Assembly: GCA_016218545.1 (NCBI GenBank)
Contig: JACRDQ010000030.1
Location: 256,172 to 320,171, forward strand
DNA: 64,000 bases
DNA from: Elusimicrobiota bacterium
GTDB lineage: Bacteria > Elusimicrobiota > Elusimicrobia > UBA1565 > UBA9628
Direction: 5' to 3'
Shown here: positions 1 through 64,000 of the stretch, in pieces
Layout: every line of letters starts with the position of its first letter
Position numbering within the stretch: position 1 is the first letter of the stretch
Made by a program: the position numbers and the translations under genes
The notes under the pieces: generated by a model
What the model saw: the letters and a program-made list of their open reading frames with translations, nothing else
Told to the model about the DNA's origin: nothing
Databases searched by the model: none

Positions 1-380
1 GCCCCACCACGCTCCCGTGGGGCCTGAGCATGGGCGGACACCCCCTCTGCACCACGCCCCATGAGCTCTGGGGCGTCCCCCTGCATCCAGCACAGCTCTA
101 CGAGGCCCTGGGCAACGCCGCCATCGCCCTGGTGCTCGTCAAAGCGGTCCTGCCGCGGGTCCGTTCCGGCCCCGGCCCGGGCCGCTGGCCCGCCGGCTCG
201 GCCTTCCTCGCCTACCTCGCCGCGTATTCTTGCCTGAGGTTCGGCGTCGAGGCCTTCAGGGGGGATGACCGCGGCATGTCGTGGGGCTTGTCCGTGGCGC
301 AGTGGACCGCAGGGGCCTGCTTGATCGCGGCCGTCGCGGCCGGAGCTCTGCTCCGGAGGAACACGGGAGGGAGAGCATGA
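1..380 (+). CDS. lgt: Prolipoprotein diacylglyceryl transferase Lgt, C-terminal fragment. The gene starts upstream of the window and stays in frame from position 3.
   Basis: The translation contains HPAQLYEALGN and LRFGVEAFRGDDRG, matching the Lgt C-terminal signature (HPSQLYE ... FRIIVEFFRQPD in E. coli). There is no in-frame stop between position 3 and the listed ORF start at 30. Confidence 0.6.
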   Translation, partial: PTTLPWGLSMGGHPLCTTPHELWGVPLHPAQLYEALGNAAIALVLVKAVLPRVRSGPGPGRWPAGSAFLAYLAAYSCLRFGVEAFRGDDRGMSWGLSVAQWTAGACLIAAVAAGALLRRNTGGRA

Positions 381-1321
381 TCGGCATCGGCAAAGGCAGG
401 CCTCGCAAGCTCGTGTGTCCTGAATCGCTCGAAGGGGTGAGGCTGGACGAATTCCTGGCCAAGGAGCTGGGCGTGAGCCGCTCCCTGGCCAAGCGCCTCG
501 TGGAGGAGGGCCTCGCGACCGTGGACGGCGGCGTCCGGGCGGCCGACCTGCGCCTGCGGCCGGGCCAGGCCGTGGTCCTGTCCGCCAGGCCCGAGCCTCC
601 GCCCGCCTTCGGCCTGGAGGGGCGCGTGCTCCACGAGGACCGCGAGCTCCTCGTCTTGGACAAGCCCGCAGGCCTGCTCATGCATCCGCTGGGCACCACG
701 TGGCTCACCGATCCCATGGCGGCCCGCTGGGAGCCGGACCAGAACCTGGCAGGGCTCCTGCAGGTCCTGCGTCCCGGCATCGTGAAGGCCCGAGTCCCGC
801 GCTGCGGCATCGTCCATCGTCTCGACCGGCAGACCAGCGGCGTCCTGCTCGTGGCCAAGACGCCCGCCGCGTACGAACGTCTGACCGGGGCCTTCAAGGA
901 CCGGCAGATCTCCAAGGTCTACCGGGCCATCGTTCTGGGCGTTCCCACGGACCGGTCGACCTCGGTGGACGCGCCCGTGGGCCGCCCTCCTGGCAGGAGG
1001 ATGGTCAGGGTGACGCCTCTGGGCAAGACCTCCGTGACGCGCGTCCGGGTGGTGTCCTCCTGCGCGTCCGCGGCCCTCATCGAGGCCCGGCCCTTGACCG
1101 GAAGGACGCACCAGATCAGGGCCCACCTGACGCACCTCGGCCATCCCGTGCTCGGCGACCCCGAGGCCCAGTTCCCGGCCGGCTTTCCGAAGCCTCCGCG
1201 CCTGATGCTGCACGCCTGGCGCGTGGAGCTGGTCCATCCCTCCACCGGCCGCAAGGCGGCTTACGAGGCGCCGGTGCCCGCTGACTTCACCTCGTTCTGG
1301 GCGCGCCTGCGGAAGGGATAG
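379..1321 (+). CDS. rluD: RluA-family 23S rRNA pseudouridine synthase (RluD-like) with an N-terminal S4 RNA-binding domain
   Basis: The ATG at 379 gives MIGIGKGRPRK..VRLDEFLAKELGVSRSLAKRLVEEG, an S4-like domain. The core HRLDRQTSGVLLVAKT motif is typical of the RluA family. The longer ORF beginning at 281 is an N-terminal run-on. Confidence 0.8.
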
Positions 1322-2798
1322 CGAAGACCGAGGCGCCTTCCGCGTCGTCGCGGAAGACCGGGGCTCCCAGGCTGGACTCAGCCCAGGCCCCGATGAGGGC
1401 TCCCATGTCCCTTGCCCCGGCCGGCACGAAGCCTCCGGGCAGGAAGGAGTGCTCCACGTGGATATGGGTGACTCCAGCCTGGCGCGAGGTCTCGACCCAT
1501 TCCCGCGGTCCGGAAGAGCCGAGCGGCGGGGGGAGGCACTGTCGTCCGGTCAGGAGCATCACCGTGTTGAACTTGAGGCTTTCGACGACCGCGTCCGGAG
1601 GGCTGTTGAGGCGGACCCACTCCATGGTCCGGGCCTGATAGGAGGCCGGCCTGGTCAGGGACGCTGACACCAGCCTTGCGTCCTGCCGGAGCGCGGCCAG
1701 GGCCAGGAGTGCCAGCGCGGCCCGGCCCAACCAGGCCTGTGCCGGCCGGTCCGAGGGGGAGAGGGACCCGATCGCGGAGGCCGCGAAGAGCCAGACCAAG
1801 GGCGCGAGGGGGATGACGTAGCGGGAGTCCTCGGGGCTCCAGGTCAAGTGCAGGACCAGGACCAGGACGGTGTAGGCGGCCATGGCGAAGACCAGGGGCG
1901 TCTCCTCCCTGGAGCTCGTCATGAGGCGCCCTGCGCCCCACGCAGCGCAGCTCGCCAGGGCCAGACCCGCGGCCAAGACCAGCCAGCCCGGAGCCTGGGC
2001 GCCGGCCAGCCCGTCTCCGAAGAAGGAGGCGATGACGGCCAGGGCGTGGCTTCCCTGCGCCCCGGGTTCGCCGAGCAGGGCGACTTGGCTGCGCCAGTTC
2101 ACGGCGTATCCGGTCGAGACCCCGGCCGCGAGCTTGTTGCGCAGGAGCCAGAGGCCAAGGGGCGCCAGGCTCGAGAGGAGGAACGCGCCCTGGCGCCTGC
2201 GGCCGGGAGTGGCGAGGGCTCCTGCGGCCAGGGCCAGGCACAGGAGGCCGCCGTGCGGACGGATGAGACCCGCCCAAGCAGCCGCGGCCCACGCGCAGCC
2301 GGTCAGGGCCCAGGAGCCGGACCGGGTCCCCAGGTCCAGGGCCATGAGCGTCAAGGCCAGGTAGGGGATGTCCGGGAGCACGAGCCCGGAGTGGCGCACG
2401 AAGACGGGAGAGAGCGCGGTCAGGCCGGCCGCTGCCAGGGGCCACGGGGCCGGCAGGAGCCTCCAGCCCAGCCGCCAGGTGAAGAAGACGGCCAGGACCA
2501 TGGCGGCCAGCGGCACGCCGCGCAGGAGGCCCCACCGCGGCTCCGCCAGCCAGACCGGGCCCAGGAGCAGCGCCGCGTAGCCTGGCAGCGGGTCGCTGAC
2601 GGGCACGCCCTGGGCGTCGGGAAGGGCGAAGCCTCCGTGCCGCAGGGAGCGGGCGAGCAGGACCTGGACCGAGTCGTCCTCGATGAGCCCCACGGGGTTG
2701 CCTTTCGAGGCCGCGAGATGAAGGCAGAGCAGCGCGGCTGCGGCCGGCAGGATGAGGCGCGTTCTCACGGCCCGGGCTCCTCTGCGGAAAGCGCGCAC
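1287..2798 (-). CDS. Polytopic membrane protein of the GT-C glycosyltransferase type (family 39/83-like, ArnT/PMT_2-like)
   Basis: A 503-aa hydrophobic protein. Its N-terminus LIEDDSVQVLLARSLRHGGFAL..DPLPGYAALLLGPVWL is paralogous to the next gene upstream. Confidence 0.5.
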   Translation of the reverse strand: MRAFRRGARAVRTRLILPAAAALLCLHLAASKGNPVGLIEDDSVQVLLARSLRHGGFALPDAQGVPVSDPLPGYAALLLGPVWLAEPRWGLLRGVPLAAMVLAVFFTWRLGWRLLPAPWPLAAAGLTALSPVFVRHSGLVLPDIPYLALTLMALDLGTRSGSWALTGCAWAAAAWAGLIRPHGGLLCLALAAGALATPGRRRQGAFLLSSLAPLGLWLLRNKLAAGVSTGYAVNWRSQVALLGEPGAQGSHALAVIASFFGDGLAGAQAPGWLVLAAGLALASCAAWGAGRLMTSSREETPLVFAMAAYTVLVLVLHLTWSPEDSRYVIPLAPLVWLFAASAIGSLSPSDRPAQAWLGRAALALLALAALRQDARLVSASLTRPASYQARTMEWVRLNSPPDAVVESLKFNTVMLLTGRQCLPPPLGSSGPREWVETSRQAGVTHIHVEHSFLPGGFVPAGARDMGALIGAWAESSLGAPVFRDDAEGASVFAIPSAGAPRTR

Positions 2799-4393
2799 GC
2801 CAGGCTCGGCTCGAGCTCGAGCGCGGCCTTGAGCCTGCGGCGGAGGATCTTGGACGACGCGCCTGAGGCGGGGTCGCGGGCATGGAGGCAGGCCGTGTAG
2901 GCCTCGAAGTAGCGGCCGGGAGCCGGGTGGTGGATGCGGAACACGGCCGTGCCTTCCCTCGGGTTCGCATAGAGCTCGGAGGCATAGGGCGTCTGGCGAG
3001 CCCAGGACTCCAGGGTGGGGAGCTTGAGGTACGGCAGTGAAGGGTAGGCGAACTCTCCGGACAGAAGGCCCCTGGAGACATGCAGGTGGGTGACCCCGCG
3101 CGCCAGGGCGGAGGCGAGCCAGGCGTGCCGGTCGTAGACGGTCAAACCCGGCGGGACCGTGCGCCGTCCCGTGAAGAGCTCCACGGTGTGGAAGGCCAGG
3201 CTCTCCACGCGCGCTTCAGCCGGGAGGTTCTCGGCCAGCCAGGCCATGGTCTCCGGCTCGAAGGCCGGCCGCGGGCCCAGCCCCCTAGCCGCAAAGCCCA
3301 GGTCATGGCGCAGGAGGGCTGCGGAGAAGGCCAGCAGCAGGAGGCCGGCGGCCAGGGGTCTGCGCTCCAGCCAGATCCTCAGTGAGGCCATGATGAGGAT
3401 GACGACGAACGGGAGCAGGGCGATGAGATACCTGGCCTCCTTCAGGGGCCAGGTGGAGTGCATGGCGAGCACGAAGATGACGTAGGTCGCCATGGCCGCG
3501 GCCGGGACGCCTTCGCTGCCCCGCGCCAGGCGCACCGAGCCGTGAGCGACGAGGGCCAGGCATCCCAGCCCGGCCGCGGCGCTCAGGGCCTCCGGGCCCG
3601 TGACCCCGGCCAGGCCCTGGCCGAAGAGCGCGCCCAGGAGCCCAAGGACATGTCCGGCCTGCTGGAGCGGGTCGGCGAACAGGAAGGACTGGGACTTCCA
3701 GTTCGCGACGAAGCCGGTGACCGTGTCTCCTGCGAGGAGGTTGCGGAGCATCCAGCCCGCCAGGGGGAGGAAGGCTCCGGCCAGGAAGGCAAGTCCGCGG
3801 CCCCACCCCAGCCTCAGCCACACGGCCATGCCCAGGCTCAGGCCGAGGATGCTGCCCTGGGGCCTGGTCAGGCACCCTAGAGCGGCGGCCAAGGACAGGG
3901 CCGGCAGGGCCCAAGCAGGACTTCCGGGAGCCAGGGCCGCGGCTCCGAGGAAGAGGGCCAGGGACAGGGCGAGATAGGGGATGTCCGCGATCACGAGCCC
4001 GTCGAGGCCCACCAGCACGGGGTTGAGGGCCACGACTAGGGCCGCGGCCAGGGCCCAGCCCGGGGAGAGGAAGCGCAAGGCCAGGCGCCAGGTCAGCCAG
4101 ACCGAGAGCAGGGCGAAGGCGACGATCATGGGCTGGAGCAGGTGCCAGCGAGGCTCGACCAGCCAGGACGGGATGAGGAGCAGGGCCGCAAACCCCGGCA
4201 GGGGATCGGTCACGGCGGCGCCGTCCGCCAAGGCGAAGGCGCCGGTCCTCAGGGACTTGGAGAGGAGGATGAAGAAGGCGTCGTCGTTGAACGCTCCCAC
4301 GGCGAAGCGCCGGGCCGCGAGCAGGTGGAGGCCTGCCAGGGCCAGGCAGGCAGGCGCCAAGAGCCATGCCATGGGGAACGCTCGTCTCTTCAT
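2765..4393 (-). CDS. Tandem paralog of the 1287-2798 gene (GT-C glycosyltransferase-like membrane protein)
   Basis: The N-terminus AFNDDAFFILLSKSLRTGAFALADGAAVTDPLPGFAALLLIPSWLVEPRW is clearly homologous to 1287-2798. The two genes overlap by 34 nt. Confidence 0.5.
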   Translation of the reverse strand: MKRRAFPMAWLLAPACLALAGLHLLAARRFAVGAFNDDAFFILLSKSLRTGAFALADGAAVTDPLPGFAALLLIPSWLVEPRWHLLQPMIVAFALLSVWLTWRLALRFLSPGWALAAALVVALNPVLVGLDGLVIADIPYLALSLALFLGAAALAPGSPAWALPALSLAAALGCLTRPQGSILGLSLGMAVWLRLGWGRGLAFLAGAFLPLAGWMLRNLLAGDTVTGFVANWKSQSFLFADPLQQAGHVLGLLGALFGQGLAGVTGPEALSAAAGLGCLALVAHGSVRLARGSEGVPAAAMATYVIFVLAMHSTWPLKEARYLIALLPFVVILIMASLRIWLERRPLAAGLLLLAFSAALLRHDLGFAARGLGPRPAFEPETMAWLAENLPAEARVESLAFHTVELFTGRRTVPPGLTVYDRHAWLASALARGVTHLHVSRGLLSGEFAYPSLPYLKLPTLESWARQTPYASELYANPREGTAVFRIHHPAPGRYFEAYTACLHARDPASGASSKILRRRLKAALELEPSLACALSAEEPGP

Positions 4394-4443
4394 AGGGCGC
4401 CGGTGAAGGGGCCTGGAACGGGTGCATTATATTAATTAGGCCG

Positions 4444-4452
4444 TGGTATAAT
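4444..4452 (+). promoter_or_regulatory. Extended -10 element TGGTATAAT 6 nt upstream of the ATG at 4459, suggesting a leaderless transcript
   Basis: An AT-rich island in an otherwise GC-rich region, gtgcattatattaattaggccgtggtataatgccttcATG. There is no SD sequence between the -10 box and the ATG. Confidence 0.3.
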
Positions 4453-4458
4453 GCCTTC

Positions 4459-5097
4459 ATGATGAAGATGAGGGGTCCTCTCAAGCCGGTCTTCCTGGCC
4501 GCCGTGCTGGGTATGTGCGGCGCTTCCGCTCAGGCGGAGTCCCAGCGACGCTTCGTGAGCGGGCAGATATGGAAGAACGGCTCCCACTCCTTTTCCATCA
4601 ACGAGTACTCCCTGGGCATCAGCCTCTGGGTCAATGCCTCGGGCTCGAACCTCTATTTCAGCGGCAGGCCCTTCTCCGGTTCGGTGTGGGGCTCCGGGAC
4701 GTACATGACCATCAGCGGCTCCGGCGTCCAGGCGACCGTCAGCAAGTGGGGGAGCAACTATTCCGTCAGGGGCACGTTCCACCCGGCGGCCGGCGGGCAG
4801 GCGGTGCGCGTGGACTTCACCATGCACGCTCTGGGCCGGGAGGACGACCCGGTGCGTCCTCCCTCCTACAGCGTCTACGACGGCGCCTCGGGTGCGAACC
4901 TCAACCTCAACCCCTCGGGCGCAGACGGCTACAGCATCTCAGGCTGGGTGGATACGGAGAAGTTCGGGGCCCACGGCACCTCCCTGGTCGCGCTGGTGGC
5001 CAGCGCCAGCCTCGAGGCCAGGCCCGAGCCCAAGGCCGCGCAAGAGCCGGCGAAGCTGCCCGGGGCCAGGCTGGCCCCCCTGCCTTCTCCTCTCTAG
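4459..5097 (+). CDS. Hypothetical secreted protein with an N-terminal signal peptide
   Basis: MMKMRGPLKPVFLAAVLGMCGASAQA is a signal peptide. The protein is Ser/Gly-rich with no recognisable domain. Confidence 0.55.
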   Translation: MMKMRGPLKPVFLAAVLGMCGASAQAESQRRFVSGQIWKNGSHSFSINEYSLGISLWVNASGSNLYFSGRPFSGSVWGSGTYMTISGSGVQATVSKWGSNYSVRGTFHPAAGGQAVRVDFTMHALGREDDPVRPPSYSVYDGASGANLNLNPSGADGYSISGWVDTEKFGAHGTSLVALVASASLEARPEPKAAQEPAKLPGARLAPLPSPL

Positions 5098-5157
5098 CTC
5101 CCCTTCGCCAGCGGGATCCTGACGCCCTGCCCCGCGCTCCCGGGTCCCGCGGCCGGA

Positions 5158-6405
5158 TCAGGCGCCATAGCGGCCGACGAGCTCCTCTTTCGTCTTGCCC
5201 AGGATCCCGTGCTTCCTGCCGACCTTGACGAAGGCCTCCAGCGCGCGGTCGAGGTGGCTCGTCTCGTGGCCGGCCGAGATCTGCGTGCGGATGCGGGCCG
5301 TGCCCGGCGGCACCACGGGGTAGAAGAACCCCACGGCGTAGACGCCCTCGTCGAAGAGGTCCCGGGAGAAGTCCTGGGAGAGCTTGGCGTTGAAGAGCAT
5401 GACCGGCACGATGGGGGTGTCGCCCTCCTTGAGGATGAACCCGGCCTCGGCGAGGCCCTTGCGCCAGTAGGCGGCGTTCCTCTCGAGCTTGTCGCGCCGC
5501 TCCGTGCTCTGGGTCAGCATGTCCAGGACCCGCAGGACCCCGGCGACGACGACCGGCGCGATGGTGTTGGAGAAGAGGTAGGGCCGCGCGCGCTGGCGGC
5601 ACATCTCCACGAGCTCCCGGCGGCCGGAGACGCAGCCGCCCGAGGCGCCGCCCAGGGCCTTGCCGAAGGTCGTGGTGATGAGGTCGACCTTGCCCCGGAC
5701 CCCGTACTTCTCCGGCGTGCCCCGGCCGGTCCTGCCGATGAACCCGGTCGCGTGGGAGTCGTCTACGAAGAGCAGCGCCCCATGAGCCTCGCAGAGGCGC
5801 TCCAGCTCGTCGAGCGGCGCGCAGTCGCCGTCCATGGAGAAGACGCCGTCCGTGATGACGACCTTGAGCCTCCTGCCCGCGTGCTTCTCGAGCAGGGAGG
5901 CCAGGTGCGCCATGTCGCAGTGCTGGTAGATGTCGCGCTGGGCCTTGCAGAGCCGGACGCCGTCGATGATGGAGGCGTGGACGAGCCGGTCCGAGATCAT
6001 GACGTCGCGCTCGCCGAGGACGGCCTCGAAGACGCCGGCGTTGGCGTCCATGCAGGAGGGGAAGAGGATGGTGTCCTCGGTGCCCAGGAACTCGGTCATG
6101 CGGGCCTCGAGCTCCTTGTGGATGTCCTGCGTGCCGCAGATGAAGCGCACGGAGGACATGCCGTAGCCGCGGGCGTCCAGGCCCGCGTGCGCCGCCTTGA
6201 CGACCTCGGGGTGGCTGGAGAACCCGAGGTAGTTGTTGGCGCACATGTTGATGACCTTCCTGGGAGAGGCGCCCGCCGGGAACTCCACTTCGATGTCCGC
6301 GGCCTGGGGGGAGCGGATGAAGCGCTCGGCCTTGAAGAGCCCGGAAGCCCTGATGCCCTCGAGCTCCTTCTGGAATCCCTGACGAACCGTCTCGGTGAAA
6401 GCCAT
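5158..6405 (-). CDS. kbl: Glycine C-acetyltransferase (2-amino-3-ketobutyrate CoA ligase), a PLP-dependent enzyme
   Basis: From MAFTETVRQG it aligns end to end with E. coli Kbl, including SVRFICGTQDIHKELE, SDRLVHASIIDGVRLCKA, DGVFSMDGD, TFGKALGGASGG and FFYPVVPPGTARIRTQISAGH. No tdh gene lies next to it. Confidence 0.85.
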   Translation of the reverse strand: MAFTETVRQGFQKELEGIRASGLFKAERFIRSPQAADIEVEFPAGASPRKVINMCANNYLGFSSHPEVVKAAHAGLDARGYGMSSVRFICGTQDIHKELEARMTEFLGTEDTILFPSCMDANAGVFEAVLGERDVMISDRLVHASIIDGVRLCKAQRDIYQHCDMAHLASLLEKHAGRRLKVVITDGVFSMDGDCAPLDELERLCEAHGALLFVDDSHATGFIGRTGRGTPEKYGVRGKVDLITTTFGKALGGASGGCVSGRRELVEMCRQRARPYLFSNTIAPVVVAGVLRVLDMLTQSTERRDKLERNAAYWRKGLAEAGFILKEGDTPIVPVMLFNAKLSQDFSRDLFDEGVYAVGFFYPVVPPGTARIRTQISAGHETSHLDRALEAFVKVGRKHGILGKTKEELVGRYGA

Positions 6406-6602
6406 GGTCCCTCCCGGTCCTCCGCGCCCCAAGACTACCATGATTGGCCGACGGAATCAACCTCGCGCGGGGCCCTGCCCGGGGCGGTTAGGTAGAACTA
6501 CGGAGTGCCCCTTGGGGCTGCCACGGATTGTGTCCCGGCCGGGGGTTGGGGTACCATGAAGTACCGCCCGGCTCCTCGACACGGCCGGGCAGGAGGACCT
6601 CG

Positions 6603-7295
6603 ATGGACTTCTCAAAGCCGCTCTCCATGACCCCTGAAGGACTCGGTCCGCACGCGCACGCCGCCCTCATCCACCTCTCCCGCCAGGAACAGCTCTCCTT
6701 CGTCGTGCCCTATCACCGCTCAGGGCTCGAGCGCGGGGAGAAGTGCGTCTGTGTGGCCGACGCCGACGGCGTCGAGGCCCTGTGGGCCGCCTTGAGGGCC
6801 GCCGGGGTCGACGCGGCCGGGGCCCTGGCCAAGGGGCAGCTCGCGAGCCTCTCCCCCGAGGAGGTCTACCTGAAGGACGGCCGCTTCGACCCTGCCCCGA
6901 CCTTGGCCGTGTTTCGGGGAGCCATCGAGGAGGCTCGCCGGCAGGGGTTCTCCGGGCTGCGGGTTTCCGCGGACATGACCTGGTCCTGCGGCGGGGCCGC
7001 GGCCATGCCGCTCCTGGCGGACTACGAGGCCGAGGTCAACCGCCTCTTCGAGGACCACCCCTTCGGCGCGGTCTGCCAATACGAATACGGCCGCTTCTCC
7101 GCGGACGCCCTGACCAGGGTCGTCTATACCCACCCCTTGGTGATCTTCGGCGGCAGGGTGCACTGGAACCCCTTCTTCATCCCGCCGAACGAGTACCTCA
7201 GGCCGCGGGACCCCGACGCGGAGCTCACGCGCGTGCTGAGCATGCTCTGCCGGGCGTCCTCCATGCGGGAGCGGCCCGTCCCCGTCGTCGTCTGA
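6603..7295 (+). CDS. MEDS-domain sensory protein (methanogen/methylotroph DcmR sensory domain)
   Basis: Translation starts at MDFSKP after a strong AGGAGG SD. Motifs HAALIHLSRQEQLSFVVPY..GEKCVCVAD..LRVSADMTW..YEYGRF match my memory of the MEDS family. Confidence 0.5.
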   Translation: MDFSKPLSMTPEGLGPHAHAALIHLSRQEQLSFVVPYHRSGLERGEKCVCVADADGVEALWAALRAAGVDAAGALAKGQLASLSPEEVYLKDGRFDPAPTLAVFRGAIEEARRQGFSGLRVSADMTWSCGGAAAMPLLADYEAEVNRLFEDHPFGAVCQYEYGRFSADALTRVVYTHPLVIFGGRVHWNPFFIPPNEYLRPRDPDAELTRVLSMLCRASSMRERPVPVVV

Positions 7296-7314
7296 CGGTC
7301 GGGCCCCCCCGCCG

Positions 7315-8064
7315 ATGAGTTATAATGGAAGGGTGACCCCTGGCAAGGCCGACACGAGCGGGCAGGAGGGGATCCGCTATAAGATCCTGACGGTGGATGA
7401 CGACGCCGAGTGCCTCTCCATGCTGCGGGTCTGCCTGAGCCGAGCCGGCCACACGGTGCTGGCCGCGCGCTCCGCCCGCGAAGCCCTGCTGGCCGCTGTG
7501 GACTCCGGTCCGGACCTCGTCATCTCGGACGTCCAGATGGCGGGCGATGACGGCTTCGAGCTCTCGCGCCGCCTCAAGGCCGGCCCCGCGACCGCGCGCA
7601 TCCCCATCATCCTCCTGTCCGGCGCCAGCAAGGATGTCCGGGACCAGCTCGAGGGCTTCGGCCTCGGGGTCGACGACTATCTGATCAAGCCTTTCGAGCC
7701 GGCCCTCCTCCTGGCCAAGGTCCACGCGGTCCTGCGGCGCTACGCCGTCGCCGAGGAGCTGCGGGACGTGGTGAAGTCCAGGGGCGTGGAGCTCGACGTG
7801 CAGGCGCGCACCGTGTCCTGCTCGGGGTCCCCGGTCGCGCTCAGCCGCAAGGAGTTCGACCTGCTCATCACCCTCATCCGCAAGCGGGGCCATGTCTTGA
7901 GCCCGTCGTTCCTCCTGGAATCGGTCTGGAGCCAGGACCTCGCGGAATACAACGATCCGCGCACGGTGAAGGTCCACATCTCGTCCCTGCGAAAGAAGCT
8001 GCCGCCCGCCGTGGCGCGGCGCATCATGACCGTGCCCGGCTCCGGCTACCGCTTCGACGCCTAG
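7315..8064 (+). CDS. OmpR/PhoB-family response regulator (receiver plus winged-helix domains)
   Basis: The receiver has ILTVDDD ... DLVISDVQMAGDDGFEL ... DDYLIKPF. The C-terminal winged helix has LSRKEFDLLITLI..RTVKVHISSLRKKL. Confidence 0.85.
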   Translation: MSYNGRVTPGKADTSGQEGIRYKILTVDDDAECLSMLRVCLSRAGHTVLAARSAREALLAAVDSGPDLVISDVQMAGDDGFELSRRLKAGPATARIPIILLSGASKDVRDQLEGFGLGVDDYLIKPFEPALLLAKVHAVLRRYAVAEELRDVVKSRGVELDVQARTVSCSGSPVALSRKEFDLLITLIRKRGHVLSPSFLLESVWSQDLAEYNDPRTVKVHISSLRKKLPPAVARRIMTVPGSGYRFDA

Positions 8065-8170
8065 GCGCCGGCGGGCTTCTGCCGTCGACCGCGTCCCTGG
8101 CTTGACCTTTTTTTTACCGCCATCCGGCACACTATGATTGGGGACGGCGGACGTCGCGCCGTACGATGCC

Positions 8171-10285
8171 ATGGAAGAAGACAAGAACAAGAAACTGGCC
8201 TTACGCATCGCCTCGTTGTTGGACGACGTCTCGGAAACGCCGGAGCCCCGGGGCTCCGGCGCTCCGAGCCAGCCGGTCATCTCGCTGAGACCCGCCGTGG
8301 TGGAGGCCCTCCCCGCGGGCGCGGATCTCGGCTCTCCCGCGGTCCAGGCCCCTTCCGAGGTCCTGGCCTCGCCCGAGGTCGGGTCCGCTGTGATGGATAT
8401 CCTGCCCATCTGGGCTGACCCCGACTTTCCTGCGGAGCAGGCCGTGCCCGCGCCGGCCGAAGGGGCCGCGGCCAGCGCGGCCCCCAAGAGGTCCGTGCTG
8501 GTGGTCGACGATGACCGGGACTACCGGCGGATGGTCCGGGCCCTGCTTTCCGGCAACGGCTATGACGTCTACGAGGCCGAGGATGGGCGCCGGGCTCTGC
8601 AGTTGATCGCGCTGCACCGTCCGGACCTGGTGCTCGTGGACTTCAACATGCCGCGGATGAACGGCTACGAGATGATCCAGGAGGTGCGGAGCCGGTTCGA
8701 GACCCGCGCCATTCCGATCATCATGTTCACCGGCGCTTCCAACCGGAGCCACCTGCGGAGCCTGGGCATGGCTATCTCGGATTTCCTGGAGAAGCCGGTG
8801 TCCAATGTCAGGCTGCTGGAGAGCATCTCCAGCGTGCTCGGCGCGGAGCCGTCTCCCGAGCTCATGGGAGCGGAGTCCGCCCCGTCTCCCCGGATCGTTG
8901 CGCCGCCGAAGGCTCCGGAGACGACGCCGTCCCCGAAAGTCGTCGCAGCCGAAACCATGGCTGAGAAGCCTCCGGCGGCGCCGGCGGAGCCCGCTCCGAC
9001 GGGCCTGCCGCCGGAGCCGCTCGAAGAAGGGGACGAGGACGGGACCGAGCTCCTGCAGATCGAGGAGGAGAAGAAGGAGGAGGAGAGGCAGGAGGTCATC
9101 AGCCTCGAGCACCAGGCCAATGAGTCCCCGGTCATCAGCCAGGTGAACCGCATCCTCGTCAAGGCCGTGGGGATGCGCGCCTCCGACATCCACATCGAGC
9201 CTCAGGAGAAGCACATCACGGTCCGCGTGAGGGTCGACGGCACTCTCAAGCTCCTGTGCACCCTGCCCCTCTCCATCCATCCCCGCCTGAGCGCCCGCAT
9301 CAAGATCATGTCCAGCCTGGTCATCACGGAGAGACGCCTTCCCCAGGACGGGCAGTTCAAGACCCAGATCAGGGGCAGCCGGGTCGAGTTCCGGGTGAGC
9401 ACGCTCCCGTGCCTGCACGGCGAGAAGATCGTCATGCGCATCTTGGGCACCAGCAAGCTCAACGCCGATCTGGCCCAGATGAGCCTCCGTCCCCGCGACC
9501 TGGGCTGCGTGGAGAGGGCGCTCAGGACCCCTCACGGCCTCATCCTCGTGACCGGCCCCACCGGGAGCGGCAAGACCACCACCCTCTACACCATGATCAG
9601 CGTCCTCAACAAGCCCGAAGTCAACATCCTGACCGCCGAGGACCCCGTGGAGTACGAGGTGCCGGACATCTCGCAGGTCAAGGTCCTGCCGTCCATCGGC
9701 CTGACCTTCGAGTCCGCTCTGCGGGCCTTCCTGAGGCAGGACCCGGACATCATGCTCATCGGCGAGATCCGCGACCTGGAGACGGCCAACATCGCGGTCA
9801 AGGCCTCTATCACCGGACACCTGGTCTTCTCCACCCTGCATACCAACGGCGCCGTCGCCACCGTGACGAGGCTCGTCCACATGGGGGTGGCGCCCTATCT
9901 CGTCGCGGCCAGCGTCAAGCTCGTGGCGGCCCAGCGCCTGGTCCGGGACCTCTGCCCGTCCTGCAAGGTCCCCGGCGAGGTCTCCGACGACGAGAAGAAG
10001 TTCCTCGCGGAGGAGGAGGTCGCCAGGCTCCGATCCGTCTGGCGGAGCGCGGGGTGTCCCGCCTGCCATCAGACGGGGTACTCGGGGCGCTCGGCCCTCT
10101 TCGAGATCATGCCCCTGGACTCGGCGGCCATGCGCCAGCTCATCTGCGCCGGAGACAAGGCGGAGGAGCTCAACCGTCTGGCCCTTGCGGAGGGCATGAC
10201 CACCCTGCGGCAAGCCGCCTTGGAGGCGGTGGCGCGGGGCACGACCTCGTTGAGCGAGGCGCTCAAGGTCATGCTGGGGGGATGA
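8171..10285 (+). CDS. GspE/PilB-family secretion ATPase with an N-terminal disordered segment and a receiver (REC) domain
   Basis: The REC domain is VLVVDDDRDYRRMV..DLVLVDFNMPRMNGYE..EKP. The ATPase core has SDIHIEP, Walker A GPTGSGKTTT, DIMLIGEIRD, and the tetracysteine CPSC..CPAC. The start could instead be the TTG at 8138; the ATG at 8171 is used here. Confidence 0.8.
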   Translation: MEEDKNKKLALRIASLLDDVSETPEPRGSGAPSQPVISLRPAVVEALPAGADLGSPAVQAPSEVLASPEVGSAVMDILPIWADPDFPAEQAVPAPAEGAAASAAPKRSVLVVDDDRDYRRMVRALLSGNGYDVYEAEDGRRALQLIALHRPDLVLVDFNMPRMNGYEMIQEVRSRFETRAIPIIMFTGASNRSHLRSLGMAISDFLEKPVSNVRLLESISSVLGAEPSPELMGAESAPSPRIVAPPKAPETTPSPKVVAAETMAEKPPAAPAEPAPTGLPPEPLEEGDEDGTELLQIEEEKKEEERQEVISLEHQANESPVISQVNRILVKAVGMRASDIHIEPQEKHITVRVRVDGTLKLLCTLPLSIHPRLSARIKIMSSLVITERRLPQDGQFKTQIRGSRVEFRVSTLPCLHGEKIVMRILGTSKLNADLAQMSLRPRDLGCVERALRTPHGLILVTGPTGSGKTTTLYTMISVLNKPEVNILTAEDPVEYEVPDISQVKVLPSIGLTFESALRAFLRQDPDIMLIGEIRDLETANIAVKASITGHLVFSTLHTNGAVATVTRLVHMGVAPYLVAASVKLVAAQRLVRDLCPSCKVPGEVSDDEKKFLAEEEVARLRSVWRSAGCPACHQTGYSGRSALFEIMPLDSAAMRQLICAGDKAEELNRLALAEGMTTLRQAALEAVARGTTSLSEALKVMLGG

Positions 10286-10286
10286 T

Positions 10287-11048
10287 ATGCCCGGCATGCC
10301 GTTGGTCGAGGCCTTTCGGGGCGACCTCACGACCCAGGAGCTCTGTCGTCGGGGACGCCTCAAGCTCAGGCGTTTCGATCCTCCCGGCTACGCGGAGGCC
10401 GTCGCCTTCTTCTCGGACGCGCGGGAAGGCGATCCGGAGTGCGCGGTCTCCGTGGCCGCCCTGGCCGAAGCCTACTCGCACTGGGGTTTCGCGAGGAAGC
10501 TCATAGGGCAGGAGAGCGAGAGCTATTTCCTCCTGGCTTTCGAGAACGCCTGCTTGGCGCTGGAGATGGCCCCTGAACTCGCCGAGACGCACCGGGCCAT
10601 GGCCGTCTGCCTGAGGCACCGGCCGCGCCGCGGCCCCGAGCAGGGACTCGCCGAGGCGTCGGCAGCGGTGAGGATCAACCCTTACGACGCCATGTCCTGC
10701 TACGAGCTCTGGCGGGCGATGGGCCATGACCCCGAGTCACCCATGATCCACAAGGCCCTGGCGCTCGATCCCGCGCTGCTGACCGTCAACAATGACCTGG
10801 CGGTGTCGCTCATGGAAGCGGAGCGCGCCCAAGAGGCCGGCTTCCATCTGCGCCAGTGCCTGCGGGTCAATTACGAGAACGCGGTGGCCCGATACAACAT
10901 GGTCCTGCTCCTCGCCTGCCGCGGCAAGACCGAGCAGGCGCAGACCCTGCTCGAGGCCTGGCTGAAGGGGCCCGATTTCGAGCCGCTGGTGCGCAGCGGG
11001 AACGCGTCGCTGGCTGACCCGCGCTCCACGGGGGGGATCCTCTTATGA
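10287..11048 (+). CDS. TPR-like repeat protein
   Basis: A helical repeat protein whose start is coupled to the GspE stop and whose end overlaps the kinase start. Confidence 0.55.
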   Translation: MPGMPLVEAFRGDLTTQELCRRGRLKLRRFDPPGYAEAVAFFSDAREGDPECAVSVAALAEAYSHWGFARKLIGQESESYFLLAFENACLALEMAPELAETHRAMAVCLRHRPRRGPEQGLAEASAAVRINPYDAMSCYELWRAMGHDPESPMIHKALALDPALLTVNNDLAVSLMEAERAQEAGFHLRQCLRVNYENAVARYNMVLLLACRGKTEQAQTLLEAWLKGPDFEPLVRSGNASLADPRSTGGILL

Positions 11049-13216
11049 ATCGCTTCCAATCTCCGAGCCAAGATGCCGGGGGCAAGACGCCCGATCAACT
11101 CGGCGCAGAGTTCGTCCTCGAGTTGGGAAGGGCCGTCAAGGTCGTGTCCCTGTACTACGCGAACCACCCGACCGCCCTTCAGACCCTCCGGCAAGTCCAC
11201 GCCATCCTGGAGCGGCTGTTGACCGGCCTTTCCGCGGGGCGCGTCACCTTCTCCCTGGCGGCCGGACGCTGGCTCAGGGATGGTTCCCCCCTGCCTGCCC
11301 CGGGTCCGGGCGCGGACTCCCTGCTCGGCGTGTTCGAGACCCACTCCATCGAGAGCCTCACCTTCCTGGGAGGCATCAGGCCCTTCGAGCTGGTCGCTCT
11401 GGCCGAGGTCGCGGCTTCCGTCCCGACGCGTCCGGGCCGCGCCGCGCTCCAGGAGTTCCTCCAGCAGAGAGGAGTGACCCACATCAAAGCGGACATCGAG
11501 CACTATTCCAAGGAGTCGGCTCCGCAGGGCTCGGACGGTTCCCTGGCGTCCGGCTTGCCGGCCGCCTCCTCGTCCGCTGCCAAGCCCCCTGTCGCGCCTT
11601 CCGTTCTCAGGCCTGCCGCGCCTGCGCCCGCTGGCAAGCCTTCAGCGCCTGCGTCCGCTGCCAAGCCCTCCGCGCCTGCGCCCGCTGGCAAGCCTTCGTC
11701 GCCTGCGCCCGCTGCCAAGCCCTCCGCGCCTGCGCCCGCTGGCAAGCCTTCGTCGCCTGCGCCCGCTGCCAAGCCCTCCGCGCCTGCGTCTGCTGCCAAG
11801 CTTGCCGCGCCGTCGCCTTCGGTCGCTCACAGCGTCCCGGCGCAGCCTCCCAAGCCGGCTCTCCCGCCCGTAGAGGTCCGTGCCTCCGCGGCCGGGATGT
11901 GGGGCCCGCCGTCGAGCCCTGCTCCCGACTCTCACGGGGACAGGCTTGGCGTCAGTTTCGGCAGCGTGCTTCGCAAGCTCGTGGAGACCGCGGTGCAGGA
12001 TCCCGACGAGAGGTCCCACATCTACGAGGACGTGGTGGCCATGGTCAAGGAGACCTTGGACCGCCACGTCGACCAGGCGACGCAGGCGCTCTCGGAGGAG
12101 AAGGCGCGCATCGTCAGGCAGGCCGCCAGGACCGAACGGGTGCTCACCACGGTGGCGGACGGAAAGTTCACCGTGGATAAAGAGGGAAGGGTCCTCATGA
12201 TGAACGCCAGCGCCGAGATGATCACGGGAAAGCGTCTGGCCGACCTCGCGGGCAAGCACATCACCGAGGGCGTCAAGGAGGGGGAGCACATGGTCGCGCT
12301 CGCCGAGGACCTGGCGTCCCCGGCCGTGGACGGAGCAGGGGTCACGGTCGTGGCCGATGAGGCGGTGGGCGGCGCCATGCGCCGCTCCCTGGCCCTGGTC
12401 CGAGACGACGCGGGCCGCGTGGTCGGCACGTACGCCTCCCTCCCCGACGCCGCCAAGTTCAAGGAAGCCCAGCGCCTGCAGGAGGAGTTCCTCTCCCGGG
12501 TGACGCACGACCTCCAGTCCCCGCTGGCCGCCATCTGCAGCGGACTCGAGCTCCTCGCGGACAAGGTCAGCTCCGTGGGCGGTCCCGAGACGGCCCAGTA
12601 CATCGACATCTGCATGCGCAACAGCCGTCACCTCTCGGGGATGATCCGCGAGATCCTCGATTTCTCGAAGCTCGACTCGGGCAAGATGACGGTGCACCCG
12701 GCCCCTGTCTCGGCCTCAAGCCTCCTCAAGGAGGCGGTGGAGAGCCTCCAGCCCTGGGCCAAGACCAGGAAGCTCCGCCTGGAAGCGCGTTCTGCCCACG
12801 CGGATTTCTCGGTGCTGGCGGACCAGCCGCGCGTCGTCCAGGTGCTGACCAACCTCATCTCGAACGCGGTCAAGTCCACAAAGGAAGGGGGCTCGATCAC
12901 CGTGGCGGCGGTCCCGGCAGCGGAGGACGGGCAGGGGATCTTCGCGGTGAAGGACACGGGGAGCGGGATCTCCCCTGAGGACCTCGGCCGCATCTTCGAG
13001 AAGTTCGTCCAGGTCGGGGACGGCCGCAGGGACGGGGTGGGACTCGGGCTTTCCATCGTCCAGGAGTTCGTCCGATTGCACGGCGGCGCGGTCTGGGCCG
13101 AGAGCGAGCCCGGCAAGGGTTCGGTGTTCTACTTCACGCTCCCCTTGTCGCAAGCCGGAGTCATCGGCCCCGCGGCGCAGGAGGTCCTGCCGCCTTCGGG
13201 GCGGCCCCGGCACTGA
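11045..13216 (+). CDS. Sensor histidine kinase with an N-terminal domain, a Pro/Ala-rich repeat linker, a PAS-like region, HisKA and HATPase_c
   Basis: H-box SRVTHDLQSPLAAI, N-box NLISNAVKST, and G-boxes DTGSGI and GVGLGLSIV. It shares an operon with the regulator, the REC-GspE fusion and the TPR protein. Confidence 0.8.
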   Translation: MNRFQSPSQDAGGKTPDQLGAEFVLELGRAVKVVSLYYANHPTALQTLRQVHAILERLLTGLSAGRVTFSLAAGRWLRDGSPLPAPGPGADSLLGVFETHSIESLTFLGGIRPFELVALAEVAASVPTRPGRAALQEFLQQRGVTHIKADIEHYSKESAPQGSDGSLASGLPAASSSAAKPPVAPSVLRPAAPAPAGKPSAPASAAKPSAPAPAGKPSSPAPAAKPSAPAPAGKPSSPAPAAKPSAPASAAKLAAPSPSVAHSVPAQPPKPALPPVEVRASAAGMWGPPSSPAPDSHGDRLGVSFGSVLRKLVETAVQDPDERSHIYEDVVAMVKETLDRHVDQATQALSEEKARIVRQAARTERVLTTVADGKFTVDKEGRVLMMNASAEMITGKRLADLAGKHITEGVKEGEHMVALAEDLASPAVDGAGVTVVADEAVGGAMRRSLALVRDDAGRVVGTYASLPDAAKFKEAQRLQEEFLSRVTHDLQSPLAAICSGLELLADKVSSVGGPETAQYIDICMRNSRHLSGMIREILDFSKLDSGKMTVHPAPVSASSLLKEAVESLQPWAKTRKLRLEARSAHADFSVLADQPRVVQVLTNLISNAVKSTKEGGSITVAAVPAAEDGQGIFAVKDTGSGISPEDLGRIFEKFVQVGDGRRDGVGLGLSIVQEFVRLHGGAVWAESEPGKGSVFYFTLPLSQAGVIGPAAQEVLPPSGRPRH
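11630..11819 (+). repeat. Seven tandem 27-nt units, including a perfect 54-bp duplication, encoding (A/G)KPS(A/S)PAPA inside the kinase gene
   Basis: Segments 11658-11711 and 11712-11765 are identical in sequence. Flanking units are degenerate copies. Confidence 0.7.
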
Positions 13217-13298
13217 CGCTCCCGGCCGGCCCGGCGCGGGCCTCCGGGCGACGTCATTGCGGGGGCGGGAACAAGTATGTTACCTTGAAGCCTCCCGC

Positions 13299-14021
13299 AT
13301 GAGCGATACCTGGTACCAGGAACTGGCCCTCCAGTTCGAGGACGGCACGACGGAGTCCGTTTTCCTGGACATGACCCGCAGCGGCAGGCACAAGCCGCGC
13401 GTGGCGGCCATGCCCGCCCCGTGGACGAAGCTGGAGTTCGAGCGCTGCCCGAGCTGCACGCTTCCTCCGGAGGCGGGCTGGTGCCCGGCCGCCCTCTCGC
13501 TGGAGGAGACCATCTCCAGGCTGAGCCAGCGGACCTCCATCGAGATCGTCACCGCGACCTCGGTGGACAGCGAGAACCGCTGTACGACCGTGAAGTGGCC
13601 CCTCCAGCAGGTGGGAGCGGCCTTCGTCCAGATCGCGGTCTTCTCCAGCGGGTGTCCGGTGGGAGCGCAGTTCCGGTCCATGCTCCAGGACCTGCGGCCC
13701 TTCTCCACGACCAAGGAGGTCGGCCGCCACATCGTGCTCAAGCACCTGCTGCGCCACGCCGGCTCGGTCGATGGGGCCAAGGCCGCGGTCCTCGCGAGGC
13801 TGGGGCCGCTCCGGGAGGTCTTCGGTCAGCTCTTCAAGCGCATCCAGGGCATCCCCCGCGGGGCCTCCCAGGACGCCATCCCGAACTCGATCGTGCACGT
13901 GCACGCCATGACCCAGCATCTGGAGCTCATGGTGGAGGACCTCGTGGAGGACCTCCTCAGGGAGACCCAGGTGCCGCCGACTCCGCAGCCCAAGAAGCCT
14001 CCGCCGGATCCGTCGACTTGA
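13299..14021 (+). CDS. Hypothetical protein with CPSC..WCPAA and GCPVG cysteine motifs
   Basis: MSDTWYQELALQFEDG... has no domain I recognise. The track's TTG start at 13257 is less likely than the ATG at 13299. Confidence 0.4.
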   Translation: MSDTWYQELALQFEDGTTESVFLDMTRSGRHKPRVAAMPAPWTKLEFERCPSCTLPPEAGWCPAALSLEETISRLSQRTSIEIVTATSVDSENRCTTVKWPLQQVGAAFVQIAVFSSGCPVGAQFRSMLQDLRPFSTTKEVGRHIVLKHLLRHAGSVDGAKAAVLARLGPLREVFGQLFKRIQGIPRGASQDAIPNSIVHVHAMTQHLELMVEDLVEDLLRETQVPPTPQPKKPPPDPST

Positions 14022-15177
14022 ACTTCCGCTGGTTGTAGTCCGCCCGCGTCACCGTGATGAACCTCTTGGTGGTGTCGCCCTTGTGGTCGAAGACGATCGT
14101 CCCCATCATGCTCTCGTGGCGGATCTCCCTGAGGACGTCGAGGAGCGGCTTGCGGCGCTCGAGCGAGACGGCCAGGGCCGAGACGACCAGGCGTCCCGCC
14201 TCGTAGGCGTAGTGGTCGAAGGTCCTCGGCCCGGCGCCGCCCTCGGGGCGCTCCCGCCGGTAGCGCTCGACGAAGTCCCCGGCGCTGGGCAGGTGCTCCA
14301 CCGGGATGCCGCCCACCGTGAAGTACGCTCCGTGGACCGCGGGGCCGGCGATCTTGAAGATCTCGGGGGCCTTGGCGCCGTCGCCGGTCATGAAGGCTGC
14401 GGTCATGCCCTGGCCGCGCGCCTCCTTGACGATGCGCCCGGCCTCGTTGTAGTCCCCGCCGAAGAAGATGCCGTCCGGCTTGAACCGGGAGGCCCACTCG
14501 ACGACTTCCCTGAAATCCGCGGCGCCCTTGGCCACGGCCTCGGCCGCCACCACGCGGCCTCCCTTCTCCGTGAAGCGCTTGGAGAACTCCTCGGACAGGC
14601 CGCGGCCGTAGGCGGTGCCGTCGTGGAGGACCGCGAAGGCCCTGAGGTTGAGGCGGTCGTAGGCGAACTCCGCGGTGAAGGAGCCCTGGATGTCGTCGGC
14701 AGGCGGCAGGCGGAAGACCACGCGGGGCCAGGACCAGTCCGGCTTGGTCTGCTGGACCGTGAGTTCCGGGTTCGTGGCCGAGGGGGTGATCATGGGGATC
14801 CCGGCCTTGGCGTAGACGCGGGAGGCGGCCAAAGAGCAGCCCGAGGTGAGGTGGCCCACCACGGCCTTGACCTTCGGGTCGGCGGCGATGCGCTCCGCCA
14901 CCCGCACGGCCTCCTCGGGCCGGGCCTGGTCGTCGAAGGCGCTGACCTCGATGCGGGTGGGGGGGAACTCGATGGGCTTGGCCTCGGCTGCGGCCATGCG
15001 CACCGCGGCCAGGAGGCCCTCGCCGTCGGCCGCCAATGGGCCGCTCAGGGGTGCTGCCACCGCGATGCGGACCGTCTTGGGCTCCCCGCCGCCGCAGGCC
15101 GCCAGCAGGGCCGCGAGCGCCAGGGCCTTGGCCCAGGCTGGCTGCGGCCGGCCGGCGGGGCGGGGGGGAGGCTTCAT
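13957..15177 (-). CDS. Periplasmic substrate-binding lipoprotein of the LivJ/LivK branched-chain amino acid family (Peripla_BP_6)
   Basis: A signal peptide and lipobox (LAALLAACGGG), then VRIAVAAPLSGPLAADGEG..KVKAVVGHLTSG..AGIPMITPSATNPELT. No permease or ATPase genes are adjacent. Confidence 0.8.
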   Translation of the reverse strand: MKPPPRPAGRPQPAWAKALALAALLAACGGGEPKTVRIAVAAPLSGPLAADGEGLLAAVRMAAAEAKPIEFPPTRIEVSAFDDQARPEEAVRVAERIAADPKVKAVVGHLTSGCSLAASRVYAKAGIPMITPSATNPELTVQQTKPDWSWPRVVFRLPPADDIQGSFTAEFAYDRLNLRAFAVLHDGTAYGRGLSEEFSKRFTEKGGRVVAAEAVAKGAADFREVVEWASRFKPDGIFFGGDYNEAGRIVKEARGQGMTAAFMTGDGAKAPEIFKIAGPAVHGAYFTVGGIPVEHLPSAGDFVERYRRERPEGGAGPRTFDHYAYEAGRLVVSALAVSLERRKPLLDVLREIRHESMMGTIVFDHKGDTTKRFITVTRADYNQRKFKSTDPAEASWAAESAAPGSP

Positions 15178-15710
15178 CCCCTCAGGTAGAACCTCAGGTT
15201 CTCGACGAGGTCCACGGCCTTGCCGAGCTGGTACTGGCAGGACTCGAGCTCCTTGGCCAGCGAGTCCTCGGGGAGGCTCGCGCGCGCCTCCTCGGCCAGG
15301 AGTTTCAGCGAGGCCCCGGCGTTGACGAGGAGGCTCTTGAGCTCCCGGGTCATGACCGAGGCCGTCTGGTTGGCCGACTCCTCGCGCCGGGTCTGGTCGA
15401 GCGCGGTGTCGAAGGCCGTCTTCTGGGCCTGGGCCGCGGTCTCCTCGACCTCGGAGACCTTCATCCTGGAGGCGATGAGCGCGGCGTGCTCGCGCTCGAG
15501 GTCCCGGCGGACCTCGACGAGCTGGCTCTCGCAGCGCGCGACCTTGGCCCGGAGCTTGCCGATGAGCGCCTCGCGCTGGCGGATCGGGTCGAGGAGCTTG
15601 CGGATGCGCTCGACCGGGCCGCGGAGCGACTGGGGCAGGCGGCTGGAGAGCTCCTTGAGCGCGGCGTCGGCCCTCTCGAGCGCGGCCTGGCTGAACGCCA
15701 TGTTCATATT
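15174..15710 (-). CDS. Coiled-coil hypothetical protein
   Basis: MNMAFSQAALERADAALKEL... is predicted helical throughout. Its stop overlaps the substrate-binding protein start (ATGA). Confidence 0.45.
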   Translation of the reverse strand, partial: NMNMAFSQAALERADAALKELSSRLPQSLRGPVERIRKLLDPIRQREALIGKLRAKVARCESQLVEVRRDLEREHAALIASRMKVSEVEETAAQAQKTAFDTALDQTRREESANQTASVMTRELKSLLVNAGASLKLLAEEARASLPEDSLAKELESCQYQLGKAVDLVENLRFYLRG

Positions 15711-15839
15711 ATGGCAAAAATACCCGGGAAAATGGGGAAAAGCCCGCCGGGTCGGGAAAAACATGATTTCCGTCATTTGAATTAAACGTCCCAAACGGAT
15801 AAAATATGTTTTGCCCTTGAGTTCTTCCGGGGCCTTCCA

Positions 15840-16805
15840 GTGCCGACCCGAACGCAGACGACGACCAGCCTCGAGGCTTCCCTGGGACGGGTGCGCGCAG
15901 GCATGCAAGCCCGCGCCAAGCGCATCTCCGGCCGCGTGGGCTCCGCCCTGGCCGAGCACGTGTCCCGGCCGGGCAAGATGCTCCGGGCGAGGTTCGCGGT
16001 CCAGGTCGGGGCCGCCCTCGGGGTGGCGCCGGGAAAGACCGAGACGGTCGCCCGCGCCATGGAGCTGGCGCACAACGCCTCTCTCCTCCACGACGATTGC
16101 GTCGACGACGCCTCCCTGCGTCGGGGCCTGCCCACGCCCAACAGCGTCTACGGCTCGACCGTGGCGCTCCTCCTGGGGGACATCGCCTTCACCCAGTCGC
16201 TCGAGGAGGCGCTCGAACTCGGCCCCAAGGCCGTGGAGCGCCTCGTGAGCGCGGCGCGCGAGATGGCCATCGGCGAGCTCCAGGAGGAGTTCCTGCGCGG
16301 CTCCGTGGACGTGACCCTCGAGTCCTACATGGGGGTCGCGGCGCGCAAGACCGGGGCCCTCTTCGAGTGGGGCGGCTTGACGCTCTCGGACCTAAGCCCC
16401 CTCGAGCACGCGGCCGCCGACCCCGCCAGGCTGGGCTCGGCGCTCGGCATCCTCCTGCAGATGGTCGACGACATCCACGACTACACCCTGACGGACGCCG
16501 TGGCCGGCAAGGAGCGGGCCAAGGACGCCAAGATCGGGCGCGTGACCCTTCCCGGGGTCTTTGCGCTCGCGGACGCCTCCCGCCGGGGGCGCTTCCTCGA
16601 GTTGTGGGCCGCGCTGCGCCGGGACCCGCGCGCCGCCTCGGACCTGGCGCGCTTCCTCGACGAGAGCGGGTCGCTCGACGAGGCCCGCGCCGAGTGCCGC
16701 AAGGTGGTCGGGACCATCCTCGAGCTGACCCGGCGCCTGCCGGTCCGGGGAGAGGTCGACGAGGTGGCCGAGTTCGTCTCGGCCATGGCCGAGAGGGAAT
16801 TCTGA
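15840..16805 (+). CDS. Trans-polyprenyl diphosphate synthase (IspB/hepta- or octaprenyl-PP synthase family), or possibly a ComQ-like isoprenyl transferase
   Basis: GTG start. First Asp-rich motif LLHDDCVDDASLRRG, second motif MVDDIHDY, and GKERAKDAKIGRVTLP. It is the first gene of the radical-SAM operon. Confidence 0.85.
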   Translation: MPTRTQTTTSLEASLGRVRAGMQARAKRISGRVGSALAEHVSRPGKMLRARFAVQVGAALGVAPGKTETVARAMELAHNASLLHDDCVDDASLRRGLPTPNSVYGSTVALLLGDIAFTQSLEEALELGPKAVERLVSAAREMAIGELQEEFLRGSVDVTLESYMGVAARKTGALFEWGGLTLSDLSPLEHAAADPARLGSALGILLQMVDDIHDYTLTDAVAGKERAKDAKIGRVTLPGVFALADASRRGRFLELWAALRRDPRAASDLARFLDESGSLDEARAECRKVVGTILELTRRLPVRGEVDEVAEFVSAMAEREF

Positions 16806-17002
16806 TGGGCTACGCCGACCTCATCCGGCGGGCCTGGCGGACCGGGCGCTTCGCCGCCTCGGTCCGGTCGTCCGGGAAGAAGGGCGCCGCGGGCGTCCGT
16901 CCCGGGGAGAGCCGCGGCTCCATCCGCGGCGAGATGGAAGAGATCGTCCGCCGCGAGTCCGCCGACGCGCTCGGCTTCCTCGCGCCGCGCGGGGAGGGAA
17001 TC

Positions 17003-17254
17003 ATGAAGCTCGCACCGTTCGTGAAATTCCGTGAAGAGAAGTTCGGCGCGGTCCTGTTCGAGACCCGTTCCGAGAAGGTGTTCACCCTCAATCCGACGGC
17101 CGCGGACGTGGTGCGGGAGCTCCTCGCCGGCGCCTCGGAGGGCGAGATCGGAGAGCGCCTCAAGGGCCGCTACAGCGACCCCTCGGGCAGGCTCGCCGAC
17201 GAGGCCAAGGCCCTCGTGCGCCAGCTCCGCGACAAGGGGCTCATCGCGGACTAG
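17003..17254 (+). CDS. PqqD-family peptide chaperone (RiPP recognition element)
   Basis: MKLAPFVKFREEKFGAVLFETRSEKVFTLNPTAADVVRELLAGASEGEIGERL..LRDKGLI has the PqqD/MftB pattern. A strong SD (GGGGAGGG) sits 5 nt upstream of the ATG at 17003. The in-frame extension back to 16805 is possible but less likely. Confidence 0.7.
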   Translation: MKLAPFVKFREEKFGAVLFETRSEKVFTLNPTAADVVRELLAGASEGEIGERLKGRYSDPSGRLADEAKALVRQLRDKGLIAD

Positions 17255-17255
17255 C

Positions 17256-18254
17256 ATGGCTTCGAGGAAGGACGCGGTCAAGGCCGGAGGCCGGGCGTCC
17301 CGGGCGCCCTTGGAAGAGGCGTTGGCGCCCGGGATGCGGGCGCCGCTCTACATCGGCTGGCAGCTGACCAATGCCTGCGACCTGGCGTGCGTCCACTGCA
17401 TCGAGGAGTCCGGGCCGGGCCGCGCCTTCAAGGACGAGCTGACCCGGGAGCAGGCCTTCCGTATCCTCGAGCAGATCAAGACCGAGCAGGTGCCCTACGT
17501 CGCCTTCTCCGGGGGCGAGCCCTTCCTCCACCCGCACTTCCTGGAACTGGCCGCGTTCCTCGGAGACGCCGGGGTGTCGCTCAAGGTCGAGACCAACGGC
17601 CGCCACCTCACCGAGGCGGCCGCCTCGGCGCTGCGGGACCACGGAGTCCGGGCCGTGCAGGTCAGCCTCGACGGCGCCACCCCCGAGGCCTACCGCAAGG
17701 TGCGGCCCTCCGGCGACCACGCCCGGGTCCTGGCAGGCATCCGCCTCCTGCGCTCCAGGGGCGTGGAGGTGGAGGTCAACTTCGTCCCGACGCGGCACAA
17801 CGTCCATGAGATCGGAGCCGCCGTGGACCTGGCCTTCAGCGAGGGGGTCTCCGGCTTCTACACGGGCAGGCTCATCCTGGCCGGCCACGCCGCCAAGGCG
17901 CGGGACCTGGCCCCGACCCAGGAGCAGTACGACGCCTTCTTCGCGTGCCTCAAGGCCAAGGCCCAGGAGTACAAGGGCCGCATGACCGTGCGCTATCACG
18001 AGCTGGGCATCGCGCAGGAGGTCCGCTACCGCATGGCCAACCCCGCGGCCCTCTTCGTCATCCTGCCCGACGGCAGGGTGAAGCTCCTCAACGCCCTGCC
18101 GTTCGTGTGCGGCGACCTGCGCGAGCAGAGCCTCACCGAGGTCTGGAAGGCCTTCCTCGCGGGCTGGAAGTCGCCGCGGGTGGCCGACTTCGTCGGCCGC
18201 CTGGAGGCCGACCCCGGGCTCCTGCAAGGACTGCACCGATGGATCCCTTTGTGA
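17256..18254 (+). CDS. Radical-SAM enzyme, PqqE/MftC-like core without the full SPASM cysteine set (paralog 1)
   Basis: WQLTNACDLACVHC is a CxxxCxxC motif. FSGGEPFLHPHF is the SAM-binding motif. The C-terminus ILPDGRVKLLNALPFVCGDL looks like a vestigial half-SPASM with a single Cys. Confidence 0.85.
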   Translation: MASRKDAVKAGGRASRAPLEEALAPGMRAPLYIGWQLTNACDLACVHCIEESGPGRAFKDELTREQAFRILEQIKTEQVPYVAFSGGEPFLHPHFLELAAFLGDAGVSLKVETNGRHLTEAAASALRDHGVRAVQVSLDGATPEAYRKVRPSGDHARVLAGIRLLRSRGVEVEVNFVPTRHNVHEIGAAVDLAFSEGVSGFYTGRLILAGHAAKARDLAPTQEQYDAFFACLKAKAQEYKGRMTVRYHELGIAQEVRYRMANPAALFVILPDGRVKLLNALPFVCGDLREQSLTEVWKAFLAGWKSPRVADFVGRLEADPGLLQGLHRWIPL

Positions 18255-19198
18255 CCGAGTCCGGCGTGGAGACCGACGGCCGCGCCGCTCCGGCCCGCGG
18301 CGGCGGGAGCGGGCGGCCGAATCTGGCCCTGCGGATGGCGTCTGCGGTGCGCTACCGCTTCTTCCTGTACGCGGGACTCCTCCCGTACTTCCTCGGCGCG
18401 GCCTGGGCCCTGCGCATGGAGGGAGCCTTCGCGCCCGGCCGCTTCTGGCTGGGCCTGCTGGGCATCGGCCTGTCCGTCGTGGGTGTTGAGTCCTTCAACG
18501 AGTACTTCGACGCGCGCATGGGCACGGACCGCGTCTTCAACCCTTCCGACGACGAGTACATCCCCGCCTGGATGCTCTGGCTGGGGGTCGCGGCGTTCGC
18601 GGCCGCGGCGTGCGTGGGCATGGCCCTGGCCCATGCCGGAGGCTGGCCCATCCTCCTCTACATGGGGCTGGGCGGCATGGCCGCGGCCTTCTACGTGGGC
18701 CCGCCTTTCCGCTGGGCCTACCTGGGCCTCGGCGAGACCTCGATCGCCTTGTCCTACGGGCCCTGGATGACCCTGGGCAGCATCCACCTGCACACGGGCG
18801 CTTTCTCCTGGCGCGGCCTGGCGGCCGCGCTCGTGCCCGGCTTGCTGGTGGCGTCGCTCGCCGTGGTCAACGAGATCCCGGATTTCCACCAGGACCGGCT
18901 CGTGGGCAAGCGCAACCTCGTGGTGCGGCTGGGCCGCAGGAACGGGGTCGCCCTGTACCTCGCCCTGGCCGGGGCGGGCTTGGCCGCGTGCTTCGCAGGC
19001 GCGGCCGCGGGCTGGTTCCCGGTCGCGTGCGGCCTGGCCGGGGCCCTGGGCCTGCCGTGCTGGTTCTCGAGCGCTCGGACCGCGGTCAAGGCGTGGGACA
19101 CGCCGCGGCTTTTCGTGCCCGCGGTGCGGGACATCGTGCAGTGCTATCTCGTGACCGTGAGCGCCTTCATCATGGCGCTCGCCGTGAGGCTGCCGTGA
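18239..19198 (+). CDS. UbiA-family membrane prenyltransferase (MenA/UbiA-like)
   Basis: A polytopic protein. NEYFDARMGTD is an NxxxDxxxD-like Asp-rich motif, and a second motif is VNEIPDFHQD. It overlaps the upstream radical-SAM gene by 16 nt and the downstream one by 4 nt. Confidence 0.75.
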   Translation: MDPFVTESGVETDGRAAPARGGGSGRPNLALRMASAVRYRFFLYAGLLPYFLGAAWALRMEGAFAPGRFWLGLLGIGLSVVGVESFNEYFDARMGTDRVFNPSDDEYIPAWMLWLGVAAFAAAACVGMALAHAGGWPILLYMGLGGMAAAFYVGPPFRWAYLGLGETSIALSYGPWMTLGSIHLHTGAFSWRGLAAALVPGLLVASLAVVNEIPDFHQDRLVGKRNLVVRLGRRNGVALYLALAGAGLAACFAGAAAGWFPVACGLAGALGLPCWFSSARTAVKAWDTPRLFVPAVRDIVQCYLVTVSAFIMALAVRLP

Positions 19199-20109
19199 GG
19201 ATCGCGTCCTTCGACGTTCCCCTGGCCGCTGCCTGGCGCCTGACCGACCGGTGCGACCTCTCCTGCCGGCACTGCCTCAACGCTTCCGGGCCCAAGGCTG
19301 ACACGGCCGCCGAGCTCTCCCGGCCCGAGGCTCTCAAGCTGGCCCGGAGCATCGGCTCAGCCCAGGTCCCCTACGTCATCCTCTGCGGGGGCGAGCCCAT
19401 GCTGAGCCCCGACTTCTGGCAGGCGGCCGAGACCCTGGGCGAGGCAGGCGCGTGGCTCAAGGTGGAGACGCACGGCCAGAACCTCGGGCGCACCCAGGCG
19501 GAGCGCCTGGCCAAGCTCCCCATCCGCTCGGTCCAGGTCTCTCTCGACGGGGTCACCCAGCAGGCTTACGAGTCCCTGCGGCCAGGGGCCTCCCTGGCCA
19601 AGACCTTGGAAGCTTGCCGCGAGGTGCGGCGTCAAGGCATGCCCCTCGAGATCTCCTTCGTCCCGGTCCAGGGCAACATCCACGAGGCTCCGGCGGTCAT
19701 CGACCTGGCCCTGGACCTGGGCGCCTTCCGGTTCAACACCGGGACCCTCATCAAGCGCGGCCGCGCCGCAGCCGCTTGGAAGAAGCTCCTTCCTGATGCC
19801 GAGTCCATGGCAGGCTTGCTCGCGGTCCTCACCCGTCGCGAAGCCACCCTGGCCGGGAGGCTCGAGCTCTGCTTCAGGCCTTTCAATTTCGAAGACCAGG
19901 TCCGCGCCGAACGCGCGGAGCCCTCAGGCACGCTCACGATCCTGCCTGACGGCAAGGTCCCTGTCTCGGCCTCCTCGGACGTCGTCTGCGCCGACCTTCG
20001 GACGCAGACGGTCAGGGAGGCCTGGCGCGCTTACTTGGCGGCGCACGGCAAGGGGCCACGATCGGAAAGATGGGTCGGCTCGTGTCTTGAGCCGGCTACC
20101 CGGTCCTAG
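19195..20109 (+). CDS. Radical-SAM enzyme, paralog 2
   Basis: The GTG start overlaps the UbiA stop (GTGA), with GAGG 5 nt upstream. Motifs WRLTDRCDLSCRHC, CGGEPMLSPDF, KVETHG, VQVSLDG, LPDGKVP..VVCADL. Confidence 0.75.
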   Translation: MRIASFDVPLAAAWRLTDRCDLSCRHCLNASGPKADTAAELSRPEALKLARSIGSAQVPYVILCGGEPMLSPDFWQAAETLGEAGAWLKVETHGQNLGRTQAERLAKLPIRSVQVSLDGVTQQAYESLRPGASLAKTLEACREVRRQGMPLEISFVPVQGNIHEAPAVIDLALDLGAFRFNTGTLIKRGRAAAAWKKLLPDAESMAGLLAVLTRREATLAGRLELCFRPFNFEDQVRAERAEPSGTLTILPDGKVPVSASSDVVCADLRTQTVREAWRAYLAAHGKGPRSERWVGSCLEPATRS

Positions 20110-20129
20110 GCCGGGATTTAGGAGACAGC

Positions 20130-20255
20130 ATGAGAGACAAGAAGAACGTGACGGATGGAAAGGCGAAGGCCGACAAGAAGCCCGTGTGGCAGACCCCTTC
20201 TCTCGAAGAGGTCACCGAGCGTGTCATGGCCCAGCCGTACATCAGGTTCACGTGA
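20130..20255 (+). CDS. Candidate 41-aa RiPP precursor peptide
   Basis: MRDKKNVTDGKAKADKKPVWQTPSLEEVTERVMAQPYIRFT. GGAGA lies 5 nt upstream of the ATG. It is the only gap in an otherwise overlapping operon, and its TGA stop overlaps the GTG of the next radical-SAM gene. Confidence 0.5.
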   Translation: MRDKKNVTDGKAKADKKPVWQTPSLEEVTERVMAQPYIRFT

Positions 20256-21226
20256 CGCACCCGAGGGGGGCGGCGGTAGGAGACTACCGCGCCCCCCTCT
20301 TTGTCGCGTGGCAACTCACCAACCGCTGCCGCGGCCGCTGCCTGGCCTGCTGCGAGGAATCCGGTCCGGGCAAGGGAATCCGCCAAGGCGGGTCCTGGCA
20401 GGCTGAGCTCACCAAGCAGGAAGCCCTCCGCGTCAGCCGCGACATCGCGGCCTCCGGGGTCTCCTACGTGGCGTTCGGCGGGGGGGAACCCATGGAGGTG
20501 CCGCACTTCTGGGACATCCTCTCCATCCTCTCCAAGGGCGGGGTCCGCATCAAGATCGAGACCAACGGCGGGACCATCGGCCGCTCCCAGGCCAAGCGCC
20601 TCTCCGCCTTGGGCGTGTCCTCCATCCAGATCAGCCTCGACGGCCCCACGGCCCGCGAGCACGAGGCCTTGAGGCCCGGCTCGAGCTTCAACAAAGCGGT
20701 CCGGGCGGTCCGCTGTCTGGCTGAGGAAGGGCTCGGGCCTGAGGTCGTGTTCATCCCCATGAAGAGGAACGTGGGCCAGGCCGTCAAGGTCTACCGATTG
20801 GCGGCCAGTCTCGGAGCCAGGGTGCTTGCGACCGGCCCTCTCATGCGCCTGGGACGCGCCGGAGCAGCATGGAAGGAACTCGCCCCGTCGGCCGGGCGAT
20901 GGCGGACCGCGGTCCGGGCGCTCAAGGCCGAGGCCGCCCGTGCCAAGGCAGGGCCCAAGCTCTCCATCTATCCCTGGGGCATCCAGAGGGAGATCGAGAC
21001 CAGGCTCGAGCATCCCCAGGCCATGGTCCTCGTGGTGCCTGACGGCAAGGTCAAGCTCCTCAATGCCCTCCCTTTTGCTCCAGGCGACCTGCGGCGACAC
21101 TCCCTGGCCCAGGCCTGGACGCGCTGCCTCGGAGCTTGGCGCGACCCCAAGGTGCGGGCTTTCTGCCGCAAGGCCGTGAAGGACCCCGGGCTCCTGGCGC
21201 ACGCCAACGAATGCTGGCCCGCCTAA
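20252..21226 (+). CDS. Radical-SAM enzyme, paralog 3, closest to paralog 1
   Basis: WQLTNRCRGRCLACC is a CxxxCxxC motif. Also FGGGEPMEVPHF, KIETNG, IQISLDG, VVPDGKVKLLNALPFAPGDLRRHSLAQAW. The start is inferred as the GTG at 20252; no alternative in-frame start follows the downstream GGAGAC. Confidence 0.7.
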   Translation: MTHPRGAAVGDYRAPLFVAWQLTNRCRGRCLACCEESGPGKGIRQGGSWQAELTKQEALRVSRDIAASGVSYVAFGGGEPMEVPHFWDILSILSKGGVRIKIETNGGTIGRSQAKRLSALGVSSIQISLDGPTAREHEALRPGSSFNKAVRAVRCLAEEGLGPEVVFIPMKRNVGQAVKVYRLAASLGARVLATGPLMRLGRAGAAWKELAPSAGRWRTAVRALKAEAARAKAGPKLSIYPWGIQREIETRLEHPQAMVLVVPDGKVKLLNALPFAPGDLRRHSLAQAWTRCLGAWRDPKVRAFCRKAVKDPGLLAHANECWPA

Positions 21227-22286
21227 TCCAAGCAGGCTGAGAAGAGCGCGGGGAGCTCGCCGAGCCTGCCCGCCTCGGCGAGCTTGCCCAGGTCGAAGAG
21301 GATGAGGCCTCCGGAGCCTCCCTGCCAGGCGGCGTCGGCGGCGGCCCTGAGCTCGCCGGGTCCGAGGGGATGCTCCGCGTCTCCCACGAAGATGATGGGC
21401 CAGACCGGCTTGCCCGAATCGGCCTTGACGGCCATGGAGGCGTCCGTGATCCAGGACGCGGGCCTGCGCAGGAGCGCGTGGTACGCCATGGGCGAGACCA
21501 CGTCCGCTGCCCTGCCCATGAGGCGGTGGTCCTGGCCGAGGATCTCGAGGACGGCCCCGCGCTTCTCCGAGCGCTCCCAGGGCACGGCGAAGTAGCCCAC
21601 CAGGGCCGCGGGGTCGGCCGCGTGGACCGCGTCTGCGACCTCGCTGACGAGGCCCGCGATGCTCGCGGTCTTGAACGCGGTCCAGCGCTCCTTGTGGTCC
21701 GACAGGATCCAGCGCGCCTTCTCCCTGGCCGTGAGCTCCTCCGGGACCGCGACCCCGGTTTCCTTGCGGAACTCCCTCAGGCACACCGGGCAGAAGCAGG
21801 TCTGCTCGAGATGGGGCTCGGGGACCTCCCAGTGGCCGGGATAGCGGATGAAGTCGAGCCACACGCCGTCGACTTCCTGCTTGCGCACCAGGGACACGGC
21901 GCGCTTCTTGATGTCCAGCCTGAGCCAAGTCTGGTTGGGGCAGACGGCGGCGTACCACTTGACCTTGGCGAGGGGTTCGCCGACCTCGCTGACCGGCCTG
22001 CTCTCGGGCCGCGTCTTCCAATGACGCTCTCCCGCGAAGGCTGTGAGCTCCGCGAACACGCGGATGCCACGGCCGCGCAGGGCCTTGCGGAGGAGCGGGT
22101 CCTTGTAGCCGCCGAAGACCGCGTTCACGCCCCAGGAGGAGAGGGCCTCGGCGATCCGCTCCGGGGTCTTGCCCTTGAAGGCCGCGGACTTGGGGTCGAA
22201 GCCGTAGACCCCGCACACCGGTCCGGCGTCAGCGGCAAGAGCGGGCTGGACCGCGAGGATGAGGCCGGCGAGGATGAGGAGGAGCA

Positions 22287-22287
<1 letters not shown>
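21223..22287 (-). CDS. Secreted glycoside hydrolase-like protein (GHL10/YngK-like)
   Basis: The GTG start overlaps the purH stop. Signal peptide LLLILAGLILAVQPALAADA. GVWLDFIRYPGHWE resembles the D(Y/F)IRYP motif of the GHL10 family. This call rests on my memory of the family. Confidence 0.45.
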
Positions 22288-26296
<4,009 letters not shown>

Positions 26297-26316
26297 CTAC
26301 GATATTGCCCTTCCGG

Positions 26317-26961
26317 TCACAAGCGCGGGCGCTTCTGGATGGACTCGGCCAGGGCGGCGAGCTCGGCGCGGTGCCGGCTCTCAAGGGACGCCAGCGCGAG
26401 CCGGCGGGACTCGCGCTCGTGCGCGACCTGGTGCTCCAGCCGCTCGCGCTCCTCTTGGGCCAGGACCTGGACCTTGCGCACGGTCCGGCTGGCCGCCTCC
26501 TCGAGCGACTTCTTCAACGCCTCCAGCTCGGCCGCGTGCTCGGCTTTGAGGGCGGAGAGGCGCTCCTTGTAGGACTGCCGCAGGGAGAGCGCGCCGGCCC
26601 CGACCTCGGGGCTCTCCAGATCCTCGCGGGAGGGCGCCGCCGGAGCCTCCTCCGGGGCGGCCTCGGCCCGCGCGGTCTCCAGGCGTTCCGCCAGGGTCTT
26701 GGCAAGGACCTCGGACTCCTGGAGCTTGGCGGCGTAGTAGTTGAAGGTCCGCTGGAGGGCGCGCAGGTCCTCCAAGGCCGCCCGCTTCTCCCTGGACTCG
26801 GTCTCGGACTTGCCCCGTAGCGCGTCGCGCTCGCTCTCGACCGCCCGGATCCGCTCCAGGGCCCAGCGCAACGCCAGACGCGCGGTCTGGAGGTCCGCGA
26901 TGGCCTCGATCTCCGAGGAGTCCTTGGGCAGGAGGCGCCTGGGTTTGGGCGATTCTTCCAT
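26317..26961 (-). CDS. Coiled-coil hypothetical protein, the C-terminal real part of an 895-aa spurious ORF
   Basis: Starts MEESPKPRRLLP. Helical heptad-rich sequence. Sits upstream of nusB on the same strand. Confidence 0.45.
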   Translation of the reverse strand: MEESPKPRRLLPKDSSEIEAIADLQTARLALRWALERIRAVESERDALRGKSETESREKRAALEDLRALQRTFNYYAAKLQESEVLAKTLAERLETARAEAAPEEAPAAPSREDLESPEVGAGALSLRQSYKERLSALKAEHAAELEALKKSLEEAASRTVRKVQVLAQEERERLEHQVAHERESRRLALASLESRHRAELAALAESIQKRPRL

Positions 26962-27087
26962 GGGAGCTAAGCCCTGGAATGGTAGCCTTTTGGTGTTAAA
27001 TTTTTTAGGTCCCTTCCCCGGGAGGGGTCCCCCCGGGGCGGACGACGCTTCTCCCGTCGACGATCCGCCTTTTGCGGCTGGGGTTTT

Positions 27088-27095
27088 TGTATAAT
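27088..27095 (+). promoter_or_regulatory. Extended -10 TGTATAAT 7 nt upstream of the speA ATG, suggesting a leaderless transcript
   Basis: gggtttttgtataatctccgtcATG. There is no SD. An AT-rich divergent region separates the coiled-coil gene from speA. Confidence 0.3.
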
Positions 27096-27102
27096 CTCCG
27101 TC

Positions 27103-29076
27103 ATGGCAAAGACCACGTGGACCATCGAAGACTCGGCGCAGACCTACAACCTCAAGGGTTGGGGGCTCAAGCATTTCGGGATCAACGAGGACGGGAACCT
27201 CGTGGTCTACCCGCGCCGGACCCCGGACCGCGCCATCGACATCAAGCGGGTGGTCGACGACGTGGTCAGCCGCGGCATCAAGCTTCCGGTGCTCGTGCGC
27301 TTCCAGGACATCCTGCGCCACCGCGTGGAGCAGCTCAACCGCGCCTTCCGGGAGGCCATCGAGGAGCACAAATACAGCGGCAAGTACACGGGCGTCTATC
27401 CCATCAAGGTCAACCAGCTCCGCGAGGTCGTCGAGGAGATCCTCGACGCCGGCGAGCCCTTCCAGTACGGCCTGGAGGCGGGCAGCAAGGGCGAGCTCAT
27501 GGCGGTCATCGCCATGAACGGGACCGAGAACCTCACGGTCGTCAACGGCTACAAGGACGAGTCGGTCATGCGCCTGGCCGCGGTGGGCCTGAAGATGGGC
27601 AAGAAGGTCATCGTGGTGGTGGAGAAGCTCAACGAGCTCGCGGCCCTCGTCAAGATCTGCAAGGAGATGGGCGTGCGCCCCCTCATCGGCCTGCGCTGCC
27701 GCCTCCAGACCCAGGGCAGCGGCAAGTGGAGGGGCTCGACCGGCGACGCGGCCAAGTTCGGGCTCACCACGCCCGACATCCTGCGCGCGGTCCAGGACCT
27801 CAAGGCCGAGGGCTTGGGCGACTGCGTCAAGCTCCTGCACTTCCACATCGGCTCGCAGATCACGGACATCCAGGCCGTCAAGGACGCGGTGAAAGAGGGT
27901 TCCCGGATGTACGCCAAGCTCCGGAAGATGGGGCTCGGCCTGGAGTACGTGGACTGCGGCGGCGGACTCGGGGTGGACTACGACGGCACGCACACCACGG
28001 GCCTGCACTCCATGAACTACACCCTGCGCGAGTACGTCAGCGGCGTGGTCTACACGATGCACGAGATCTGCAAGCAGGAGAAGGTGCCCGAGCCCAACAT
28101 CGTCACCGAGTCGGGCCGCTCCATCGTGGCGCACCACTCCCTGCTCGTGGTCAACGTCTTCGGCTCCATCCAGGCGGGCTCGGCCCCCGTGGACTTCGAG
28201 AAGACCCCGGAGGAGCACGAGGTCGTAGGCGAGATGCGCGACATCCTCGAGAACTTGAGCCCCCGGAACATCGAGGAAGCCTACCACGACGCCCAGCAGC
28301 GGCGCGAGGAGGCCTACTCCCTCTTCAAGCTCGGCTACCTCGGCATGGAGGAGCGGGCCAAGGTCGAGGCCATCTACTGGAAGACGTGCCTGGAGATCCA
28401 GCGCCTCCTGCCGCGCGCCAAGTTCGTCTCGGACGAGCTGGCCGAGATGACGAAGACCCTGACCGACCAGTACCTCTGCAACTTCTCGCTCTTCCAGTCC
28501 GTGCCCGACGCCTGGGCCATCGGCCAGGTCTTCCCGGTCATGCCGGTCCACCGGCTGACCGAGGAGCCCACGCGGGCCGCCACCCTGGTGGACATCACCT
28601 GCGACTCGGACGGCAAGATCTCGCAGTACGTGGGCAAGCGCGACGTGAGCTCCAGCATCCAGATGCACCCCTTGAACGGCGACCCCTACTACCTGGCCGT
28701 CTTCCTCGTGGGCGCCTACCAGGCCAGCATGGGCGACATCCACAACCTTTTCGGCCGGGTCAACGAGGTGCACGTGTTCGAGGACGCCGAGGAGCCGGGC
28801 GGCTACTACGTCGAGGAGGTCATCCACGGCCAGACCGTGCGCGACGTGCTGGCCTCCATCCAGTACAGCGAGTTCGAGCTGGCCCGCATGGTCAAGTCCG
28901 CCATCGACGTGCAGGTCAAGGCCGGGAACCTCAAGCCCCGCGAGGGCGTGGACCTCCTCAACCAGTACGAGGCCGTGATGCAGGAGTACACCTACATCGA
29001 CCACGAGGTCTCCACCAAGACCGACACCGCGGCGGGCAAGGCTCCCGCCCCGGTCCCGGTCGCCCAGCCGGCCTAG
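27103..29076 (+). CDS. speA: Biosynthetic arginine decarboxylase
   Basis: 657 aa. MAKTTWTIEDSAQTYNLKGWG..VRFQDILRHRV..YPIKVN is the SpeA N-terminus. It has a PLP fold-III decarboxylase core. Confidence 0.9.
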   Translation: MAKTTWTIEDSAQTYNLKGWGLKHFGINEDGNLVVYPRRTPDRAIDIKRVVDDVVSRGIKLPVLVRFQDILRHRVEQLNRAFREAIEEHKYSGKYTGVYPIKVNQLREVVEEILDAGEPFQYGLEAGSKGELMAVIAMNGTENLTVVNGYKDESVMRLAAVGLKMGKKVIVVVEKLNELAALVKICKEMGVRPLIGLRCRLQTQGSGKWRGSTGDAAKFGLTTPDILRAVQDLKAEGLGDCVKLLHFHIGSQITDIQAVKDAVKEGSRMYAKLRKMGLGLEYVDCGGGLGVDYDGTHTTGLHSMNYTLREYVSGVVYTMHEICKQEKVPEPNIVTESGRSIVAHHSLLVVNVFGSIQAGSAPVDFEKTPEEHEVVGEMRDILENLSPRNIEEAYHDAQQRREEAYSLFKLGYLGMEERAKVEAIYWKTCLEIQRLLPRAKFVSDELAEMTKTLTDQYLCNFSLFQSVPDAWAIGQVFPVMPVHRLTEEPTRAATLVDITCDSDGKISQYVGKRDVSSSIQMHPLNGDPYYLAVFLVGAYQASMGDIHNLFGRVNEVHVFEDAEEPGGYYVEEVIHGQTVRDVLASIQYSEFELARMVKSAIDVQVKAGNLKPREGVDLLNQYEAVMQEYTYIDHEVSTKTDTAAGKAPAPVPVAQPA

Positions 29077-29087
29077 GGAGCAGCGGC

Positions 29088-29675
29088 ATGCCTGCCGCCG
29101 CCCTCCTTTTCGACCTCGACGGCGTCCTCGTGGACACCTACGGGGTATGGGAGGGCCTCGTCCGCGACACGGCCGTGCTCCTGGGCTACGCTCCTCCCGG
29201 AGCCGGGGCCTTCCGCTCCTCCTGGGGCCAGGGCATCGAGGACGACGTGCGGACCTTCTTCACCCGCCACGCCGTAGACGAGGTGCGGGCCGCCTACGAG
29301 AAGGGCTACCCCGGCCACCTCGGCAGGGTCAAGGTGATGCCCGGTGCGCAGGCCGCTCTCGAGTCCCTGCCCCAGCCCAAGGCCGTGGTCTCCAACACCC
29401 CGAGCGCCCTGGTCGGGCTCACCCTGCGCCTGGCCGGCCTGGACCGCCATTTCAAGACCGCGCTCGGGCCCGACGACGTGGGAGCCTCCAAGCCCGCCCC
29501 GCAGATGCTGCTGGAGGCCTGCCGCAGGCTCGGGGCGCGGCCCCGGGACTCCCTGATGGTGGGGGACTCCGACTACGACGAGAAAGCCGCCCGGGCCGCC
29601 GGCGCGGCCTTCGTCCGCTTCCGAGGGGACTGGGCGCCGGTCCTGACCGCTACTCGAAGTAGCCGAATTCCTTGA
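29088..29675 (+). CDS. HAD-superfamily hydrolase (phosphatase-like)
   Basis: FDLDGVLVDT is HAD motif I. The C-terminus has MVGDSDYD. GGGAG lies 8 nt upstream of the ATG. Confidence 0.7.
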   Translation: MPAAALLFDLDGVLVDTYGVWEGLVRDTAVLLGYAPPGAGAFRSSWGQGIEDDVRTFFTRHAVDEVRAAYEKGYPGHLGRVKVMPGAQAALESLPQPKAVVSNTPSALVGLTLRLAGLDRHFKTALGPDDVGASKPAPQMLLEACRRLGARPRDSLMVGDSDYDEKAARAAGAAFVRFRGDWAPVLTATRSSRIP

Positions 29676-30537
29676 GGCTGCGCGGGTCCCTGCGCCAGTC
29701 CTTGCGGACCTTGATCTGAAGCTCGAGACGCACCCTGCGGCCGAGGAAGGCTTCCACCGCCCGGGTCGAGCGCTCGGAGAGCTCGCGGATCATGCGTCCG
29801 GCTTTGCCGATGAGGATGCCCTTCTGGGAATCGCGCTCCACGAAGACCGAGGCCATGATCTCGTCGGGCCTGCCCTTGGCCTCGCGGAAGAGCTCGATCT
29901 GCACCGCGCAGGCGTGCGGGACCTCCTCCTCGAAGAGCTCGAAGATCTTCTCCCGGATGATCTCGGAGACGAAGAAGCGCTCGTAGCGGTCCGAGAGGTT
30001 GTCGCGGTCGTAGAAGGGCTCGCCCTCGGGCATGAGGGCCTTGACCGCCTCCAGGAGCGCCGGGATCCCGTTCCCCTTCAGGGCCGAGACGCTCAAGACC
30101 GCCTTGGGAGAGAGGGCCTTGGCCCAGGCGGCTTCGACGTCCGCGAGCCCCGAGGCCTTGAGGTCCGACTTGTTCACGGCCACGATCAGGGGGATCTCAG
30201 GGTTCTTCAAGGCCGAGAGCTCGGAGACGAAGTCCGGGTCCGGAGCCGCCGGGTCGACGAGGAGCACGACCGCGTCCGCGTCGGAGCGCAGGGCGTTGCG
30301 CGCGGTCTTGAGCAGGGTCTTGCGCAGGTCGTCCTGCGGCCCGACCAGGAGGCCCGGGGTGTCGAGGAGGCAGATCTGGAAGTCCGGCCCGTTCAAGATG
30401 CCCAGGATCTTGTGGCGCGTGGTCTGGGGCTTGGCCGAGACGATGGAGAGCTTGGACCCGAGGAGCGCGTTGAGCAGGGTGGATTTGCCGGCATTGGGCC
30501 TGCCCGCGAGCACGGCGAAGCCTGATTTGAATCCCAT
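29650..30537 (-). CDS. era: GTPase Era
   Basis: G1 GRPNAGKSTL, G3 DTPG, G4 NKSD, and a KH domain C-terminus. The start overlaps the stop of the Wzy-like gene (ATGA). Confidence 0.9.
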   Translation of the reverse strand: MGFKSGFAVLAGRPNAGKSTLLNALLGSKLSIVSAKPQTTRHKILGILNGPDFQICLLDTPGLLVGPQDDLRKTLLKTARNALRSDADAVVLLVDPAAPDPDFVSELSALKNPEIPLIVAVNKSDLKASGLADVEAAWAKALSPKAVLSVSALKGNGIPALLEAVKALMPEGEPFYDRDNLSDRYERFFVSEIIREKIFELFEEEVPHACAVQIELFREAKGRPDEIMASVFVERDSQKGILIGKAGRMIRELSERSTRAVEAFLGRRVRLELQIKVRKDWRRDPRSLKEFGYFE

Positions 30538-32261
30538 CAGTCCCTCCTGCCAGGATGGATGACGCCGGGACGGCGGCGAGCACCGCCGCCGGCGGGGTCC
30601 GAGCCGGCCCGGCGCAGCTTCCGGCGCAGCGCGTCGAGCCTGTCCTTCCAGAACGGCCTGCCCCGCTCCAGGACGTCGGCCTGGTCGAGCGCGGCCAGGG
30701 CCTCCGCTGCCCTGCCGGAGGCCGCGAGGTAGGTTCCCAGCTCCAGCCGCAGGATGGGGTCGAGCGGGTTGAGCCCCACGGCGCGCTCCTGGCTGGCCAC
30801 GGCCTCGGCCAGGGCGGCCGTGTCGTCCGTGGCCGCGTGGCGCGCGGCATGGACCAGGGCCAGCCCGCGCTCGGGCTCGAAGTGGGGAGGCTGGACCTCG
30901 ATGGCGGCTGAAAAGGCCCGGGCCGCCCGGTCCAGGTCGCCCGCTTCCAGAGCCGCCCGGCCTTCGACGCAGAGCCTGCTGCCCATCCACGGGGACACGA
31001 CCCAGGGCAGGCTGGCGAGCAGCAGGGCCGACGCCACGAGCGCCGCGGACTTGCGGGGGGCCCACCACGGCTCAGCCGCCGGGGCCGCGAGCAGGGCCAG
31101 GCAGAGCGCGGCCGAGAGCAGGGTCGCGAGATACTCGGCTGCCACGTTGACCACGGCGAACGAGGCGAACAAGACGAGGCCCAGCAGGAAGGGCCAGCGG
31201 TCCGAGACCGCGGCCCAGCGCCGCTTGAGGCGCAGGGCCCACCAGGCGCAGAACGCGGCCAGGCTGCCTGCGCCGATGAGCCCGGTCTCGGCCAGGGAGC
31301 CGAGCACGAGGCTGTGGCTCGCCCGCACGTTGAGCGCGGCCGAGGGGTCCCTGAAGGCAGGGTAGGCGGAAGCGAAGCAATCGGGTCCCACGCCGAGCCA
31401 GGGGTGCGCGAGGAACATCTGCCACGCGCTGGCCCACCACTTGAGCCTCACGAAGTGCCCTCCGCTCGCCATGGCCGGGCCCGCCAGTTGGAAGCTGACG
31501 TGGAGCTTCTTCCAGAGGACCCACGCCAGGAAGACCGCGGCCGCTCCTGCCGCTGCCCCGGCTCCGACGCGATGCCGGGTGAGCCAGGACTTGAGGGGCC
31601 CGAGCCCGAGCATGAAGGGCGCGGCCAAGAGCACGCAGAGCAGGCCCCAGACGGACTCGGCCAGAGGGATGCAGGCCAGGGCGCCGGCGAGTCCCATGGC
31701 CCAGTACCAGCGCGGCGCGTTCCCCTGGCCGCTGCCGCCGAAGGTCCTCGCTGCGAGAGGAGGGATCCAGGGCAGGACGAAGGCCACGGCTCCGTGGGCG
31801 TTGGGGAAGGTGCCTGGAGCCTGGTGGTTGAACGGGTCCACCACCCTGGCGTGCTGGACGACCATGACGACCGCCTCGAAGGCCAGGAAGGGCGCCAGGC
31901 AGGCCAGGAAGACCTCGGCGGCCGAGGCTTCCCTGAAGGCCCTCAAGGCCGCGAAGAAGAGGACCAGGGCGCAGAGCCAGTCCGCCAGCCCGAGCAGGGA
32001 CTCTCCGGGATTGATCGAGAAGCGCCACGAGAGCGCCATGGCTGCGGCGACCAGCGCGGCCCAGGGCGCTGATGCCACAGGCAGGCCCGGGTCCTCGGTG
32101 GACCACGCCGAGAGCAGGAGAGTCGCGGCCAGGCCGAGCAGGGCCGCGACGTAGACCGCGGTGGAGGCCCACAGGTCATGCGCTCCTTGGGCGGCTCCGG
32201 AGGCCGCGAGGAGGAGTCCCAGCAGGGCTGCGCCGGAAGCGAATGAGACCTTGCGCTGCAT
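30537..32261 (-). CDS. O-antigen ligase/polymerase (Wzy_C)-like polytopic membrane protein with a C-terminal TPR region
   Basis: RASHSLVLGSLAETGLIGAG is the Wzy_C H..E.G motif. The tail has TPR-like helical repeats. Confidence 0.6.
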   Translation of the reverse strand: MQRKVSFASGAALLGLLLAASGAAQGAHDLWASTAVYVAALLGLAATLLLSAWSTEDPGLPVASAPWAALVAAAMALSWRFSINPGESLLGLADWLCALVLFFAALRAFREASAAEVFLACLAPFLAFEAVVMVVQHARVVDPFNHQAPGTFPNAHGAVAFVLPWIPPLAARTFGGSGQGNAPRWYWAMGLAGALACIPLAESVWGLLCVLLAAPFMLGLGPLKSWLTRHRVGAGAAAGAAAVFLAWVLWKKLHVSFQLAGPAMASGGHFVRLKWWASAWQMFLAHPWLGVGPDCFASAYPAFRDPSAALNVRASHSLVLGSLAETGLIGAGSLAAFCAWWALRLKRRWAAVSDRWPFLLGLVLFASFAVVNVAAEYLATLLSAALCLALLAAPAAEPWWAPRKSAALVASALLLASLPWVVSPWMGSRLCVEGRAALEAGDLDRAARAFSAAIEVQPPHFEPERGLALVHAARHAATDDTAALAEAVASQERAVGLNPLDPILRLELGTYLAASGRAAEALAALDQADVLERGRPFWKDRLDALRRKLRRAGSDPAGGGARRRPGVIHPGRRD

Positions 32262-33523
32262 CAGCGGCTCCCCGCGGCCCGCCGGGAAGCCGCGAGGTCG
32301 TAGAGCCAGAGCGCTCCCCTCGCGGTCAGGATCAGGACGAAGGGCATCACGGTCAGCCTGTAGCGGATGACGGATTGGCTGATGGAGAAGCTCATGGTCA
32401 AGACGAGCACGAAGACCCCCATCCAGCGGACCCCGGGCCTGCTCCAGCCGAGGACGAGCCCTGCCAGGGCCAGGGGCAGGACCCAGCCGTCGGAGAGCAG
32501 GGCCAGCAGGCGCACGGCCGAGGTCCGGTGGGTGTAGGCCCGGTCGCGCGGGACGATCCTCCAGAGGCCGAAGAACCTGCCGGCGCAGTCCATGGCGAAG
32601 CTCCAGGGCCGGGCCGCGGCCAGGCGCAGGGCGGCCAGGACGTAGGCGCGGTTGCTCTCGAGCTCAGGCAGGACCGAGATCCTCTGAAACTCGGTGTCGT
32701 CTCCGGGCCTTCCCAGGATGCGGTCCTGCTCCGGCGTGCCCCGGATCTCATAGGGAACGCTGAAGGCGACGTACATCTCCACGCCGAGGGAGGTCGAGGT
32801 CGGGATGAACGCCTTCATCACGAGGGCGTTGCGGAGCAGCCAGCCTCCCATCAGGCTTCCGGCCACGAGCGCGAAGGCCAGGAGACCCTTCCAGCGCCGG
32901 GCCGGCTCCTGCTGCCAGGCCAGGAAGGCCCCGAAGGCCGCGGTCAGCGGGGTCAGGGCCGTGTTCGTGAGGCACATCCACCCTGCCAGGCCGCCTGCGC
33001 CGGCCCCTGCTCCTACGCCGCTGGAGCGGAGCGACACGAAGAAGGCAGCGGAGGCCAGGAAGGGCAGCAGGGTCTCCCGGAAGAGGAAGCCCGGGTAGTA
33101 GCAGAAGTAGGGATAGAAGCTCGCGATCCATAGGGCGGCGCGGCTCGTCCGGGGGTCGAAGATGAGCAGGGCCAGGCGGAAGACCAGGTAGACCGTGGCC
33201 GTGGACAAGGCCGCCTGCGCTGCCAGCACCGCCCAGGGGCTCTGGCCTGAGAGGGCGTAGAGGCCGGCGATGAAGAGCGGGTAGCCCGGCTCCCGGACCG
33301 CCATGGGCGCGGGAGGGACGAGGGTGTAGACCCCGTGGCGCAGGATGTTGATCCCGATCTGCTCGTAGTCCAGGCTGCCGAAGATCTGCCTGCCGTCGAA
33401 GGAATAGGCCGCGAATCCGAAGCGCAGCAGGAGCGCTGCAGCCAGGCACAAGAGGAGCTCACAGCGGCTCGGTCCTCCCGCTTGGGGGGAGCCGACGGAC
33501 CCCTCAGAAGCGTCCGGTGACAT
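32261..33523 (-). CDS. GT-C-type membrane glycosyltransferase-like protein, third copy
   Basis: Polytopic. Starts MSPDASEGSV. Its stop overlaps the Wzy-like start. Confidence 0.5.
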   Translation of the reverse strand: MSPDASEGSVGSPQAGGPSRCELLLCLAAALLLRFGFAAYSFDGRQIFGSLDYEQIGINILRHGVYTLVPPAPMAVREPGYPLFIAGLYALSGQSPWAVLAAQAALSTATVYLVFRLALLIFDPRTSRAALWIASFYPYFCYYPGFLFRETLLPFLASAAFFVSLRSSGVGAGAGAGGLAGWMCLTNTALTPLTAAFGAFLAWQQEPARRWKGLLAFALVAGSLMGGWLLRNALVMKAFIPTSTSLGVEMYVAFSVPYEIRGTPEQDRILGRPGDDTEFQRISVLPELESNRAYVLAALRLAAARPWSFAMDCAGRFFGLWRIVPRDRAYTHRTSAVRLLALLSDGWVLPLALAGLVLGWSRPGVRWMGVFVLVLTMSFSISQSVIRYRLTVMPFVLILTARGALWLYDLAASRRAAGSR

Positions 33524-33946
33524 GAGGAGGCAAGGGGTTCGTCGGTGGCATGGGCTGGTCGTGGAGGGGTCCGCCAGGCGAGAAAGTACCAAATCCACGG
33601 CAGGGGCGCAAACGCAGTCCTTCAGCCGTTCCTCATGGTCCAAGCCTGCGCCTGATATCGTCCACCCGCCGCCTGATCTCCTCCTCGCTGGGGAGCTGCA
33701 CCTTGCCTGGATCTGCCTCCGGGCCATCCGCGTTTGAAGGCCCTGACGGGTTCGGCCGTGCCGCAGGGTACTTTGCCGTGAGCTGGACGGAAACCGTGTT
33801 GAAGAGCTCCTGCCATGTGCCTCCCGGGGGAGTCTTGCCGAACTGTCCTGTCCAAGTGTAGCAGCCGCAGAGGCCGCAGTCAGGGGTCTCCAGACCCAAG
33901 GATGCAATCGGATCAGGACCCAGGGGGCATGGGCCCTGCGTTCGCC

Positions 33947-33976
33947 TTGATAACGGCGTTGGATTTTTGAGAGAAT
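33947..33976 (+). promoter_or_regulatory. Sigma70-like promoter candidate for the SPFH gene: TTGATA, an 18-nt spacer, then GAGAAT
   Basis: The TTGATA hexamer is at 33947-33952 and GAGAAT at 33971-33976. GGAGG lies 9 nt before the ATG at 34011. Confidence 0.25.
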
Positions 33977-34010
33977 GAAGCGACAATCCCATCGGCGGAG
34001 GTCCAAAGAA

Positions 34011-34754
34011 ATGTTCCAGAGCACGTCGTCCGTCCTCATCATCCTCGTGGTCGCGGCGTTCCTGTCCATCAAGCTGGTCAATGAGTACGACCGGGTGGTG
34101 GTCTTCGTCCTGGGCCGGCTCTGGAAGGTCTGCGGCCCCGGGCCCATCATCGTGGTGCCCGGCATCATGCGCGGCCAGCTGGTGAGCCTCCGGACCGTGG
34201 TCCTCGACGTGCCCCCGCAGGACGTCATCACCAAGGACAACGTCTCCATCAAGGTCAACGCCGTCGTCTATCTGCGGGTGGTGGACGCGCAGCGGGCGGT
34301 CATCCAGGTGGAGAACTACCTCTATGCCACGAGCCAGTGGGCGCAGACGACCCTGCGCTCGATCCTGGGCAAGTCCGAGGTCGACGAGATCCTGGCGCAC
34401 CGCGACAAGATCAACAACGAGCTCCAGCAGATCCTCGACGCCCACACCGAGCCGTGGGGCGTGAAGGTCTCCAACGTCGAGATCAAGAACGTGGACTTCG
34501 CGCAGGAGATGCTGCGCGCCATGGCCAAGCAGGCCGAGGCCGAGCGCGAGCGCCGCGCCAAGGTCATCCACGCGGAAGGCGAGCTCCAGGCCTCCGAGAA
34601 GCTGGGACAGGCCGCCAAGGTCCTGTCGGCCGACCCGGCCTCCATCCAGCTCCGGTACCTGCAGACGCTCTCTGAGATCGCGATCGACAAGAACTCCACC
34701 ACCATCTTCCCGGTGCCGGTGGACGTGATCTCGATGTTCGTCAAGAAGACTTGA
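34011..34754 (+). CDS. SPFH/band-7 (stomatin-like) membrane protein
   Basis: An N-terminal TM helix followed by the stomatin core [36 protein letters not shown]. Confidence 0.8.
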
Positions 34755-35857
34755 GCGACGCCGGGCTGTACGTCCACGTCCCGTTCTGCTCGGGGAAGTG
34801 CTCCTATTGCGACTTCGTCTCCTTCCCCGGCAGGGCGGCGTCGGTCCCAGGGTACCTGAAGGCCCTCGAGGCTGAGGCGGGGCTGCGGCCTGCCGCGCGT
34901 CCTGAGACCCTCTACGTGGGCGGGGGCACGCCCACGGAGCTCTCGGCGGAGGACCTGGCCGCGCTCCTGGGGTCGGTCCGGCGGTCGTACCCCGGCCCTG
35001 TCTTCGAGGAGGCCACGGTCGAGGCCAATCCCGAGAGCCTCACGCCTGAGAAGGCCGCGGCCTTGAGGGAGGGCGGGGTCACCCGCCTGAGCCTGGGACT
35101 GCAGACCACGGACGATCGTCTCCTCGAGCGCATCGGCAGGAGACACCGCTTCTCCGACGCGGTCCGAGCCTTCCGGCTCGGCCGGGACGCGGGCTTCGAC
35201 ATGAGCGTGGACCTCATGTTCGGCCTTCCGGGCCAGACCCTGGAGGGCCTGGAGCGGAGCCTCTCTACAGTGCTGGCCATGCGGCCGGAGCACCTGTCGG
35301 TCTACGGGCTCGACGTGCACGAGGACACGCCCTTCGGCCGGGAGGGCGTGGTCCACGACGAGGACCTGGGACGCGCCATGTTCGAGCTCGTCATCGTCCG
35401 CGCGAGAGCCGCGGGCTACCACCACTACGAGATCTCGAACTTCGCCCTGCCCGGGCGCGAGTGCCGCCACAACATGCTCTATTGGAGGAACGAGGACTAC
35501 CTCGGCCTGGGCCCGGCCGCGGTCTCCCATCAGGACGGAGAGCGCTCCACGAACTCCCCGGGCTTGGACGAGTACCGTTCCGGCGTCCTCGCGGGCAGGC
35601 GGCCCCTGGCCCATGCCGAGCGCCTGGAGGGCAAGGAGAAGCTGGGCGAGACGGCGATGCTGGGCTTGAGGCTCCTCGACGGCGCGGAGCTCGGGCCCGA
35701 GCTCGAGGAGGCGTTCGCCCGGGAGCTTGAGTCCCTGGCGGAGCGCGGCCTCATCCTGCGCGATGGGAGGAGGACGAGGCTCTCCTCCGAGGGGCTCTTC
35801 ATGGCCAACGTCGTGGCGTCCGAGTTCGTCGCGCCGTTCGCGGAGGCGGCATGCTAG
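34751..35857 (+). CDS. hemW: Radical-SAM HemW (HemN-like heme chaperone)
   Basis: [16 protein letters not shown] is a CxxxCxxC motif. TTG start overlapping the SPFH stop. Confidence 0.8.
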
Positions 35858-38526
35858 ACAAGACCTACGATCCCCAGCCGGTCGAGAGCAAGTGGTGCGG
35901 CGCGTGGCGCCGGAGCAAGCTCTTCGGCTCCCAGGCGGCCGCTTCCTCCGGCCCCAAGCCCTTCGTGGTCGTCATCCCGCCGCCGAACGTGACCGGCGCC
36001 CTGCACATCGGGCACGCCCTCAACAACACCCTGCAGGACATCCTGGTGCGCTGGCACAAGCTCCACGGCCGGCCCGTGTGCTGGGTGCCCGGCACGGACC
36101 ACGGCGGCATCGCGACGCAGAACGTCAAGGAGCGCCAGCTCAAGGCCGAGAACAAGACCCGGCATGACCTCGGCCGCGAGGCGTTCGTCTCTTCCATGCA
36201 GTCCTGGTCCTCCGAATGCAAGAAGACCATCCTCGGCCAGCTCGAGCGGCTCGGCTGCGGCCTGGATTGGGACCGCGAGGCCTTCACCATGGACGCGGCC
36301 CGGGCCAAGGCCGTGCACGCGGCCTTCGAGAGCTACTGGAAGAAGGGACTCATCTACCGCGGCGAGCGCATGGTCAACTGGTGCGTCCGCTGCGGGACCG
36401 CGCTCTCGGACATCGAGGTCGAGTACGAGGAGCGCAAGGGCCACCTCTGGCACATCCACTACCCCTTGAAGGGCGGGGGCGAGGGCCTGACCGTGGCCAC
36501 GACCCGGCCCGAGACCATGCTGGGGGACACCGCCGTGGCCGTGCATCCCAAGGACGCCCGGTACGCGGGCCTCATCGGCAAGTCCCTGACCCTGCCCCTC
36601 ATGGAACGGGACATCCCGGTCGTGGCCGACGACGTCGTGGAGTCCTCCTTCGGCACCGGGGCGGTCAAGGTGACGCCCGCCCACGACCCCAACGACTTCG
36701 AGATCGGCGGCCGCCACGGACTGGCCCTCATCAAGGTCATCGGCCCGGACGGCAAGATGACGTCCGAGGCGGGCGCGTACGCGGGCCTCTCCCGGGAGAA
36801 GGCCAGGGACAAGGTCCTCGAGGACCTCAAGGCCGGCGGCCGCCTCGTCAAGACCGAGGACCACCGGCACAGCGTGGGCGTCTGCTACCGCTGCATGTCC
36901 GCGGTCGAGCCCTTGGTCTCCAAGCAGTGGTTCGTGCGCATGAAGGACCTCGCGGCCCCGGCTCTGAAGGCCGTGGAGGAGGGCCGGTTCCGTATCTACC
37001 CCGAATCCTGGACCAAGCCCTACGTCGAGTGGCTCTCCAACATCCGCGACTGGTGCGTGTCGCGCCAGATCTGGTGGGGCCACCGGATCCCGGTCTGGTA
37101 CTGCGCGGCCTGCCGGGAGAAGGACGGCTACAAGCCCCAGGTGGGGGCCTCCCAGCCGGCCTCGTGCCCGGACTGCGGGGGGACGGTCCTCGAGCAGGAC
37201 CCCGACGTGCTCGACACCTGGTTCTCCTCGGCCCTCTGGCCGTTCTCCGTCTTCGGCTGGCCCGACCAGGGGCCGGACCTCTCCTTCCATTATCCCACGA
37301 GCGTGCTCGTGACGGGCTATGAGATCCTCTACCTATGGGTCGCGCGCATGCAGATGTCGGGCCTCGAGGCCCTCGGCCAGGTCCCCTTCGAGCACGCCGT
37401 CATCCACGGCATCGTCCGCGACAAGAAGGGCAAGAAGATGTCGAAGTCCCTGGGCAACGTCATCGACCCGCTCGTGATGATGGACAAGTACGGCACCGAC
37501 GCCCTGCGCTTCTCGCTGGCGGTCCAGGCCCACCCGGGCCGGGACATCCCGTTCTCCGAGGAGTCTCTCACCGGCTCGCGGAACTTCGCCAACAAGCTCT
37601 GGAACTCCACGCGCTTCGTGCTCATGAACCTGCCGGAGACCGCGCCCGAGGGCGGGCTCTCCCTGAAGGGCTTCGCCCCGGAGGCCCTCGACCTCTGCGA
37701 CCGCTGGATCCTGGCCGAGTACGCTCAGACCCTTTCCCGCTGCCGCGGGCTCATGAAGGAATACGAGGTCGCGGCCGCCGCGGACGTCCTCTACGGCTTC
37801 CTCTGGGACCGCTTCTGCGACTGGTACGTCGAGCTGGCCAAGATCCGCCTCCAGGGCGCCGACGAGGCCGCCAAGGCCGCGCCGCGCGCGGTCCTGGCGC
37901 ACGTGCTGACCGGGACCCTCAAGATGCTCCACCCCTTCATGCCCTACATCACCGAGGAGCTCTACGCGAGCCTCAAGCCCTTCGTGGGCGAGCATGCGGA
38001 CTTCCTCCTGCGGTCCGGGGCGCCGGAGCCGGGGTCCGAGTGGGAGTCCGCGGGCGCGATCCGGGAGATGGGACGGCTCATCGACGTGGTCAAGGCCCTG
38101 CGGACCTTGCGCTCCGAGATGTGCGTGCCTCCGGGCCTGAGGATCTCTGCCATCGCCGAGGGCGGGGAGTCCCGCGACCGGGACCTCCTCTTCAAGTACG
38201 GCGAGTACGTGAGGTTCCTCGCCAGGCTCTCGGAGCTCAAGCCCTCGCACGACGGCGAGCGGCCCCCGCACAGCGCCACGGCCGTGGCCTCGGGCATGAC
38301 CTTCTTCGTGCCCCTGGAGGGCGTCATCGACCTCTCCAAGGAGCGTCAGCGCCTGGAGAAGGAGGTCGGACGGCTGGAGGTCGAGGCCGCGCGGCTGGCC
38401 GCCAAGCTGGGCGACGCCGTGTTCATGGAGCGCGCGCCCCGCGAGCAGGTGGACCTCTCCCGCTCCCAGCACGCGGACGCGAACGCCCGCCTGGGCCGGC
38501 TCAAGGACGTCCTGAAGTCCCTCTGA
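35851..38526 (+). CDS. valS: Valine--tRNA ligase
   Basis: HIGH motif (ALHIGHA), KMSKS motif, CP1 editing domain and coiled-coil C-terminus. 891 aa. Confidence 0.95.
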   Translation: MLDKTYDPQPVESKWCGAWRRSKLFGSQAAASSGPKPFVVVIPPPNVTGALHIGHALNNTLQDILVRWHKLHGRPVCWVPGTDHGGIATQNVKERQLKAENKTRHDLGREAFVSSMQSWSSECKKTILGQLERLGCGLDWDREAFTMDAARAKAVHAAFESYWKKGLIYRGERMVNWCVRCGTALSDIEVEYEERKGHLWHIHYPLKGGGEGLTVATTRPETMLGDTAVAVHPKDARYAGLIGKSLTLPLMERDIPVVADDVVESSFGTGAVKVTPAHDPNDFEIGGRHGLALIKVIGPDGKMTSEAGAYAGLSREKARDKVLEDLKAGGRLVKTEDHRHSVGVCYRCMSAVEPLVSKQWFVRMKDLAAPALKAVEEGRFRIYPESWTKPYVEWLSNIRDWCVSRQIWWGHRIPVWYCAACREKDGYKPQVGASQPASCPDCGGTVLEQDPDVLDTWFSSALWPFSVFGWPDQGPDLSFHYPTSVLVTGYEILYLWVARMQMSGLEALGQVPFEHAVIHGIVRDKKGKKMSKSLGNVIDPLVMMDKYGTDALRFSLAVQAHPGRDIPFSEESLTGSRNFANKLWNSTRFVLMNLPETAPEGGLSLKGFAPEALDLCDRWILAEYAQTLSRCRGLMKEYEVAAAADVLYGFLWDRFCDWYVELAKIRLQGADEAAKAAPRAVLAHVLTGTLKMLHPFMPYITEELYASLKPFVGEHADFLLRSGAPEPGSEWESAGAIREMGRLIDVVKALRTLRSEMCVPPGLRISAIAEGGESRDRDLLFKYGEYVRFLARLSELKPSHDGERPPHSATAVASGMTFFVPLEGVIDLSKERQRLEKEVGRLEVEAARLAAKLGDAVFMERAPREQVDLSRSQHADANARLGRLKDVLKSL

Positions 38527-38536
38527 CCCGGCGGGC

Positions 38537-40666
38537 TCAGCGCGCGATGCGGAAGCCCACGCGCGAGTCGCCGCTCGACATGCCCTCGCGGTGCGTGGTG
38601 GTGGCCTTGGAAGCGCCGTAGCGCCAGACCCCGCCGCGGATCATCGTGGAACTGCCCGACGTGGTCCAGGCTCCGGCGTTCGAGGGCGCCCCGCTGTACG
38701 TGTCGTGGAAGAGGTCCTCGACCCACTCGTAGACGTTGCCCGCCATGTCGCAGACCCCGTGGACCGTCACGTCCCTCTTGGAGCAGGGCGGCCAGGGCAC
38801 GTTCCTGCCGCAGCCGTCACCCGCCACGTCCGTGACCGCGTGATCGCAGGTGAGGGCCTCGTTCCCCCAGGGGTACTTCCAGTCCTTCCCGCCCCCGCGG
38901 GCGGCGTATTCCCACTCGGCCTCGGAGGGCAGGCGGCCGCCCGCCCACCGGGCGAAGGCCTGGGCCTGGTCCTGGTTGATGCACACGACCGGGAGCTCGT
39001 CCTGCATGAATTGGCTCAGCGTGGCCGCCCCGAACACGGTGCAGGAGGCGTTGGTCGGGGTGCAGGCCCCGGCTCCGACGCACTCCTTGTACTGCCCCAG
39101 GGTGACCTCGGTCTTGGAGAGCTGGAACGAGGGCACGGTGACCATGTGGACCGGCTTCTCGGTGCCGTCGTCGTTGGAGCCCATCATGAACGTCCCGCCC
39201 GGAATCGGGACCCACACGATCCCGCTCCTGCCCTTGACGGGCGCGGACTTGAGCGCCTCCGGCGGGACCGTGCCCGCCGGCAGAAGGGGGGCCAGCTCCG
39301 AGAGGAAGGGGTTGTCCTCGCTCGTGCGGCCGTAGGCCTGGACGAACATCATGGCCCAGCGCTTCTTGTCCTTGTCCGGGATGACGGAGAGGCTCAGCAG
39401 CCTGCGGAGCTTGCTCCAGTCCTTGTCCCGGGCCTCGGCGCGGCGCGCGCGCGCCTCCTCGGCCGCCTTCTTGGCCTCGGAGAACTTCTTCCACTCCTCG
39501 GCGCGGCGGTTGGCTTTGTCGGCGAACTGCGGGCTCGACTGCGCCAGGGCCAGCCACCGGGCGGCCTTGTCCTCGGCCGAGGCCTCGCCCTTGTCGAAGG
39601 CGATGGCCGCGTCGTACTTCTCCAGGGCGTCCACGTCGAGGTCGCGCCAGTCCGCGGTGTCCGCGTCGGAGGCGAGGGCCTCGGGCGCCGAGACCGCGGG
39701 CACCGTGGGCAGCTCGCTGATCTGGAACATCTCCGCGGTGGAGCGGCCCGCGGACTCCTTGGCGAGGACCGACAGGTCCGGGCCGGCCTCGCCGGCCGAG
39801 GTCCCGAAGACGGCGGCGGTCTTGCCGGTGAGCTCCGGGGTCTGCTCGCGGCCCCTGAGGGTCGCGCGCAGGGCCTCGTCCGCGAAGCTGAAGATCTCGC
39901 CGGCCGTCACCTTGCCGTCGTGGTCGGAGTCGGCCCAGCCGCGCAGCGCTCCGAGGAGCAGGTAGCTGAAGGCGGGCCTCTTGGCTCCGGGGAGGGGGCC
40001 GGCGAACTGGTTGCCCTTGGCCGCGGTGAGCACCACGAAGCGCGCGTCCTGCGGAGGGGTGAGCGCGGCCAGGACCAGGGGCTGGAGGCCCTCCACCAGG
40101 GCGCCGGCCTCGGTCCTGCCTGAGAAGCACGCGTCGATGACGACGTTCACCTGGCTCGCCTTGGTCGAGCCGAGCAGGCGCAGGACCTCTCCCCTGGGGA
40201 GGCTCCGGGCGTAGAGGCTGGCGGCCTTCTGCTGGGCGTCCACGCCCACGAGGACCCCGTCCTTGGCGTCCTGGCCGGGGGCTCCGTGGCCGATGAAGAC
40301 GAACCAGAGGGTCCCTCCCTGCGCGGCGCGCACGGCGCTCTCGACCGCGGCCTGGCGGATCTCCTCGACGGTCCCGTCCGACTCGAGGAGGAGGCGGATG
40401 TTGGCGGGCTTGAGCCCCCGGGTCTTGGTGAGGTAGTCGTACCAGGCCCGGGCGTTGTCTCCGGCCCCTTTGACCGGGGACACGAACGCGTAGCGCTCGA
40501 TGCCCACGATGACCGCGGCGTCGCTCTCTCCACCGCCGATGGAGGCGGCGGGCTTGCCGAGGTCCGGCCAGGAGACCTTCGCCCACGCCTCCGGCGCGGC
40601 GCAGAGCGCGGCGGCGGCGAGCAGCAAGGTCGCGCGGATCACGCGGGGGCGGAAGGTCTTGTCCAT
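38537..40666 (-). CDS. Secreted fusion protein: N-terminal caspase-like peptidase C14 domain plus C-terminal FGE-sulfatase (SUMF1/formylglycine-generating enzyme-like) domain
   Basis: A signal peptide. IGHGAPG..VVIDACFSG is the caspase His/Cys dyad context. The C-terminus has GGTFMMGSNDDG..RLPSEAEWEYAARGG..GNVYEWVED..RGGVWRYG..RVGFRIAR. AGGAG SD before the ATG at 40666. Confidence 0.75.
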   Translation of the reverse strand: MDKTFRPRVIRATLLLAAAALCAAPEAWAKVSWPDLGKPAASIGGGESDAAVIVGIERYAFVSPVKGAGDNARAWYDYLTKTRGLKPANIRLLLESDGTVEEIRQAAVESAVRAAQGGTLWFVFIGHGAPGQDAKDGVLVGVDAQQKAASLYARSLPRGEVLRLLGSTKASQVNVVIDACFSGRTEAGALVEGLQPLVLAALTPPQDARFVVLTAAKGNQFAGPLPGAKRPAFSYLLLGALRGWADSDHDGKVTAGEIFSFADEALRATLRGREQTPELTGKTAAVFGTSAGEAGPDLSVLAKESAGRSTAEMFQISELPTVPAVSAPEALASDADTADWRDLDVDALEKYDAAIAFDKGEASAEDKAARWLALAQSSPQFADKANRRAEEWKKFSEAKKAAEEARARRAEARDKDWSKLRRLLSLSVIPDKDKKRWAMMFVQAYGRTSEDNPFLSELAPLLPAGTVPPEALKSAPVKGRSGIVWVPIPGGTFMMGSNDDGTEKPVHMVTVPSFQLSKTEVTLGQYKECVGAGACTPTNASCTVFGAATLSQFMQDELPVVCINQDQAQAFARWAGGRLPSEAEWEYAARGGGKDWKYPWGNEALTCDHAVTDVAGDGCGRNVPWPPCSKRDVTVHGVCDMAGNVYEWVEDLFHDTYSGAPSNAGAWTTSGSSTMIRGGVWRYGASKATTTHREGMSSGDSRVGFRIAR

Positions 40667-40742
40667 GGGGGCTCCTTGTCCGACCCTCTCATTATAGGAG
40701 CGAGAGGAGGGTCCCGTCAATGACGCCGGACACGTCCGGGGG

Positions 40743-40830
40743 CTAGTCCTTGCGGAACAGGGCCAGCCAGGAGACGGTCACGATGGGGATCACGGACGCG
40801 GCCAGGAGCGCGATGGTGCGCCAGGTCATG
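40743..40830 (-). CDS. Possible 29-aa single-TM micropeptide (MTWRTIALLAASVIPIVTVSWLALFRKD)
   Basis: A small ORF 3 nt downstream of the BON gene stop. Hydrophobic helix with a polar tail. Confidence 0.25.
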
Positions 40831-40833
40831 AGG

Positions 40834-41133
40834 TCATTCCTTGATGACGAGGTTGTCGACCACCTGCTCGACGCCCCGCGCGTCCTTGGCCGCGCGGCGG
40901 ATGGCCTCTTTCTGTTCCCAGGTGTCCACGAGGCCGGAGAGGGTCACGATCCGGGCGTGCACGTCGATGCTGACGGTGCCGGGCTTGACGCCCCGCTGGC
41001 TGGCCAGGACGCTCTCGATGTTGGCGAGGATGCCGGGGTCCGAGATGTCCGCGTCCCCGGCAGCGGGCATGCCGACGCAGGCGCACAGGCCTGCCAGGCC
41101 GGCGGCCGCGAGCAGGCGGAGGAGAACGCTCAC
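40834..41133 (-). CDS. BON-domain (OsmY-like) lipoprotein
   Basis: Signal peptide and lipobox. HARIVTLSGLVDTWEQKEAIRRAAKDARGVEQVVDNLVI is a BON domain. Confidence 0.7.
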   Translation of the reverse strand: MSVLLRLLAAAGLAGLCACVGMPAAGDADISDPGILANIESVLASQRGVKPGTVSIDVHARIVTLSGLVDTWEQKEAIRRAAKDARGVEQVVDNLVIKE

Positions 41134-41198
41134 GGAAGAAATGGTAACATTTACGGACGCCCAATGGAACCCGCTCGGGGCCTCGGGCTCCCTGGAAG

Positions 41199-43493
41199 AT
41201 GACGATGAGGATCCTGCTGGCCACCCGGAACCGCCACAAGGCGCGGGAGCTCGCGGCCATGACCGCGGGCAGCGGCGTCGCGTTCGCCCTGCTCGACGAG
41301 TTCCCAGCGTTCCCCGAGACCGTCGAGGACCTCCCCACCGTGGAGGGCAACGCCTCCAAGAAGGCCCGTGAGGCGGCGCTGCGCCTCAAGATGTGGACCT
41401 TGGCCGACGACACGGGGCTCGAGGTCGAGGCGCTCGGCGGGGCTCCCGGCGTCAGAGCCGCGCGCTTCGCGGGCCCGGGCTGCACCTACGCGGACAACAA
41501 CGCCAAGCTCCTCGCCTCCCTCCGGGGGGTGGAAGGTCCGCGCCGCAAGGCGGTCTTCCGCACGGTCATGGCCTTGAGCGATCCGGAGGGCAGGGTCACG
41601 CTCGAGGAGGGCAGGCTCCCCGGCTCCATCGCGTCCGGACCCAGGGGTTCGGCCGGCTTCGGCTACGACCCGCTCTTCCTCGTGGAGGACACGGGCCGGA
41701 CCCTGGCGGAGCTCTCCGACGAGGAGAAGAACCGGGTGAGCCACCGGCGGCGCGCCATGGAGAGGATGCTCCCTCACCTGGCGCGCGTCGCGGCCCTGGG
41801 GCTGGCGCTCCTCTGCTCCTGGACCGCCCCTGCCGCGGCGGGGCGGACCGAGCCGGGGCAGGAGACGATCTGGGACCAGATCATGGCGACCCAGGCCAAC
41901 CGCGGGATGCGGGCCGGGACCCGGCACATGGACGCGCAGCAGTATGACCTGGCCGAGGCCGAGTTCGCCAAGGCCGTGCACTCCAGCCCCAACGACGCCA
42001 ACGCCCACATGCTCCTGGGCGCCGCCTACTACTGGCGCGGCAAGGTGGACATGGCTCTCGGGGAGTTCCGCAAGGCCATCGAGCTCGACGACCGCAACGC
42101 CCAGGCCTGGATGCTCCTGGGCATCGCCATGGCCTGGAAGGGGGAGGCCCTGCCCGCGTACGAGGCGTTCCGCAAGGCGGGCGAGCTCGACGGCGCGCGC
42201 GCCGACATCCAGATGAACATGGGCTCGATCCTGGAGACCATGGGGCGCAACCAGGAGGCCCTCGGCCACTTCCGCAAGGCCGTGAACCTCGAGCCCACGC
42301 ACCCGCTCTACCATTTCCAGCTGGGCATGCTTTACCGGAGGCTCGGCCGCGACGGGGACGCCATCGAGTGCATGAAGGACGCCCTCAAGCTCTACCCGCA
42401 GTACGAGGACGCCCTCCTCGAGTTGGGGGCCGCCGAGGAGCGGCTGGGCCAGGACAAGGCCGCGTCGCACAGCTTCCGGAAGGCCGTCTCCCTCAAGTCG
42501 AAGGACGCGGTCGCCCGGTTCCGGCTGGGCAGACTCCTGCTGCGCGCCGGACAGCGGGCCGAGGCGCGGTCCGTCTTCTCCGACGCCTTCCACCTCACCC
42601 CCGAGGGCGAGGGGGGCGGCCTTCAGCTCTCGGTGGCCTATACCGGGGGCAAGAAGAAGCTCGCGGCCGGGGGCGGCGGGGGCTCCCCCTCGGGCTCCCA
42701 GCCGCCCGGGGAGCCTCCGCCTGCCGACGACCCGCTCTCCGTCTTCGCGCGCAACCTCGAGCGCATCCCGCTCGAGCAGGGCGCGGTCATGAACGTGGAC
42801 GTCGCCATGGTCCCCAAGCCCAAGCTCACCAAGGCCGACGACATCGAGAGCCGCGCTTCTCTCAAGCGCGCCCTGGAGAAGGGGATGAAGCCCGAGCGCT
42901 CCTCCATGAAGCTGGTGCGGCGGGAGTACGACCTGCCCGCGGGGCCGGAGTCGGCCCGGCAGGCCCAGATCAAGAAGATCCTCAACGACCTCTCCGACGT
43001 GGTCAAGAGCGCGCCTCCGGACTCGGACGTGCGCCTGGGCATGAACCTGACCTACAAGCGCCTCACCGACGCCGGGGCCCGGCGCGGGGCGGCCGAGAGC
43101 GCGGCCAAGGTCTCCTTCCAGCCCCGGGAGGTCGGCAACGACATGGGGCTCTGGGTCATCGGCACGGGCTGGATGACCCTCGTCGAGGAGATGCTGCCCG
43201 AGGCCGGGGCCGAGCTCCCGCGGAGCGACGACTCGGACTGGTGGGTGGCCCTGGGCCTGGGCTACGCCACCCTCGGCGACGGCCAGCGCGCCATGACGGC
43301 CTTCGAGCACGCGCTCCGGCACGACGCCCGGCATGAGGTCGCCCTGCTCGGTCGGGGCGTGGCCGCGGTCATGACCGGAGACGAGGCTCGGGCCCTGGCC
43401 GACTACCGCCGGGTCCTCCAGCTCAACCCGGCCAACCGCGCCGCGGCCGAGGGGCTCAAGTGGCTCCTGCGGCCTGTCAGGAGGAAGCAGTGA
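41199..43493 (+). CDS. In-frame fusion: RdgB/Ham1 non-canonical NTP pyrophosphatase domain, then a hydrophobic segment, then a TPR-repeat domain
   Basis: N-terminus MRILLATRNRHKARE..FGYDPLF is RdgB. From MERMLPHLARVAALGLALLCSWTAPAAA a signal-peptide-like segment precedes multiple TPRs. No stop separates the two parts. Confidence 0.6.
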   Translation: MTMRILLATRNRHKARELAAMTAGSGVAFALLDEFPAFPETVEDLPTVEGNASKKAREAALRLKMWTLADDTGLEVEALGGAPGVRAARFAGPGCTYADNNAKLLASLRGVEGPRRKAVFRTVMALSDPEGRVTLEEGRLPGSIASGPRGSAGFGYDPLFLVEDTGRTLAELSDEEKNRVSHRRRAMERMLPHLARVAALGLALLCSWTAPAAAGRTEPGQETIWDQIMATQANRGMRAGTRHMDAQQYDLAEAEFAKAVHSSPNDANAHMLLGAAYYWRGKVDMALGEFRKAIELDDRNAQAWMLLGIAMAWKGEALPAYEAFRKAGELDGARADIQMNMGSILETMGRNQEALGHFRKAVNLEPTHPLYHFQLGMLYRRLGRDGDAIECMKDALKLYPQYEDALLELGAAEERLGQDKAASHSFRKAVSLKSKDAVARFRLGRLLLRAGQRAEARSVFSDAFHLTPEGEGGGLQLSVAYTGGKKKLAAGGGGGSPSGSQPPGEPPPADDPLSVFARNLERIPLEQGAVMNVDVAMVPKPKLTKADDIESRASLKRALEKGMKPERSSMKLVRREYDLPAGPESARQAQIKKILNDLSDVVKSAPPDSDVRLGMNLTYKRLTDAGARRGAAESAAKVSFQPREVGNDMGLWVIGTGWMTLVEEMLPEAGAELPRSDDSDWWVALGLGYATLGDGQRAMTAFEHALRHDARHEVALLGRGVAAVMTGDEARALADYRRVLQLNPANRAAAEGLKWLLRPVRRKQ

Positions 43494-43528
43494 GGGTCTT
43501 CAGGAAAGGCGCCGAGCTTCCCGGCAAC

Positions 43529-44899
43529 ATGGGTTCCTTCATCCGGCGCGTCCACTTCGTGGGCATCGGCGGGGTCGGGATGAGCGGCATCGCCGAGGTC
43601 CTGCGCAACCTGGGCTACGAGGTCTCCGGCTCGGACCTCAAGGAAACGGAGGTGACCCGCCGGCTCGCCGGGCTGGGCGTCACGGTGCGTCTGGGCCACG
43701 CCGCGTCCCACATCCGGGGCGCCGAGGTGGTGGTCGTCAGCTCCGCCGTGGGCCCGGACAACCCGGAGGTGGCCGCGGCCCGGGAGCAGGGCATCCCGGT
43801 CGTCCAGCGGGCCCTGATGCTCGCCGAGCTCGGCCGCATGAAGAAGACGGTCACCGTGGCCGGGAGCCACGGCAAGACCACCACCACCTCCATGGTCGCC
43901 ATGGCCCTGCGTTCCGCCGGGGCGGACCCGACCATGGTCGTGGGCGGGCAGATCAAGGACATCCGCTCCAACGCCCGCCTGGGCGTGGGCGACTACCTCG
44001 TGGCCGAGGCCGACGAGTCCGACGGGTCCTTCCTGCACCTCTCGCCCTTGGTGGCCGTGGTGACCAACGTGGACGACGACCACCTCGACTTCCACAAGAC
44101 CGTCGAGCGGCTCCGGGAGGCCTTCGCCGAGCATCTGCGCCGGCTCCCCTTCTACGGCGCCGCGGTGCTGTGCGCGGACGACCCTCCCCTCATGGCCCTG
44201 GCTCGCGGCCTCGACCGCCGCGTCATCACCTACGGCTTCGCGAAGTCCGCCCAGTGGCGGGCCGCGGACCTCAAGCTCGCGAGCGCGGGGAGTTCCTTCT
44301 CCGTGCTCTGCCGGGGCCGCCGCCTGGGGACGCTGCGCATGCGGGTGCCGGGAAGGCACAACGTGCTCAACGCCCTGGGCGCCCTGGCGGCCGGGAGCTT
44401 CCTGGGCCTGCCGTTCCGGCGCCTGGCCGCGGGGCTTGCGGAGTTCCGCGGCGTGGGCCGCCGCCTCGACGTCCTCGGCTCGGCCTCGGGCATCGTGTTC
44501 GTGGACGACTACGGCCACCACCCCACGGAGATCGCCGCCACCCTCGACGCCCTGCGCCTCTGGAAGGGCCGGCGCGTGGTGGTCTTCCAGCCGCACCGCT
44601 ACTCCCGGACCAAGCTCCTTGCCCGCCGCTTCGGACCCGCCTTCAAGGCCGCGGACCTCGTCTACGTCATGGACATCTACGCGGCCGGCGAGAAGCCCAT
44701 GCCCGGCGTGACCTCGAGGCTCATCCTCGACTCCCTGCGCCGGGCCCGGGTGCGCTGCGCCCCCTTCGTCTCGGCCCTGGACACCGCGCGCGAGCTGGCG
44801 GCGGGCGACGTCGTCTTGACCCTGGGGGCCGGAGACGTCTGGAAGATCGGCGAGGACCTCCTGCGGCGCAGCCGCAGCCGGTTCACCAGCCCGGTCTGA
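43529..44899 (+). CDS. murC: UDP-N-acetylmuramate--L-alanine ligase
   Basis: VHFVGIGGVGMSGIA, GSHGKTTTTSM, Mur ligase middle and C-terminal domains. Confidence 0.9.
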   Translation: MGSFIRRVHFVGIGGVGMSGIAEVLRNLGYEVSGSDLKETEVTRRLAGLGVTVRLGHAASHIRGAEVVVVSSAVGPDNPEVAAAREQGIPVVQRALMLAELGRMKKTVTVAGSHGKTTTTSMVAMALRSAGADPTMVVGGQIKDIRSNARLGVGDYLVAEADESDGSFLHLSPLVAVVTNVDDDHLDFHKTVERLREAFAEHLRRLPFYGAAVLCADDPPLMALARGLDRRVITYGFAKSAQWRAADLKLASAGSSFSVLCRGRRLGTLRMRVPGRHNVLNALGALAAGSFLGLPFRRLAAGLAEFRGVGRRLDVLGSASGIVFVDDYGHHPTEIAATLDALRLWKGRRVVVFQPHRYSRTKLLARRFGPAFKAADLVYVMDIYAAGEKPMPGVTSRLILDSLRRARVRCAPFVSALDTARELAAGDVVLTLGAGDVWKIGEDLLRRSRSRFTSPV

Positions 44900-44905
44900 C
44901 GGCCC

Positions 44906-45685
44906 ATGGGAGCCAGGCTCGGCCAGCATTTCCTCAAGGACCCGGTCGTGCGCGGCCGCATCCTCGCCGCGGCGCGCATCCAGCGGGGGGACTCGGTCGT
45001 GGAGATCGGCCCTGGCCGCGGGTTCCTGACCCGGGAGCTCCTGCGCCTCTCGGACCTGACCGCGGTGGAGATGGACGAGCGCCTGGCCGAGTCCCTGCGC
45101 CTGGAGTTGGGCGCGGAGAGCGGCCTGCGCCTCATCGCCTCCGACTTCCTCAAGGTCGAGCCCGCGGCCCTGGGCAGGCCTCCGCTCAAGTTCGTGGCGA
45201 ACCTCCCCTACTCGGTCGCCACGCCTATCCTGCAGAGGATCCTCTCCTGGGACTGCTGGAGCTCCGCGGTGCTCATGTTCCAGAAGGAGGTCGCCCTGCG
45301 CATCACGGCCGGGCCGGGCAGCCGCGACTACGGGCTCCTCACCCTGTCTGCGGCGATCAAGGCCGAGGCCGAGCTCGTGGCCGCGGCCCCTGCCGAGTCC
45401 TTCTCTCCCAAGCCCAAGGTGGAGTCCGCGGTGGTGCTCCTCAGGCGCAGGGCCGCGCCGCTGGTGAGGCCCGAGCGGGAGGACGGCTTCTTCCGCGTGG
45501 CGCGCGCCGCCTTCAGCCAGCGGCGCAAGACCGTCCTCCATCCCCTGTGCGGGGGCCTGGGCATCGGCCGGGAAACCGCCCTGGCCGCGCTCGAGCGCTG
45601 CGGCATCCCGTCCCGGGCCCGGGCCGAGGAGATCCCGCTCGAGGGCTTCCTTAAGCTGGCCGACATCCTGGGCCGACCCGGCTGA
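44906..45685 (+). CDS. rsmA: 16S rRNA (adenine1518/1519-N6)-dimethyltransferase
   Basis: LGQHFLKD, VVEIGPGRGFLT and NLPYSV motifs. Confidence 0.85.
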   Translation: MGARLGQHFLKDPVVRGRILAAARIQRGDSVVEIGPGRGFLTRELLRLSDLTAVEMDERLAESLRLELGAESGLRLIASDFLKVEPAALGRPPLKFVANLPYSVATPILQRILSWDCWSSAVLMFQKEVALRITAGPGSRDYGLLTLSAAIKAEAELVAAAPAESFSPKPKVESAVVLLRRRAAPLVRPEREDGFFRVARAAFSQRRKTVLHPLCGGLGIGRETALAALERCGIPSRARAEEIPLEGFLKLADILGRPG

Positions 45686-45725
45686 CGCCCGATTTTTCCC
45701 GTTCGTTCTTGATATACTCTGTGCC

Positions 45726-47462
45726 ATGGGCTTCCTCATCAGGGCGGAGTTCCCGGGCAAGCCGCCGGTCACCAAGGAGCTCGTCGAGGGCGGCCACCTC
45801 GTGCTCGGCCGCGCCAAGCAAGCCACCTTCAGGATCCCGGAGGACCTCGAGATGAGCCGCCTCCACGCCGAGGTCCTCGTGGACAACGGCCTGCTCGTGG
45901 TCCGGCGGAACCCCGAGTCCACCAACCCCGTGTTCCGCGACGGCCGCCCCATGGACGAGTTCGGCCTGGCTCCGGGGGAGAGCTTCCTCATCGGCAAGAC
46001 CAAGTTCACCTTCCTCATCCTCGACGCTCCGGCCGGGGCCGCTCCCGAGGCCGTGGCTCAGTCCCCGGCGGCAAAGAAGCCCTCCGGAGGGGGCGGCGCG
46101 GCCCCGGAGCACGTCGAGCTCCTGACCATGTCCGCCAAGGACCTCTACGCCATGGGCGACCCGGCGGGGAGGCTCAAGTACTCGCATCTCCTCGAGATCC
46201 CGGAGATCCTGCGCAAGCGCGACCGCAAGGACTCCTTCGCCCGCATCGCGGCCGTGCTCCGGGACTCCACGGACGGCGTCTTCGCGTGCGTCGTCACCGA
46301 GGAGGGCGGCGTGCTCGGCGAGGACCGCTCTGCCGGGGCGGTCCGGTACCAGCCGAGCAAGACCCTCATCCGGAAGGCCTGCGCCGAGGCCCCTCAGCCC
46401 ACGGTCTACTCGTGGTCCCAGCCCGCGGGAGAGGTCGCGACGCGGCAGGCCGGGCTCGACTGGGCCGTGTGCGCCGCGGCCCGCATCCCGCACGAGCCCT
46501 CCGTGGTCTTCTACGTGGCCGGGTCCCAGTCCTCGGCGGGCTCGGAGTCCCTCCAGCGCGAGCGCGCCCGTTTCGTGGGGCTCATCGCGGACATGGTCGG
46601 CCGGAGCATGGCCATGGACCGGCTGACCACCTGGGAGGGGCGCCTGGAGCGCTTCTTCGCCGGCCCGGTGGTGAACAAGATCCTGTCCTCGCCGGATCTC
46701 GGGGACATCGAGCCCAGGCTCGCGGTGAGCACCGTGATGTTCTTCGACATCCGCGGCTTCTCCAAGCGCACCGAGGAGAAGAACGAGGACATCCTCCAGT
46801 ACATCGGTGAGCTCCGGCGCGCCATGACGGCCATGACCGCCGTCATCCTCGAGGAGCAGGGCGTGGTGCTCCAGTACATGGGGGACGGCATCCTCGCCTG
46901 CTGGAACGTCCCGTTCCAGGACCTCTCGCACGTGGACCTGGCCTGCCGGGCGAGCCTTCGCATGGCGGAGGCCTTCTCCCGCCAGACCGGCGGCTGGCGC
47001 TGCGGCATCGGGCTCCACTCCGGGGAGGTCGTGGCCGGAGCCATCGGCTCGGAGCAGGTCTTCTCCTACGGGCTGCTGGGCGCCACCGTGAACCAGGCCT
47101 CCCGCGTGGAGGGCATCACCAAGGCCCTCGGCGTCGGGATCCTGGCCACCGAGGACGTGGCCTCCAAGGTCTCCCCTTCCGTGGCCATGCCCGTGCCCGT
47201 GGGACGCTTCCGGCCGGCCGGGATGTCGTCCGCCATCGACCTCTTCGAGCTCACCCCGGCTCCGGGCGACTCCAGGCGCAGGGAAGCGTTCCAGGGAGGG
47301 GTGGCCGCGCTCAAGAGCGGCGACTTCGCCGCCGCGAGCCTGGCCTTCGGCGCCCTGCCTGCCGAGGACAAGCCCGCGGCCTATCTGCGGTCCCTGGCGG
47401 ACAAGCTCTCCAGGACCCCTCCGCGCGATTGGGACGGGGTCATCGAACTCTCCCAAAAATGA
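45726..47462 (+). CDS. FHA-domain protein fused to a class III adenylate/guanylate cyclase catalytic domain
   Basis: FHA: LVLGRAKQATFRIPEDLEMSRLHAEV..NPVFRDG. Cyclase: VMFFDIRGFSKRTE..YMGDGILACW..GLHSGEVVAGAIGSE..YGLLGATVNQASRVEG. Confidence 0.8.
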   Translation: MGFLIRAEFPGKPPVTKELVEGGHLVLGRAKQATFRIPEDLEMSRLHAEVLVDNGLLVVRRNPESTNPVFRDGRPMDEFGLAPGESFLIGKTKFTFLILDAPAGAAPEAVAQSPAAKKPSGGGGAAPEHVELLTMSAKDLYAMGDPAGRLKYSHLLEIPEILRKRDRKDSFARIAAVLRDSTDGVFACVVTEEGGVLGEDRSAGAVRYQPSKTLIRKACAEAPQPTVYSWSQPAGEVATRQAGLDWAVCAAARIPHEPSVVFYVAGSQSSAGSESLQRERARFVGLIADMVGRSMAMDRLTTWEGRLERFFAGPVVNKILSSPDLGDIEPRLAVSTVMFFDIRGFSKRTEEKNEDILQYIGELRRAMTAMTAVILEEQGVVLQYMGDGILACWNVPFQDLSHVDLACRASLRMAEAFSRQTGGWRCGIGLHSGEVVAGAIGSEQVFSYGLLGATVNQASRVEGITKALGVGILATEDVASKVSPSVAMPVPVGRFRPAGMSSAIDLFELTPAPGDSRRREAFQGGVAALKSGDFAAASLAFGALPAEDKPAAYLRSLADKLSRTPPRDWDGVIELSQK

Positions 47463-49192
47463 CGACGGCGCCCGTCGCGGCCCTGCGCTCGAGGACACTC
47501 CGGCTCGGCCTCGTCCTCTCTTGCGCGGCCCTGCTCCCCGCTCCCTGCTCCGCCGGGTGCGACCAGGGCTCCTACGACGCGGCGTACGCCGCCTGCAACG
47601 CCGATCCCCCGGGGCCCCAGTGCGCCCCGGTCTACAACGAGATGCGCTCCGCCTGCGAGAGCGACCTCCAGAAGGCGATCGCGGCCGTGGACAAGTCCAA
47701 GCCCGCGGATAGGGACGCTGCGGTCGAGGCATTGAGCGACCTCCGCATGAAGATCTACTACGACATGGGCGGGTTCAAGAGCTACGGGATCCTGGGAAGC
47801 TCCGGCAAGCACATCACGGTCGGGGGAGAGAGCTTCAACACTTATGCGAACGAGGCGTGGGAACGCGCGGAGAAGACCTTCGACGATCACGGCTACGAGG
47901 TCTCCGATGACGGCGAGATCCTGGCCGGGCCCGGGGACGGCGAAGAGGCCGGCGACCCTGCCGCGGACCAGAAGCCCGGCGCCGCCGGCAAGCCTCGGTC
48001 CGGGGCGCAGGGTGAGGCCCAGCCGCGGAAGGAGCGGGTCGAGGCTCTGCTCGACCAAGGCAAGGCCGCGGAAGCCGAGGACCTGCTCGACGAGCTCCTG
48101 CAAGACGACCCGGAGAACCCGGAGCTCCTCGCCATGAGGTCCGTGGCCAGGCTCAACCAGGAGGACAAGTCGGGCGCTCTCTCGGATGCCAAGGCCTCCC
48201 TGAAGTCCGACCCTGAGAACAAGACCGCCCAGGAGGTGAAGGATTTCATCGAGCTCACGGGCAGAGCGGCCGGGGTGAGCCTCAAGCTCAAGGGGCCCAA
48301 GTGGGAGTCCAAGGACATGGGCTCCAGGTTCGACGGGAGCGGCGGGGACGGGGCGGCCGGAGCCGGCGGCAAGCTCATGGCCGGCGGAGGCTGGCGGAGC
48401 GGCGGCCCGAGCCGGGCCTCGGGCGGAGGCTACGACGCGGTGGACGCCGGCGGGTCAGGCTGGTCCGCCACGGGGAGCGGTCCCGGAGCAGGGGCCTATG
48501 CCCCGGGCGCGCAGGCCACCCTGCCCATGTCCCAGGGCCTGACCGGCTCGCAGGTGCTCGTGCGCGAGGCGCGCAAGAAGCTCAGGCTCGGGGACCTGAG
48601 CGGCGCCTTCCTCGAAGCCGCCCGCGCCCTGCAGGCCGACGCCAGGAACCCCGCGGCCTGGACCACGCGCGCCGCGGTGTCGAACAAGCTCAAGAACTTC
48701 GACGCCGCCATCGGCGACGCGACCGAGGCTTTGAAGCTCGAGCCCAAGAACGTGCCCGCCATGCTCGAGCGGGGCTACGCGCAGTACAACATGGGGAACC
48801 TCACGGCCGCGCTCGAGGACATCGGCTCAGCCATCAAGATCGAGCCCATGAACGCCCTGGCCTACCTCTACCGGGGCATGATCTTCGAGAAGATGACCCG
48901 CTACACCGAGGCCCTCGCGGATTACGAGACCGCGGCCCGCCTGGACCCCACGCTCCGACAGTTCTGGGAGGATGCCAAGACCCGCCTCCTGGGCGGCGGC
49001 AAGGGCAAGGGCAAGACCGGCCCAGGGGCGCGGAGGCCCGGCCGCGGGCTCTTCTGGCTCATCCCCTCGGGCCTCTCCCTGCTCATCCTCGTCATCTTCA
49101 TCCGCAGGAGGCTCAAGGAACGTGCGCAGCCGGCGGCGGAACCCGAGCCTCCGGCCGGGGCCGAGCCCGGCCAGCCCAAAGACGAGTCCTGA
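47459..49192 (+). CDS. Membrane-anchored TPR protein with a signal peptide, Cys-rich N-module, TPRs and a C-terminal TM helix (paralog 1 of 3)
   Basis: The ATG overlaps the cyclase stop (ATGA). C-terminal TM LFWLIPSGLSLLILVIFIRRR. Confidence 0.7.
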   Translation: MTTAPVAALRSRTLRLGLVLSCAALLPAPCSAGCDQGSYDAAYAACNADPPGPQCAPVYNEMRSACESDLQKAIAAVDKSKPADRDAAVEALSDLRMKIYYDMGGFKSYGILGSSGKHITVGGESFNTYANEAWERAEKTFDDHGYEVSDDGEILAGPGDGEEAGDPAADQKPGAAGKPRSGAQGEAQPRKERVEALLDQGKAAEAEDLLDELLQDDPENPELLAMRSVARLNQEDKSGALSDAKASLKSDPENKTAQEVKDFIELTGRAAGVSLKLKGPKWESKDMGSRFDGSGGDGAAGAGGKLMAGGGWRSGGPSRASGGGYDAVDAGGSGWSATGSGPGAGAYAPGAQATLPMSQGLTGSQVLVREARKKLRLGDLSGAFLEAARALQADARNPAAWTTRAAVSNKLKNFDAAIGDATEALKLEPKNVPAMLERGYAQYNMGNLTAALEDIGSAIKIEPMNALAYLYRGMIFEKMTRYTEALADYETAARLDPTLRQFWEDAKTRLLGGGKGKGKTGPGARRPGRGLFWLIPSGLSLLILVIFIRRRLKERAQPAAEPEPPAGAEPGQPKDES

Positions 49193-49213
49193 AGCATTTG
49201 ATATGATGGTCGG

Positions 49214-50872
49214 ATGAGGTCCCAAGCCTCGTTGTTTTCAAGGGGCTCCCTTGCTGGACTCATCTCCGCGTGCGTCGTCGTGCCTTCTTTCGCGGCGACC
49301 TGCACCATGGAGAGCTTCTCCTCGGCCATCGGCTGCGTGTGCAGGCGTGACCTCCCGCCGGGATGGGAAAAGCCCTTCGATTGCACGGCCTGCCTCCAAG
49401 GGGTCGAGCGGCTTCGGGCCGCGTGCGAGCAGGAGTACGAGCAAGGCATGGAGAAGGTCCAGGCTGCCAAGACCCCCGCGGAGGTCGAGGCTCAAAAGGA
49501 GGACCTCTATCGGGTTGCTGAGGTCGCGAGCAGAGGCGACATCGCCTTTGACGGCCGCCAGGAGAGGGGGAGGGTCCTCGAGGACCTTGTGCTGGTGGAG
49601 AGCATCCCCGAGCCCCATCAGGTCACGGCGGACATCAACGATATCCAGCAGGGGTTGGTGGATAAGGCCAAGAACGCCCAAGTGGAAGACAAGAAGATCG
49701 AGCCGGACCCCAGCGCTCTTGAAGCGAGGAATAAGAGCCTGGGCTTGGCCATGGACTTCCTGGGGGGGGCGAACATCGCCTTGGGCGGCAAGGATTCCGA
49801 CGGCGCGGTGGAGAGGACCGAGGCGGAGAGGACCGAAGCCGTGAGGACGGAGCAGGCCAAGAAGGACATGGAGGCGGGAAACTCCGAGGCTGCCGAGAAG
49901 TCCGTTGACCAGGCCCTGGCCTCGAACCCTAAGAACCGCGAGGCCCGCGAGGTCCGGGCCCTGGCGCGGATGAACCAGGGCAAGAACGAGGAGTCTCTCG
50001 CGGACGTCCATGAACTGCTCAGGCAGGATCCCAAGAACCAGGTCGCGCTCGACATGAAGACCTACATCGAGTCCTCAGGCCGCCTGGCAGGCAAGACCCT
50101 GAGTCTCAAGAGGCCTGATTTCGGAGGCCATGCCTCGAGAGAGGGTCTGGAAGCGGGTCTTGCCGCTGCCCTGCCTGGCGCCGAGGGCCGTTCTGGCCCT
50201 GGCACGGCCGAGGACGCGGTCCAAGCCGGGGGCCGGTCCTACCGCGGCACCCTGCCCTTGTCGCAGGGGCAGACCCAGGCCCAGGTTCTGGCCAGGGGAG
50301 CCGCCAAGAAGCTCAAGATGGGAGACTTGAGCGCGGCCTTGCTCGAGGCCACGCGCTCCATCAGGGCGGACAAGGGGCATGCCCCGGCCTGGGCCCTGCG
50401 CGCGGCTGTCGCCAACAAGCTCGCCAGGTACGACGCCGCCCTGGCTGACGCGACCGAGGCCCTCAAGCTCGAGCCGGACAACGTGACCGCGCTCCTGGAG
50501 CGGGGCTTAGCCCAGTACGGCATCGCCAACTACGCGGCCGCGCTCGAGGATGTCAGCCGCGCCCTGGCGCTCGAGCCCATGAACGCCCTGGGCTACCTGT
50601 ACCGCGGCATGATCTTCGAGAAGCTCTCCCGGTACAGCGAGGCCCTGTCCGACTACGAGACGGCCGCGCGCCTGGACCCGACTCTGCGCCAGCTCTGGGT
50701 GGACGCCAAGGCGCGCCTCTCGACCGGCAAGGAGACCTCGGTCCGGCGGGGGATCTCCTCGGAGACCGTGGCCTGGCTGGCCTGCGCGGCAGCTCTGGCA
50801 TCGGCAGCAGGCCTTGCCGCGGCCCTGGTCGTGACGCGCAGGAGAGTCCGGGCAGAGGAGAGCCCCTCATGA
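49214..50872 (+). CDS. Membrane-anchored TPR protein (paralog 2)
   Basis: Same architecture as paralog 1. The conserved C-terminal block reads EPMNALGYLYRGMIFEKLSRYSEALSDYETAARLDPTLRQ, against EPMNALAYLYRGMIFEKMTRYTEALADYETAARLDPTLRQ in paralog 1. Confidence 0.7.
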   Translation: MRSQASLFSRGSLAGLISACVVVPSFAATCTMESFSSAIGCVCRRDLPPGWEKPFDCTACLQGVERLRAACEQEYEQGMEKVQAAKTPAEVEAQKEDLYRVAEVASRGDIAFDGRQERGRVLEDLVLVESIPEPHQVTADINDIQQGLVDKAKNAQVEDKKIEPDPSALEARNKSLGLAMDFLGGANIALGGKDSDGAVERTEAERTEAVRTEQAKKDMEAGNSEAAEKSVDQALASNPKNREAREVRALARMNQGKNEESLADVHELLRQDPKNQVALDMKTYIESSGRLAGKTLSLKRPDFGGHASREGLEAGLAAALPGAEGRSGPGTAEDAVQAGGRSYRGTLPLSQGQTQAQVLARGAAKKLKMGDLSAALLEATRSIRADKGHAPAWALRAAVANKLARYDAALADATEALKLEPDNVTALLERGLAQYGIANYAAALEDVSRALALEPMNALGYLYRGMIFEKLSRYSEALSDYETAARLDPTLRQLWVDAKARLSTGKETSVRRGISSETVAWLACAAALASAAGLAAALVVTRRRVRAEESPS

Positions 50873-53259
50873 ACCGCCGCCTGCTGCTGGCCTGCCTCAT
50901 GCTCGCCTGGGCCGGGACCGCCCGGGCCGAGTGCAGCAGGAAGGCCTACACGGAGATGAAGGACTGCGAGGTCACAGCCGCGGGGAGCCATGTCGTCAAG
51001 AATCCGGACGGCACCCAGACCACGGTGGCGGACTACGACAGCAGCGCGTGCCTGCGACTCGTGGGCGACGTGGCGGACGAGTGCGGCGAGGCCTATGACA
51101 AGGCCCTCGAGGTCCTCAAGACGGCCAAGACCGAGGCTGAGATCAGCGCAAGCGAGGCGAAGCTCAAGGAGATCGCGGACATCGTCAAGGACGTCAAGAC
51201 CATCAAGGGCGTCACTCAGGACCCGAAGAACCCGCTCATGCCCTTGTCCGAGTTGGCCGAGCTGGACACCAGCGTCATCCCGGACGCGGTCAACGCGGCC
51301 AAGGAACGCCTCAAGGCTCCAAGCGTCGGCGGAACCCCTGACCCCAACGCGGTCCCTGGCCCGGCGCTGCCGCCGGTCCAGCAGGTCAGGGACCTCATCG
51401 AGGATGGGGACACCGCGGCCGCCCTGGACAAGCTCGACGGACTCATCGGGCCCGGCACCCAGGACCCGGACCTTTTCTCCATGCGCTCCTGGGGCCTGGC
51501 CAGATCCGGGGACCGCGCGGCCGCGCTCAGGGACGCGGAGGCTGCGCTCCAGCTCGACCCGAAGAACGAGCTCGCGGGCCAAGTCAAGGCTTACCTGGAG
51601 TCAGCGGGGAGCATGGGCAAGTCCAGGGTCGAGCTCAAGGCCCCGGATTTCTCGGGCCTCTCGTCCTCGAAGGGCAAGGACTCCTCGGCATGGCTCCAGG
51701 AGGGAGGGGCCCCTTCCGGAGGAGAGTGGATGTGGGGGAGCGGAGGAGCGGGCGCTCCGCCCAGGCCCGGGGGCGCCGCGGCCCAGGCCGCAGGCGCGGT
51801 CGGGCCGGCCGAGCCGCTGCTCAAGAGTTCCATGGCGAAGTTCCGCGTGGGCGACCTCAACGGAGCCCTCCTCGACGCCACGCGCGCGCTCCAGGCGGAC
51901 AAGTCCGACCTTCGGGCCCGGGCCATCCGGGCCGCCGTGGCCAACCGCCAGAAGAACCACGAGGGCGCGCTCTGGGAGGCGGGGGAGATCCTCAAGACCC
52001 ATCCCAACAACGTCCCGGCCTACCTGGAGAAGTCCCTGGCCGAGTACGGGCTCCTCCAGTACGACGCCGCGCTCGCCGACGTCGCGACCGCGTCCAAGCT
52101 CGACCCTTCCAATGCCCTGGCCAGGGTGTATGAAGGCATGATCCTCGAGAAGACCGGACGGGATGCAGAGGCGTTCGCGGCCTACGAGAGAGCGGCCGGG
52201 CTCGACTCCGGCATGGCCCGCTGCCTTGCGGACGCACGCAGCCGGCTGGAGCCCGGAGAGGCTCCGCAGGGCTTCGACTGGAAGAGACTGGCGCGTTGGG
52301 GCGGGCCCGTCGGCCTGGCCCTGGCTTTCGTCATCACCGGCGCTTGGTGGCGCTCCTCCGGCCCGGGCGCTGCTGCGGCGGGGGCAGGGACCGCGCCCCA
52401 GTCCTTTCCGGCGCGCGCAGCGGAGGGCCTGCGGACCTCAGCGGCCACGGTGGCCCAGGCTCCGGAGGGGGCCCTGCTGGCCGGGACGTACCGCGTGGTG
52501 CGGGAGCTGGGCAGCGGAGGCATGGGCGAGGTCTACGAGGCCGTCGACGAGAAGCTCCAGCGGTCCGTGGCGCTCAAGCGTCTCAAGAGGCAGGCCTATG
52601 CCTCGCCGGAGCTCAGGGACCGCTTTTTGAAGGAGGCGCGGCTCGTGGCCAAGCTGCGCCACCCGCACCTGGCCGAGATCTTCACCGTGGCCGGGGACGA
52701 GGAGCTCTACCTGGTCTTCGAGCTCGTGCAGGGAGAGGCCCTGGACAAGACCCTGTCTCGGCGCGGCCGCCTGGGGCTCGACGAGGCCCAGAGGATCGTG
52801 GGCGAGGTCTGCTCCGCGCTCGAGTACGCGCACGACGAGCATGTCATCCACCGGGACCTCAAGCCCTCCAACATCATGTTCGACGGCGAGGGCCGCGCCA
52901 AGGTCATGGATTTCGGCATCGCGCACGAGGCGCGGGGCTCGGCCGACCTGACGCAGACCGCCGCGTGGGGCACGCCTCCTTACATGGCTCCCGAGCAGGA
53001 GGGGGGCCGCGTGGGCCGCGAGTCGGACCTCTACGCCCTTGCCGTGATGGCCTACGAGATGCTCACCGGCAGCCGTCCCTTCCCCGGCCCCTATTTCCTG
53101 GAGAAGAAGCTCAAGAAGCAATACCCGGCTCCCACCGCGGTCAACGGCACCCTGCCGAGGTCCGTGGACGCGTTCTTCGCCAAGGCCCTTGAACCCGAGC
53201 CGGAGAAGCGCTACCGCACCGCGGCCGAGTTCGCGGCCGCGTTCCGCGGCCTTGCTTGA
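50869..53259 (+). CDS. TPR ectodomain (paralog 3), TM helix, and cytoplasmic Hanks-type Ser/Thr protein kinase
   Basis: Kinase subdomains LGSGGMGEVY, VALK, HRDLKPSN, DFG and APE. The N-terminal half is homologous to the two preceding genes. Confidence 0.85.
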   Translation: MNRRLLLACLMLAWAGTARAECSRKAYTEMKDCEVTAAGSHVVKNPDGTQTTVADYDSSACLRLVGDVADECGEAYDKALEVLKTAKTEAEISASEAKLKEIADIVKDVKTIKGVTQDPKNPLMPLSELAELDTSVIPDAVNAAKERLKAPSVGGTPDPNAVPGPALPPVQQVRDLIEDGDTAAALDKLDGLIGPGTQDPDLFSMRSWGLARSGDRAAALRDAEAALQLDPKNELAGQVKAYLESAGSMGKSRVELKAPDFSGLSSSKGKDSSAWLQEGGAPSGGEWMWGSGGAGAPPRPGGAAAQAAGAVGPAEPLLKSSMAKFRVGDLNGALLDATRALQADKSDLRARAIRAAVANRQKNHEGALWEAGEILKTHPNNVPAYLEKSLAEYGLLQYDAALADVATASKLDPSNALARVYEGMILEKTGRDAEAFAAYERAAGLDSGMARCLADARSRLEPGEAPQGFDWKRLARWGGPVGLALAFVITGAWWRSSGPGAAAAGAGTAPQSFPARAAEGLRTSAATVAQAPEGALLAGTYRVVRELGSGGMGEVYEAVDEKLQRSVALKRLKRQAYASPELRDRFLKEARLVAKLRHPHLAEIFTVAGDEELYLVFELVQGEALDKTLSRRGRLGLDEAQRIVGEVCSALEYAHDEHVIHRDLKPSNIMFDGEGRAKVMDFGIAHEARGSADLTQTAAWGTPPYMAPEQEGGRVGRESDLYALAVMAYEMLTGSRPFPGPYFLEKKLKKQYPAPTAVNGTLPRSVDAFFAKALEPEPEKRYRTAAEFAAAFRGLA

Positions 53260-53278
53260 ACCACGACGGAGGATCGCC

Positions 53279-54802
53279 ATGAAAGAGACAGCCGAGAAGA
53301 ACGGGACCGCCGGGGGCAAGGACGAGTACGCCCCTCCCAAAGGGTCGGTCACCTCGCACGCGTGCGTGCTGGCCGGCCGCGACCTCGAGTATGAGGCGCG
53401 CGCCGAGTGGCTGGTGCTCCGCAAGAAGGACAAGCCGCACGCCGAGATGTTCCACATCGCCTATCTGGAGAAGGGCAAGGAGCCCGGGGCCCGGCCCGTC
53501 ACTTTCGTCTTCAACGGGGGGCCGGGCGCCGCGTCCGCCTATCTGCACATGGGAGCCCTGGGCCCCTCCCGGGTCGTGTTCGAGCCCGCGGGCTCGGCGC
53601 CCAAGCCTCCGATGCGGCTCGTGCACAACGACGAGTCCTGGCTCGCCTTCACGGACCTGGTCTTCATCGACCCCATCGGCACGGGCTTCAGCAGGATGAT
53701 CGACGAGGAGGACCTCCCGAAGAAGGGGGGCGCCGAGAAGGACGGCAAGGCAGCGGAGGAGAAGCGCGACGAGAAGGAGTTCTACAAGCTCAACCGGGAC
53801 CTCGAGTCCCTGGGCGAGTTCGTCTCCAAGTTCCTCTCCAAGCACAAGAGATGGGAGTCCCCGGTCTTCGTGGCCGGGGAGAGCTACGGGGGCTTCCGCG
53901 CCGCCTGCATGGCCAAGCGCCTGCAGGAGGGCTTCGGCGTGGGCTTGAACGGGGTGGTCATCATCTCCCCTGCCATGGAGTTCACCCCGCTCAACCCCAG
54001 CGACTACGACCTCCAGGCCTGGATGGACGTCTTCCCCACCATGGCCGCGGCCGCGTCCCTGCACGGCAGGTCCAAGCGGTTCGGGCCGGACCTGGGCGCG
54101 GAGGAGGTCGCGAGGGCCGCGGAGGAGTTCGCCTCCTCGAGGATGTACCGCCTGCTCGCCCATGGAGACGCGCTGGCCGAGGACGAGAGCAAGGCGATCG
54201 TCCGCGAGATGTCCGAGATCATCGGCATCCCCGAGGACTACCTGAGGGACGCCTCCGGCAGGATCGCCCACTGGACGTTCTGCCGCAAGCTCTTGAAGGA
54301 CCGCAACCGGGTCTGCGGGCTCTACGACGCCTCCATCACCGCGGTCAACCCCTTCCCGGACCGCGAATGGGAGTTCGGCCCCGATCCGACCCTCTCCGGC
54401 ATCGAGAGGGTCTTCGCCGCCGGGATCAACACGCACCTGAGGAAGAACCTGGCGCTCGACTCGGAGCGCGACTACCATCTGCTCAGCGAGGAGGTCAGCA
54501 AGTCCTGGCAGGACGACCGCCAGCAGCACTTCTTCATGAGGCAGATCGGCGCGACCGACGAGCTCCGCTACGGCATGGCCCTCAACCCCCACATGAGGGT
54601 CTTCATCACGCACGGCTTCTACGACCTCGTGACCCCGTGCTGCTCCTCGAGCAGGCTGGTCCGCCAGATGCGGCTCGACGAGTCCCTGAGGGAGAACCTG
54701 ACCTTGAGGCACTTCAGGGGCGGCCACATGTTCTACACCTGGGAGGAGTCTCGCAAGGCCTTCAGGGCCGCCATGGCCGCCTTCTACGCTTCCGCGGTCT
54801 AG
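53279..54802 (+). CDS. Peptidase S10 (serine carboxypeptidase)-like protein
   Basis: FVFNGGPGAASAYLHMGALGP resembles the S10 NGGPGCSS block, and VAGESYGGF the GESYxG nucleophile motif. GGAGG SD. Confidence 0.65.
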   Translation: MKETAEKNGTAGGKDEYAPPKGSVTSHACVLAGRDLEYEARAEWLVLRKKDKPHAEMFHIAYLEKGKEPGARPVTFVFNGGPGAASAYLHMGALGPSRVVFEPAGSAPKPPMRLVHNDESWLAFTDLVFIDPIGTGFSRMIDEEDLPKKGGAEKDGKAAEEKRDEKEFYKLNRDLESLGEFVSKFLSKHKRWESPVFVAGESYGGFRAACMAKRLQEGFGVGLNGVVIISPAMEFTPLNPSDYDLQAWMDVFPTMAAAASLHGRSKRFGPDLGAEEVARAAEEFASSRMYRLLAHGDALAEDESKAIVREMSEIIGIPEDYLRDASGRIAHWTFCRKLLKDRNRVCGLYDASITAVNPFPDREWEFGPDPTLSGIERVFAAGINTHLRKNLALDSERDYHLLSEEVSKSWQDDRQQHFFMRQIGATDELRYGMALNPHMRVFITHGFYDLVTPCCSSSRLVRQMRLDESLRENLTLRHFRGGHMFYTWEESRKAFRAAMAAFYASAV

Positions 54803-54826
54803 CCTGTGGTAGAATAGAGTTCGGAC

Positions 54827-56104
54827 ATGCGCGCGCTCCTGCTCTGCCTTGCCGGCTTCCTGGCCGGACCTGCCCTGGCCGCCGAGTGGCCGCCCGAGGT
54901 CCCGGAGTGGGCCAGGCTGCGCGTGACGGCGCCCAAGGCCGCGGGCTCCGAGTGTCCGCCCGGCTCGCCGCGCCGCAGGCCGGTCCGGACCCTGTCCGAG
55001 GAGCCCTCCTTCGAGGTCAAGGAGCTCAAGCCCTGGGCCGAGGTGCCCCTGCCCCAAGACGACCTGGCCGCGTCCTCGGCGGTGGAGGCGGCGGAGAAGA
55101 CCCGCGCCTACTGGGCCGCCAGGCCCGGAGACGAGAAGGTCGCAGTGGGAGGCCTGACCTACACCGCGGCGCACATGGTCCGGAGCTTCTCTGCCCTGGC
55201 CGCGCTGCTCTCCCAGGGCCTGCCGGCCAAGGAGCTCAAGGCGCGGCTCGAGCGGGACTTCGACGTGTACCAGGCGGTCAAACCCGACGGCGGCCTCTCA
55301 GGCACCATGACCGCGTACTACGACCCGGAGATCCCCGTCTCAGGCGTGGGCCAGGCCGGCGTGCCCATCCACGCCAGGCCCGCGGACCTCGTCCGGGTGG
55401 ACCCTGCCTCGGGCCTGTCCTTCGACTGGGGCAGGCCCGACGGTCACGGCGGGCTCGCGCCTCACGCCTCGCGCAGGGAGGTCGACGCGGGCGCGCTCGC
55501 GGGCCAGGGGCTGGAGCTCTACTCCACGAGGCACCCGACCGACCTCCTCAACCTCCAGACCGAGGGCTCGGGCTGGGGCGTGCTCCCGGGCGGCCGCAGG
55601 GTCCGCCTGGCCTTCAACGGCGCCAACGGCCACGTGTTCAAGTCCGTGGGCAAGACCCTCATCGACTGCGGCCTCCTCCCGGCCGGCACCGGCTCCTTCG
55701 CCATCCTCGACTATCTCAAGTCCCAGACCCTCGAGCGGGAGCTGGAGCTCGTGGGCTTCAACCCGCGCTACGTCTACTTCAAGGAGGTCGCCTCGACCGG
55801 CGGGCCATGGGGCGCCACCGGAGTCGAGCTCGTGGCCGGCCGCTCCGTGGCCTCGGACCCCAAGCAGGTGCGCCTCGGCCTGGCCGGCATCCTCGTGTCC
55901 CGCAAGCCGGTCGCGGCCGAGGACGGGACCTTCCAGGGCTTCTCGGACTTCACGCGCTTCGTCTTCACCCACGACGTGGGCTCCGCCATCCGGGGCCCGG
56001 TCCGGCTCGACGTGTTCTGGGGCCGCGGGGCCAAGGCCGAGTCCGAGGCGCACCGCATGCTGTTCCCGGGCAAGCTCACCATCATCGTCCTCAAGCAGCG
56101 CTAG
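54827..56104 (+). CDS. mltA: Membrane-bound lytic murein transglycosylase A
   Basis: Signal peptide. TAYYDPEIPVSG resembles the MltA domain. The C-terminal 3D domain has FVFTHDVGSAIRGPVRLDVFWG. Confidence 0.7.
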   Translation: MRALLLCLAGFLAGPALAAEWPPEVPEWARLRVTAPKAAGSECPPGSPRRRPVRTLSEEPSFEVKELKPWAEVPLPQDDLAASSAVEAAEKTRAYWAARPGDEKVAVGGLTYTAAHMVRSFSALAALLSQGLPAKELKARLERDFDVYQAVKPDGGLSGTMTAYYDPEIPVSGVGQAGVPIHARPADLVRVDPASGLSFDWGRPDGHGGLAPHASRREVDAGALAGQGLELYSTRHPTDLLNLQTEGSGWGVLPGGRRVRLAFNGANGHVFKSVGKTLIDCGLLPAGTGSFAILDYLKSQTLERELELVGFNPRYVYFKEVASTGGPWGATGVELVAGRSVASDPKQVRLGLAGILVSRKPVAAEDGTFQGFSDFTRFVFTHDVGSAIRGPVRLDVFWGRGAKAESEAHRMLFPGKLTIIVLKQR

Positions 56105-56284
56105 CCTGGAATCCCCAGTTGGACGCGGGATTCGACGAAGGCTGCCGGGACATTTCTATGCAAAATCTCGCGACCGTAGCTACGGCTACGCTCGCGAGAT
56201 TTTGCGTCGACCTGTCCTCGGCATCCTTCGTCTCGGTCCACGCGCCAACTGGGGATTCCAGGCTAGCCGAGGAGCGGCTCTTCA
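56100..56284. repeat. Roughly 185-bp long inverted repeat with 23-bp perfect outer arms (gctagcctggaatccccagttgg), imperfect inner arms and a palindromic centre (cgtagctacg)
   Basis: Read directly from the sequence. It lies between the convergent mltA gene, whose stop falls inside the left arm, and the minus-strand gene ending at 56308. Confidence 0.7.
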
Positions 56285-56307
56285 CAAGAAGAGTCTGTGG
56301 ATAACTC

Positions 56308-56955
56308 CTAGGGCTGCTGCGGAGCGGGCACGGGCGCGGAGACCTTGCGCAGGATCTCGTCGGCCTCGCGGTGGCTGTCGCGGATGTCGCGCTCGACGTC
56401 CGCGGAGTACCGGGAGATGTCCCAGGCCTCCATGGAGAAGCCCGCGCGGCGGATGTCCCACTCGGCCCAGCGGGCCTCGCTGGCCAGCCAGCCGATCTCG
56501 CTCTCGGTCCAGGTGAAGGAGTCCGTGAAGCGGCGGGCCGATTGGATCTGCCCCGGATCGGGGCGGGCCTGCATGGCGAGGCGTTCTGCGTCCATGCGCA
56601 CGCGCTGGACCGCCCACTGCAGGTCCCGGAGGGCCCACACCGCGCGGTTGAGGTCGTTGCGGAAGAAGGGGTCGTTGTTCGGCTGGCCCGGCTGGATGCG
56701 CTGGGCGCGGCGGCGCAGGTCCTGCAGGTCGGACTTCAGGCGCTGGGCCGTCCACTGGAAGCCGCGCACGTCGGAGGCGAGGCGGTCGAGGTCATAGGCG
56801 GCCTGGAGGTTCTTCGCCTCGATGCGTTCGGCCTTGGCGGCGAGGATGTTCGCGCGCAGTCCGGTCAAGGCGGCCTCGAAGCCCGGCAGGGCCGGGACCA
56901 CGGCGGCATGGGCCGAGCAGGTCAGGGATACGAGCAGGGTAGCGACGAGCATCAT
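56308..56955 (-). CDS. Hypothetical secreted protein
   Basis: MMLVATLLVSLTCSAHAA is a signal peptide. Its ATG overlaps the stop of the upstream kinase (ATGA). Confidence 0.5.
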   Translation of the reverse strand: MMLVATLLVSLTCSAHAAVVPALPGFEAALTGLRANILAAKAERIEAKNLQAAYDLDRLASDVRGFQWTAQRLKSDLQDLRRRAQRIQPGQPNNDPFFRNDLNRAVWALRDLQWAVQRVRMDAERLAMQARPDPGQIQSARRFTDSFTWTESEIGWLASEARWAEWDIRRAGFSMEAWDISRYSADVERDIRDSHREADEILRKVSAPVPAPQQP

Positions 56956-58145
56956 GGACGTCCTCCTTGGGGTAGGGCCGAGGGGCCCTCGGGGTCGGGC
57001 TGACGCGGAGCGGCCGGGACGGCCGCCGCCAGAGGGATCGTGAAGGAGAAGGTAGCACCCGCCCCGGGATGGGACTCCGCCCAGATGCGGCCGCCGTGCA
57101 GCTCGACGAGCGAGCGGCAGATGTTGAGGCCCAAGCCGAGGCCCTTGTTCTGCTGCCGGTCGGCGTCCTCCTGATAGAAGCGGTCGAAGACGTGCGGCAG
57201 GCCCTCGGGAGAGATGCCCTTTCCCGTGTCGCGCACCTGGAAGCGCGCGAAGGCGCCCTCGCGGCACAGCGAGATGGTCACCGAGCCGCCTTCGGGGGTG
57301 AACTTCATGGCGTTGCCCACGAGGTTGGCGAGGATCTGGTGGAGGCGGCCGTCGTCGGCCCGCACGGTCAGGCCTTCCCCGGCCCGGGCGTCGAGCTGCA
57401 GCTCGATGCCGCGGCGGCCGGCCTCGAGCTTGGAGTTCTCGAAGGCGTCGCGGACCGCGCGGGCCGCGGAGAGCTCGCCGCGGTCGAGCTCGACCTTGTG
57501 CTGCGCCAGCCGGGTGGACTCGAGGAGCTCCTCGAGGAGCACGGAGAGCCGCTCCGCGTTCCTGTTGATGGACTCGAGGTTGCGGCGGAGCTCCGCGGGG
57601 TTCTGGTCCTCGGCCTTCTGCCTCAGGAGGAAGGTGCTGTAGCCGTAGACCACGGTGAGGGGGTTCTTGAGCTCGTGCGAGGCGTCCTGGATGAGCTGGG
57701 TCTTGGCCTCGAGCTGGCGCTGGACCTTCTCGAGCATGGAGGTCTTCTGCAGCAGGGCCTTGTTGAGGCGGAAGTGCTCCATGCCGCGGCGGACGGCGGC
57801 GAGCATGGCCTCGGTGTGCACGGGTTTGTTGATGTAGTCGTAGACGCCCTCGCGCAGGGCCTCCATCGCGGAGTCCACCGAGCCGTGGGCCGTGACGATG
57901 AGGCCCACGGTCGTGGGGTCGGCCTTGCGCGCGGCCGCGAGCACGTCGAGGCCCGACATGTCCGGGAGGCGCAGGTCCGCGAGGACCATGCACAGGCGCG
58001 ATTGGGCGATGAGGCGGCAGGCCGCGGTCCCCGTCGAGGCGGAGAGGAGCTCGCAGCCTAGGGGCTTCAAGGCGGCGCGGAGGTACTTGAGGAACTCCTC
58101 ATCGTCGTCGACGATGAGCAGGGTCTCGGCTGAGTCGGCGTTCAT
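56952..58145 (-). CDS. Cytoplasmic hybrid protein: N-terminal receiver domain followed by HisKA and HATPase_c
   Basis: REC: LLIVDDDEEFL..MVLADLRLPDMSGLDV..NKP. H-box ASHELKNPLT. N/G boxes NLVGNAMKFT, DTGKGI, GLGLGL. No TM segment. Confidence 0.8.
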   Translation of the reverse strand: MNADSAETLLIVDDDEEFLKYLRAALKPLGCELLSASTGTAACRLIAQSRLCMVLADLRLPDMSGLDVLAAARKADPTTVGLIVTAHGSVDSAMEALREGVYDYINKPVHTEAMLAAVRRGMEHFRLNKALLQKTSMLEKVQRQLEAKTQLIQDASHELKNPLTVVYGYSTFLLRQKAEDQNPAELRRNLESINRNAERLSVLLEELLESTRLAQHKVELDRGELSAARAVRDAFENSKLEAGRRGIELQLDARAGEGLTVRADDGRLHQILANLVGNAMKFTPEGGSVTISLCREGAFARFQVRDTGKGISPEGLPHVFDRFYQEDADRQQNKGLGLGLNICRSLVELHGGRIWAESHPGAGATFSFTIPLAAAVPAAPRQPDPEGPSALPQGGRP

Positions 58146-58267
58146 CTTCAGCAGTAGTGTGGGTCCCCTGACCCTCCCGCGACAGGGCCCATGGGCCCAG
58201 GAGCGGGTGGGACTTTGGTCCCAGGACCCCATCTTACCATATCCCGGGGCCGATGTTGTATAATCAT

Positions 58268-58293
58268 CCGCCGCCTCGTCCCGGCGGCGGACG
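58268..58293 (-). terminator. Stem-loop ccgccgcc/ggcggcgg immediately downstream of the GT9 gene stop, followed by an A/U-rich tract on the minus strand
   Basis: A perfect 8-bp GC stem with a 7-8-nt loop, then auGAUUAUACAACAU. Confidence 0.3.
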
Positions 58294-59331
58294 TCAGGCC
58301 GCGGGCGGGCGGAGGCCGTCGAGGACCGTCCGGAGCGCGGTGAAGGCGTCGTCGACGGAGACGCTCCGGCAGGAGTCCCAGGCCGCCGCGACCAGGCCCG
58401 TGTGCGCCGGCCCTCGCGGCCTCCAGACCTTGTCGGCGTAGCCGGAGTAGAACCCGAAGGTCGGGGTCCCGACGGCGGCGGCCAGGTGCATCGTCCCGGT
58501 GCAGTTGACGACGGCCAGGTCGAATCTGGCCAGCACGGCGGCCGTCACGCCGATGGGGCCGGGGGCGACGAGAGGGACGGCGGCGCCGGTCAGGGCGAGG
58601 ATCTCCCGGACCCGGGCCTCCTCGCCGGGGCCGGCGAGGAAGACGGGACGGACGTCAGGTTCTTTGAGCAGGCGACGGGTCAGGGCCGCGAACTTCTCCT
58701 CCGGCCAGCGGTGGTCGTATTTCTTGAAGTTGCCCGGATGGATGAGGACGTTGCGCTTGTCGGGCAGGACGCCGGCTTCCATCAGCAGCCAGCCGGCGGC
58801 CTTCTCGTGCTCGGGGCGCAGGACCAGCTCGGTCCGATCCTCGAAGACGCCGCCGAACGCCGAAGCGAGGCGGCGGTAGCGGTCGAGCATGTGCTCGGAC
58901 TCCCCGGCCGGGGCGACCTGCCGGGTGAAGGCGGCGTCGAGCCTTCCCTTGCGCAAGGAGAGCTTCTCGGTCGCCCGGGCGAGGAAGGCCAGGGCCGCCG
59001 AGGTCCTGGAGAAGGACGGGTTGAGGTCGATGAGCAGGTCCCAGCGCCGGCCCAGCAGGGAGGCGGCCAGCCGGGCCGTGGCGAGGGGACGGGCGAGGCC
59101 GCCGTGGACCGCGACCTCGTCGACGAAGGGGATGAGACGGGCTGTGTCGGCGCAGCGTTCGCCGACGACGAGCAGGATGCGGGCGCCCGGATGGGCCCGC
59201 CGGAGGGAGCGCAGGACGGGAGTCGAGATGATGAGGTCTCCCACCCTGCCGAGCCAGAGGGCCGCGGCGCTCCGGACTTGCGCCGAGGGCGCAGGGGCCG
59301 AGGCCCCCGAAGACGCGCCGATTCCGTGCAT
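58294..59331 (-). CDS. Glycosyltransferase family 9 (heptosyltransferase-like)
   Basis: GDLIISTPVLRSLRRAHPGARILLVVG is the GT9 N-terminal signature. Start MHGIGASS. Only 16 bp separate it from the divergent efp start. Confidence 0.7.
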   Translation of the reverse strand: MHGIGASSGASAPAPSAQVRSAAALWLGRVGDLIISTPVLRSLRRAHPGARILLVVGERCADTARLIPFVDEVAVHGGLARPLATARLAASLLGRRWDLLIDLNPSFSRTSAALAFLARATEKLSLRKGRLDAAFTRQVAPAGESEHMLDRYRRLASAFGGVFEDRTELVLRPEHEKAAGWLLMEAGVLPDKRNVLIHPGNFKKYDHRWPEEKFAALTRRLLKEPDVRPVFLAGPGEEARVREILALTGAAVPLVAPGPIGVTAAVLARFDLAVVNCTGTMHLAAAVGTPTFGFYSGYADKVWRPRGPAHTGLVAAAWDSCRSVSVDDAFTALRTVLDGLRPPAA

Positions 59332-59347
59332 GGGGTGATTGTAACAA

Positions 59348-59911
59348 ATGATAACGACAGCTGAATTGAAGCCGGGGGTGGTCATCGAGGATGCGGGAGA
59401 GTGGCTGGAGGTCCTCCACGCGCAGCACCACCGCAAGTCCCAGGCCGCGGCCGTCTATCGCGCCACCCTGCGGAACCTCAACACCGGGGGCGTGGTGGAG
59501 CGGTCCTATTCCTCGGGCACCAAGTTCAAGGAGATCCCGGTCAACCGCCGGGAGAAGTCCTACATCTACGACGAGGGCGAGAACGGCGTGTTCATGGACC
59601 TCGAGACCTACGAGCAGGTGTCTTTCCCCAAGAAGAAGCTGGGAGAGCAGGCGCGCTTCCTCAAGGAGAACCTGCAGGTCCTGGGGGTCTACATCAACAA
59701 CGTGCTCGCCGCCATCGAGCTTCCGGCCAACGTGGTGCTCGTCGTGACCTCCACGGTCCCGGGCGTCAAGGGAGACTCGGTCTCGAACATGGTCAAGCCC
59801 GCGACCCTCGACACGGGCCTGGAGATCAACGTCCCGCTCTTCATCAAGGAGGGGGACAAGATCAGGGTGGACACCCGGACCTGCCAGTACGTCGAGAGGG
59901 TCAGAGAATAA
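59348..59911 (+). CDS. efp: Elongation factor P
   Basis: 187 aa. KPATLDTGLEINVPLF..VDTRTCQYVERV. Confidence 0.9.
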   Translation: MITTAELKPGVVIEDAGEWLEVLHAQHHRKSQAAAVYRATLRNLNTGGVVERSYSSGTKFKEIPVNRREKSYIYDEGENGVFMDLETYEQVSFPKKKLGEQARFLKENLQVLGVYINNVLAAIELPANVVLVVTSTVPGVKGDSVSNMVKPATLDTGLEINVPLFIKEGDKIRVDTRTCQYVERVRE

Positions 59912-59915
59912 GGCC

Positions 59916-60611
59916 GTGATCAAGGCCGTCATCTTCGACGTCGACAACACGCTCACCGACTTCATGAAGACGAAGCGGGCGGCCGTGGATTCGGCCGTGG
60001 ACGCCATGATCGGCGCGGGCCTGCGGGTCGAGAAGGCCTCCATGGTCGAGAAGGTCTTCGAGATCTACTGGAAGGACGGGGTCGAGGACCAGCGCATCCT
60101 CGACAAGGTCCTCCTCAAGGAGCTCGGCCGCATCGACTACAAGATCCTCGCGGCCGGCATCCTCGGCTACCGCCGCGCCAAGTCGGGCTCCATGACCCTC
60201 TACCCCAAAGTCGAGATGACCTTGATCGAGCTCACGCGCATGGGCGTCCGGATGGGGGCCCTCTCGGACGCTCCGAGGCTGGAGGCCTGGCTGAGGGTGG
60301 TGGGCCTCGGCCTGCACCATTTCTTCGAGCACGTGGTGACCGCCGAGGACGCGGGCGCGCGCAAGCCCGCGCCCGAGCCCTTCCGCAAGGCCCTCGAGCT
60401 CCTGGGCTCCAAGCCCTCCGAGACCCTCATGGTCGGAGACTGGGCGGAGCGCGACGTGGCCGGGGCCAAGAGGCTGGGCATCCGCACCGCCTGGGCCAAG
60501 TACGGGGACACCCACGACACCCAGGACTCGGGGGCCGAGTTCGTGCTCCAGGACATCCACGGGCTCGTGGACATCATCCGCAGGGAGAACGGCGCCCGCG
60601 CCAAGGTATGA
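59916..60611 (+). CDS. HAD-superfamily hydrolase
   Basis: GTG start. VIFDVDNTLTDF is HAD motif I. MVGDWAERDVAGAKRLG is motif IV. Confidence 0.7.
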   Translation: MIKAVIFDVDNTLTDFMKTKRAAVDSAVDAMIGAGLRVEKASMVEKVFEIYWKDGVEDQRILDKVLLKELGRIDYKILAAGILGYRRAKSGSMTLYPKVEMTLIELTRMGVRMGALSDAPRLEAWLRVVGLGLHHFFEHVVTAEDAGARKPAPEPFRKALELLGSKPSETLMVGDWAERDVAGAKRLGIRTAWAKYGDTHDTQDSGAEFVLQDIHGLVDIIRRENGARAKV

Positions 60612-62221
60612 GGTCTGCTTCAGCGGTGTGGTGGGCGTGCGTCGTCTCAGCCGTGCTTCCGAGCCTTTCCTGGGCCATCCGCGTCGAGACCCTGACCGGG
60701 GTCCTGGCGGACGGGAGGCCCGTGGAGGTCGTGGCCGGCCAGGTCCTGGTGCGCTTCTCCACGGCCGCGGCTCACGCCCAGGCCCGGGCCGCGGCGCTCG
60801 AGAGCAGGGGCGGCCGCGACCGCGGGAGCGTGGGCGGGACGGATTGGGCCCTCGTGGACCTGCCTCCGGGCATGAAGGTCAGCGAGGGTCTGGGCTGGGT
60901 CAAGGCCCTGCCTGGCGCGCTCGCAGCGGAGCCCAACCATGTCATGCGGCCCAACAGGACCCCCAACGACCCGATCGTCTCCTCGCAGTGGGCCCTGAGG
61001 GCGGTCAATGCCTTCGGAGCGTGGGAGTATGAGACAGGAGGCTCCTCCCGGGTCACGGTCGCGGTCATCGACGCGGGCATCGACGCTGTCCATCCCGACC
61101 TGAGCGGCAAGCTCGTGGGCACGAGCCGCTTCTACGACCCTGACCTGGGCGACGGGGACCAGAGCGGGGTCAACCAGCCTCCGACTCCTGCCTGCAACCA
61201 CGCCACCCGCGTGGCGGGCGTGGCAGGCGCCTCCTCGGACAACGGGCTGGGCATCGCGGGCATGTCCTGGGGCGCGGGGCTGCTGTCCCTCAAGGTCTTC
61301 GAGGACAACGACTGCGACCTCACCGACTCCGGGTGCGGGCTCAGCGGGTGCGCCACCTCGATCGCGGCCGTGGTCGCCGCCCTCAACTACGCCAGGACCC
61401 TCCACAACACCGCGGCCATCGGCAAGATCGTGGTGAACATGAGCATCGGCGACGCCGTGACTTGTCCCGGGGCCCTGCAGGCCGGCGTCACCGACGCGGT
61501 CAACGACGGGCTCCTCCTCGTGGCCTCGGCCGGCAACGACGGCAGCGGCGTGATGTCTCCGGCCAACTGCACGGGAGTCATGCCCGTGGGAGCCACGGAC
61601 GAGAACAACGCGGTCGCTTCCTTCTCCTCGCGCGGCTCGGCCATGGCTTCCTACGGCCTGGTGGCCCCGGGCGTGATCGTGGTGACCTCGACCTTGGGCG
61701 ACACCTACGCGGGCGCGACCGGCACTTCCTTCTCCGCTCCCATGGTATCGGGCGCCGCTGCCCTGGTCTGGTCCGCCAGGCCGGAGTTCACGGCGGAGCA
61801 GGTCAAGCAGACCCTGAGGCTTTCCGCGGACAACATCGGCGCCATGGGGTTGGCGAGCGTCGGGTCACGGGTCATGGGCGATGCGAGCGGGGCAGGCAGG
61901 CTCAACGCCTTCCGGGCCATGCGCCTGGCCGTGAGAGGCACGCTCGCGGACTTCGAAGGCGACGCCAAGGCCATCGCGTTCCCGAACCCCTTCCGTCCCG
62001 GGGCCGACGGCCAGACGACCCTCACGGTCCCGCTCGAGGTCCAGGGGAGCCGGCTTTCCATCAAGGTCTACGACGCGGCCGGCAGGCTCGTGCGGGAGTT
62101 GAGCTCCACGAGCTGGGACGGCAAGAACACCGCGGGCGCGCGGGTGGCCTCCGGGGTCTACACCTTCTTCGTGAGCACGGACAAGGGCTCGGCCCTGGGC
62201 CGGCTGACCGTGGTCCGCTAG
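60608..62221 (+). CDS. Secreted subtilisin-like serine protease (peptidase S8) with a C-terminal beta-sandwich sorting-like domain
   Basis: Asp: VAVIDAGID. His: NHATRVAG. Ser: GTSFSAPMVSGAAAL. The C-terminus FPNPFRPG..GVYTFFV resembles FlgD-Ig/T9SS-type tails. Confidence 0.85.
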   Translation: MRSASAVWWACVVSAVLPSLSWAIRVETLTGVLADGRPVEVVAGQVLVRFSTAAAHAQARAAALESRGGRDRGSVGGTDWALVDLPPGMKVSEGLGWVKALPGALAAEPNHVMRPNRTPNDPIVSSQWALRAVNAFGAWEYETGGSSRVTVAVIDAGIDAVHPDLSGKLVGTSRFYDPDLGDGDQSGVNQPPTPACNHATRVAGVAGASSDNGLGIAGMSWGAGLLSLKVFEDNDCDLTDSGCGLSGCATSIAAVVAALNYARTLHNTAAIGKIVVNMSIGDAVTCPGALQAGVTDAVNDGLLLVASAGNDGSGVMSPANCTGVMPVGATDENNAVASFSSRGSAMASYGLVAPGVIVVTSTLGDTYAGATGTSFSAPMVSGAAALVWSARPEFTAEQVKQTLRLSADNIGAMGLASVGSRVMGDASGAGRLNAFRAMRLAVRGTLADFEGDAKAIAFPNPFRPGADGQTTLTVPLEVQGSRLSIKVYDAAGRLVRELSSTSWDGKNTAGARVASGVYTFFVSTDKGSALGRLTVVR

Positions 62222-62568
62222 TGGAGGCCTTCGACGCTGCCCGCGGCCGCACCGTGGCCTCCCGGGTCGTCAAGGCCGAGGCCCTCCTCGACCGCATGCG
62301 AGGCCTGCTGGGCAAAGACTCCCTTCCCGAGGGCGAGGGGCTCTGGATCATCCCCTGCCCTCAGATCCACACCTTCTTCATGCGCTTTCCCATCGACGTC
62401 CTCTTCCTCGACCGCGGCCTCAAGGTCGTGCTGGTCAAGGAGCGCCTCGGGCCCTGGCGGCTTGCGCCCTGGCTGCCGTGGACCTGCGACGCGCACAGCG
62501 TGCTCGAGCTGGCGGCCGGGGCGCTCAGGGGCTCGGTCGAGGTCGGCGACCGGCTGGAGTTCCGCTGA
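62221..62568 (+). CDS. DUF192 (COG1430) family protein
   Basis: LWIIPCPQIHTFFMRFPIDVLFLDRGLKVV matches the DUF192 core. The GTG start overlaps the S8 stop (TAGTG). Confidence 0.55.
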   Translation: MEAFDAARGRTVASRVVKAEALLDRMRGLLGKDSLPEGEGLWIIPCPQIHTFFMRFPIDVLFLDRGLKVVLVKERLGPWRLAPWLPWTCDAHSVLELAAGALRGSVEVGDRLEFR

Positions 62569-62589
62569 CGGCTTGCGACATTGAACCGG

Positions 62590-62611
62590 CGAGGCGTTTT
62601 TTAGTAAGAAA
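62590..62611 (+). terminator. Possible operon end: a GC-rich segment followed by a T6 run
   Basis: ccggcgaggcgttttttag lies downstream of the DUF192 stop. No convincing stem. Confidence 0.2.
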
Positions 62612-62671
62612 TGTAAGATAAGGGCCGGGCCGCCCCTCGGGGCGGCTCCAGCGGGCCCAGGGAGAGCCAGT

Positions 62672-64000
<1,329 letters not shown>

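Follow-up and report, generated by a model that had tools for sequence, protein, structure and literature searches.

Conserved In-Frame Fusion of an RdgB/Ham1 Pyrophosphatase with a Signal-Peptide-Bearing TPR Protein in Elusimicrobiota

A single ORF of 764 aa (41199–43493, +) in the window (i.e., the whole 64-kb stretch of DNA that was analysed) encodes an RdgB/Ham1 domain (aa 3–196), a hydrophobic segment (aa 197–214) and then a TPR-containing protein of about 550 aa. The same in-frame fusion is found in more than 115 protein clusters, which match at 52–82% identity over the full length and carry both PF01725 and TPR. It is probable that this genuine, conserved fusion acts as a polyprotein-like precursor, which would be cut at Ala214|Gly215 into a membrane-proximal RdgB and a periplasmic TPR protein. 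That is to say, conservation around the junction in MAG sequences makes it probable that the fused product is separated again into two proteins in the course of export. The fusion is unusual, but it is explicable.

Structure of the Fused Protein

The limits of the ORF are exactly those given in the initial annotation, and its stop codon is TGA (43491–43493, +). The true start is likely the second ATG, at 41205, since GGAAG lies 6 nt upstream of it and the NCBI protein P0001, which is 100% identical to the ORF product, is 762 aa long. The third-position GC content is 0.92–0.97 in each of the RdgB, junction, middle and C-terminal segments; therefore, a single frame is coding across the junction. 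The RdgB frame had been described as running on through the hydrophobic segment into a TPR region, and both the ORF and the Pfam matches agree with this; the peptide quoted there, MERMLPHLARVAALGLALLCSWTAPAAA, is aa 187–214.

The RdgB/Ham1 dITP/XTP pyrophosphatase domain (aa 3–196; 41205..41786, +) was delimited by Pfam, PDB alignments, motifs and pLDDT. Pfam PF01725 (Ham1p_like) matches aa 5–191 with 192.4 bits against a cut-off of 22.5 (E 9e-57), and the match spans profile positions 1–184 of 186. The NCBIfam equivalog cut-offs are narrowly missed by both PRK14822 (aa 4–196; 199.8 against 234) and TIGR00042 (141.5 against 145.35), so the RdgB assignment holds at the domain level only. Among known structures, PDB 6wwd aligns to aa 3–201 (E 5e-38) and PDB 1k7k from E. 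coli to aa 3–194, and the motifs T/S-x-N-x-x-K, E, K, DD(S/T)GL, FGYDP and SHR are all present and aligned to both. Across 118 fused homologs, little or no variation is seen at T9, N11, K14, E43, K54/K55, D70-D71, FGYDP and SHR, and the pLDDT of the domain in the AF2 model is about 90. Judged by these motifs, the domain is intact, with all its catalytic motifs kept and pyrophosphatase activity predicted. The last helix of the RdgB fold is R183–R196, RRRAMERMLPHLAR (41745..41786, +), which was located by alignment to the 6wwd C-terminus, SHRGRALAALLPMLRNLVNLG. No second rdgB copy was found within the 64-kb window.

The predicted mature TPR protein (aa 215–764; 41841..43490, +) was delimited by homology to unfused exported proteins. 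Its conserved N-terminus reads G-R-TEPGQETIWDQIMA, a motif with little or no variation in the alignment. TPR block 1 (aa 224–463; 41868..42587, +) consists of 14 helices in about 7 repeats, with matches to Pfam TPR_1/2/8/11/16 and related families and a pLDDT above 90. It is followed by a disordered Gly/Pro-rich linker (aa 471–501; 42609..42701, +; pLDDT <50), whose length and sequence vary among homologs. The AF2 model then gives a conserved alpha/beta middle domain of helix-strand-helix-strand-helix-strand order (aa 512–619; 42732..43055, +) and C-terminal TPR-like helices (aa 657–756; 43167..43466, +). The Pfam TPR families (PF07719, PF00515, PF13414 and related) match about aa 230–470 and 716–757, and the protein contains multiple 34-aa helix-turn-helix repeats, as is typical of TPR. 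The initial annotation had assigned about 550 aa to TPR repeats; this is right for aa 224–463 and for the TPR-type helices at 657–756, but not for the linker or for the alpha/beta region at about 512–619.

Unfused Elusimicrobiota proteins of 530–600 aa match this part in a single stretch (query positions about 10–560, 30–56% identity), and the match begins at about residue 15–35; these proteins have an N-terminal signal peptide. They include a protein of the cultured Elusimicrobium simillimum, and other source names are Elusimicrobia and Elusimicrobiaceae. Homology of the fused protein to this exported family of about 560 aa is full-length: it takes in the TEPGQETIWDQIM N-terminus, the middle domain with its alpha/beta fold and the TPRs at the C-terminus. 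On this homology, a periplasmic TPR protein with predicted Sec export occurs across Elusimicrobiota.

The upstream neighbour is a divergent gene with a Pfam BON domain (40834..41133, −), which keeps the same position in the split sister loci L001 and L002. Downstream lies murC (43460..44899, +; Pfam Mur_ligase domains), again in the same order in L001 and L002; translation of murC probably begins instead at the ATG near 43529 (MGSFIRRVHFVGIGG). After murC comes ksgA/rsmA (44906–45685; Pfam RrnaAD), which also follows murC in L001, where the contig extends that far.

Distribution and Evolutionary History of the Fusion

A survey of species-representative Elusimicrobiota genomes returned 77 loci, 69 of them usable. 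The two genes are fused in frame in 53 of these, which stem from many independent studies, and separate in the other 16. In 14 of the 16 split loci, rdgB lies directly upstream of the TPR gene, usually with a 4-nt ATGA/GTGA start-stop overlap, and in all 16 the TPR protein has its own Met and an N-terminal signal peptide homologous to the junction segment. The outgroups also keep rdgB and TPR genes separate. In the closest relatives, L003–L005 (74–80% RdgB identity), the in-frame junction is the same as here. A few related loci look broken, namely L057 and L071, the latter from a long-read complete genome.

Of the explanations offered in the initial annotation, a genuine and unusual fusion is the one supported by the 115-plus clusters and the 53 species-representative loci from independent assemblies. 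The idea of two genes joined by loss of a stop holds as evolutionary history, in view of the outgroups and the 16 split loci, but not as a recent accident or error. Orthologs with a stop codon after RdgB, which had been expected to refute the fusion, do occur in some species; they leave it unrefuted because the fused and split states are both real and interconvert.

In a NJ tree, the fused/split state changed 9–11 times in 100 of 100 bootstraps, and the nested split clades have 95–100% support. The DNA alignments show the course that such conversions took: the roughly 41–47 nt that carry both SD and GTGA overlap in split L065 and L067 are missing from fused L062, and split L042 has a palindromic insert. 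The fusion would have originated when a small deletion or frameshift took out the rdgB stop and the TPR start of adjacent, translationally coupled genes. So far as sequence can tell, the two states appear nearly equivalent.

The Junction as a Probable Internal Signal Peptide

The junction segment has the tripartite structure of a signal peptide, that is, a basic n-region, a hydrophobic h-region, usually of 7–15 aa, and a polar c-region. The last RdgB helix appears to serve a second time as the positively charged n-region, which carries a net charge between +2 and +5 across 115 homologs. The h-region of the predicted Sec-type signal peptide, V197–T209, VAALGLALLCSWT (41787..41825, +), has an uncharged core of 13 aa; it is 8–17 aa long in 114 of 115 homologs (median 13, with one outlier computed as 1), which seems too short for a stable TM anchor. 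The c-region, A210-P-A-A-A214 (41826..41840, +), carries an AxA signal-peptidase I motif recognised by its −1/−3 residue conservation. Small neutral residues at −1 and −3 make up the AxA rule for signal peptidase I (PMC3509430). The predicted cleavage lies at the site A212-A213-A214, between A214 (41838–41840) and G215 (41841–41843).

Conservation across 117 fused homologs follows this rule, the signature being apparently kept by selection. Position −1 is A in 114, G in 2 and S in 1, while position −3 is A in 74, V in 20, S in 19, C in 2, L in 1 and G in 1, so that A/V/S account for 113 of 117. Pro stands at −4 in most of them, within a c-region of about 5 aa, and never at +1. Outside this signal-peptidase signature, the segment varies freely in a junction alignment of 120 sequences. 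In the AF2 model, an unbroken helix (aa 182–207) is followed by a disordered stretch (209–222) around the predicted cut.

The segment starts at about residue 183–197 and is therefore not N-terminal, a position that its counterpart does occupy in the 16 split orthologs. Because it is homologous to the N-terminal signal peptide of the separate TPR protein in split loci, it is taken to be the TPR protein's Sec signal peptide, with export and cleavage predicted. The initial annotation had left the choice between a secretion signal and a TM helix: split-ortholog homology and the AxA site favour the former, and a core of 8–17 aa speaks against the latter. Other export signals were also considered and rejected. 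A Tat signal would show the motif S/T-R-R-x-F-L-K, but the n-region consensus is RALRxILPxL(K/R), and inspection of the 120-sequence alignment found no RR-x-F-L-K beside the h-region. A lipoprotein (SPase II) would show the lipobox L-[AS]-[GA]-C; there is no conserved Cys at +1, and Cys204 of this ORF is not conserved.

Proposed Processing of the Fused Chain

As the frame is open and conserved, the whole 82-kDa chain would be translated, with the C-terminal amphipathic basic helix of RdgB joined directly to the TPR signal peptide, first to its h-region and then to its AxA c-region. The RdgB domain would fold and remain in the cytoplasm, while the internal signal peptide would engage in hairpin form with the Sec translocon. 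Threading of the TPR part to the periplasm would follow, and signal peptidase I would cleave after Ala214. One product would then be a free periplasmic TPR protein with the N-terminus GRTEPGQ..., i.e., GRTEPGQETIWDQ, from which the semi-tryptic peptide GRTEPGQETIWDQIMATQANR is predicted. The other would be an active RdgB with a hydrophobic tail of roughly 18 residues, which might either hold the enzyme at the membrane or be trimmed off. Processed in this way, the fusion would be functionally equal to the split gene pair, with 1:1 synthesis assured without re-initiation.

Alternative Explanations

If the segment were instead a signal-anchor, the product would be an uncleaved bitopic (type II) inner-membrane protein, with RdgB tethered on the cytoplasmic side and TPR on the periplasmic side. 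The positive-inside charges and the single hydrophobic helix fit an N-in/C-out topology, the continuous AF2 helix is compatible with it, and the layout of cytoplasmic domain, TM and periplasmic domain is common in bacteria (e.g., ToxR, RseA and RodZ). However, roughly 19–20 aa are needed to span the membrane and a signal-anchor has a hydrophobic span of about 19 or more residues, whereas the h-region reaches 17 aa at most. The small-residue rule at −3/−1 is also kept in about 97% of the 117 diverged sequences while the neighbours vary, and an anchor needs no such rule. Finally, 16 species make a free, signal-peptide-bearing TPR protein, so tethering of TPR to RdgB is dispensable. The uncleaved form is thus rather unlikely, and cleavage at Ala214 remains the preferred reading. 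Two points could modify it: in some species, the longest h-regions (15–17 aa), with the c-region added, might serve as anchors that stay uncleaved, and part of the AxA conservation could be owed to frequent switching to and from the split state and not to current cleavage.

Translation might also begin inside the ORF, at M187/M190 or equivalents, and yield a normal TPR precursor with the full-length fusion as a by-product. A separate secreted TPR protein made from an internal start at 41758 had in fact been suggested; the in-frame ATGs are really at 41757–41759 (M187) and 41766–41768 (M190), 28 and 25 codons before the cleavage site and within the final RdgB helix. In the stretch from SHR to the h-region, 24 of the 53 fused loci have some in-frame ATG and 29 have none, and 12 of the 53 are without any ATG, GTG or TTG; in most orthologs, the two Met positions are Leu/Ile. 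A start codon with a Shine–Dalgarno core occurs in the junction zone of 5 of the 53 and not in this locus, but SD presence discriminates poorly in this phylum: the core is found at only 6 of the 16 genuine split TPR starts, so the absence of start codons was preferred as the discriminator. RdgB would still have no stop of its own, so every RdgB made would be full-length. Internal ATG initiation is therefore rejected as a general mechanism, and for this locus it is very unlikely. That the join arose as an artefact of assembly or sequencing, or by a recent stop-loss that made a pseudogene in this genome alone, is scarcely credible: MAG assemblies can carry indels and a few related loci look broken, as noted above, but the same junction occurs in L003–L005 and the 53 representative loci from unrelated projects, GC3 is continuous across it and both halves are under strong purifying selection. 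With the fusion conserved in this way, the artefact was rejected.

It has also to be considered whether the fusion is adaptive, i.e., a polyprotein native to bacteria whose exported half, through its internal signal peptide, brings a soluble housekeeping enzyme to the Sec translocon. Signal peptidase, perhaps aided by signal-peptide peptidase, would then free the enzyme or leave it tethered to the membrane; the benefit might be nucleotide-pool sanitation sited at the membrane near the murC-linked envelope operon, or strict 1:1 expression, and repeated fusion and fission would mark selection toggling between two regimes. This interpretation is considered unlikely.

Significance

If processed as proposed, the fusion would be a rare natural bacterial case of a soluble cytoplasmic enzyme lying directly upstream of a cleavable Sec signal peptide, and would mean that the N-terminal position is dispensable for Sec targeting and signal-peptidase cleavage in vivo. 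Our literature search on RdgB-TPR fusions, Elusimicrobia fusions and bacterial internal signal peptides found nothing relevant in the papers covered, nor any precedent for a folded soluble enzyme of 190 aa joined without a linker to a following cleavable signal peptide in bacteria. Together, the 53 fused and 16 split orthologs amount to a natural experiment in which overlapping, translationally coupled genes and fusions turn into each other, with at least 9 transitions deduced. In annotation, fused proteins of about 760 aa are now named 'RdgB/HAM1 pyrophosphatase' or 'tetratricopeptide repeat protein', and localisation predictors that read the N-terminus alone will label the whole fused protein cytoplasmic. 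The fusion has no bearing on a major open question.

Comparison with Known Systems

The split sister pairs (such as JACRDT010000027, i.e., L001/L006, and Logan SRR3656953_253, i.e., L002) share with the fusion the order BON(−), rdgB, TPR, murC and the same mature N-terminus and AxA site, at 66–68% RdgB and 68–77% TPR identity. They differ in that rdgB and the TPR gene are separate ORFs in different frames, which either overlap by 4 nt (ATGA) or are set apart by a 46-nt spacer with a hairpin. The split TPR protein is made with a Met and an n-region that belong to it alone, and RdgB ends in a short tail before a stop. Stand-alone RdgB/Ham1/ITPA proteins (E. coli RdgB 1k7k/2pyu; 6wwd) align over the length of the fold (aa 3–201 with 6wwd) and share the substrate/metal motifs and the C-terminal helix SHRxxAL..LLP.L. 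They are soluble proteins of about 200 aa that end within about 3–10 residues of this helix, whereas in the fusion the helix runs on, with no linker, into the h-region and a further 550 residues.

Internal signal peptides that signal peptidase cuts within polyprotein precursors are known from the flavivirus C-prM and HCV core-E1 junctions, and the cytochrome b-c1 precursor FbcH of Bradyrhizobium japonicum (Thony-Meyer et al.) is reportedly processed in the same way. In these, as proposed here, the N-terminal part stays on the cytoplasmic side and an internal n-h-c signal with an AxA-type site exports the downstream part, the cut falling on the trans side; in HCV and flaviviruses, the capsid or core is likewise a cytosolic domain that keeps the signal peptide as a C-terminal tail. 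However, what precedes the signal in FbcH is a polytopic membrane protein belonging to the same complex, and the viral cases are eukaryotic ER systems. In Elusimicrobiota a soluble housekeeping enzyme, not known to be tied in function to its exported partner, takes this place, and cleavage is predicted from sequence. ToxR, RseA and RodZ, which are bitopic N-in/C-out proteins whose N-domain lies in the cytoplasm and whose other domain is periplasmic, have the same overall topology as that predicted for the fusion before any cleavage; their TM helices are true ones of about 20 aa and AxA is not conserved in them, whereas the fusion combines a core of 8–17 aa with a canonical SPase I motif.

The fused reading frame and its conservation

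The fused RdgB-TPR ORF (41199–43493, + strand) is one uninterrupted frame of 764 aa. Its true start is likely the second ATG at 41205, with GGAAG 6 nt upstream, and an NCBI entry of 100% identity, taken from an Elusimicrobia MAG, has an annotated length of 762 aa. In Pfam, the Ham1p_like (RdgB) domain occupies aa 5–191 (E 9e-57) and many TPR families match at about aa 230–470 and 716–757, which bears out the initial annotation of an RdgB fused in frame to a signal-like segment (the peptide quoted there is aa 187–214) and TPR repeats. Since GC3 is 0.92–0.97 in the RdgB, junction, middle and C-terminal segments, a single coding frame spans the junction. In the AF2 model (63 homologs as input, mean pLDDT 82), aa 182–207 form one continuous helix and aa 209–222 are disordered, followed by 14 TPR-type helices (aa 224–463), a disordered Gly/Pro linker (aa 471–501), an alpha/beta domain (about aa 512–619) and further TPR-type helices (aa 657–756).

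A search of 5.8 billion proteins gave more than 115 clusters of fused homologs (52–82% identity, 99–100% coverage, 740–810 aa, PF01725 plus TPR domains), whose source names, where present, are all Elusimicrobia or Elusimicrobiota; in public records their only names are automatic ones such as 'RdgB/HAM1 family...' or 'tetratricopeptide repeat protein'. Scanning species-representative genomes yielded 77 loci (L001 and L006 are one and the same contig), of which 69 could be classified: an RdgB stop codon is present in the split species, while the fused frame is conserved in 53 loci and 16 are not fused. Many unrelated projects, with samples from groundwater, soil, peat and lakes among others, contributed the fused loci. 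Conservation in this many clusters and loci rules out sequencing error as the cause of the fusion, and the ORF is almost certainly not an artefact. The fusion, initially offered as one of several readings, is thus confirmed as real and conserved, unusual but explicable; no paper on an RdgB-TPR fusion was found in the literature search.

Two orthologs look broken: in L071 (complete genome, CP096137.1) the fused ORF ends about 90 aa into the TPR part, and in L057 (JAPLKK010000085.1) RdgB lies over two frames with a stop in the TPR N-terminus. Pseudogene formation could explain this, as could indels from long reads or assembly.

The RdgB half

PRK14822 (NCBIfam) covers aa 4–196, although the RdgB half scores just below the NCBIfam equivalog cut-offs. 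The solved dITP/XTP pyrophosphatase 6wwd aligns over aa 3–201, its natural C-terminus (...SHRGRALAALLPMLRNLVNLG) falling on SHRRRAMERMLPHLARVAALG of the fused ORF, and the alignment of E. coli RdgB (1k7k) reaches aa 194. Because these matches reach aa 194–201, the internal Met codons M187 (41757, +) and M190 (41766, +) sit within the last helix of the RdgB fold, directly after which, without a linker, comes the hydrophobic stretch. Across 118 fused homologs the catalytic and ligand motifs show little or no variation, and the enzyme half is therefore under selection. At the domain level it is an ordinary RdgB, and the 64-kb window holds no second free rdgB.

Split relatives and the TPR protein

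Two TPR-only proteins of close relatives (P0059 and P0045) have the neighbourhood BON(−), rdgB, TPR, murC, as in the window, and in the split sister L001 ksgA and an FHA-cyclase gene come after murC. At the P0059 and P0045 loci the rdgB and TPR ORFs are separate: RdgB has 198–199 aa, ending shortly past its last helix, and the TPR protein starts from a Met of its own with a classical signal peptide, e.g., MRSPLLLTLVASVLLGFPSPVRA|DRTVPGEE. The rdgB end lies directly upstream of the TPR gene in 14 of the 16 split loci, where start and stop usually overlap by 4 nt (ATGA/GTGA) and the TPR gene is read in a different frame; in the remaining two, L050 and L070, rdgB is 1.1 kb and 3.7 kb upstream. 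Nearly all full-length relatives that the TPR part has in a 50%-identity representative library lack the fusion and have 530–600 aa; the match begins at their residue ~15–35. Where named, they belong to Elusimicrobia, including the cultured Elusimicrobium simillimum, in which the TPR gene precedes ksgA and rdgB is not beside it. Judged by these homologs, the TPR protein is an old exported protein of Elusimicrobiota, and split orthologs with their own signal peptide, together with the unfused relatives, indicate that the junction segment of the window corresponds to the signal peptide of the TPR protein.

Some split loci have peculiarities of their own. In L017 (3800–3932) and L043 (2998–3154), RdgB carries a CxxC...CxxC zinc-ribbon-like C-terminal extension (…CPRCGLAMDPWHCRELCPGCGYQIDCSD*) and the TPR gene begins right at the stop codon of rdgB; the RdgB C-terminus seems to be a fusion hotspot within this clade. 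In L002 (Logan SRR3656953_253, 5930–6001) a 46-nt spacer after a double stop (TGATGA) separates rdgB from TPR and includes a hairpin, CGCGTCAAAGAACCC...GGGTTCTTTGACGCG. The first arm of this hairpin, which may be a terminator, an attenuator or a repeat remnant, overlaps the rdgB 3′ end. In E. simillimum (L080, JBEVVA010000003.1, 2131–3937), the unfused TPR ortholog is preceded, at a distance of about 2 kb, by genes for a phage portal protein and an S78 prohead protease, which suggests an adjoining prophage or prophage remnant.

The junction and the alternatives to cleavage

Of 117 aligned homologs, 114 have Ala at position −1 (2 have Gly and 1 has Ser) and 113 have Ala, Val or Ser at −3; Pro stands at −4 in most and never at +1. 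The uncharged core, computed for 115 homologs, has 8–17 aa in 114 of them (median 13; one outlier computed as 1), and the net charge of the RdgB helix ahead of it lies between +2 and +5. The core is free to vary in sequence, and the mature N-terminus, (K/R)TEPGQETIWDQIMA, hardly varies at all. This n-h-c/AxA arrangement is that of signal-peptidase I substrates, for which the abstract of PMC3509430 gives the AxA rule, and the predicted cut is A214|G215, between 41840 and 41841 (+). Neither a twin-arginine motif nor a lipobox is present at the junction in this alignment. Of the two readings first given to the segment, secretion signal or TM helix, the retained AxA and the short median core favour the former: a core of 13 residues falls short of the length that a stable transmembrane anchor needs, and the residues at −1 and −3 follow the signal-peptidase I pattern, so that an uncleaved bitopic protein is unlikely.

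Even less probable is that the TPR protein is made by internal initiation, for which a start at 41758 had been proposed. In the zone between the SHR motif and the h-region, an in-frame ATG occurs in 24 of the 53 fused loci, but M187 and M190 are Leu and Ile in most orthologs, 12 loci have no ATG, GTG or TTG, and only 5 combine a start codon with a Shine-Dalgarno core, the window not among them. As only 6 of 16 true split TPR starts have such a core, this criterion discriminates poorly in the phylum, and it is the absence of start codons that carries the argument: in at least 12 species the TPR protein can arise only as part of the fusion.

Interconversion of the fused and split states

When 63 loci are placed on an NJ tree built from the TPR part, with L070, the most distant of them, as root, the root state is split and at least 10 state changes are needed (9, 10 and 11 in 3, 75 and 22 of 100 bootstrap replicates). 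Split species are nested within fused clades with 95–100% support, one such clade joining the window and L003–L005 (fused) with L002 and L006 (split). DNA alignments show that ~41–47 nt of the split sisters L065 and L067, in which GGGAGG and the GTGA overlap lie, are missing from the fused L062, and that the split L042 has a ~110-nt palindromic insert relative to its fused sister L040. Therefore, with at least 9 changes, nested clades and these indels, the two states interconvert easily, as would be expected if both give the same mature products.

The L042 insert (~3430–3580, JAKFCD010000137.1) is REP/MITE-like (GAACCACAAAGACACAAAGGCACAAAGAACGGA...TCCGTTCTTTGTGTCTTTGTGTCTTTGTGGTTC) and separates rdgB from the TPR gene; its 3′ arm translates to ...SVLCVFVSLWF, a signal-peptide core, and L039 has a related insert. 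In several fused relatives (L030, L034 and P0053/P0060/P0063/P0081/P0113) the h-region is the arm-derived CV[FS]VSL[WC]F, which suggests insertion, then partial deletion and re-fusion, at their origin.

Neighbouring genes

Between valS and the BON gene, the window encodes a 727-aa predicted secreted protein (38537–40720, −) with a C-terminal FGE-sulfatase domain (aa 503–727) and an N-terminal region that is caspase-like by eye (…FVFIGHG…VIDACFSG…). Its gene is absent at the syntenic L001 and L002 and is therefore a lineage-specific insertion. Downstream, the longest murC ORF (GTG 43460) overlaps the fused gene end by 34 nt; since the conserved MurC N-terminus (MGSFIRRVHFVGIGGVGMSG) begins at the ATG near 43529, the true gap is ~35 nt. 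An FHA-like/adenylate-guanylate cyclase protein and then a second TPR protein (587 aa) are encoded at 45726–49189 and in L001 at 9982–13337; as this pair is conserved downstream of ksgA in both, the rdgB-TPR-murC-ksgA block is part of a longer syntenic stretch.

Proposed processing and comparison with known systems

We consider it probable, from the sequence features described, that a single precursor is exported through Sec and cut by signal peptidase I into RdgB and the TPR protein. As for targeting, export, cleavage and the fate of RdgB, we infer that RdgB would fold in the cytoplasm, the internal signal peptide would enter SecYEG as a hairpin, the TPR part would cross the membrane, and signal peptidase I would cut after A214. 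This would release a TPR protein into the periplasm and leave an active RdgB whose short hydrophobic tail is either membrane-associated or trimmed. A plausible advantage would be 1:1 synthesis assured without the re-initiation required by the ATGA overlap.

The closest mechanistic analogues are precursors in which signal peptidase cleaves an internal signal peptide. FbcH, the cytochrome b-c1 precursor of Bradyrhizobium japonicum, is processed in this way, and at the flavivirus C-prM and HCV core-E1 junctions the cytosolic protein keeps the signal peptide at its C-terminus. Unlike the viral junctions, the present one belongs to a bacterium, and it differs from all of these in that cleavage is predicted from sequence and that the upstream partner, a soluble housekeeping enzyme, has no relation to the exported one.

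Follow-up and report, generated by a model that had tools for sequence, protein, structure and literature searches.

Links between bacterial Hanks-type Ser/Thr kinases and cyclic nucleotides have so far been mostly anecdotal. For the mycobacterial kinase PknB, a title cited in PMC6213207 names the activation loop as the site that recruits the FHA protein GarA, and FHA genes cluster with Ser/Thr kinase (STK) genes (PMC1262709). In Bdellovibrio bacteriovorus, phosphopeptides bind the FHA domain of the FHA-GGDEF cyclase DgcB and thereby activate it, the ligand being the protein's own N-terminal tail (PMC6733907). Together, PknB-GarA and DgcB provide precedents for the coupling proposed below.

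The module described here is a new arrangement of known parts. It lies in the window, i.e. the whole 64,000-nucleotide stretch of DNA that was analyzed, which comes from an uncultured member of the Elusimicrobia. Its cyclase differs from DgcB in output (a class III cyclase instead of GGDEF and c-di-GMP) and in carrying a GAF domain, which DgcB lacks; we know of no conserved receptor kinase neighbouring DgcB. With mycobacterial PknB and PknA and their FHA partners GarA, FhaA, and Rv1747, the likeness lies in the kinase domain (1e-49 to 1e-43, including StkP) and in the FHA fold. Whereas PknA and PknB carry the kinase N-terminally and PASTA or other sensors C-terminally, the order in the window is inverted and the sensor is a TPR domain; the mycobacterial FHA partners, moreover, are not cyclases. 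Ser/Thr kinases of Planctomycetota and Myxobacteria with TPR or WD40 repeats (PMC11032199) are likewise single-pass Hanks kinases with a cytoplasmic kinase, periplasmic TPR repeats, and lineage-specific expansions. Their repeats are C-terminal, whereas the window's order is signal peptide, TPR, TM, and kinase (predicted type I topology), and, unlike these kinases, the one studied here has kinase-less paralogs encoded alongside. By analogy only, plant receptor-like kinase/receptor-like protein (RLK/RLP) pairs also combine a type I receptor kinase with kinase-less ectodomain-TM paralogs, but their ectodomains are not homologous to the TPR ectodomains of the window. Literature searches, whose coverage was incomplete, returned no paper on this family of cyclases, on its pairing with kinases, or on TPR-TM-kinases as a family.

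Layout of the locus and the TPR paralogs

A preliminary description of this DNA had outlined a five-gene island, and all of its members were recovered as co-directional + strand ORFs at 45726-54802: an FHA-cyclase, three TPR paralogs (the third with a kinase), and an S10-like peptidase. The features of the region are as follows.

41199..45685, +, Ham1/RdgB-TPR fusion, MurC, and KsgA (co-directional upstream context)
45726..47462, +, FHA-GAF-class III nucleotidyl cyclase, 578 aa; cytoplasmic, no hydrophobic segment
45726..46025, +, FHA domain, aa 1-100; phospho-Thr-binding motifs G28-R29, S44-x-x-H47, and N67
46113..46649, +, GAF-fold domain and long signalling helix, aa ~130-308, between FHA and cyclase
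46716..47258, +, cyclase homology domain, aa 331-511; metal D341 and D387, transition-state N456 and R460, substrate pair Q383/G449
47271..47414, +, conserved C-terminal helical hairpin region, aa 516-563; AF2 helices 516-531, 534-542, and 549-563, pLDDT >90
47459..49192, +, TPR1; signal peptide, Cys N-module, TPRs, one TM (aa 530-548), short basic tail, no kinase
49214..50872, +, TPR2; same layout as TPR1, TM aa 522-540, no kinase
50869..53259, +, TPR3-kinase; signal peptide (MNRRLLLACLMLAWAGTARA), Cys module and TPR ectodomain, TM, C-terminal Hanks kinase
52300..52350, +, predicted TM of TPR3-kinase, aa 478-494, GGPVGLALAFVITGAWW; aligns with the TMs of TPR1, TPR2, and homologues
52489..53217, +, Hanks-type Ser/Thr kinase domain, aa 541-783; Pkinase (PF00069) 1e-50, 173 bits
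53279..54802, +, S10-like serine peptidase without signal peptide; Peptidase_S10 (PF00450) 6.9e-19
54827..56104, +, MltA-type lytic transglycosylase with signal peptide (downstream, co-directional); MltA 1.4e-23, 3D 8.4e-11

From the cyclase through MltA, the genes either overlap by 4 nt or are separated by gaps of at most 24 nt, a packing that fits their co-transcription. The ATGA overlaps noted earlier at 47459, where the TPR1 start overlaps the cyclase stop, and at 50869 are both real, and such start/stop overlaps point to translational coupling. A promoter and terminator scan of 43-57 kb returned zero promoter-like sites and terminator-like sites at shuffle level. The upstream block (Ham1/RdgB-TPR, MurC, KsgA) is syntenic in the related loci L001/L005, L006, and L007, but not in L086. 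Downstream, the MltA-type protein has a hydrophobic N-terminus. Further envelope genes (Wzy_C, PMT_2, and GT9) are located nearby.

The three TPR genes are paralogous, as had been proposed: their ectodomains align end to end, with 41% and 35% identity to TPR1. Pfam places TPR families in 47459-49192 and 49214-50872, and TPRs plus Pkinase in 50869-53259. Signal peptides and TM segments were called by simple hydropathy, and at this level all three proteins match the previously suggested layout of signal peptide, Cys-containing N-terminal module, TPRs, and C-terminal TM. Each begins with a signal-like hydrophobic N-terminus and has almost all of its Cys residues within the first ~70 positions. 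TPR3-kinase starts with a signal-like stretch that bears an ARA|E site, its TM segment shows weaker hydropathy than those of TPR1 and TPR2, and basic residues follow this segment. In this protein, hydropathy, the distribution of Cys residues, and the positive-inside rule would all fit an extracytoplasmic TPR domain, a TM helix, and a cytoplasmic kinase.

Among the kinase-less paralogs, the membrane-proximal TPR block and the TM helix are kept, and the N-terminal halves are divergent. The near-identical C-terminal block of TPR1 and TPR2 that had been reported (EPMNAL.YLYRGMIFEK..RY.EAL.DYETAARLDPTLRQ) is present. Recent gene conversion was rejected as its origin: third-position identity, counted among identical residues, was 0.58-0.89 (mean ~0.7) and displayed no sharp boundary. 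Constraint at the protein level appears to be the better reading.

Domains of the cyclase and the kinase

The cyclase gene (45726-47462) matches Guanylate_cyc (PF00211, 1e-12) above the curated cut-off and its product has the cyclase-homology-domain fold, which places it among class III nucleotidyl cyclases. For the FHA domain (PF00498), a profile match (4.8e-4; 20.9 bits vs a cut-off of 20.7), the fold, and the GR, SxxH, and N phospho-Thr-binding motifs are all present, the fold matching FhaA, GarA, and Rv1747. NCBIfam has no family for the cyclase or for the S10-like protein; the homology search matched the cyclase to an NCBI protein of 100% identity (P0001). Missing from the domains listed in the preliminary description was the GAF domain, which lies between FHA and cyclase and was recognized by its fold. 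It is a possible second regulatory input. Anabaena CyaB1/CyaB2 likewise carry GAF upstream of a class III cyclase domain, with a long helix between; their GAFs are tandem and bind cAMP, PAS is present, and FHA is lacking, whereas the GAF of the window's protein has no Pfam match. AF2 shows a disordered 25-residue linker after the FHA domain; in the window's cyclase this linker (aa 101-126) has Ser but lacks Thr, and the family as a whole does not conserve it.

A loss of the metal-binding Asp residues, which had been named as evidence against an active cyclase, was not seen: D341 and D387 are both present and, like N456 and R460, invariant in an alignment of 30 homologues. Both metal Asp and the transition-state Asn/Arg reside in one chain, which would make the enzyme homodimer-competent. 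Conserved residues near the C-terminus in the homologue alignment are P550, W569, and G571.

The designation "adenylate" cyclase used earlier is not supported. In place of the adenine-specifying pair Lys/Asp (or Lys/Thr), the window's cyclase has Gln383 and Gly449, and its nearest solved match by sequence is the guanylate cyclase Cya2 of Synechocystis (PDB 2w01); on these two grounds an adenylate specificity is not established. A residue-level alignment with Cya2 puts E and G at the positions of Q383 and G449 (E-G pair, PMC4215837). Compared with the guanylate-type pairs Glu/Cys or Glu/Gly, Gly is thus found as in Cya2, but Glu is replaced by Gln. Across the cyclase family, the first position varies (Q/E/D/H/R), a few members having Glu or Asp, and the second is G/T/S. 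Other differences concern a Tyr that boosts guanylate cyclase activity in Cya2, which corresponds to Ser in the window's VNQASR motif, and the regulatory domains. Given the Cya2-like non-Lys/Asp pair, the product could be cGMP or mixed. With its unusual Gln/Gly pair beside a Cya2-like core, the family is a candidate source of bacterial cGMP or relaxed-specificity cyclases.

TPR3-kinase does not look like a pseudokinase, an option that had also been raised: its catalytic motifs are all present (GSGGMG at 548, VALK at 567, HRDLKPSN at 661, DFG at 681, and TQT...APE from 695), and TQT sits in the activation loop. The best solved relatives of the domain are PknA, StkP, and PknB. When compared with the PASTA kinase model (NF033483, PknB_PASTA), the protein reached 258.5 bits vs a cut-off of 450, with the kinase part alone matching. 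No PASTA or other peptidoglycan-binding domain was found in TPR3-kinase, and its domain order is inverted with respect to PASTA kinases. A comparison of juxtamembrane linkers gave no Thr motif common to all.

Conservation of the kinase-cyclase pairing

The core of cyclase, TPR-TM gene, and TPR-TM-kinase gene recurs in L005, L006, and L086, whose cyclases are 82%, 76%, and 67% identical to the one studied here. The flanks of L086 differ: TrkA_C lies upstream, and downstream neither S10 nor MltA was matched. Both in the window and in these three loci, the kinase belongs to a co-directional cluster with the cyclase, with TPR genes between. In L007 (cyclase 68%), the next gene after that for the cyclase is of the TPR3 type, and the contig then ends.

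On a wider scale, the ~560-aa FHA-GAF-cyclase family is conserved at full length in at least five phyla (Elusimicrobiota, FCPU426, Nitrospirales, Planctomycetota, and Acidobacteriota). Confirmed loci of the family number 556. In 34 of 70 species-level loci, the gene right beside the cyclase and on its strand encodes a Hanks kinase, where ~1 such locus would be expected from how densely kinase genes occur in the flanks; as the loci are related by phylogeny, the P-value of this enrichment overstates their independence. The neighbouring kinases fall into five architectures: (i) kinase-WD40; (ii) REC-kinase-WD40; (iii) kinase-FGE-sulfatase; (iv) kinase-dCache; and (v) cyclase-kinase-TPR. They are encoded upstream or downstream of the cyclase. 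Because architectures and sides differ, the conserved unit is a kinase paired with the cyclase, not a single operon. Roughly half of the loci of the family, in particular those of Nitrospirales and Pirellulaceae/Fuerstiella, have no kinase within the available flanks.

In the lineage of the window, the kinase does not sit directly beside the cyclase, and it is C-terminal and PknA/PknB-like, whereas the cyclase's partners elsewhere are N-terminal kinases. Related MAGs (L017 and L010) contain a second paralog of the cyclase that is accompanied by a WD40 kinase of its own, which makes cross-talk or a different partner possible. The recurrent adjacency offers indirect but independent support for a functional tie between the FHA-cyclase and a Hanks kinase; TPR3-kinase itself may phosphorylate or bind the cyclase. 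A widespread, full-length-conserved FHA-GAF-CHD family with a recurrent partner Ser/Thr kinase would represent a concrete, testable relay from phospho-Thr to cyclic nucleotides.

A wider TPR-TM-kinase family is present in Elusimicrobia, including stand-alone members without cyclase in L085, L087, and L088. Kinase-less TPR-TM paralogs, wherever their context is known, occur in cyclase-linked clusters only. The preliminary description had let the third paralog acquire its kinase; a rough tree, however, nests the kinase-less forms inside the wider TPR-TM-kinase family, and a loss of the kinase by these paralogs is therefore more likely than a gain by TPR3.

Proposed signalling route, alternatives, and peripheral genes

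On balance, we favour the view that the core, three or four genes in one Elusimicrobia subclade, works as a signalling module comprising a receptor kinase, one or two kinase-less paralogs, and the FHA-GAF-cyclase, with kinase and cyclase coupled via phospho-Thr docking. Such a module probably converts a signal at the envelope into one carried by a cyclic nucleotide. A cue in the periplasm would alter receptor association, possibly with the kinase-less paralogs acting as co-receptors or decoys; in view of the TPR fold, this cue is probably a protein or peptide, and it may be envelope-related. The kinase would then autophosphorylate on Thr, either in the TQT activation loop or in a Thr-containing juxtamembrane linker, and the cyclase FHA domain would dock on this phospho-Thr. 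Docking might recruit, dimerize, or de-repress the cyclase, or let the kinase phosphorylate it, and thereby change the output of cAMP or cGMP. The GAF domain may contribute a second input, through a small molecule or dimerization. Cytoplasmic tails of the kinase-less paralogs were considered as FHA docking sites and rejected: the TPR1 tail lacks Thr, and the tails show no conservation. No known principle would be overturned by this module; its value lies in giving biochemists a clearly bounded target in a phylum where experiments on signalling are almost absent. The receptor kinase, with a predicted inverted, eukaryote-like topology, and the kinase-less paralogs are what the window's version adds, offering a simple system in which to study the use of co-receptors or decoys by bacterial receptor kinases.

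The genes may instead be neighbours without coupling, the cyclase obeying another kinase (e.g. of the WD40 type, as beside paralogous cyclases) or a GAF ligand alone, the TPR receptor kinase having other substrates, and all of them merely sharing a housekeeping/envelope operon (Ham1-TPR, MurC, KsgA ... MltA). This is in line with the N-terminal-kinase proteins that are the usual partners of the family, with the second cyclase-kinase pairs of related MAGs, and with TPR-TM-kinases standing alone. We nevertheless consider it unlikely, since the core is intact in L086 despite both flanks differing, the start/stop overlaps point to translational coupling, and kinase-less paralogs keep to cyclase-linked clusters. 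DgcB suggests another route, in which TPR3-kinase or any other kinase phosphorylates the cyclase and FHA binds that site in cis or trans, switching the cyclase dimer without docking on the kinase. The disordered linker behind the FHA domain could accommodate such a site, but its lack of Thr and of conservation, together with an FHA domain that begins at residue 1 and leaves no N-terminal tail, makes this route quite improbable.

A role in envelope maintenance alone seems very unlikely. The TPR proteins would here be periplasmic scaffolds for peptidoglycan or outer-membrane biogenesis, and the kinase would regulate cell-wall enzymes like PknB/StkP, with no part for the cyclase in the output. 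MurC upstream, MltA downstream, and the nearby Wzy_C, PMT_2, and GT9 genes agree with this, as do the resemblance of the kinase domain to PknA, StkP, and PknB and the position of the stand-alone member L085, which adjoins BacA, a class A PBP, and alpha-2-macroglobulin. Against it stand the failure to reach the PknB_PASTA cut-off, the absence of any peptidoglycan-binding domain, and the situation in L086, where the synteny with MurC, KsgA, and MltA is lost but the cyclase link is kept. An envelope role is also compatible with cyclase coupling, not exclusive of it.

Returning to the coupled module, a more tentative generalization, which we regard as possible rather than probable, is that the STK/FHA-GAF-cyclase pair serves bacteria generally as a hitherto undescribed relay, leading from Ser/Thr phosphorylation to the synthesis of cyclic nucleotides; at least five phyla would use it, with sensor kinases that can be exchanged and with cGMP or a mixed product. 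In the Elusimicrobia subclade, it would be driven by a type I TPR receptor kinase and kinase-less co-receptors, similar to RLK/RLP.

S10 and MltA were rejected as module members: S10 is absent in L006, and neither was matched in L086. The S10 peptidase, earlier counted as part of the island, is present in L005 but missing from two of four complete related clusters (L006 and L086). Its Peptidase_S10 match (68.9 bits) covers aa 52-232 only, corresponding to profile positions 21-180 of 420. GESYGG is found at aa 200, and YDLVTP and GGHMF motifs were seen by eye. The longest ORF opens at TTG 53189; the most likely start of the gene is ATG 53279, with GGAGG just upstream.

Gene organization and conservation

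The window has a G+C content of about 70%. Nine genes on the + strand are located between 41199 and 56104, with intergenic gaps of at most 40 nt:

41199-43493, +, Ham1/RdgB-TPR fusion (first of the run)
between this gene and the cyclase, +, MurC followed by KsgA (second and third)
45726-47462, +, FHA-GAF-class III nucleotidyl cyclase (Pfam Guanylate_cyc and FHA)
47459-49192, +, TPR1, kinase-less TPR/TM paralog
49214-50872, +, TPR2, kinase-less TPR/TM paralog
50869-53259, +, TPR3-kinase, third paralog, ending in a Hanks kinase
53279 (best start, an ATG with GGAGG upstream), +, S10-like peptidase
ending at 56104, +, MltA (last of the run)

The ATGA overlaps described at 47459 and 50869 are both present. 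A consensus scan of 43-57 kb revealed no promoter or terminator signals above shuffle level, so the operon structure is proposed from spacing only.

In the first gene, a single ORF of 764 aa, aa 5-191 form a Ham1/RdgB non-canonical NTP pyrophosphatase domain and a long TPR part follows; between the two is a signal-like stretch of moderate hydrophobicity (ARVAALGLALLCSWTAPAAAG), and the ORF may give one fused protein or two in-frame products. The same fusion was called in relatives (L001, 768 aa; L006; L007). Upstream of the cluster, a 746-aa protein (38537-40777, - strand) carries a C-terminal FGE-sulfatase domain, the same as that fused to cyclase-neighbouring kinases in Phycisphaerae (L043). 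Downstream, 56952-60611 holds the block REC-HisKA-HATPase hybrid kinase / GT9 heptosyltransferase / (EF-P) / HAD hydrolase. This block recurs at locus L087 (6299-10011; upstream side ending at the contig end), a few kb from the stand-alone TPR-TM-kinase P0174.

Conservation of the cluster in the Elusimicrobia subclade (locus; cyclase identity; genes)
L005; 82%; whole cluster
L006; 76%; cyclase, one kinase-less TPR, TPR-kinase; S10 absent
L007; 68%; TPR3-type gene immediately after the cyclase, then contig end
L086; 67%; cyclase, two TPRs, TPR-kinase; flanks differ (TrkA_C upstream)

Downstream of the L086 genes, neither S10 nor MltA was matched. At L006, two overlapping ORFs (15663-16905) together cover the MltA homologue, reflecting a frameshift or assembly error.

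Cyclase domains and substrate pair

The cyclase is 100% identical to, and of the same length as, an NCBI protein labelled 'MAG: Elusimicrobia bacterium' (P0001). A homology search returned 315 proteins; the matches listed were nearly all ~560 aa long and aligned end to end, with identities down to 42%. Pfam detected Guanylate_cyc (1e-12) and, at borderline score, FHA (20.9 bits vs a cut-off of 20.7). In an alignment of 30 homologues, the FHA residues G28-R29, H47, and N67 were invariant and S44 was at least 90% conserved; this GR/SxxH/N combination is the accepted signature of pThr binding (PMC1262709). The alignment also served to build an AlphaFold model (pLDDT 82), which comprised:

aa 1-100, FHA
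aa 101-126, disordered linker
aa ~130-308, alpha/beta domain and long helix
aa 331-511, cyclase domain
aa 516-563, helical C-terminal region

Within the cyclase domain, D341, D387, N456, and R460 were invariant in the 30 homologues; D341 and D387 are the metal-binding Asp residues. Judged from its sequence, the enzyme looks catalytically competent.

Adenylate cyclases carry Lys/Asp as the substrate-specifying pair. The corresponding residues here are Gln383 (in LQYMGDG) and Gly449 (in SYGLLGATVN), and among solved structures the closest by sequence is that of the Synechocystis guanylate cyclase Cya2, which has Glu and Gly in these columns (an E-G pair; PMC4215837). The label 'adenylate' given in the preliminary description is therefore not justified. 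Across the aligned family, the first position is Q, E, D, H, or R and the second G, T, or S.

TPR paralogs and the kinase domain

The ectodomains of TPR2 and TPR3 align lengthwise with that of TPR1 (41% and 35% identity), confirming that the three are paralogs. They have in common a signal-like N-terminus, almost no Cys beyond residue ~70, an isolated TPR pair around aa 200-260, a membrane-proximal TPR block that is strongly conserved (aa ~360-500), and a single hydrophobic segment followed by basic residues. The TM segment predicted for TPR3 (aa 478-494) has lower hydropathy, yet it aligned with those of TPR1, TPR2, and homologues. The near-identical block of TPR1 and TPR2 is better read as protein-level constraint, and is possibly an interaction surface; the pattern does not fit recent gene conversion.

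The kinase domain (aa 541-783) is most closely related to PknA, StkP, and PknB (1e-49 to 1e-43). Its catalytic motifs are complete, which speaks against a pseudokinase, and the activation loop contains TQT. No PASTA repeats were found in TPR3-kinase, whose score fell under the PknB_PASTA cut-off. Periplasmic TPR or WD40 arrays are familiar from membrane STKs (PMC11032199), in which the repeats are C-terminal; the order predicted for TPR3-kinase (signal peptide, TPR, TM, kinase) is unusual by comparison.

An ectodomain profile search found only about eight true homologues, every one from Elusimicrobia. When the kinase domain was searched against 1.84 billion representatives, ~35 of the best 150 matches were 720-900 aa long and carried the kinase at their very C-terminal end (52-60% identity). 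Among nine sampled, eight had N-terminal TPRs at the same places, which indicates that TPR-TM-kinases form a family of their own, and one had ankyrin repeats instead: P0230 (716 aa), whose C-terminal kinase is 53% identical to that of the window. The three family members with contexts examined (L085, L087, L088) stood alone, without a cyclase.

The ectodomains were placed in a rough neighbour-joining tree without bootstrap. All outgroups carried the kinase, kinase-less proteins were nested among them, and the kinase-bearing P0126 was sister to the TPR1 group. This nesting makes it more likely that paralogs 1 and 2 lost their kinase than that the third alone acquired one, the latter being the earlier proposal. 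The preliminary description was borne out in what it observed and only partly in its interpretation, the 'adenylate' label and the kinase gain not being upheld.

Cyclase-kinase pairing and a possible relay

A wider scan, in which each species was represented by a single genome, yielded 556 confirmed loci, the best 80 of which were retained. Seventy of these belonged to the full-length cyclase family (Elusimicrobiota, FCPU426, Nitrospirales, Planctomycetota, Acidobacteriota). A Hanks kinase gene was the immediate same-strand neighbour of the cyclase in 34 of these 70, vs roughly one locus expected from kinase density in ~1 Mb of flanks; if kinases made up a generous 5% of genes, the binomial P would still be far below 1e-10. 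The loci are phylogenetically related, so this significance is inflated. No kinase was present in the available flanks at Nitrospirales and most Pirellulaceae/Fuerstiella loci. The adjoining kinases, on either side, included kinase-WD40, REC-kinase-WD40, kinase-FGE-sulfatase, kinase-dCache, and cyclase-kinase-TPR proteins. Such variety argues for a pairing repeated or maintained for function rather than one inherited operon.

Gene linkage and intact residues are best accommodated by a relay from receptor kinase to FHA-cyclase. The receptor kinase, with its predicted periplasmic TPRs, would sense a cue, possibly jointly with the kinase-less paralogs, and autophosphorylate on Thr; the FHA domain would dock on the phospho-Thr, changing cyclase output, with the GAF domain as second input. 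Precedents are the recruitment of the FHA protein GarA by mycobacterial PknB via its activation loop, as cited in PMC6213207, and DgcB, an FHA-GGDEF enzyme activated by phosphopeptide binding (PMC6733907). That the genes are merely neighbours without coupling seems unlikely. Somewhat less probable still is a self-tail switch of the cyclase like that of DgcB. The nearby MurC and MltA genes, and the PBP and BacA genes beside a paralog, would suit an envelope-maintenance kinase with other targets, which we consider improbable compared with the relay to the cyclase.

All parts of the module are members of known families. Within incomplete literature coverage, we came across no paper on FHA-GAF-cyclases as a family, on the kinase that recurs as their partner, or on TPR receptor kinases of predicted type I topology accompanied by kinase-less paralogs.

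At L002 (7413-12167), a 57%-identical cyclase has no adjacent kinase. Directly downstream of it is a gene for a stand-alone receiver domain and, four genes upstream, one for a cNMP-binding-domain protein; either may serve the family as an effector or regulator. The MAGs of L005 and L007 contain a second FHA-GAF-cyclase paralog (about 50% identity), whose partner is a REC-kinase-WD40 or kinase-WD40 protein of very large size (L017, 4865-9991, in the MAG of L005; L010, ~11602-14889, in that of L007). At L028, a homologue with 48% identity adjoins a 770-aa ORF (1481-3790) that joins a second Guanylate_cyc domain, Pkinase, and C-terminal TPRs in a direct cyclase-kinase-TPR fusion.

Follow-up and report, generated by a model that had tools for sequence, protein, structure and literature searches.

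Insertion sequences of the IS1380 family begin with CC at their termini and duplicate 4 to 5 bp of target DNA (ISfinder). ISEcp1, one of the members, makes 5-bp repeats (PMC6061673). Small non-coding elements of other kinds can become part of the transcripts of their hosts. Correia/NEMIS elements of Neisseria and RUP elements of Streptococcus pneumoniae are co-transcribed with their neighbours, and their RNA stem-loops have been proposed as RNase III targets that modulate mRNA levels (PMC2229807). The ends of RUP match insertion-sequence ends (PMC2229807).

The window analyzed here, a 64,000-nucleotide stretch of DNA from a member of the Elusimicrobia, a phylum with almost no genetics, carries a long hairpin at the end of its mltA gene. 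This hairpin is most probably a 158-bp non-autonomous MITE with IS1380-type ends, inserted into the CTAG that contains the mltA stop codon. An element of this sort is an ordinary kind of feature, though the MITE group to which it belongs appears to be undescribed. The result is mainly one of annotation, in that an odd 168-bp palindrome is explained and the ORFs called inside it are recognized as spurious.

The hairpin at the end of mltA

The initial annotation described a 185-bp inverted repeat (56100 to 56284) between convergent genes. The gene arrangement is as stated, with mltA (54827 to 56104, plus strand; Pfam MltA and 3D domains) running toward an ORF of 215 amino acids (56308 to 56955, minus strand). 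The product of this ORF begins with a segment like a signal peptide and matches no family in Pfam or NCBIfam, and the ORF keeps the same position in two related genomes (L001 and L002). The inverted repeat is real, but its length and right end needed correction: it ends at 56267 and thus spans 168 bp (56100 to 56267). Bases 56268 to 56284 do not pair with anything left of 56100, and belong to the region of a small hairpin, GGCTCTTC-acaa-GAAGAGTC (56276 to 56295), in the 41 bp of native spacer that remain. The convergent gene pair may originally have been terminated by this small hairpin.

The 168 bp consist of the element proper, two copies of CTAG and one chance G...C pair. The 23-nt outer arms were correctly called perfect, as 56100 to 56122 pairs with 56245 to 56267 at 100% complementarity; the figure of 23 arises because an 18-bp terminal inverted repeat, the duplicated CTAG and the chance G/C pair are read together. 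The inner arms are imperfect and bulged, also as described. The internal body of the element (56123 to 56244) is an imperfect palindrome in which 56134 to 56147 pairs with 56219 to 56232 at 93%, 56148 to 56180 pairs with 56185 to 56217 at 85%, and the apical loop is TACG (56181 to 56184). Aligned with its own reverse complement, the element is 82% identical over 172 columns.

RNA fold prediction, which the initial annotation had suggested as a check, yields a single full-length hairpin on either strand. The minimum free energies are -142.2 and -139.1 kcal/mol for the two strands (z = -16.2 and -15.1), and none of 200 shuffled sequences folded as well. Folded as DNA, the inverted repeat reaches -79.4 kcal/mol (z = -18). 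Two further points of the first description are borne out: the structure is far larger than a normal intrinsic terminator, with about 74 base pairs rather than 5 to 15, and no T-run that could encode a U-tract follows either arm. The ORFs suspected there of being spurious are mechanical frames across the hairpin, one of 64 aa on the minus strand (56091 to 56285) and one of 104 aa on the plus strand (56202 to 56516). The element contains no transposase gene, and its concatenated six-frame translation matched none of 5.8 billion proteins at E <= 1.

The MITE proper occupies 56105 to 56262, is 158 bp long with CC...GG termini, and has no coding capacity of its own. Its left terminal inverted repeat, CCTGGAATCCCCAGTTGG (56105 to 56122, plus strand), is a perfect 18-mer that recurs with 18 of 18 matches as the right terminal inverted repeat (56245 to 56262, minus strand). 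The right terminus together with the next two bases reads CCTGGAATCCCCAGTTGGCG. Copies of CTAG flank the element at 56101 to 56104 and at 56263 to 56266, both given on the plus strand. The last three bases of the left copy are the mltA stop codon TAG (56102 to 56104), which lies within the left arm of the inverted repeat as first noted. Since the left target copy keeps the stop codon intact, the C-terminus of the MltA protein is unaltered by the insertion. The GC content of the element is 60%, compared with 69.8% for the window, and this is a foreign composition.

The size of the element, well under 500 bp, its terminal inverted repeats and its lack of a transposase gene are those of a MITE, as are the flanking target duplication, the existence of filled and empty sites, and termini related to those of insertion sequences. 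The insertion would have occurred into a CTAG made up of the TAG stop of mltA and the base before it, which ends the last Arg codon, and would have duplicated CTAG or, at minimum, its central TA. CTAG is palindromic, so the length of the duplication can be read as either 2 bp (TA) or 4 bp (CTAG).

Empty sites and dispersed copies

At the corresponding site, the element is missing from three related genomes of Elusimicrobia. Their MltA proteins are 80% (L001), 70% (L002) and 78% (L100) identical to that encoded in the window. Ordinary short terminator hairpins take the place of the element in the spacers of L001 and L002, and in L001 this is a textbook intrinsic terminator, AAAAAAAACCGCCCGCGGGA...TCCCGCGGGCGGCTT. 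With 162 bp deleted from the window, the site reads ...CAGCGCTAGCCGAGGAGCGGCTCTTCA, which aligns with the empty site of L001, ...CAGCCGTAGCCTAAGAAGCTCTCCA.

The source of the window is a metagenome-assembled genome (MAG), a type of assembly in which a palindromic mis-join could produce a hairpin of this kind. We regard such an artefact as exceedingly improbable: the sequence on either side of the element is collinear with two related assemblies made independently, the contig of 320 kb continues beyond the element in both directions, and related elements occur in independent assemblies.

Contigs from groundwater metagenomes carry related copies of the element at loci unrelated to this one. One complete copy of 165 nt (L010, 1238 to 1402) is 69% identical to the window element over 171 columns. 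It lies between unrelated co-directional genes on a contig of 54% GC, and it also folds into a full-length hairpin (-85.7 kcal/mol, z = -11.6). Its left flank is TTAA and its right flank CTAG, with no clean 4-bp duplication. The two copies have in common the arm-specific blocks GGATTCGACG in the left arm and GGACCGAGACG in the right arm (as reverse complement). A left end adjoining a tRNA-Gln gene (L007, 3041 to 3091) is 92% identical to the L010 copy.

Small elements with the same termini are also present in several proteobacterial MAGs, some of them with 5-bp target duplications. The wider group with these termini includes elements of 163 bp (L067), 132 bp (L064), and 109 and 235 bp (both in L073), a 239-bp element with a perfect 5-bp duplication, TTGAA (L017, identical to L069), and a 22-bp footprint flanked by TTTAA (L059). 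In one Gammaproteobacteria MAG, a single locus holds three such elements within 2 kb. Scanning metagenomes, genomes and viral contigs for the 18-mer gave 88 loci, most of which were chance or coding matches. The coding matches included a conserved gene of Acidobacteria and, in L085, the NWGFQ motif of an FtsW/RodA-like gene. A 23-mer that included the flanking GCTAG, and thus target bases outside the element, matched nothing in the genome collection. Only chance matches came from degenerate subterminal patterns in viral contigs and from blastn searches of plasmids with the whole element and a 30-nt terminus, where a Vibrio match was inspected and dismissed. A literature search on the terminus sequence and on MITEs in Elusimicrobia brought up nothing specific.

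Of the origins first suggested, the MITE reading is thus the one that agrees with a site filled here and empty in three relatives, with copies at unrelated loci, and with insertion-sequence-type termini beside a target duplication. The REP-like reading, in which a REP/REPIN-type element would have been moved by a RAYT (IS200/IS605-like) transposase, is very improbable. A long hairpin in an intergenic spacer and GTAG/CTAC motifs near its centre would suit it. REPINs, however, occur at high density and make no target duplication, whereas the window element has a flanking duplication, termini resembling those of a DDE insertion sequence, and no second copy in the 64 kb, even with 3 mismatches allowed (0 expected by chance). 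The initial annotation had also held that a single-copy element with no transcription signal would favour a plain bidirectional terminator. That rule was too strict, as this element is single in the window and yet belongs to a dispersed family.

A host-evolved bidirectional terminator or mRNA-stabilizing hairpin could in principle have arisen in place. The position between convergent genes and the extreme stability of the hairpin on both strands would fit such an origin. Canonical terminators are not enriched in the window (6 found, 6.0 expected), which may mean that this organism depends on hairpins lacking a U-tract. The evidence against it is broader. The short GC-rich stem and U-tract of an intrinsic terminator are missing here, with no U-tract on either side; three relatives lack this hairpin and have short ones in the corresponding spacer; the contexts of homologues are unrelated, the L010 copy lying between co-directional genes and the L007 copy next to a tRNA gene; the ends are of insertion-sequence type and flanked by a duplication; and the GC content is below that of the host. 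An in-place terminator origin is already largely refuted, and we give it little credence.

Terminal sequences and the CTAG target

The identity of the transposase family is suggested by the ends of the element. Its right end matches the right end of an IS1247-like insertion sequence, CCTGCATTCCCCAAGTGGCG, at 16 of 20 positions, and all of the IS1380-family ends that we retrieved begin with CC, like the termini of the element. ISSp1, ISPa33 and ISBdi2 are flanked in the pattern CTAG-CC...GG-CTAG, and IS1247-clade copies on long contigs are flanked by 5-bp duplications. The combination of CC termini with a 4-bp or 5-bp target duplication, which is typical of IS1380, is found at the window element (CTAG), at L017 (TTGAA) and at L059 (TTTAA). 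The duplication lengths do differ, with CTAG at the window copy and 5 bp at the other elements that have the same terminus. The element is placed in the IS1380 family putatively, from the similarity of its ends and from its target pattern.

A MITE of the IS630/Tc1-mariner type, which would duplicate TA and prefer TA within CTAG, is the next possibility to consider. The flanks of both complete copies can be read in this way, as GC-TA-GCCTGG...CCAGGC-TA-GCC in the window and as TT-TA-ACCTGG...CCAGGC-TA-GG in L010. The IS630 family does duplicate TA, IS630 prefers TA in CTAG (PMC2170065, referring to Tenzen and Ohtsubo 1991), and pneumococcal RUP is a precedent for a MITE mobilized by IS630 (PMC2229807). 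Nevertheless, the same 18-bp terminus is found with 5-bp duplications directly beside CC and no adjacent TA, both in L017 (TTGAA-CCTAG...CCAGG-TTGAA) and in L059 (TTTAA-...-TTTAA). The match of 16 in 20 positions to an IS1380-family end also speaks against IS630, as does the CTAG-flanked arrangement of IS1380-family members themselves. We therefore consider an IS630-type origin unlikely.

If the element is a MITE with IS1380-type ends, an IS1380-family DDE transposase would have moved it in trans, probably by binding the CCTGGAATCCCCAGTTGG ends. Such an enzyme could have been encoded elsewhere in the genome or in the community. No IS1380-family transposase (Pfam PF13701) is encoded in the 64-kb window or in the environmental loci examined. 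Searches of 185,579 species genomes, the metagenome collection, plasmids and viral contigs turned up no full-length insertion sequence whose terminus is identical to this 18-mer. In a protein search with the IS1247-like transposase, the best 120 relatives were 86 to 96% identical to the query. One transposase type (P0042) was set aside as partner because its ends match the window terminus at only 12 to 13 of 20 positions. An ISKra4-family transposase encoded 215 bp from the L010 copy has no terminus in common with the element. Where solo ends occur in L059 and L054, the neighbouring ORFs are not transposases but recN, acetyltransferase and MFS genes.

The distribution of CTAG may account for the position of the element. 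The window contains 17 CTAG sites where 97 to 178 are expected, an approximately six-fold under-representation, and 10 of these sites share bases with stop codons. With CTAG scarce and most of the surviving sites at stop codons, an element that seeks CTAG will be steered to gene ends, which explains its location at the mltA stop. In other words, where CTAG has been purged from a 70%-GC genome, the targets left for such an element are largely amber stop codons. Stop-codon CTAGs are also naturally safe landing places, since insertion restores the stop.

Conservation of the hairpin and comparison with known elements

After insertion, the element would lie in the 3′ untranslated region of both convergent transcripts, and its RNA would be expected to form a very stable hairpin of about 74 base pairs. 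Such a hairpin might terminate transcription, stabilize the mRNA or be cleaved by RNase III.

The hairpin could itself be the functional product, if the locus encoded a structured non-coding RNA. Such an RNA might be an sRNA, an antisense regulator or a precursor processed by RNase III. Pairing has indeed been kept where the sequence has changed: in 12 base pairs, both partners differ between the window copy and the one in L010 and still pair, with 0 to 3 such pairs in controls with slid partners and none of 500 shuffles reaching the observed values. This covariation, however, comes from two complete sequences only. Near-perfect long palindromes can be re-symmetrized by template switching during replication, a process known as quasi-palindrome mutagenesis that requires no selection, and this could account for the kept pairing. 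Other observations also run counter to a dedicated RNA gene. The suggestion of a structured RNA gained no credible match in Rfam, where the best, MIR8622, a plant microRNA precursor, scored 51.7 bits (gathering threshold 197) and all others had E above 1; the MIR8622 match is due to hairpin shape only. No promoter-like site was found in positions 48000 to 64000, and copies of the element occur in varied contexts. A dedicated RNA gene is accordingly a poor candidate.

A separate question is whether the full-length hairpin of the MITE is under selection, which we consider doubtful. The L010 copy, 69% identical to that of the window and from a host of different GC, has arm-specific asymmetries in common with it, yet 12 inner base pairs have changed on both sides and still pair. 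If the pairing reflects function rather than replication-driven re-symmetrization, the MITE subfamily of these copies would constitute a structured module that is portable. The module could be a bidirectional terminator that is independent of a U-tract, a 3′-end protector or an RNase III site, and by targeting stop-codon CTAGs the element would deliver it to gene ends. Alternatively, a DNA hairpin or cruciform may be required by an IS1380-family transposase. The symmetry kept between diverged copies could serve to test a role as portable terminator or in RNA stability.

Intrinsic (Rho-independent) bidirectional terminators resemble the window element in being GC-rich hairpins between convergent genes. 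They differ from it in stem length (5 to 15 base pairs instead of about 74) and in having the U-tract that is missing here on both strands, and the element has a mobile origin. Correia/NEMIS and RUP are, like the element, small (about 100 to 155 bp) and non-coding; they have terminal inverted repeats and lie mostly in intergenic DNA. They differ from the element in duplicating TA, with a link to IS630 in the case of RUP, and showed no sequence similarity to it. They reach about a hundred or more copies per genome, compared with one copy of our element in the 64-kb window.

YPAL (RU-2) of Yersinia is close in form. It is about 168 bp long, is not AT-rich, has a predicted long hairpin and lies near gene ends (PMC2229807). 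It is co-transcribed with upstream genes, has an ORF across the element, and shows filled and empty sites between relatives (PMC2229807). YPAL makes duplications of 3 to 26 bp and has internal inverted repeats, whereas the window element has a CTAG duplication and terminal repeats.

Finally, the IS1380 family (IS1247, ISPa33, ISSp1, ISBdi2, ISMex4 and ISEcp1) has CC-starting termini like those of the element, with 11 to 12 of 20 positions identical between the ISPa33 end and the element's right end. The flanking pattern of ISSp1, ISPa33 and ISBdi2 is that of the window element, and the 5-bp duplications of the IS1247 clade and ISEcp1 are those of the sister elements L017 and L059. A MITE group with IS1380-type ends is thereby recorded in Elusimicrobia, in groundwater metagenomes and in several proteobacterial MAGs. 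Compared with IS1380 insertion sequences of about 1.6 to 1.7 kb, the element has 158 bp and no transposase gene, and its whole body is one imperfect palindrome.

Insertion of a hairpin element at the mltA stop codon

The hairpin downstream of mltA is an insertion. Gene order (peptidase S10, mltA, a small convergent ORF, a response-regulator/histidine-kinase hybrid, a family 9 glycosyltransferase) is common to the window and two MAG contigs of Elusimicrobia relatives, L001 and L002, and this hairpin is missing downstream of mltA in three relatives (L001, L002 and L100, with MltA 80%, 70% and 78% identical to that of the window). The direct repeat GCTAGCC stands at both ends of the element (56100-56106 and 56262-56268), and removal of 162 bp leaves ...AAGCAGCGCTAGCCGAGGAGCGGCTCTTCA, which aligns to the empty site of L001, ...AAGCAGCCGTAGCCTAAGAAGCTCTCCA, with the stop codon at the same place. 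The element is 60% GC, against 69.8% for the window.

As the initial annotation had it, the hairpin is flanked by convergent genes: mltA (54827-56104, + strand; Pfam MltA and 3D domains), whose product matches MBI5623945.1, encoded on a 320-kb contig of an Elusimicrobia MAG, at 100% identity, and a 215-aa ORF (56308-56955, - strand) whose N-terminus resembles a signal peptide and which matches no Pfam or NCBIfam family. The position of this ORF beside mltA is kept in L001 (227 aa) and L002 (217 aa). Farther along, the response-regulator/histidine-kinase gene has at its 5′ end a 37-nt palindrome with overlapping arms (58160-58223, 76% complementary).

The mltA stop codon does fall within the left arm (TAG, 56102-56104). 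The left target copy retains CGC-TAG, so the MltA C-terminus reads ...LKQR, as in relatives, and mltA is left intact by the insertion. CTAG is scarce in the window, with 17 sites observed against 97 expected from a first-order Markov model or 178 from base composition alone (examples at 5094, 8061, 22287, 29073, 35854, 54799, 56101, 56308 and 62218). Of all 17, ten overlap a stop codon and another two are the flanks of the element itself. Most surviving CTAGs thus mark gene ends, and a CTAG-seeking element would here be steered to genes ending in C-TAG.

Without the element, the spacer would be only ~41 bp long and would hold a small hairpin at 56276-56295, GGCTCTTC-acaa-GAAGAGTC, with GAGGAG/CUCUUC as another pairing in the predicted fold and no U-tract. 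This small hairpin may have served the two convergent genes as their terminator before the insertion. In the closest relative, L001, the orthologous spacer (11378-11764) is 387 bp long with a canonical bidirectional terminator at about 11678-11722, and that of L002 is 108 bp with two short hairpins. The L001 spacer also contains a 15-nt inverted pair (11526-11540 and 11607-11621), and its Rfam hits are all sub-threshold.

Architecture of the inverted repeat and its dispersed relatives

An inverted repeat of 185 bp ending at 56284 had been described; the arms pair only to 56267, giving 168 bp. The rest of that description holds: perfect 23-nt outer arms (56100-56122 and 56245-56267), imperfect inner arms (56134-56147 with 56219-56232, 93%; 56148-56180 with 56185-56217, 85%) around a 4-nt TACG loop (56181-56184), and no T-run after either arm. 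The 23-bp perfect arm consists of the 18-bp terminus, the 4-bp palindromic duplication and one chance G/C pair. The element is 82% identical to its own reverse complement over 172 columns. RNA fold prediction, suggested as a check, returned one full-length hairpin on either strand (-142.2 kcal/mol on + and -139.1 on -, z of -16 and -15, with 0 shuffles equally good), and the DNA fold reached -79.4 kcal/mol (z = -18). The ORFs called inside were spurious, as suspected, since the frames crossing the hairpin are mechanical only; the element is non-coding. No credible Rfam family was found, the top score being 51.7 bits to a plant microRNA precursor model with a threshold of 197.

No second copy of the 23-mer or the inner 18-mer occurs in the window with up to 3 mismatches (chance expectation 0.00-0.06), and the exact 23-mer, a pattern that includes target bases, had 0 matches in 185,579 species genomes. 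The 18-mer CCTGGAATCCCCAGTTGG was scanned in metagenome, genome and viral collections. The majority of its matches were chance or coding, and true relatives were singled out by local BLAST, an nhmmer profile and a fuzzy terminus search. The 18-mer recurs by chance in the ...ASNWGFQ... motif of an FtsW/RodA-like protein (L085, 7474-7491) and in conserved coding sequences at many Acidobacteria loci (e.g. L020, L026, L039). Exact 18-mer matches should not be counted as element copies.

The nearest relatives are on two Hainich groundwater contigs. L010 carries a complete 165-nt copy (1238-1402) that is 69% identical to the window element and likewise folds into a hairpin over its whole length (-85.7 kcal/mol, z = -11.6). 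Its contig has 54% GC, and the copy is bordered by a methyltransferase gene on one side and an ISKra4-family transposase gene on the other. L007 carries a left end cut by the contig end (3041-3091), which shares 92% identity with L010; a tRNA-Gln gene lies 69 nt away.

Beyond these, a broader group of small elements has the terminus in common and a different interior: 163 bp in a Zetaproteobacteria MAG (L067, flanks ATCAA and ATAAA), 239 bp in Sedimenticola (L017, identical to L069; TTGAA|CCTAG...CCAGG|TTGAA) and 132 bp in Cellvibrionales (L064). In a 38%-GC Gammaproteobacteria MAG (L073, 479-2013), complete 109-bp and 235-bp elements and a solo end form a local cluster sharing the terminus within 2 kb. 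A Zetaproteobacteria MAG (L059, 3205-3236) has, shortly after an N-acetyltransferase gene, a 22-bp remnant, CCTG+CCAACTGGGGATTCCAGG, with the 5-bp direct repeat TTTAA on either side; it resembles a footprint of this group, either collapsed or from a solo end. The element is a member of a dispersed family, and a setting that varies from copy to copy agrees with a mobile element rather than with a dedicated terminator.

Termini, target and candidate transposon family

An IS630-type reading, with TA duplication, was initially favoured, as it is compatible with the flanks of the window and L010 copies, and IS630 prefers TA inside CTAG (PMC2170065). It fails on the sister elements, where TTGAA (L017) and TTTAA (L059) are 5-bp duplications abutting the CC terminus.

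Members of the IS1380 family generally have termini starting with CC and duplications of 4 or 5 bp, a combination that suggested this family here. We took annotated family members from plasmids and read their ends directly. The CC start was present in ISEcp1 (CCTAGATTCTACGT and CCTAAATTCCACGT; its left end and 5-bp repeats are confirmed in PMC6061673), in the right end of an IS1247-like element (CCTGCATTCCCCAAGTGGCG), in ISPa33 (CCCGGATTTCTCATGA), and in IS1678, ISSp1, ISBdi2 and ISMex4. The window right end, CCTGGAATCCCCAGTTGGCG, is identical to the IS1247-like right end at 16/20 positions, a match with a binomial probability of ~4e-7 for one anchored comparison, about twenty ends having been compared. 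CTAG|CC...GG|CTAG flanks ISSp1 (L108, 322-1967), ISPa33 (L109, 397-1957) and ISBdi2 (L107, 330-1959), each with a perfect CTAG duplication exactly like the window element, and ISMex4 (L110, 313-1927) is flanked by CTAG and TTAG. Copies of the IS1247 clade from long metagenome contigs (L112, L114, L116) instead carry the AT-rich 5-bp duplications TTGCA, ATTAT and TTCTT, so the IS1380 family has two target behaviours. Because its termini and target are like those of these reference elements, the window element fits the IS1380 type, as judged from sequence.

An IS1380-family DDE transposase acting in trans would have moved the element. Neither the window nor the environmental loci retrieved encode such a transposase, and no full-length element with the exact window terminus was found in species genome, metagenome, plasmid or viral collections. 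The best 120 IS1247 relatives listed are 86-96% identical to the IS1247-like transposase query; the ends of one IS1247-related type, P0042, match the window terminus at only 12-13/20 positions, and it was rejected as partner. Next to the L010 copy, at a distance of 215 bp, are a DUF6788 ORF and the ISKra4-family transposase gene (NCBIfam score of 215.7 bits against a cutoff of 205), at 1617-3107 on the - strand. No terminus in common was found, so these genes look like neighbouring mobile DNA, not the partner. The original suggestion of a MITE is borne out by the insertion, the dispersed relatives, the IS1380-type ends and target, and the lack of coding content.

Conserved pairing and possible roles of the hairpin

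Arm-specific differences (GGATTCGACG left, GGACCGAGACG right) are common to the window and L010 copies, so the two arms were already distinct in their common ancestor. Between these copies, 12 pairs of the inner stem changed on both sides with pairing kept, compared with 0-3 in partner-slid controls, and 0/500 shuffles reached the observed values. Selection on a hairpin, in DNA or in RNA, could account for this conserved pairing. So could template switching during replication, which is known to re-symmetrise quasi-palindromes; the covariation comes from two sequences, too few to choose between these explanations.

Canonical terminators are not enriched in the hairpin's part of the window, so it is possible that the hairpin acts as a terminator. 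Both convergent transcripts would run into the element, yielding double-stranded RNA of ~74 base pairs, which may halt RNA polymerase, obstruct 3′ exonucleases or draw RNase III. Similar effects have been put forward for Correia elements and for YPAL (PMC2229807).
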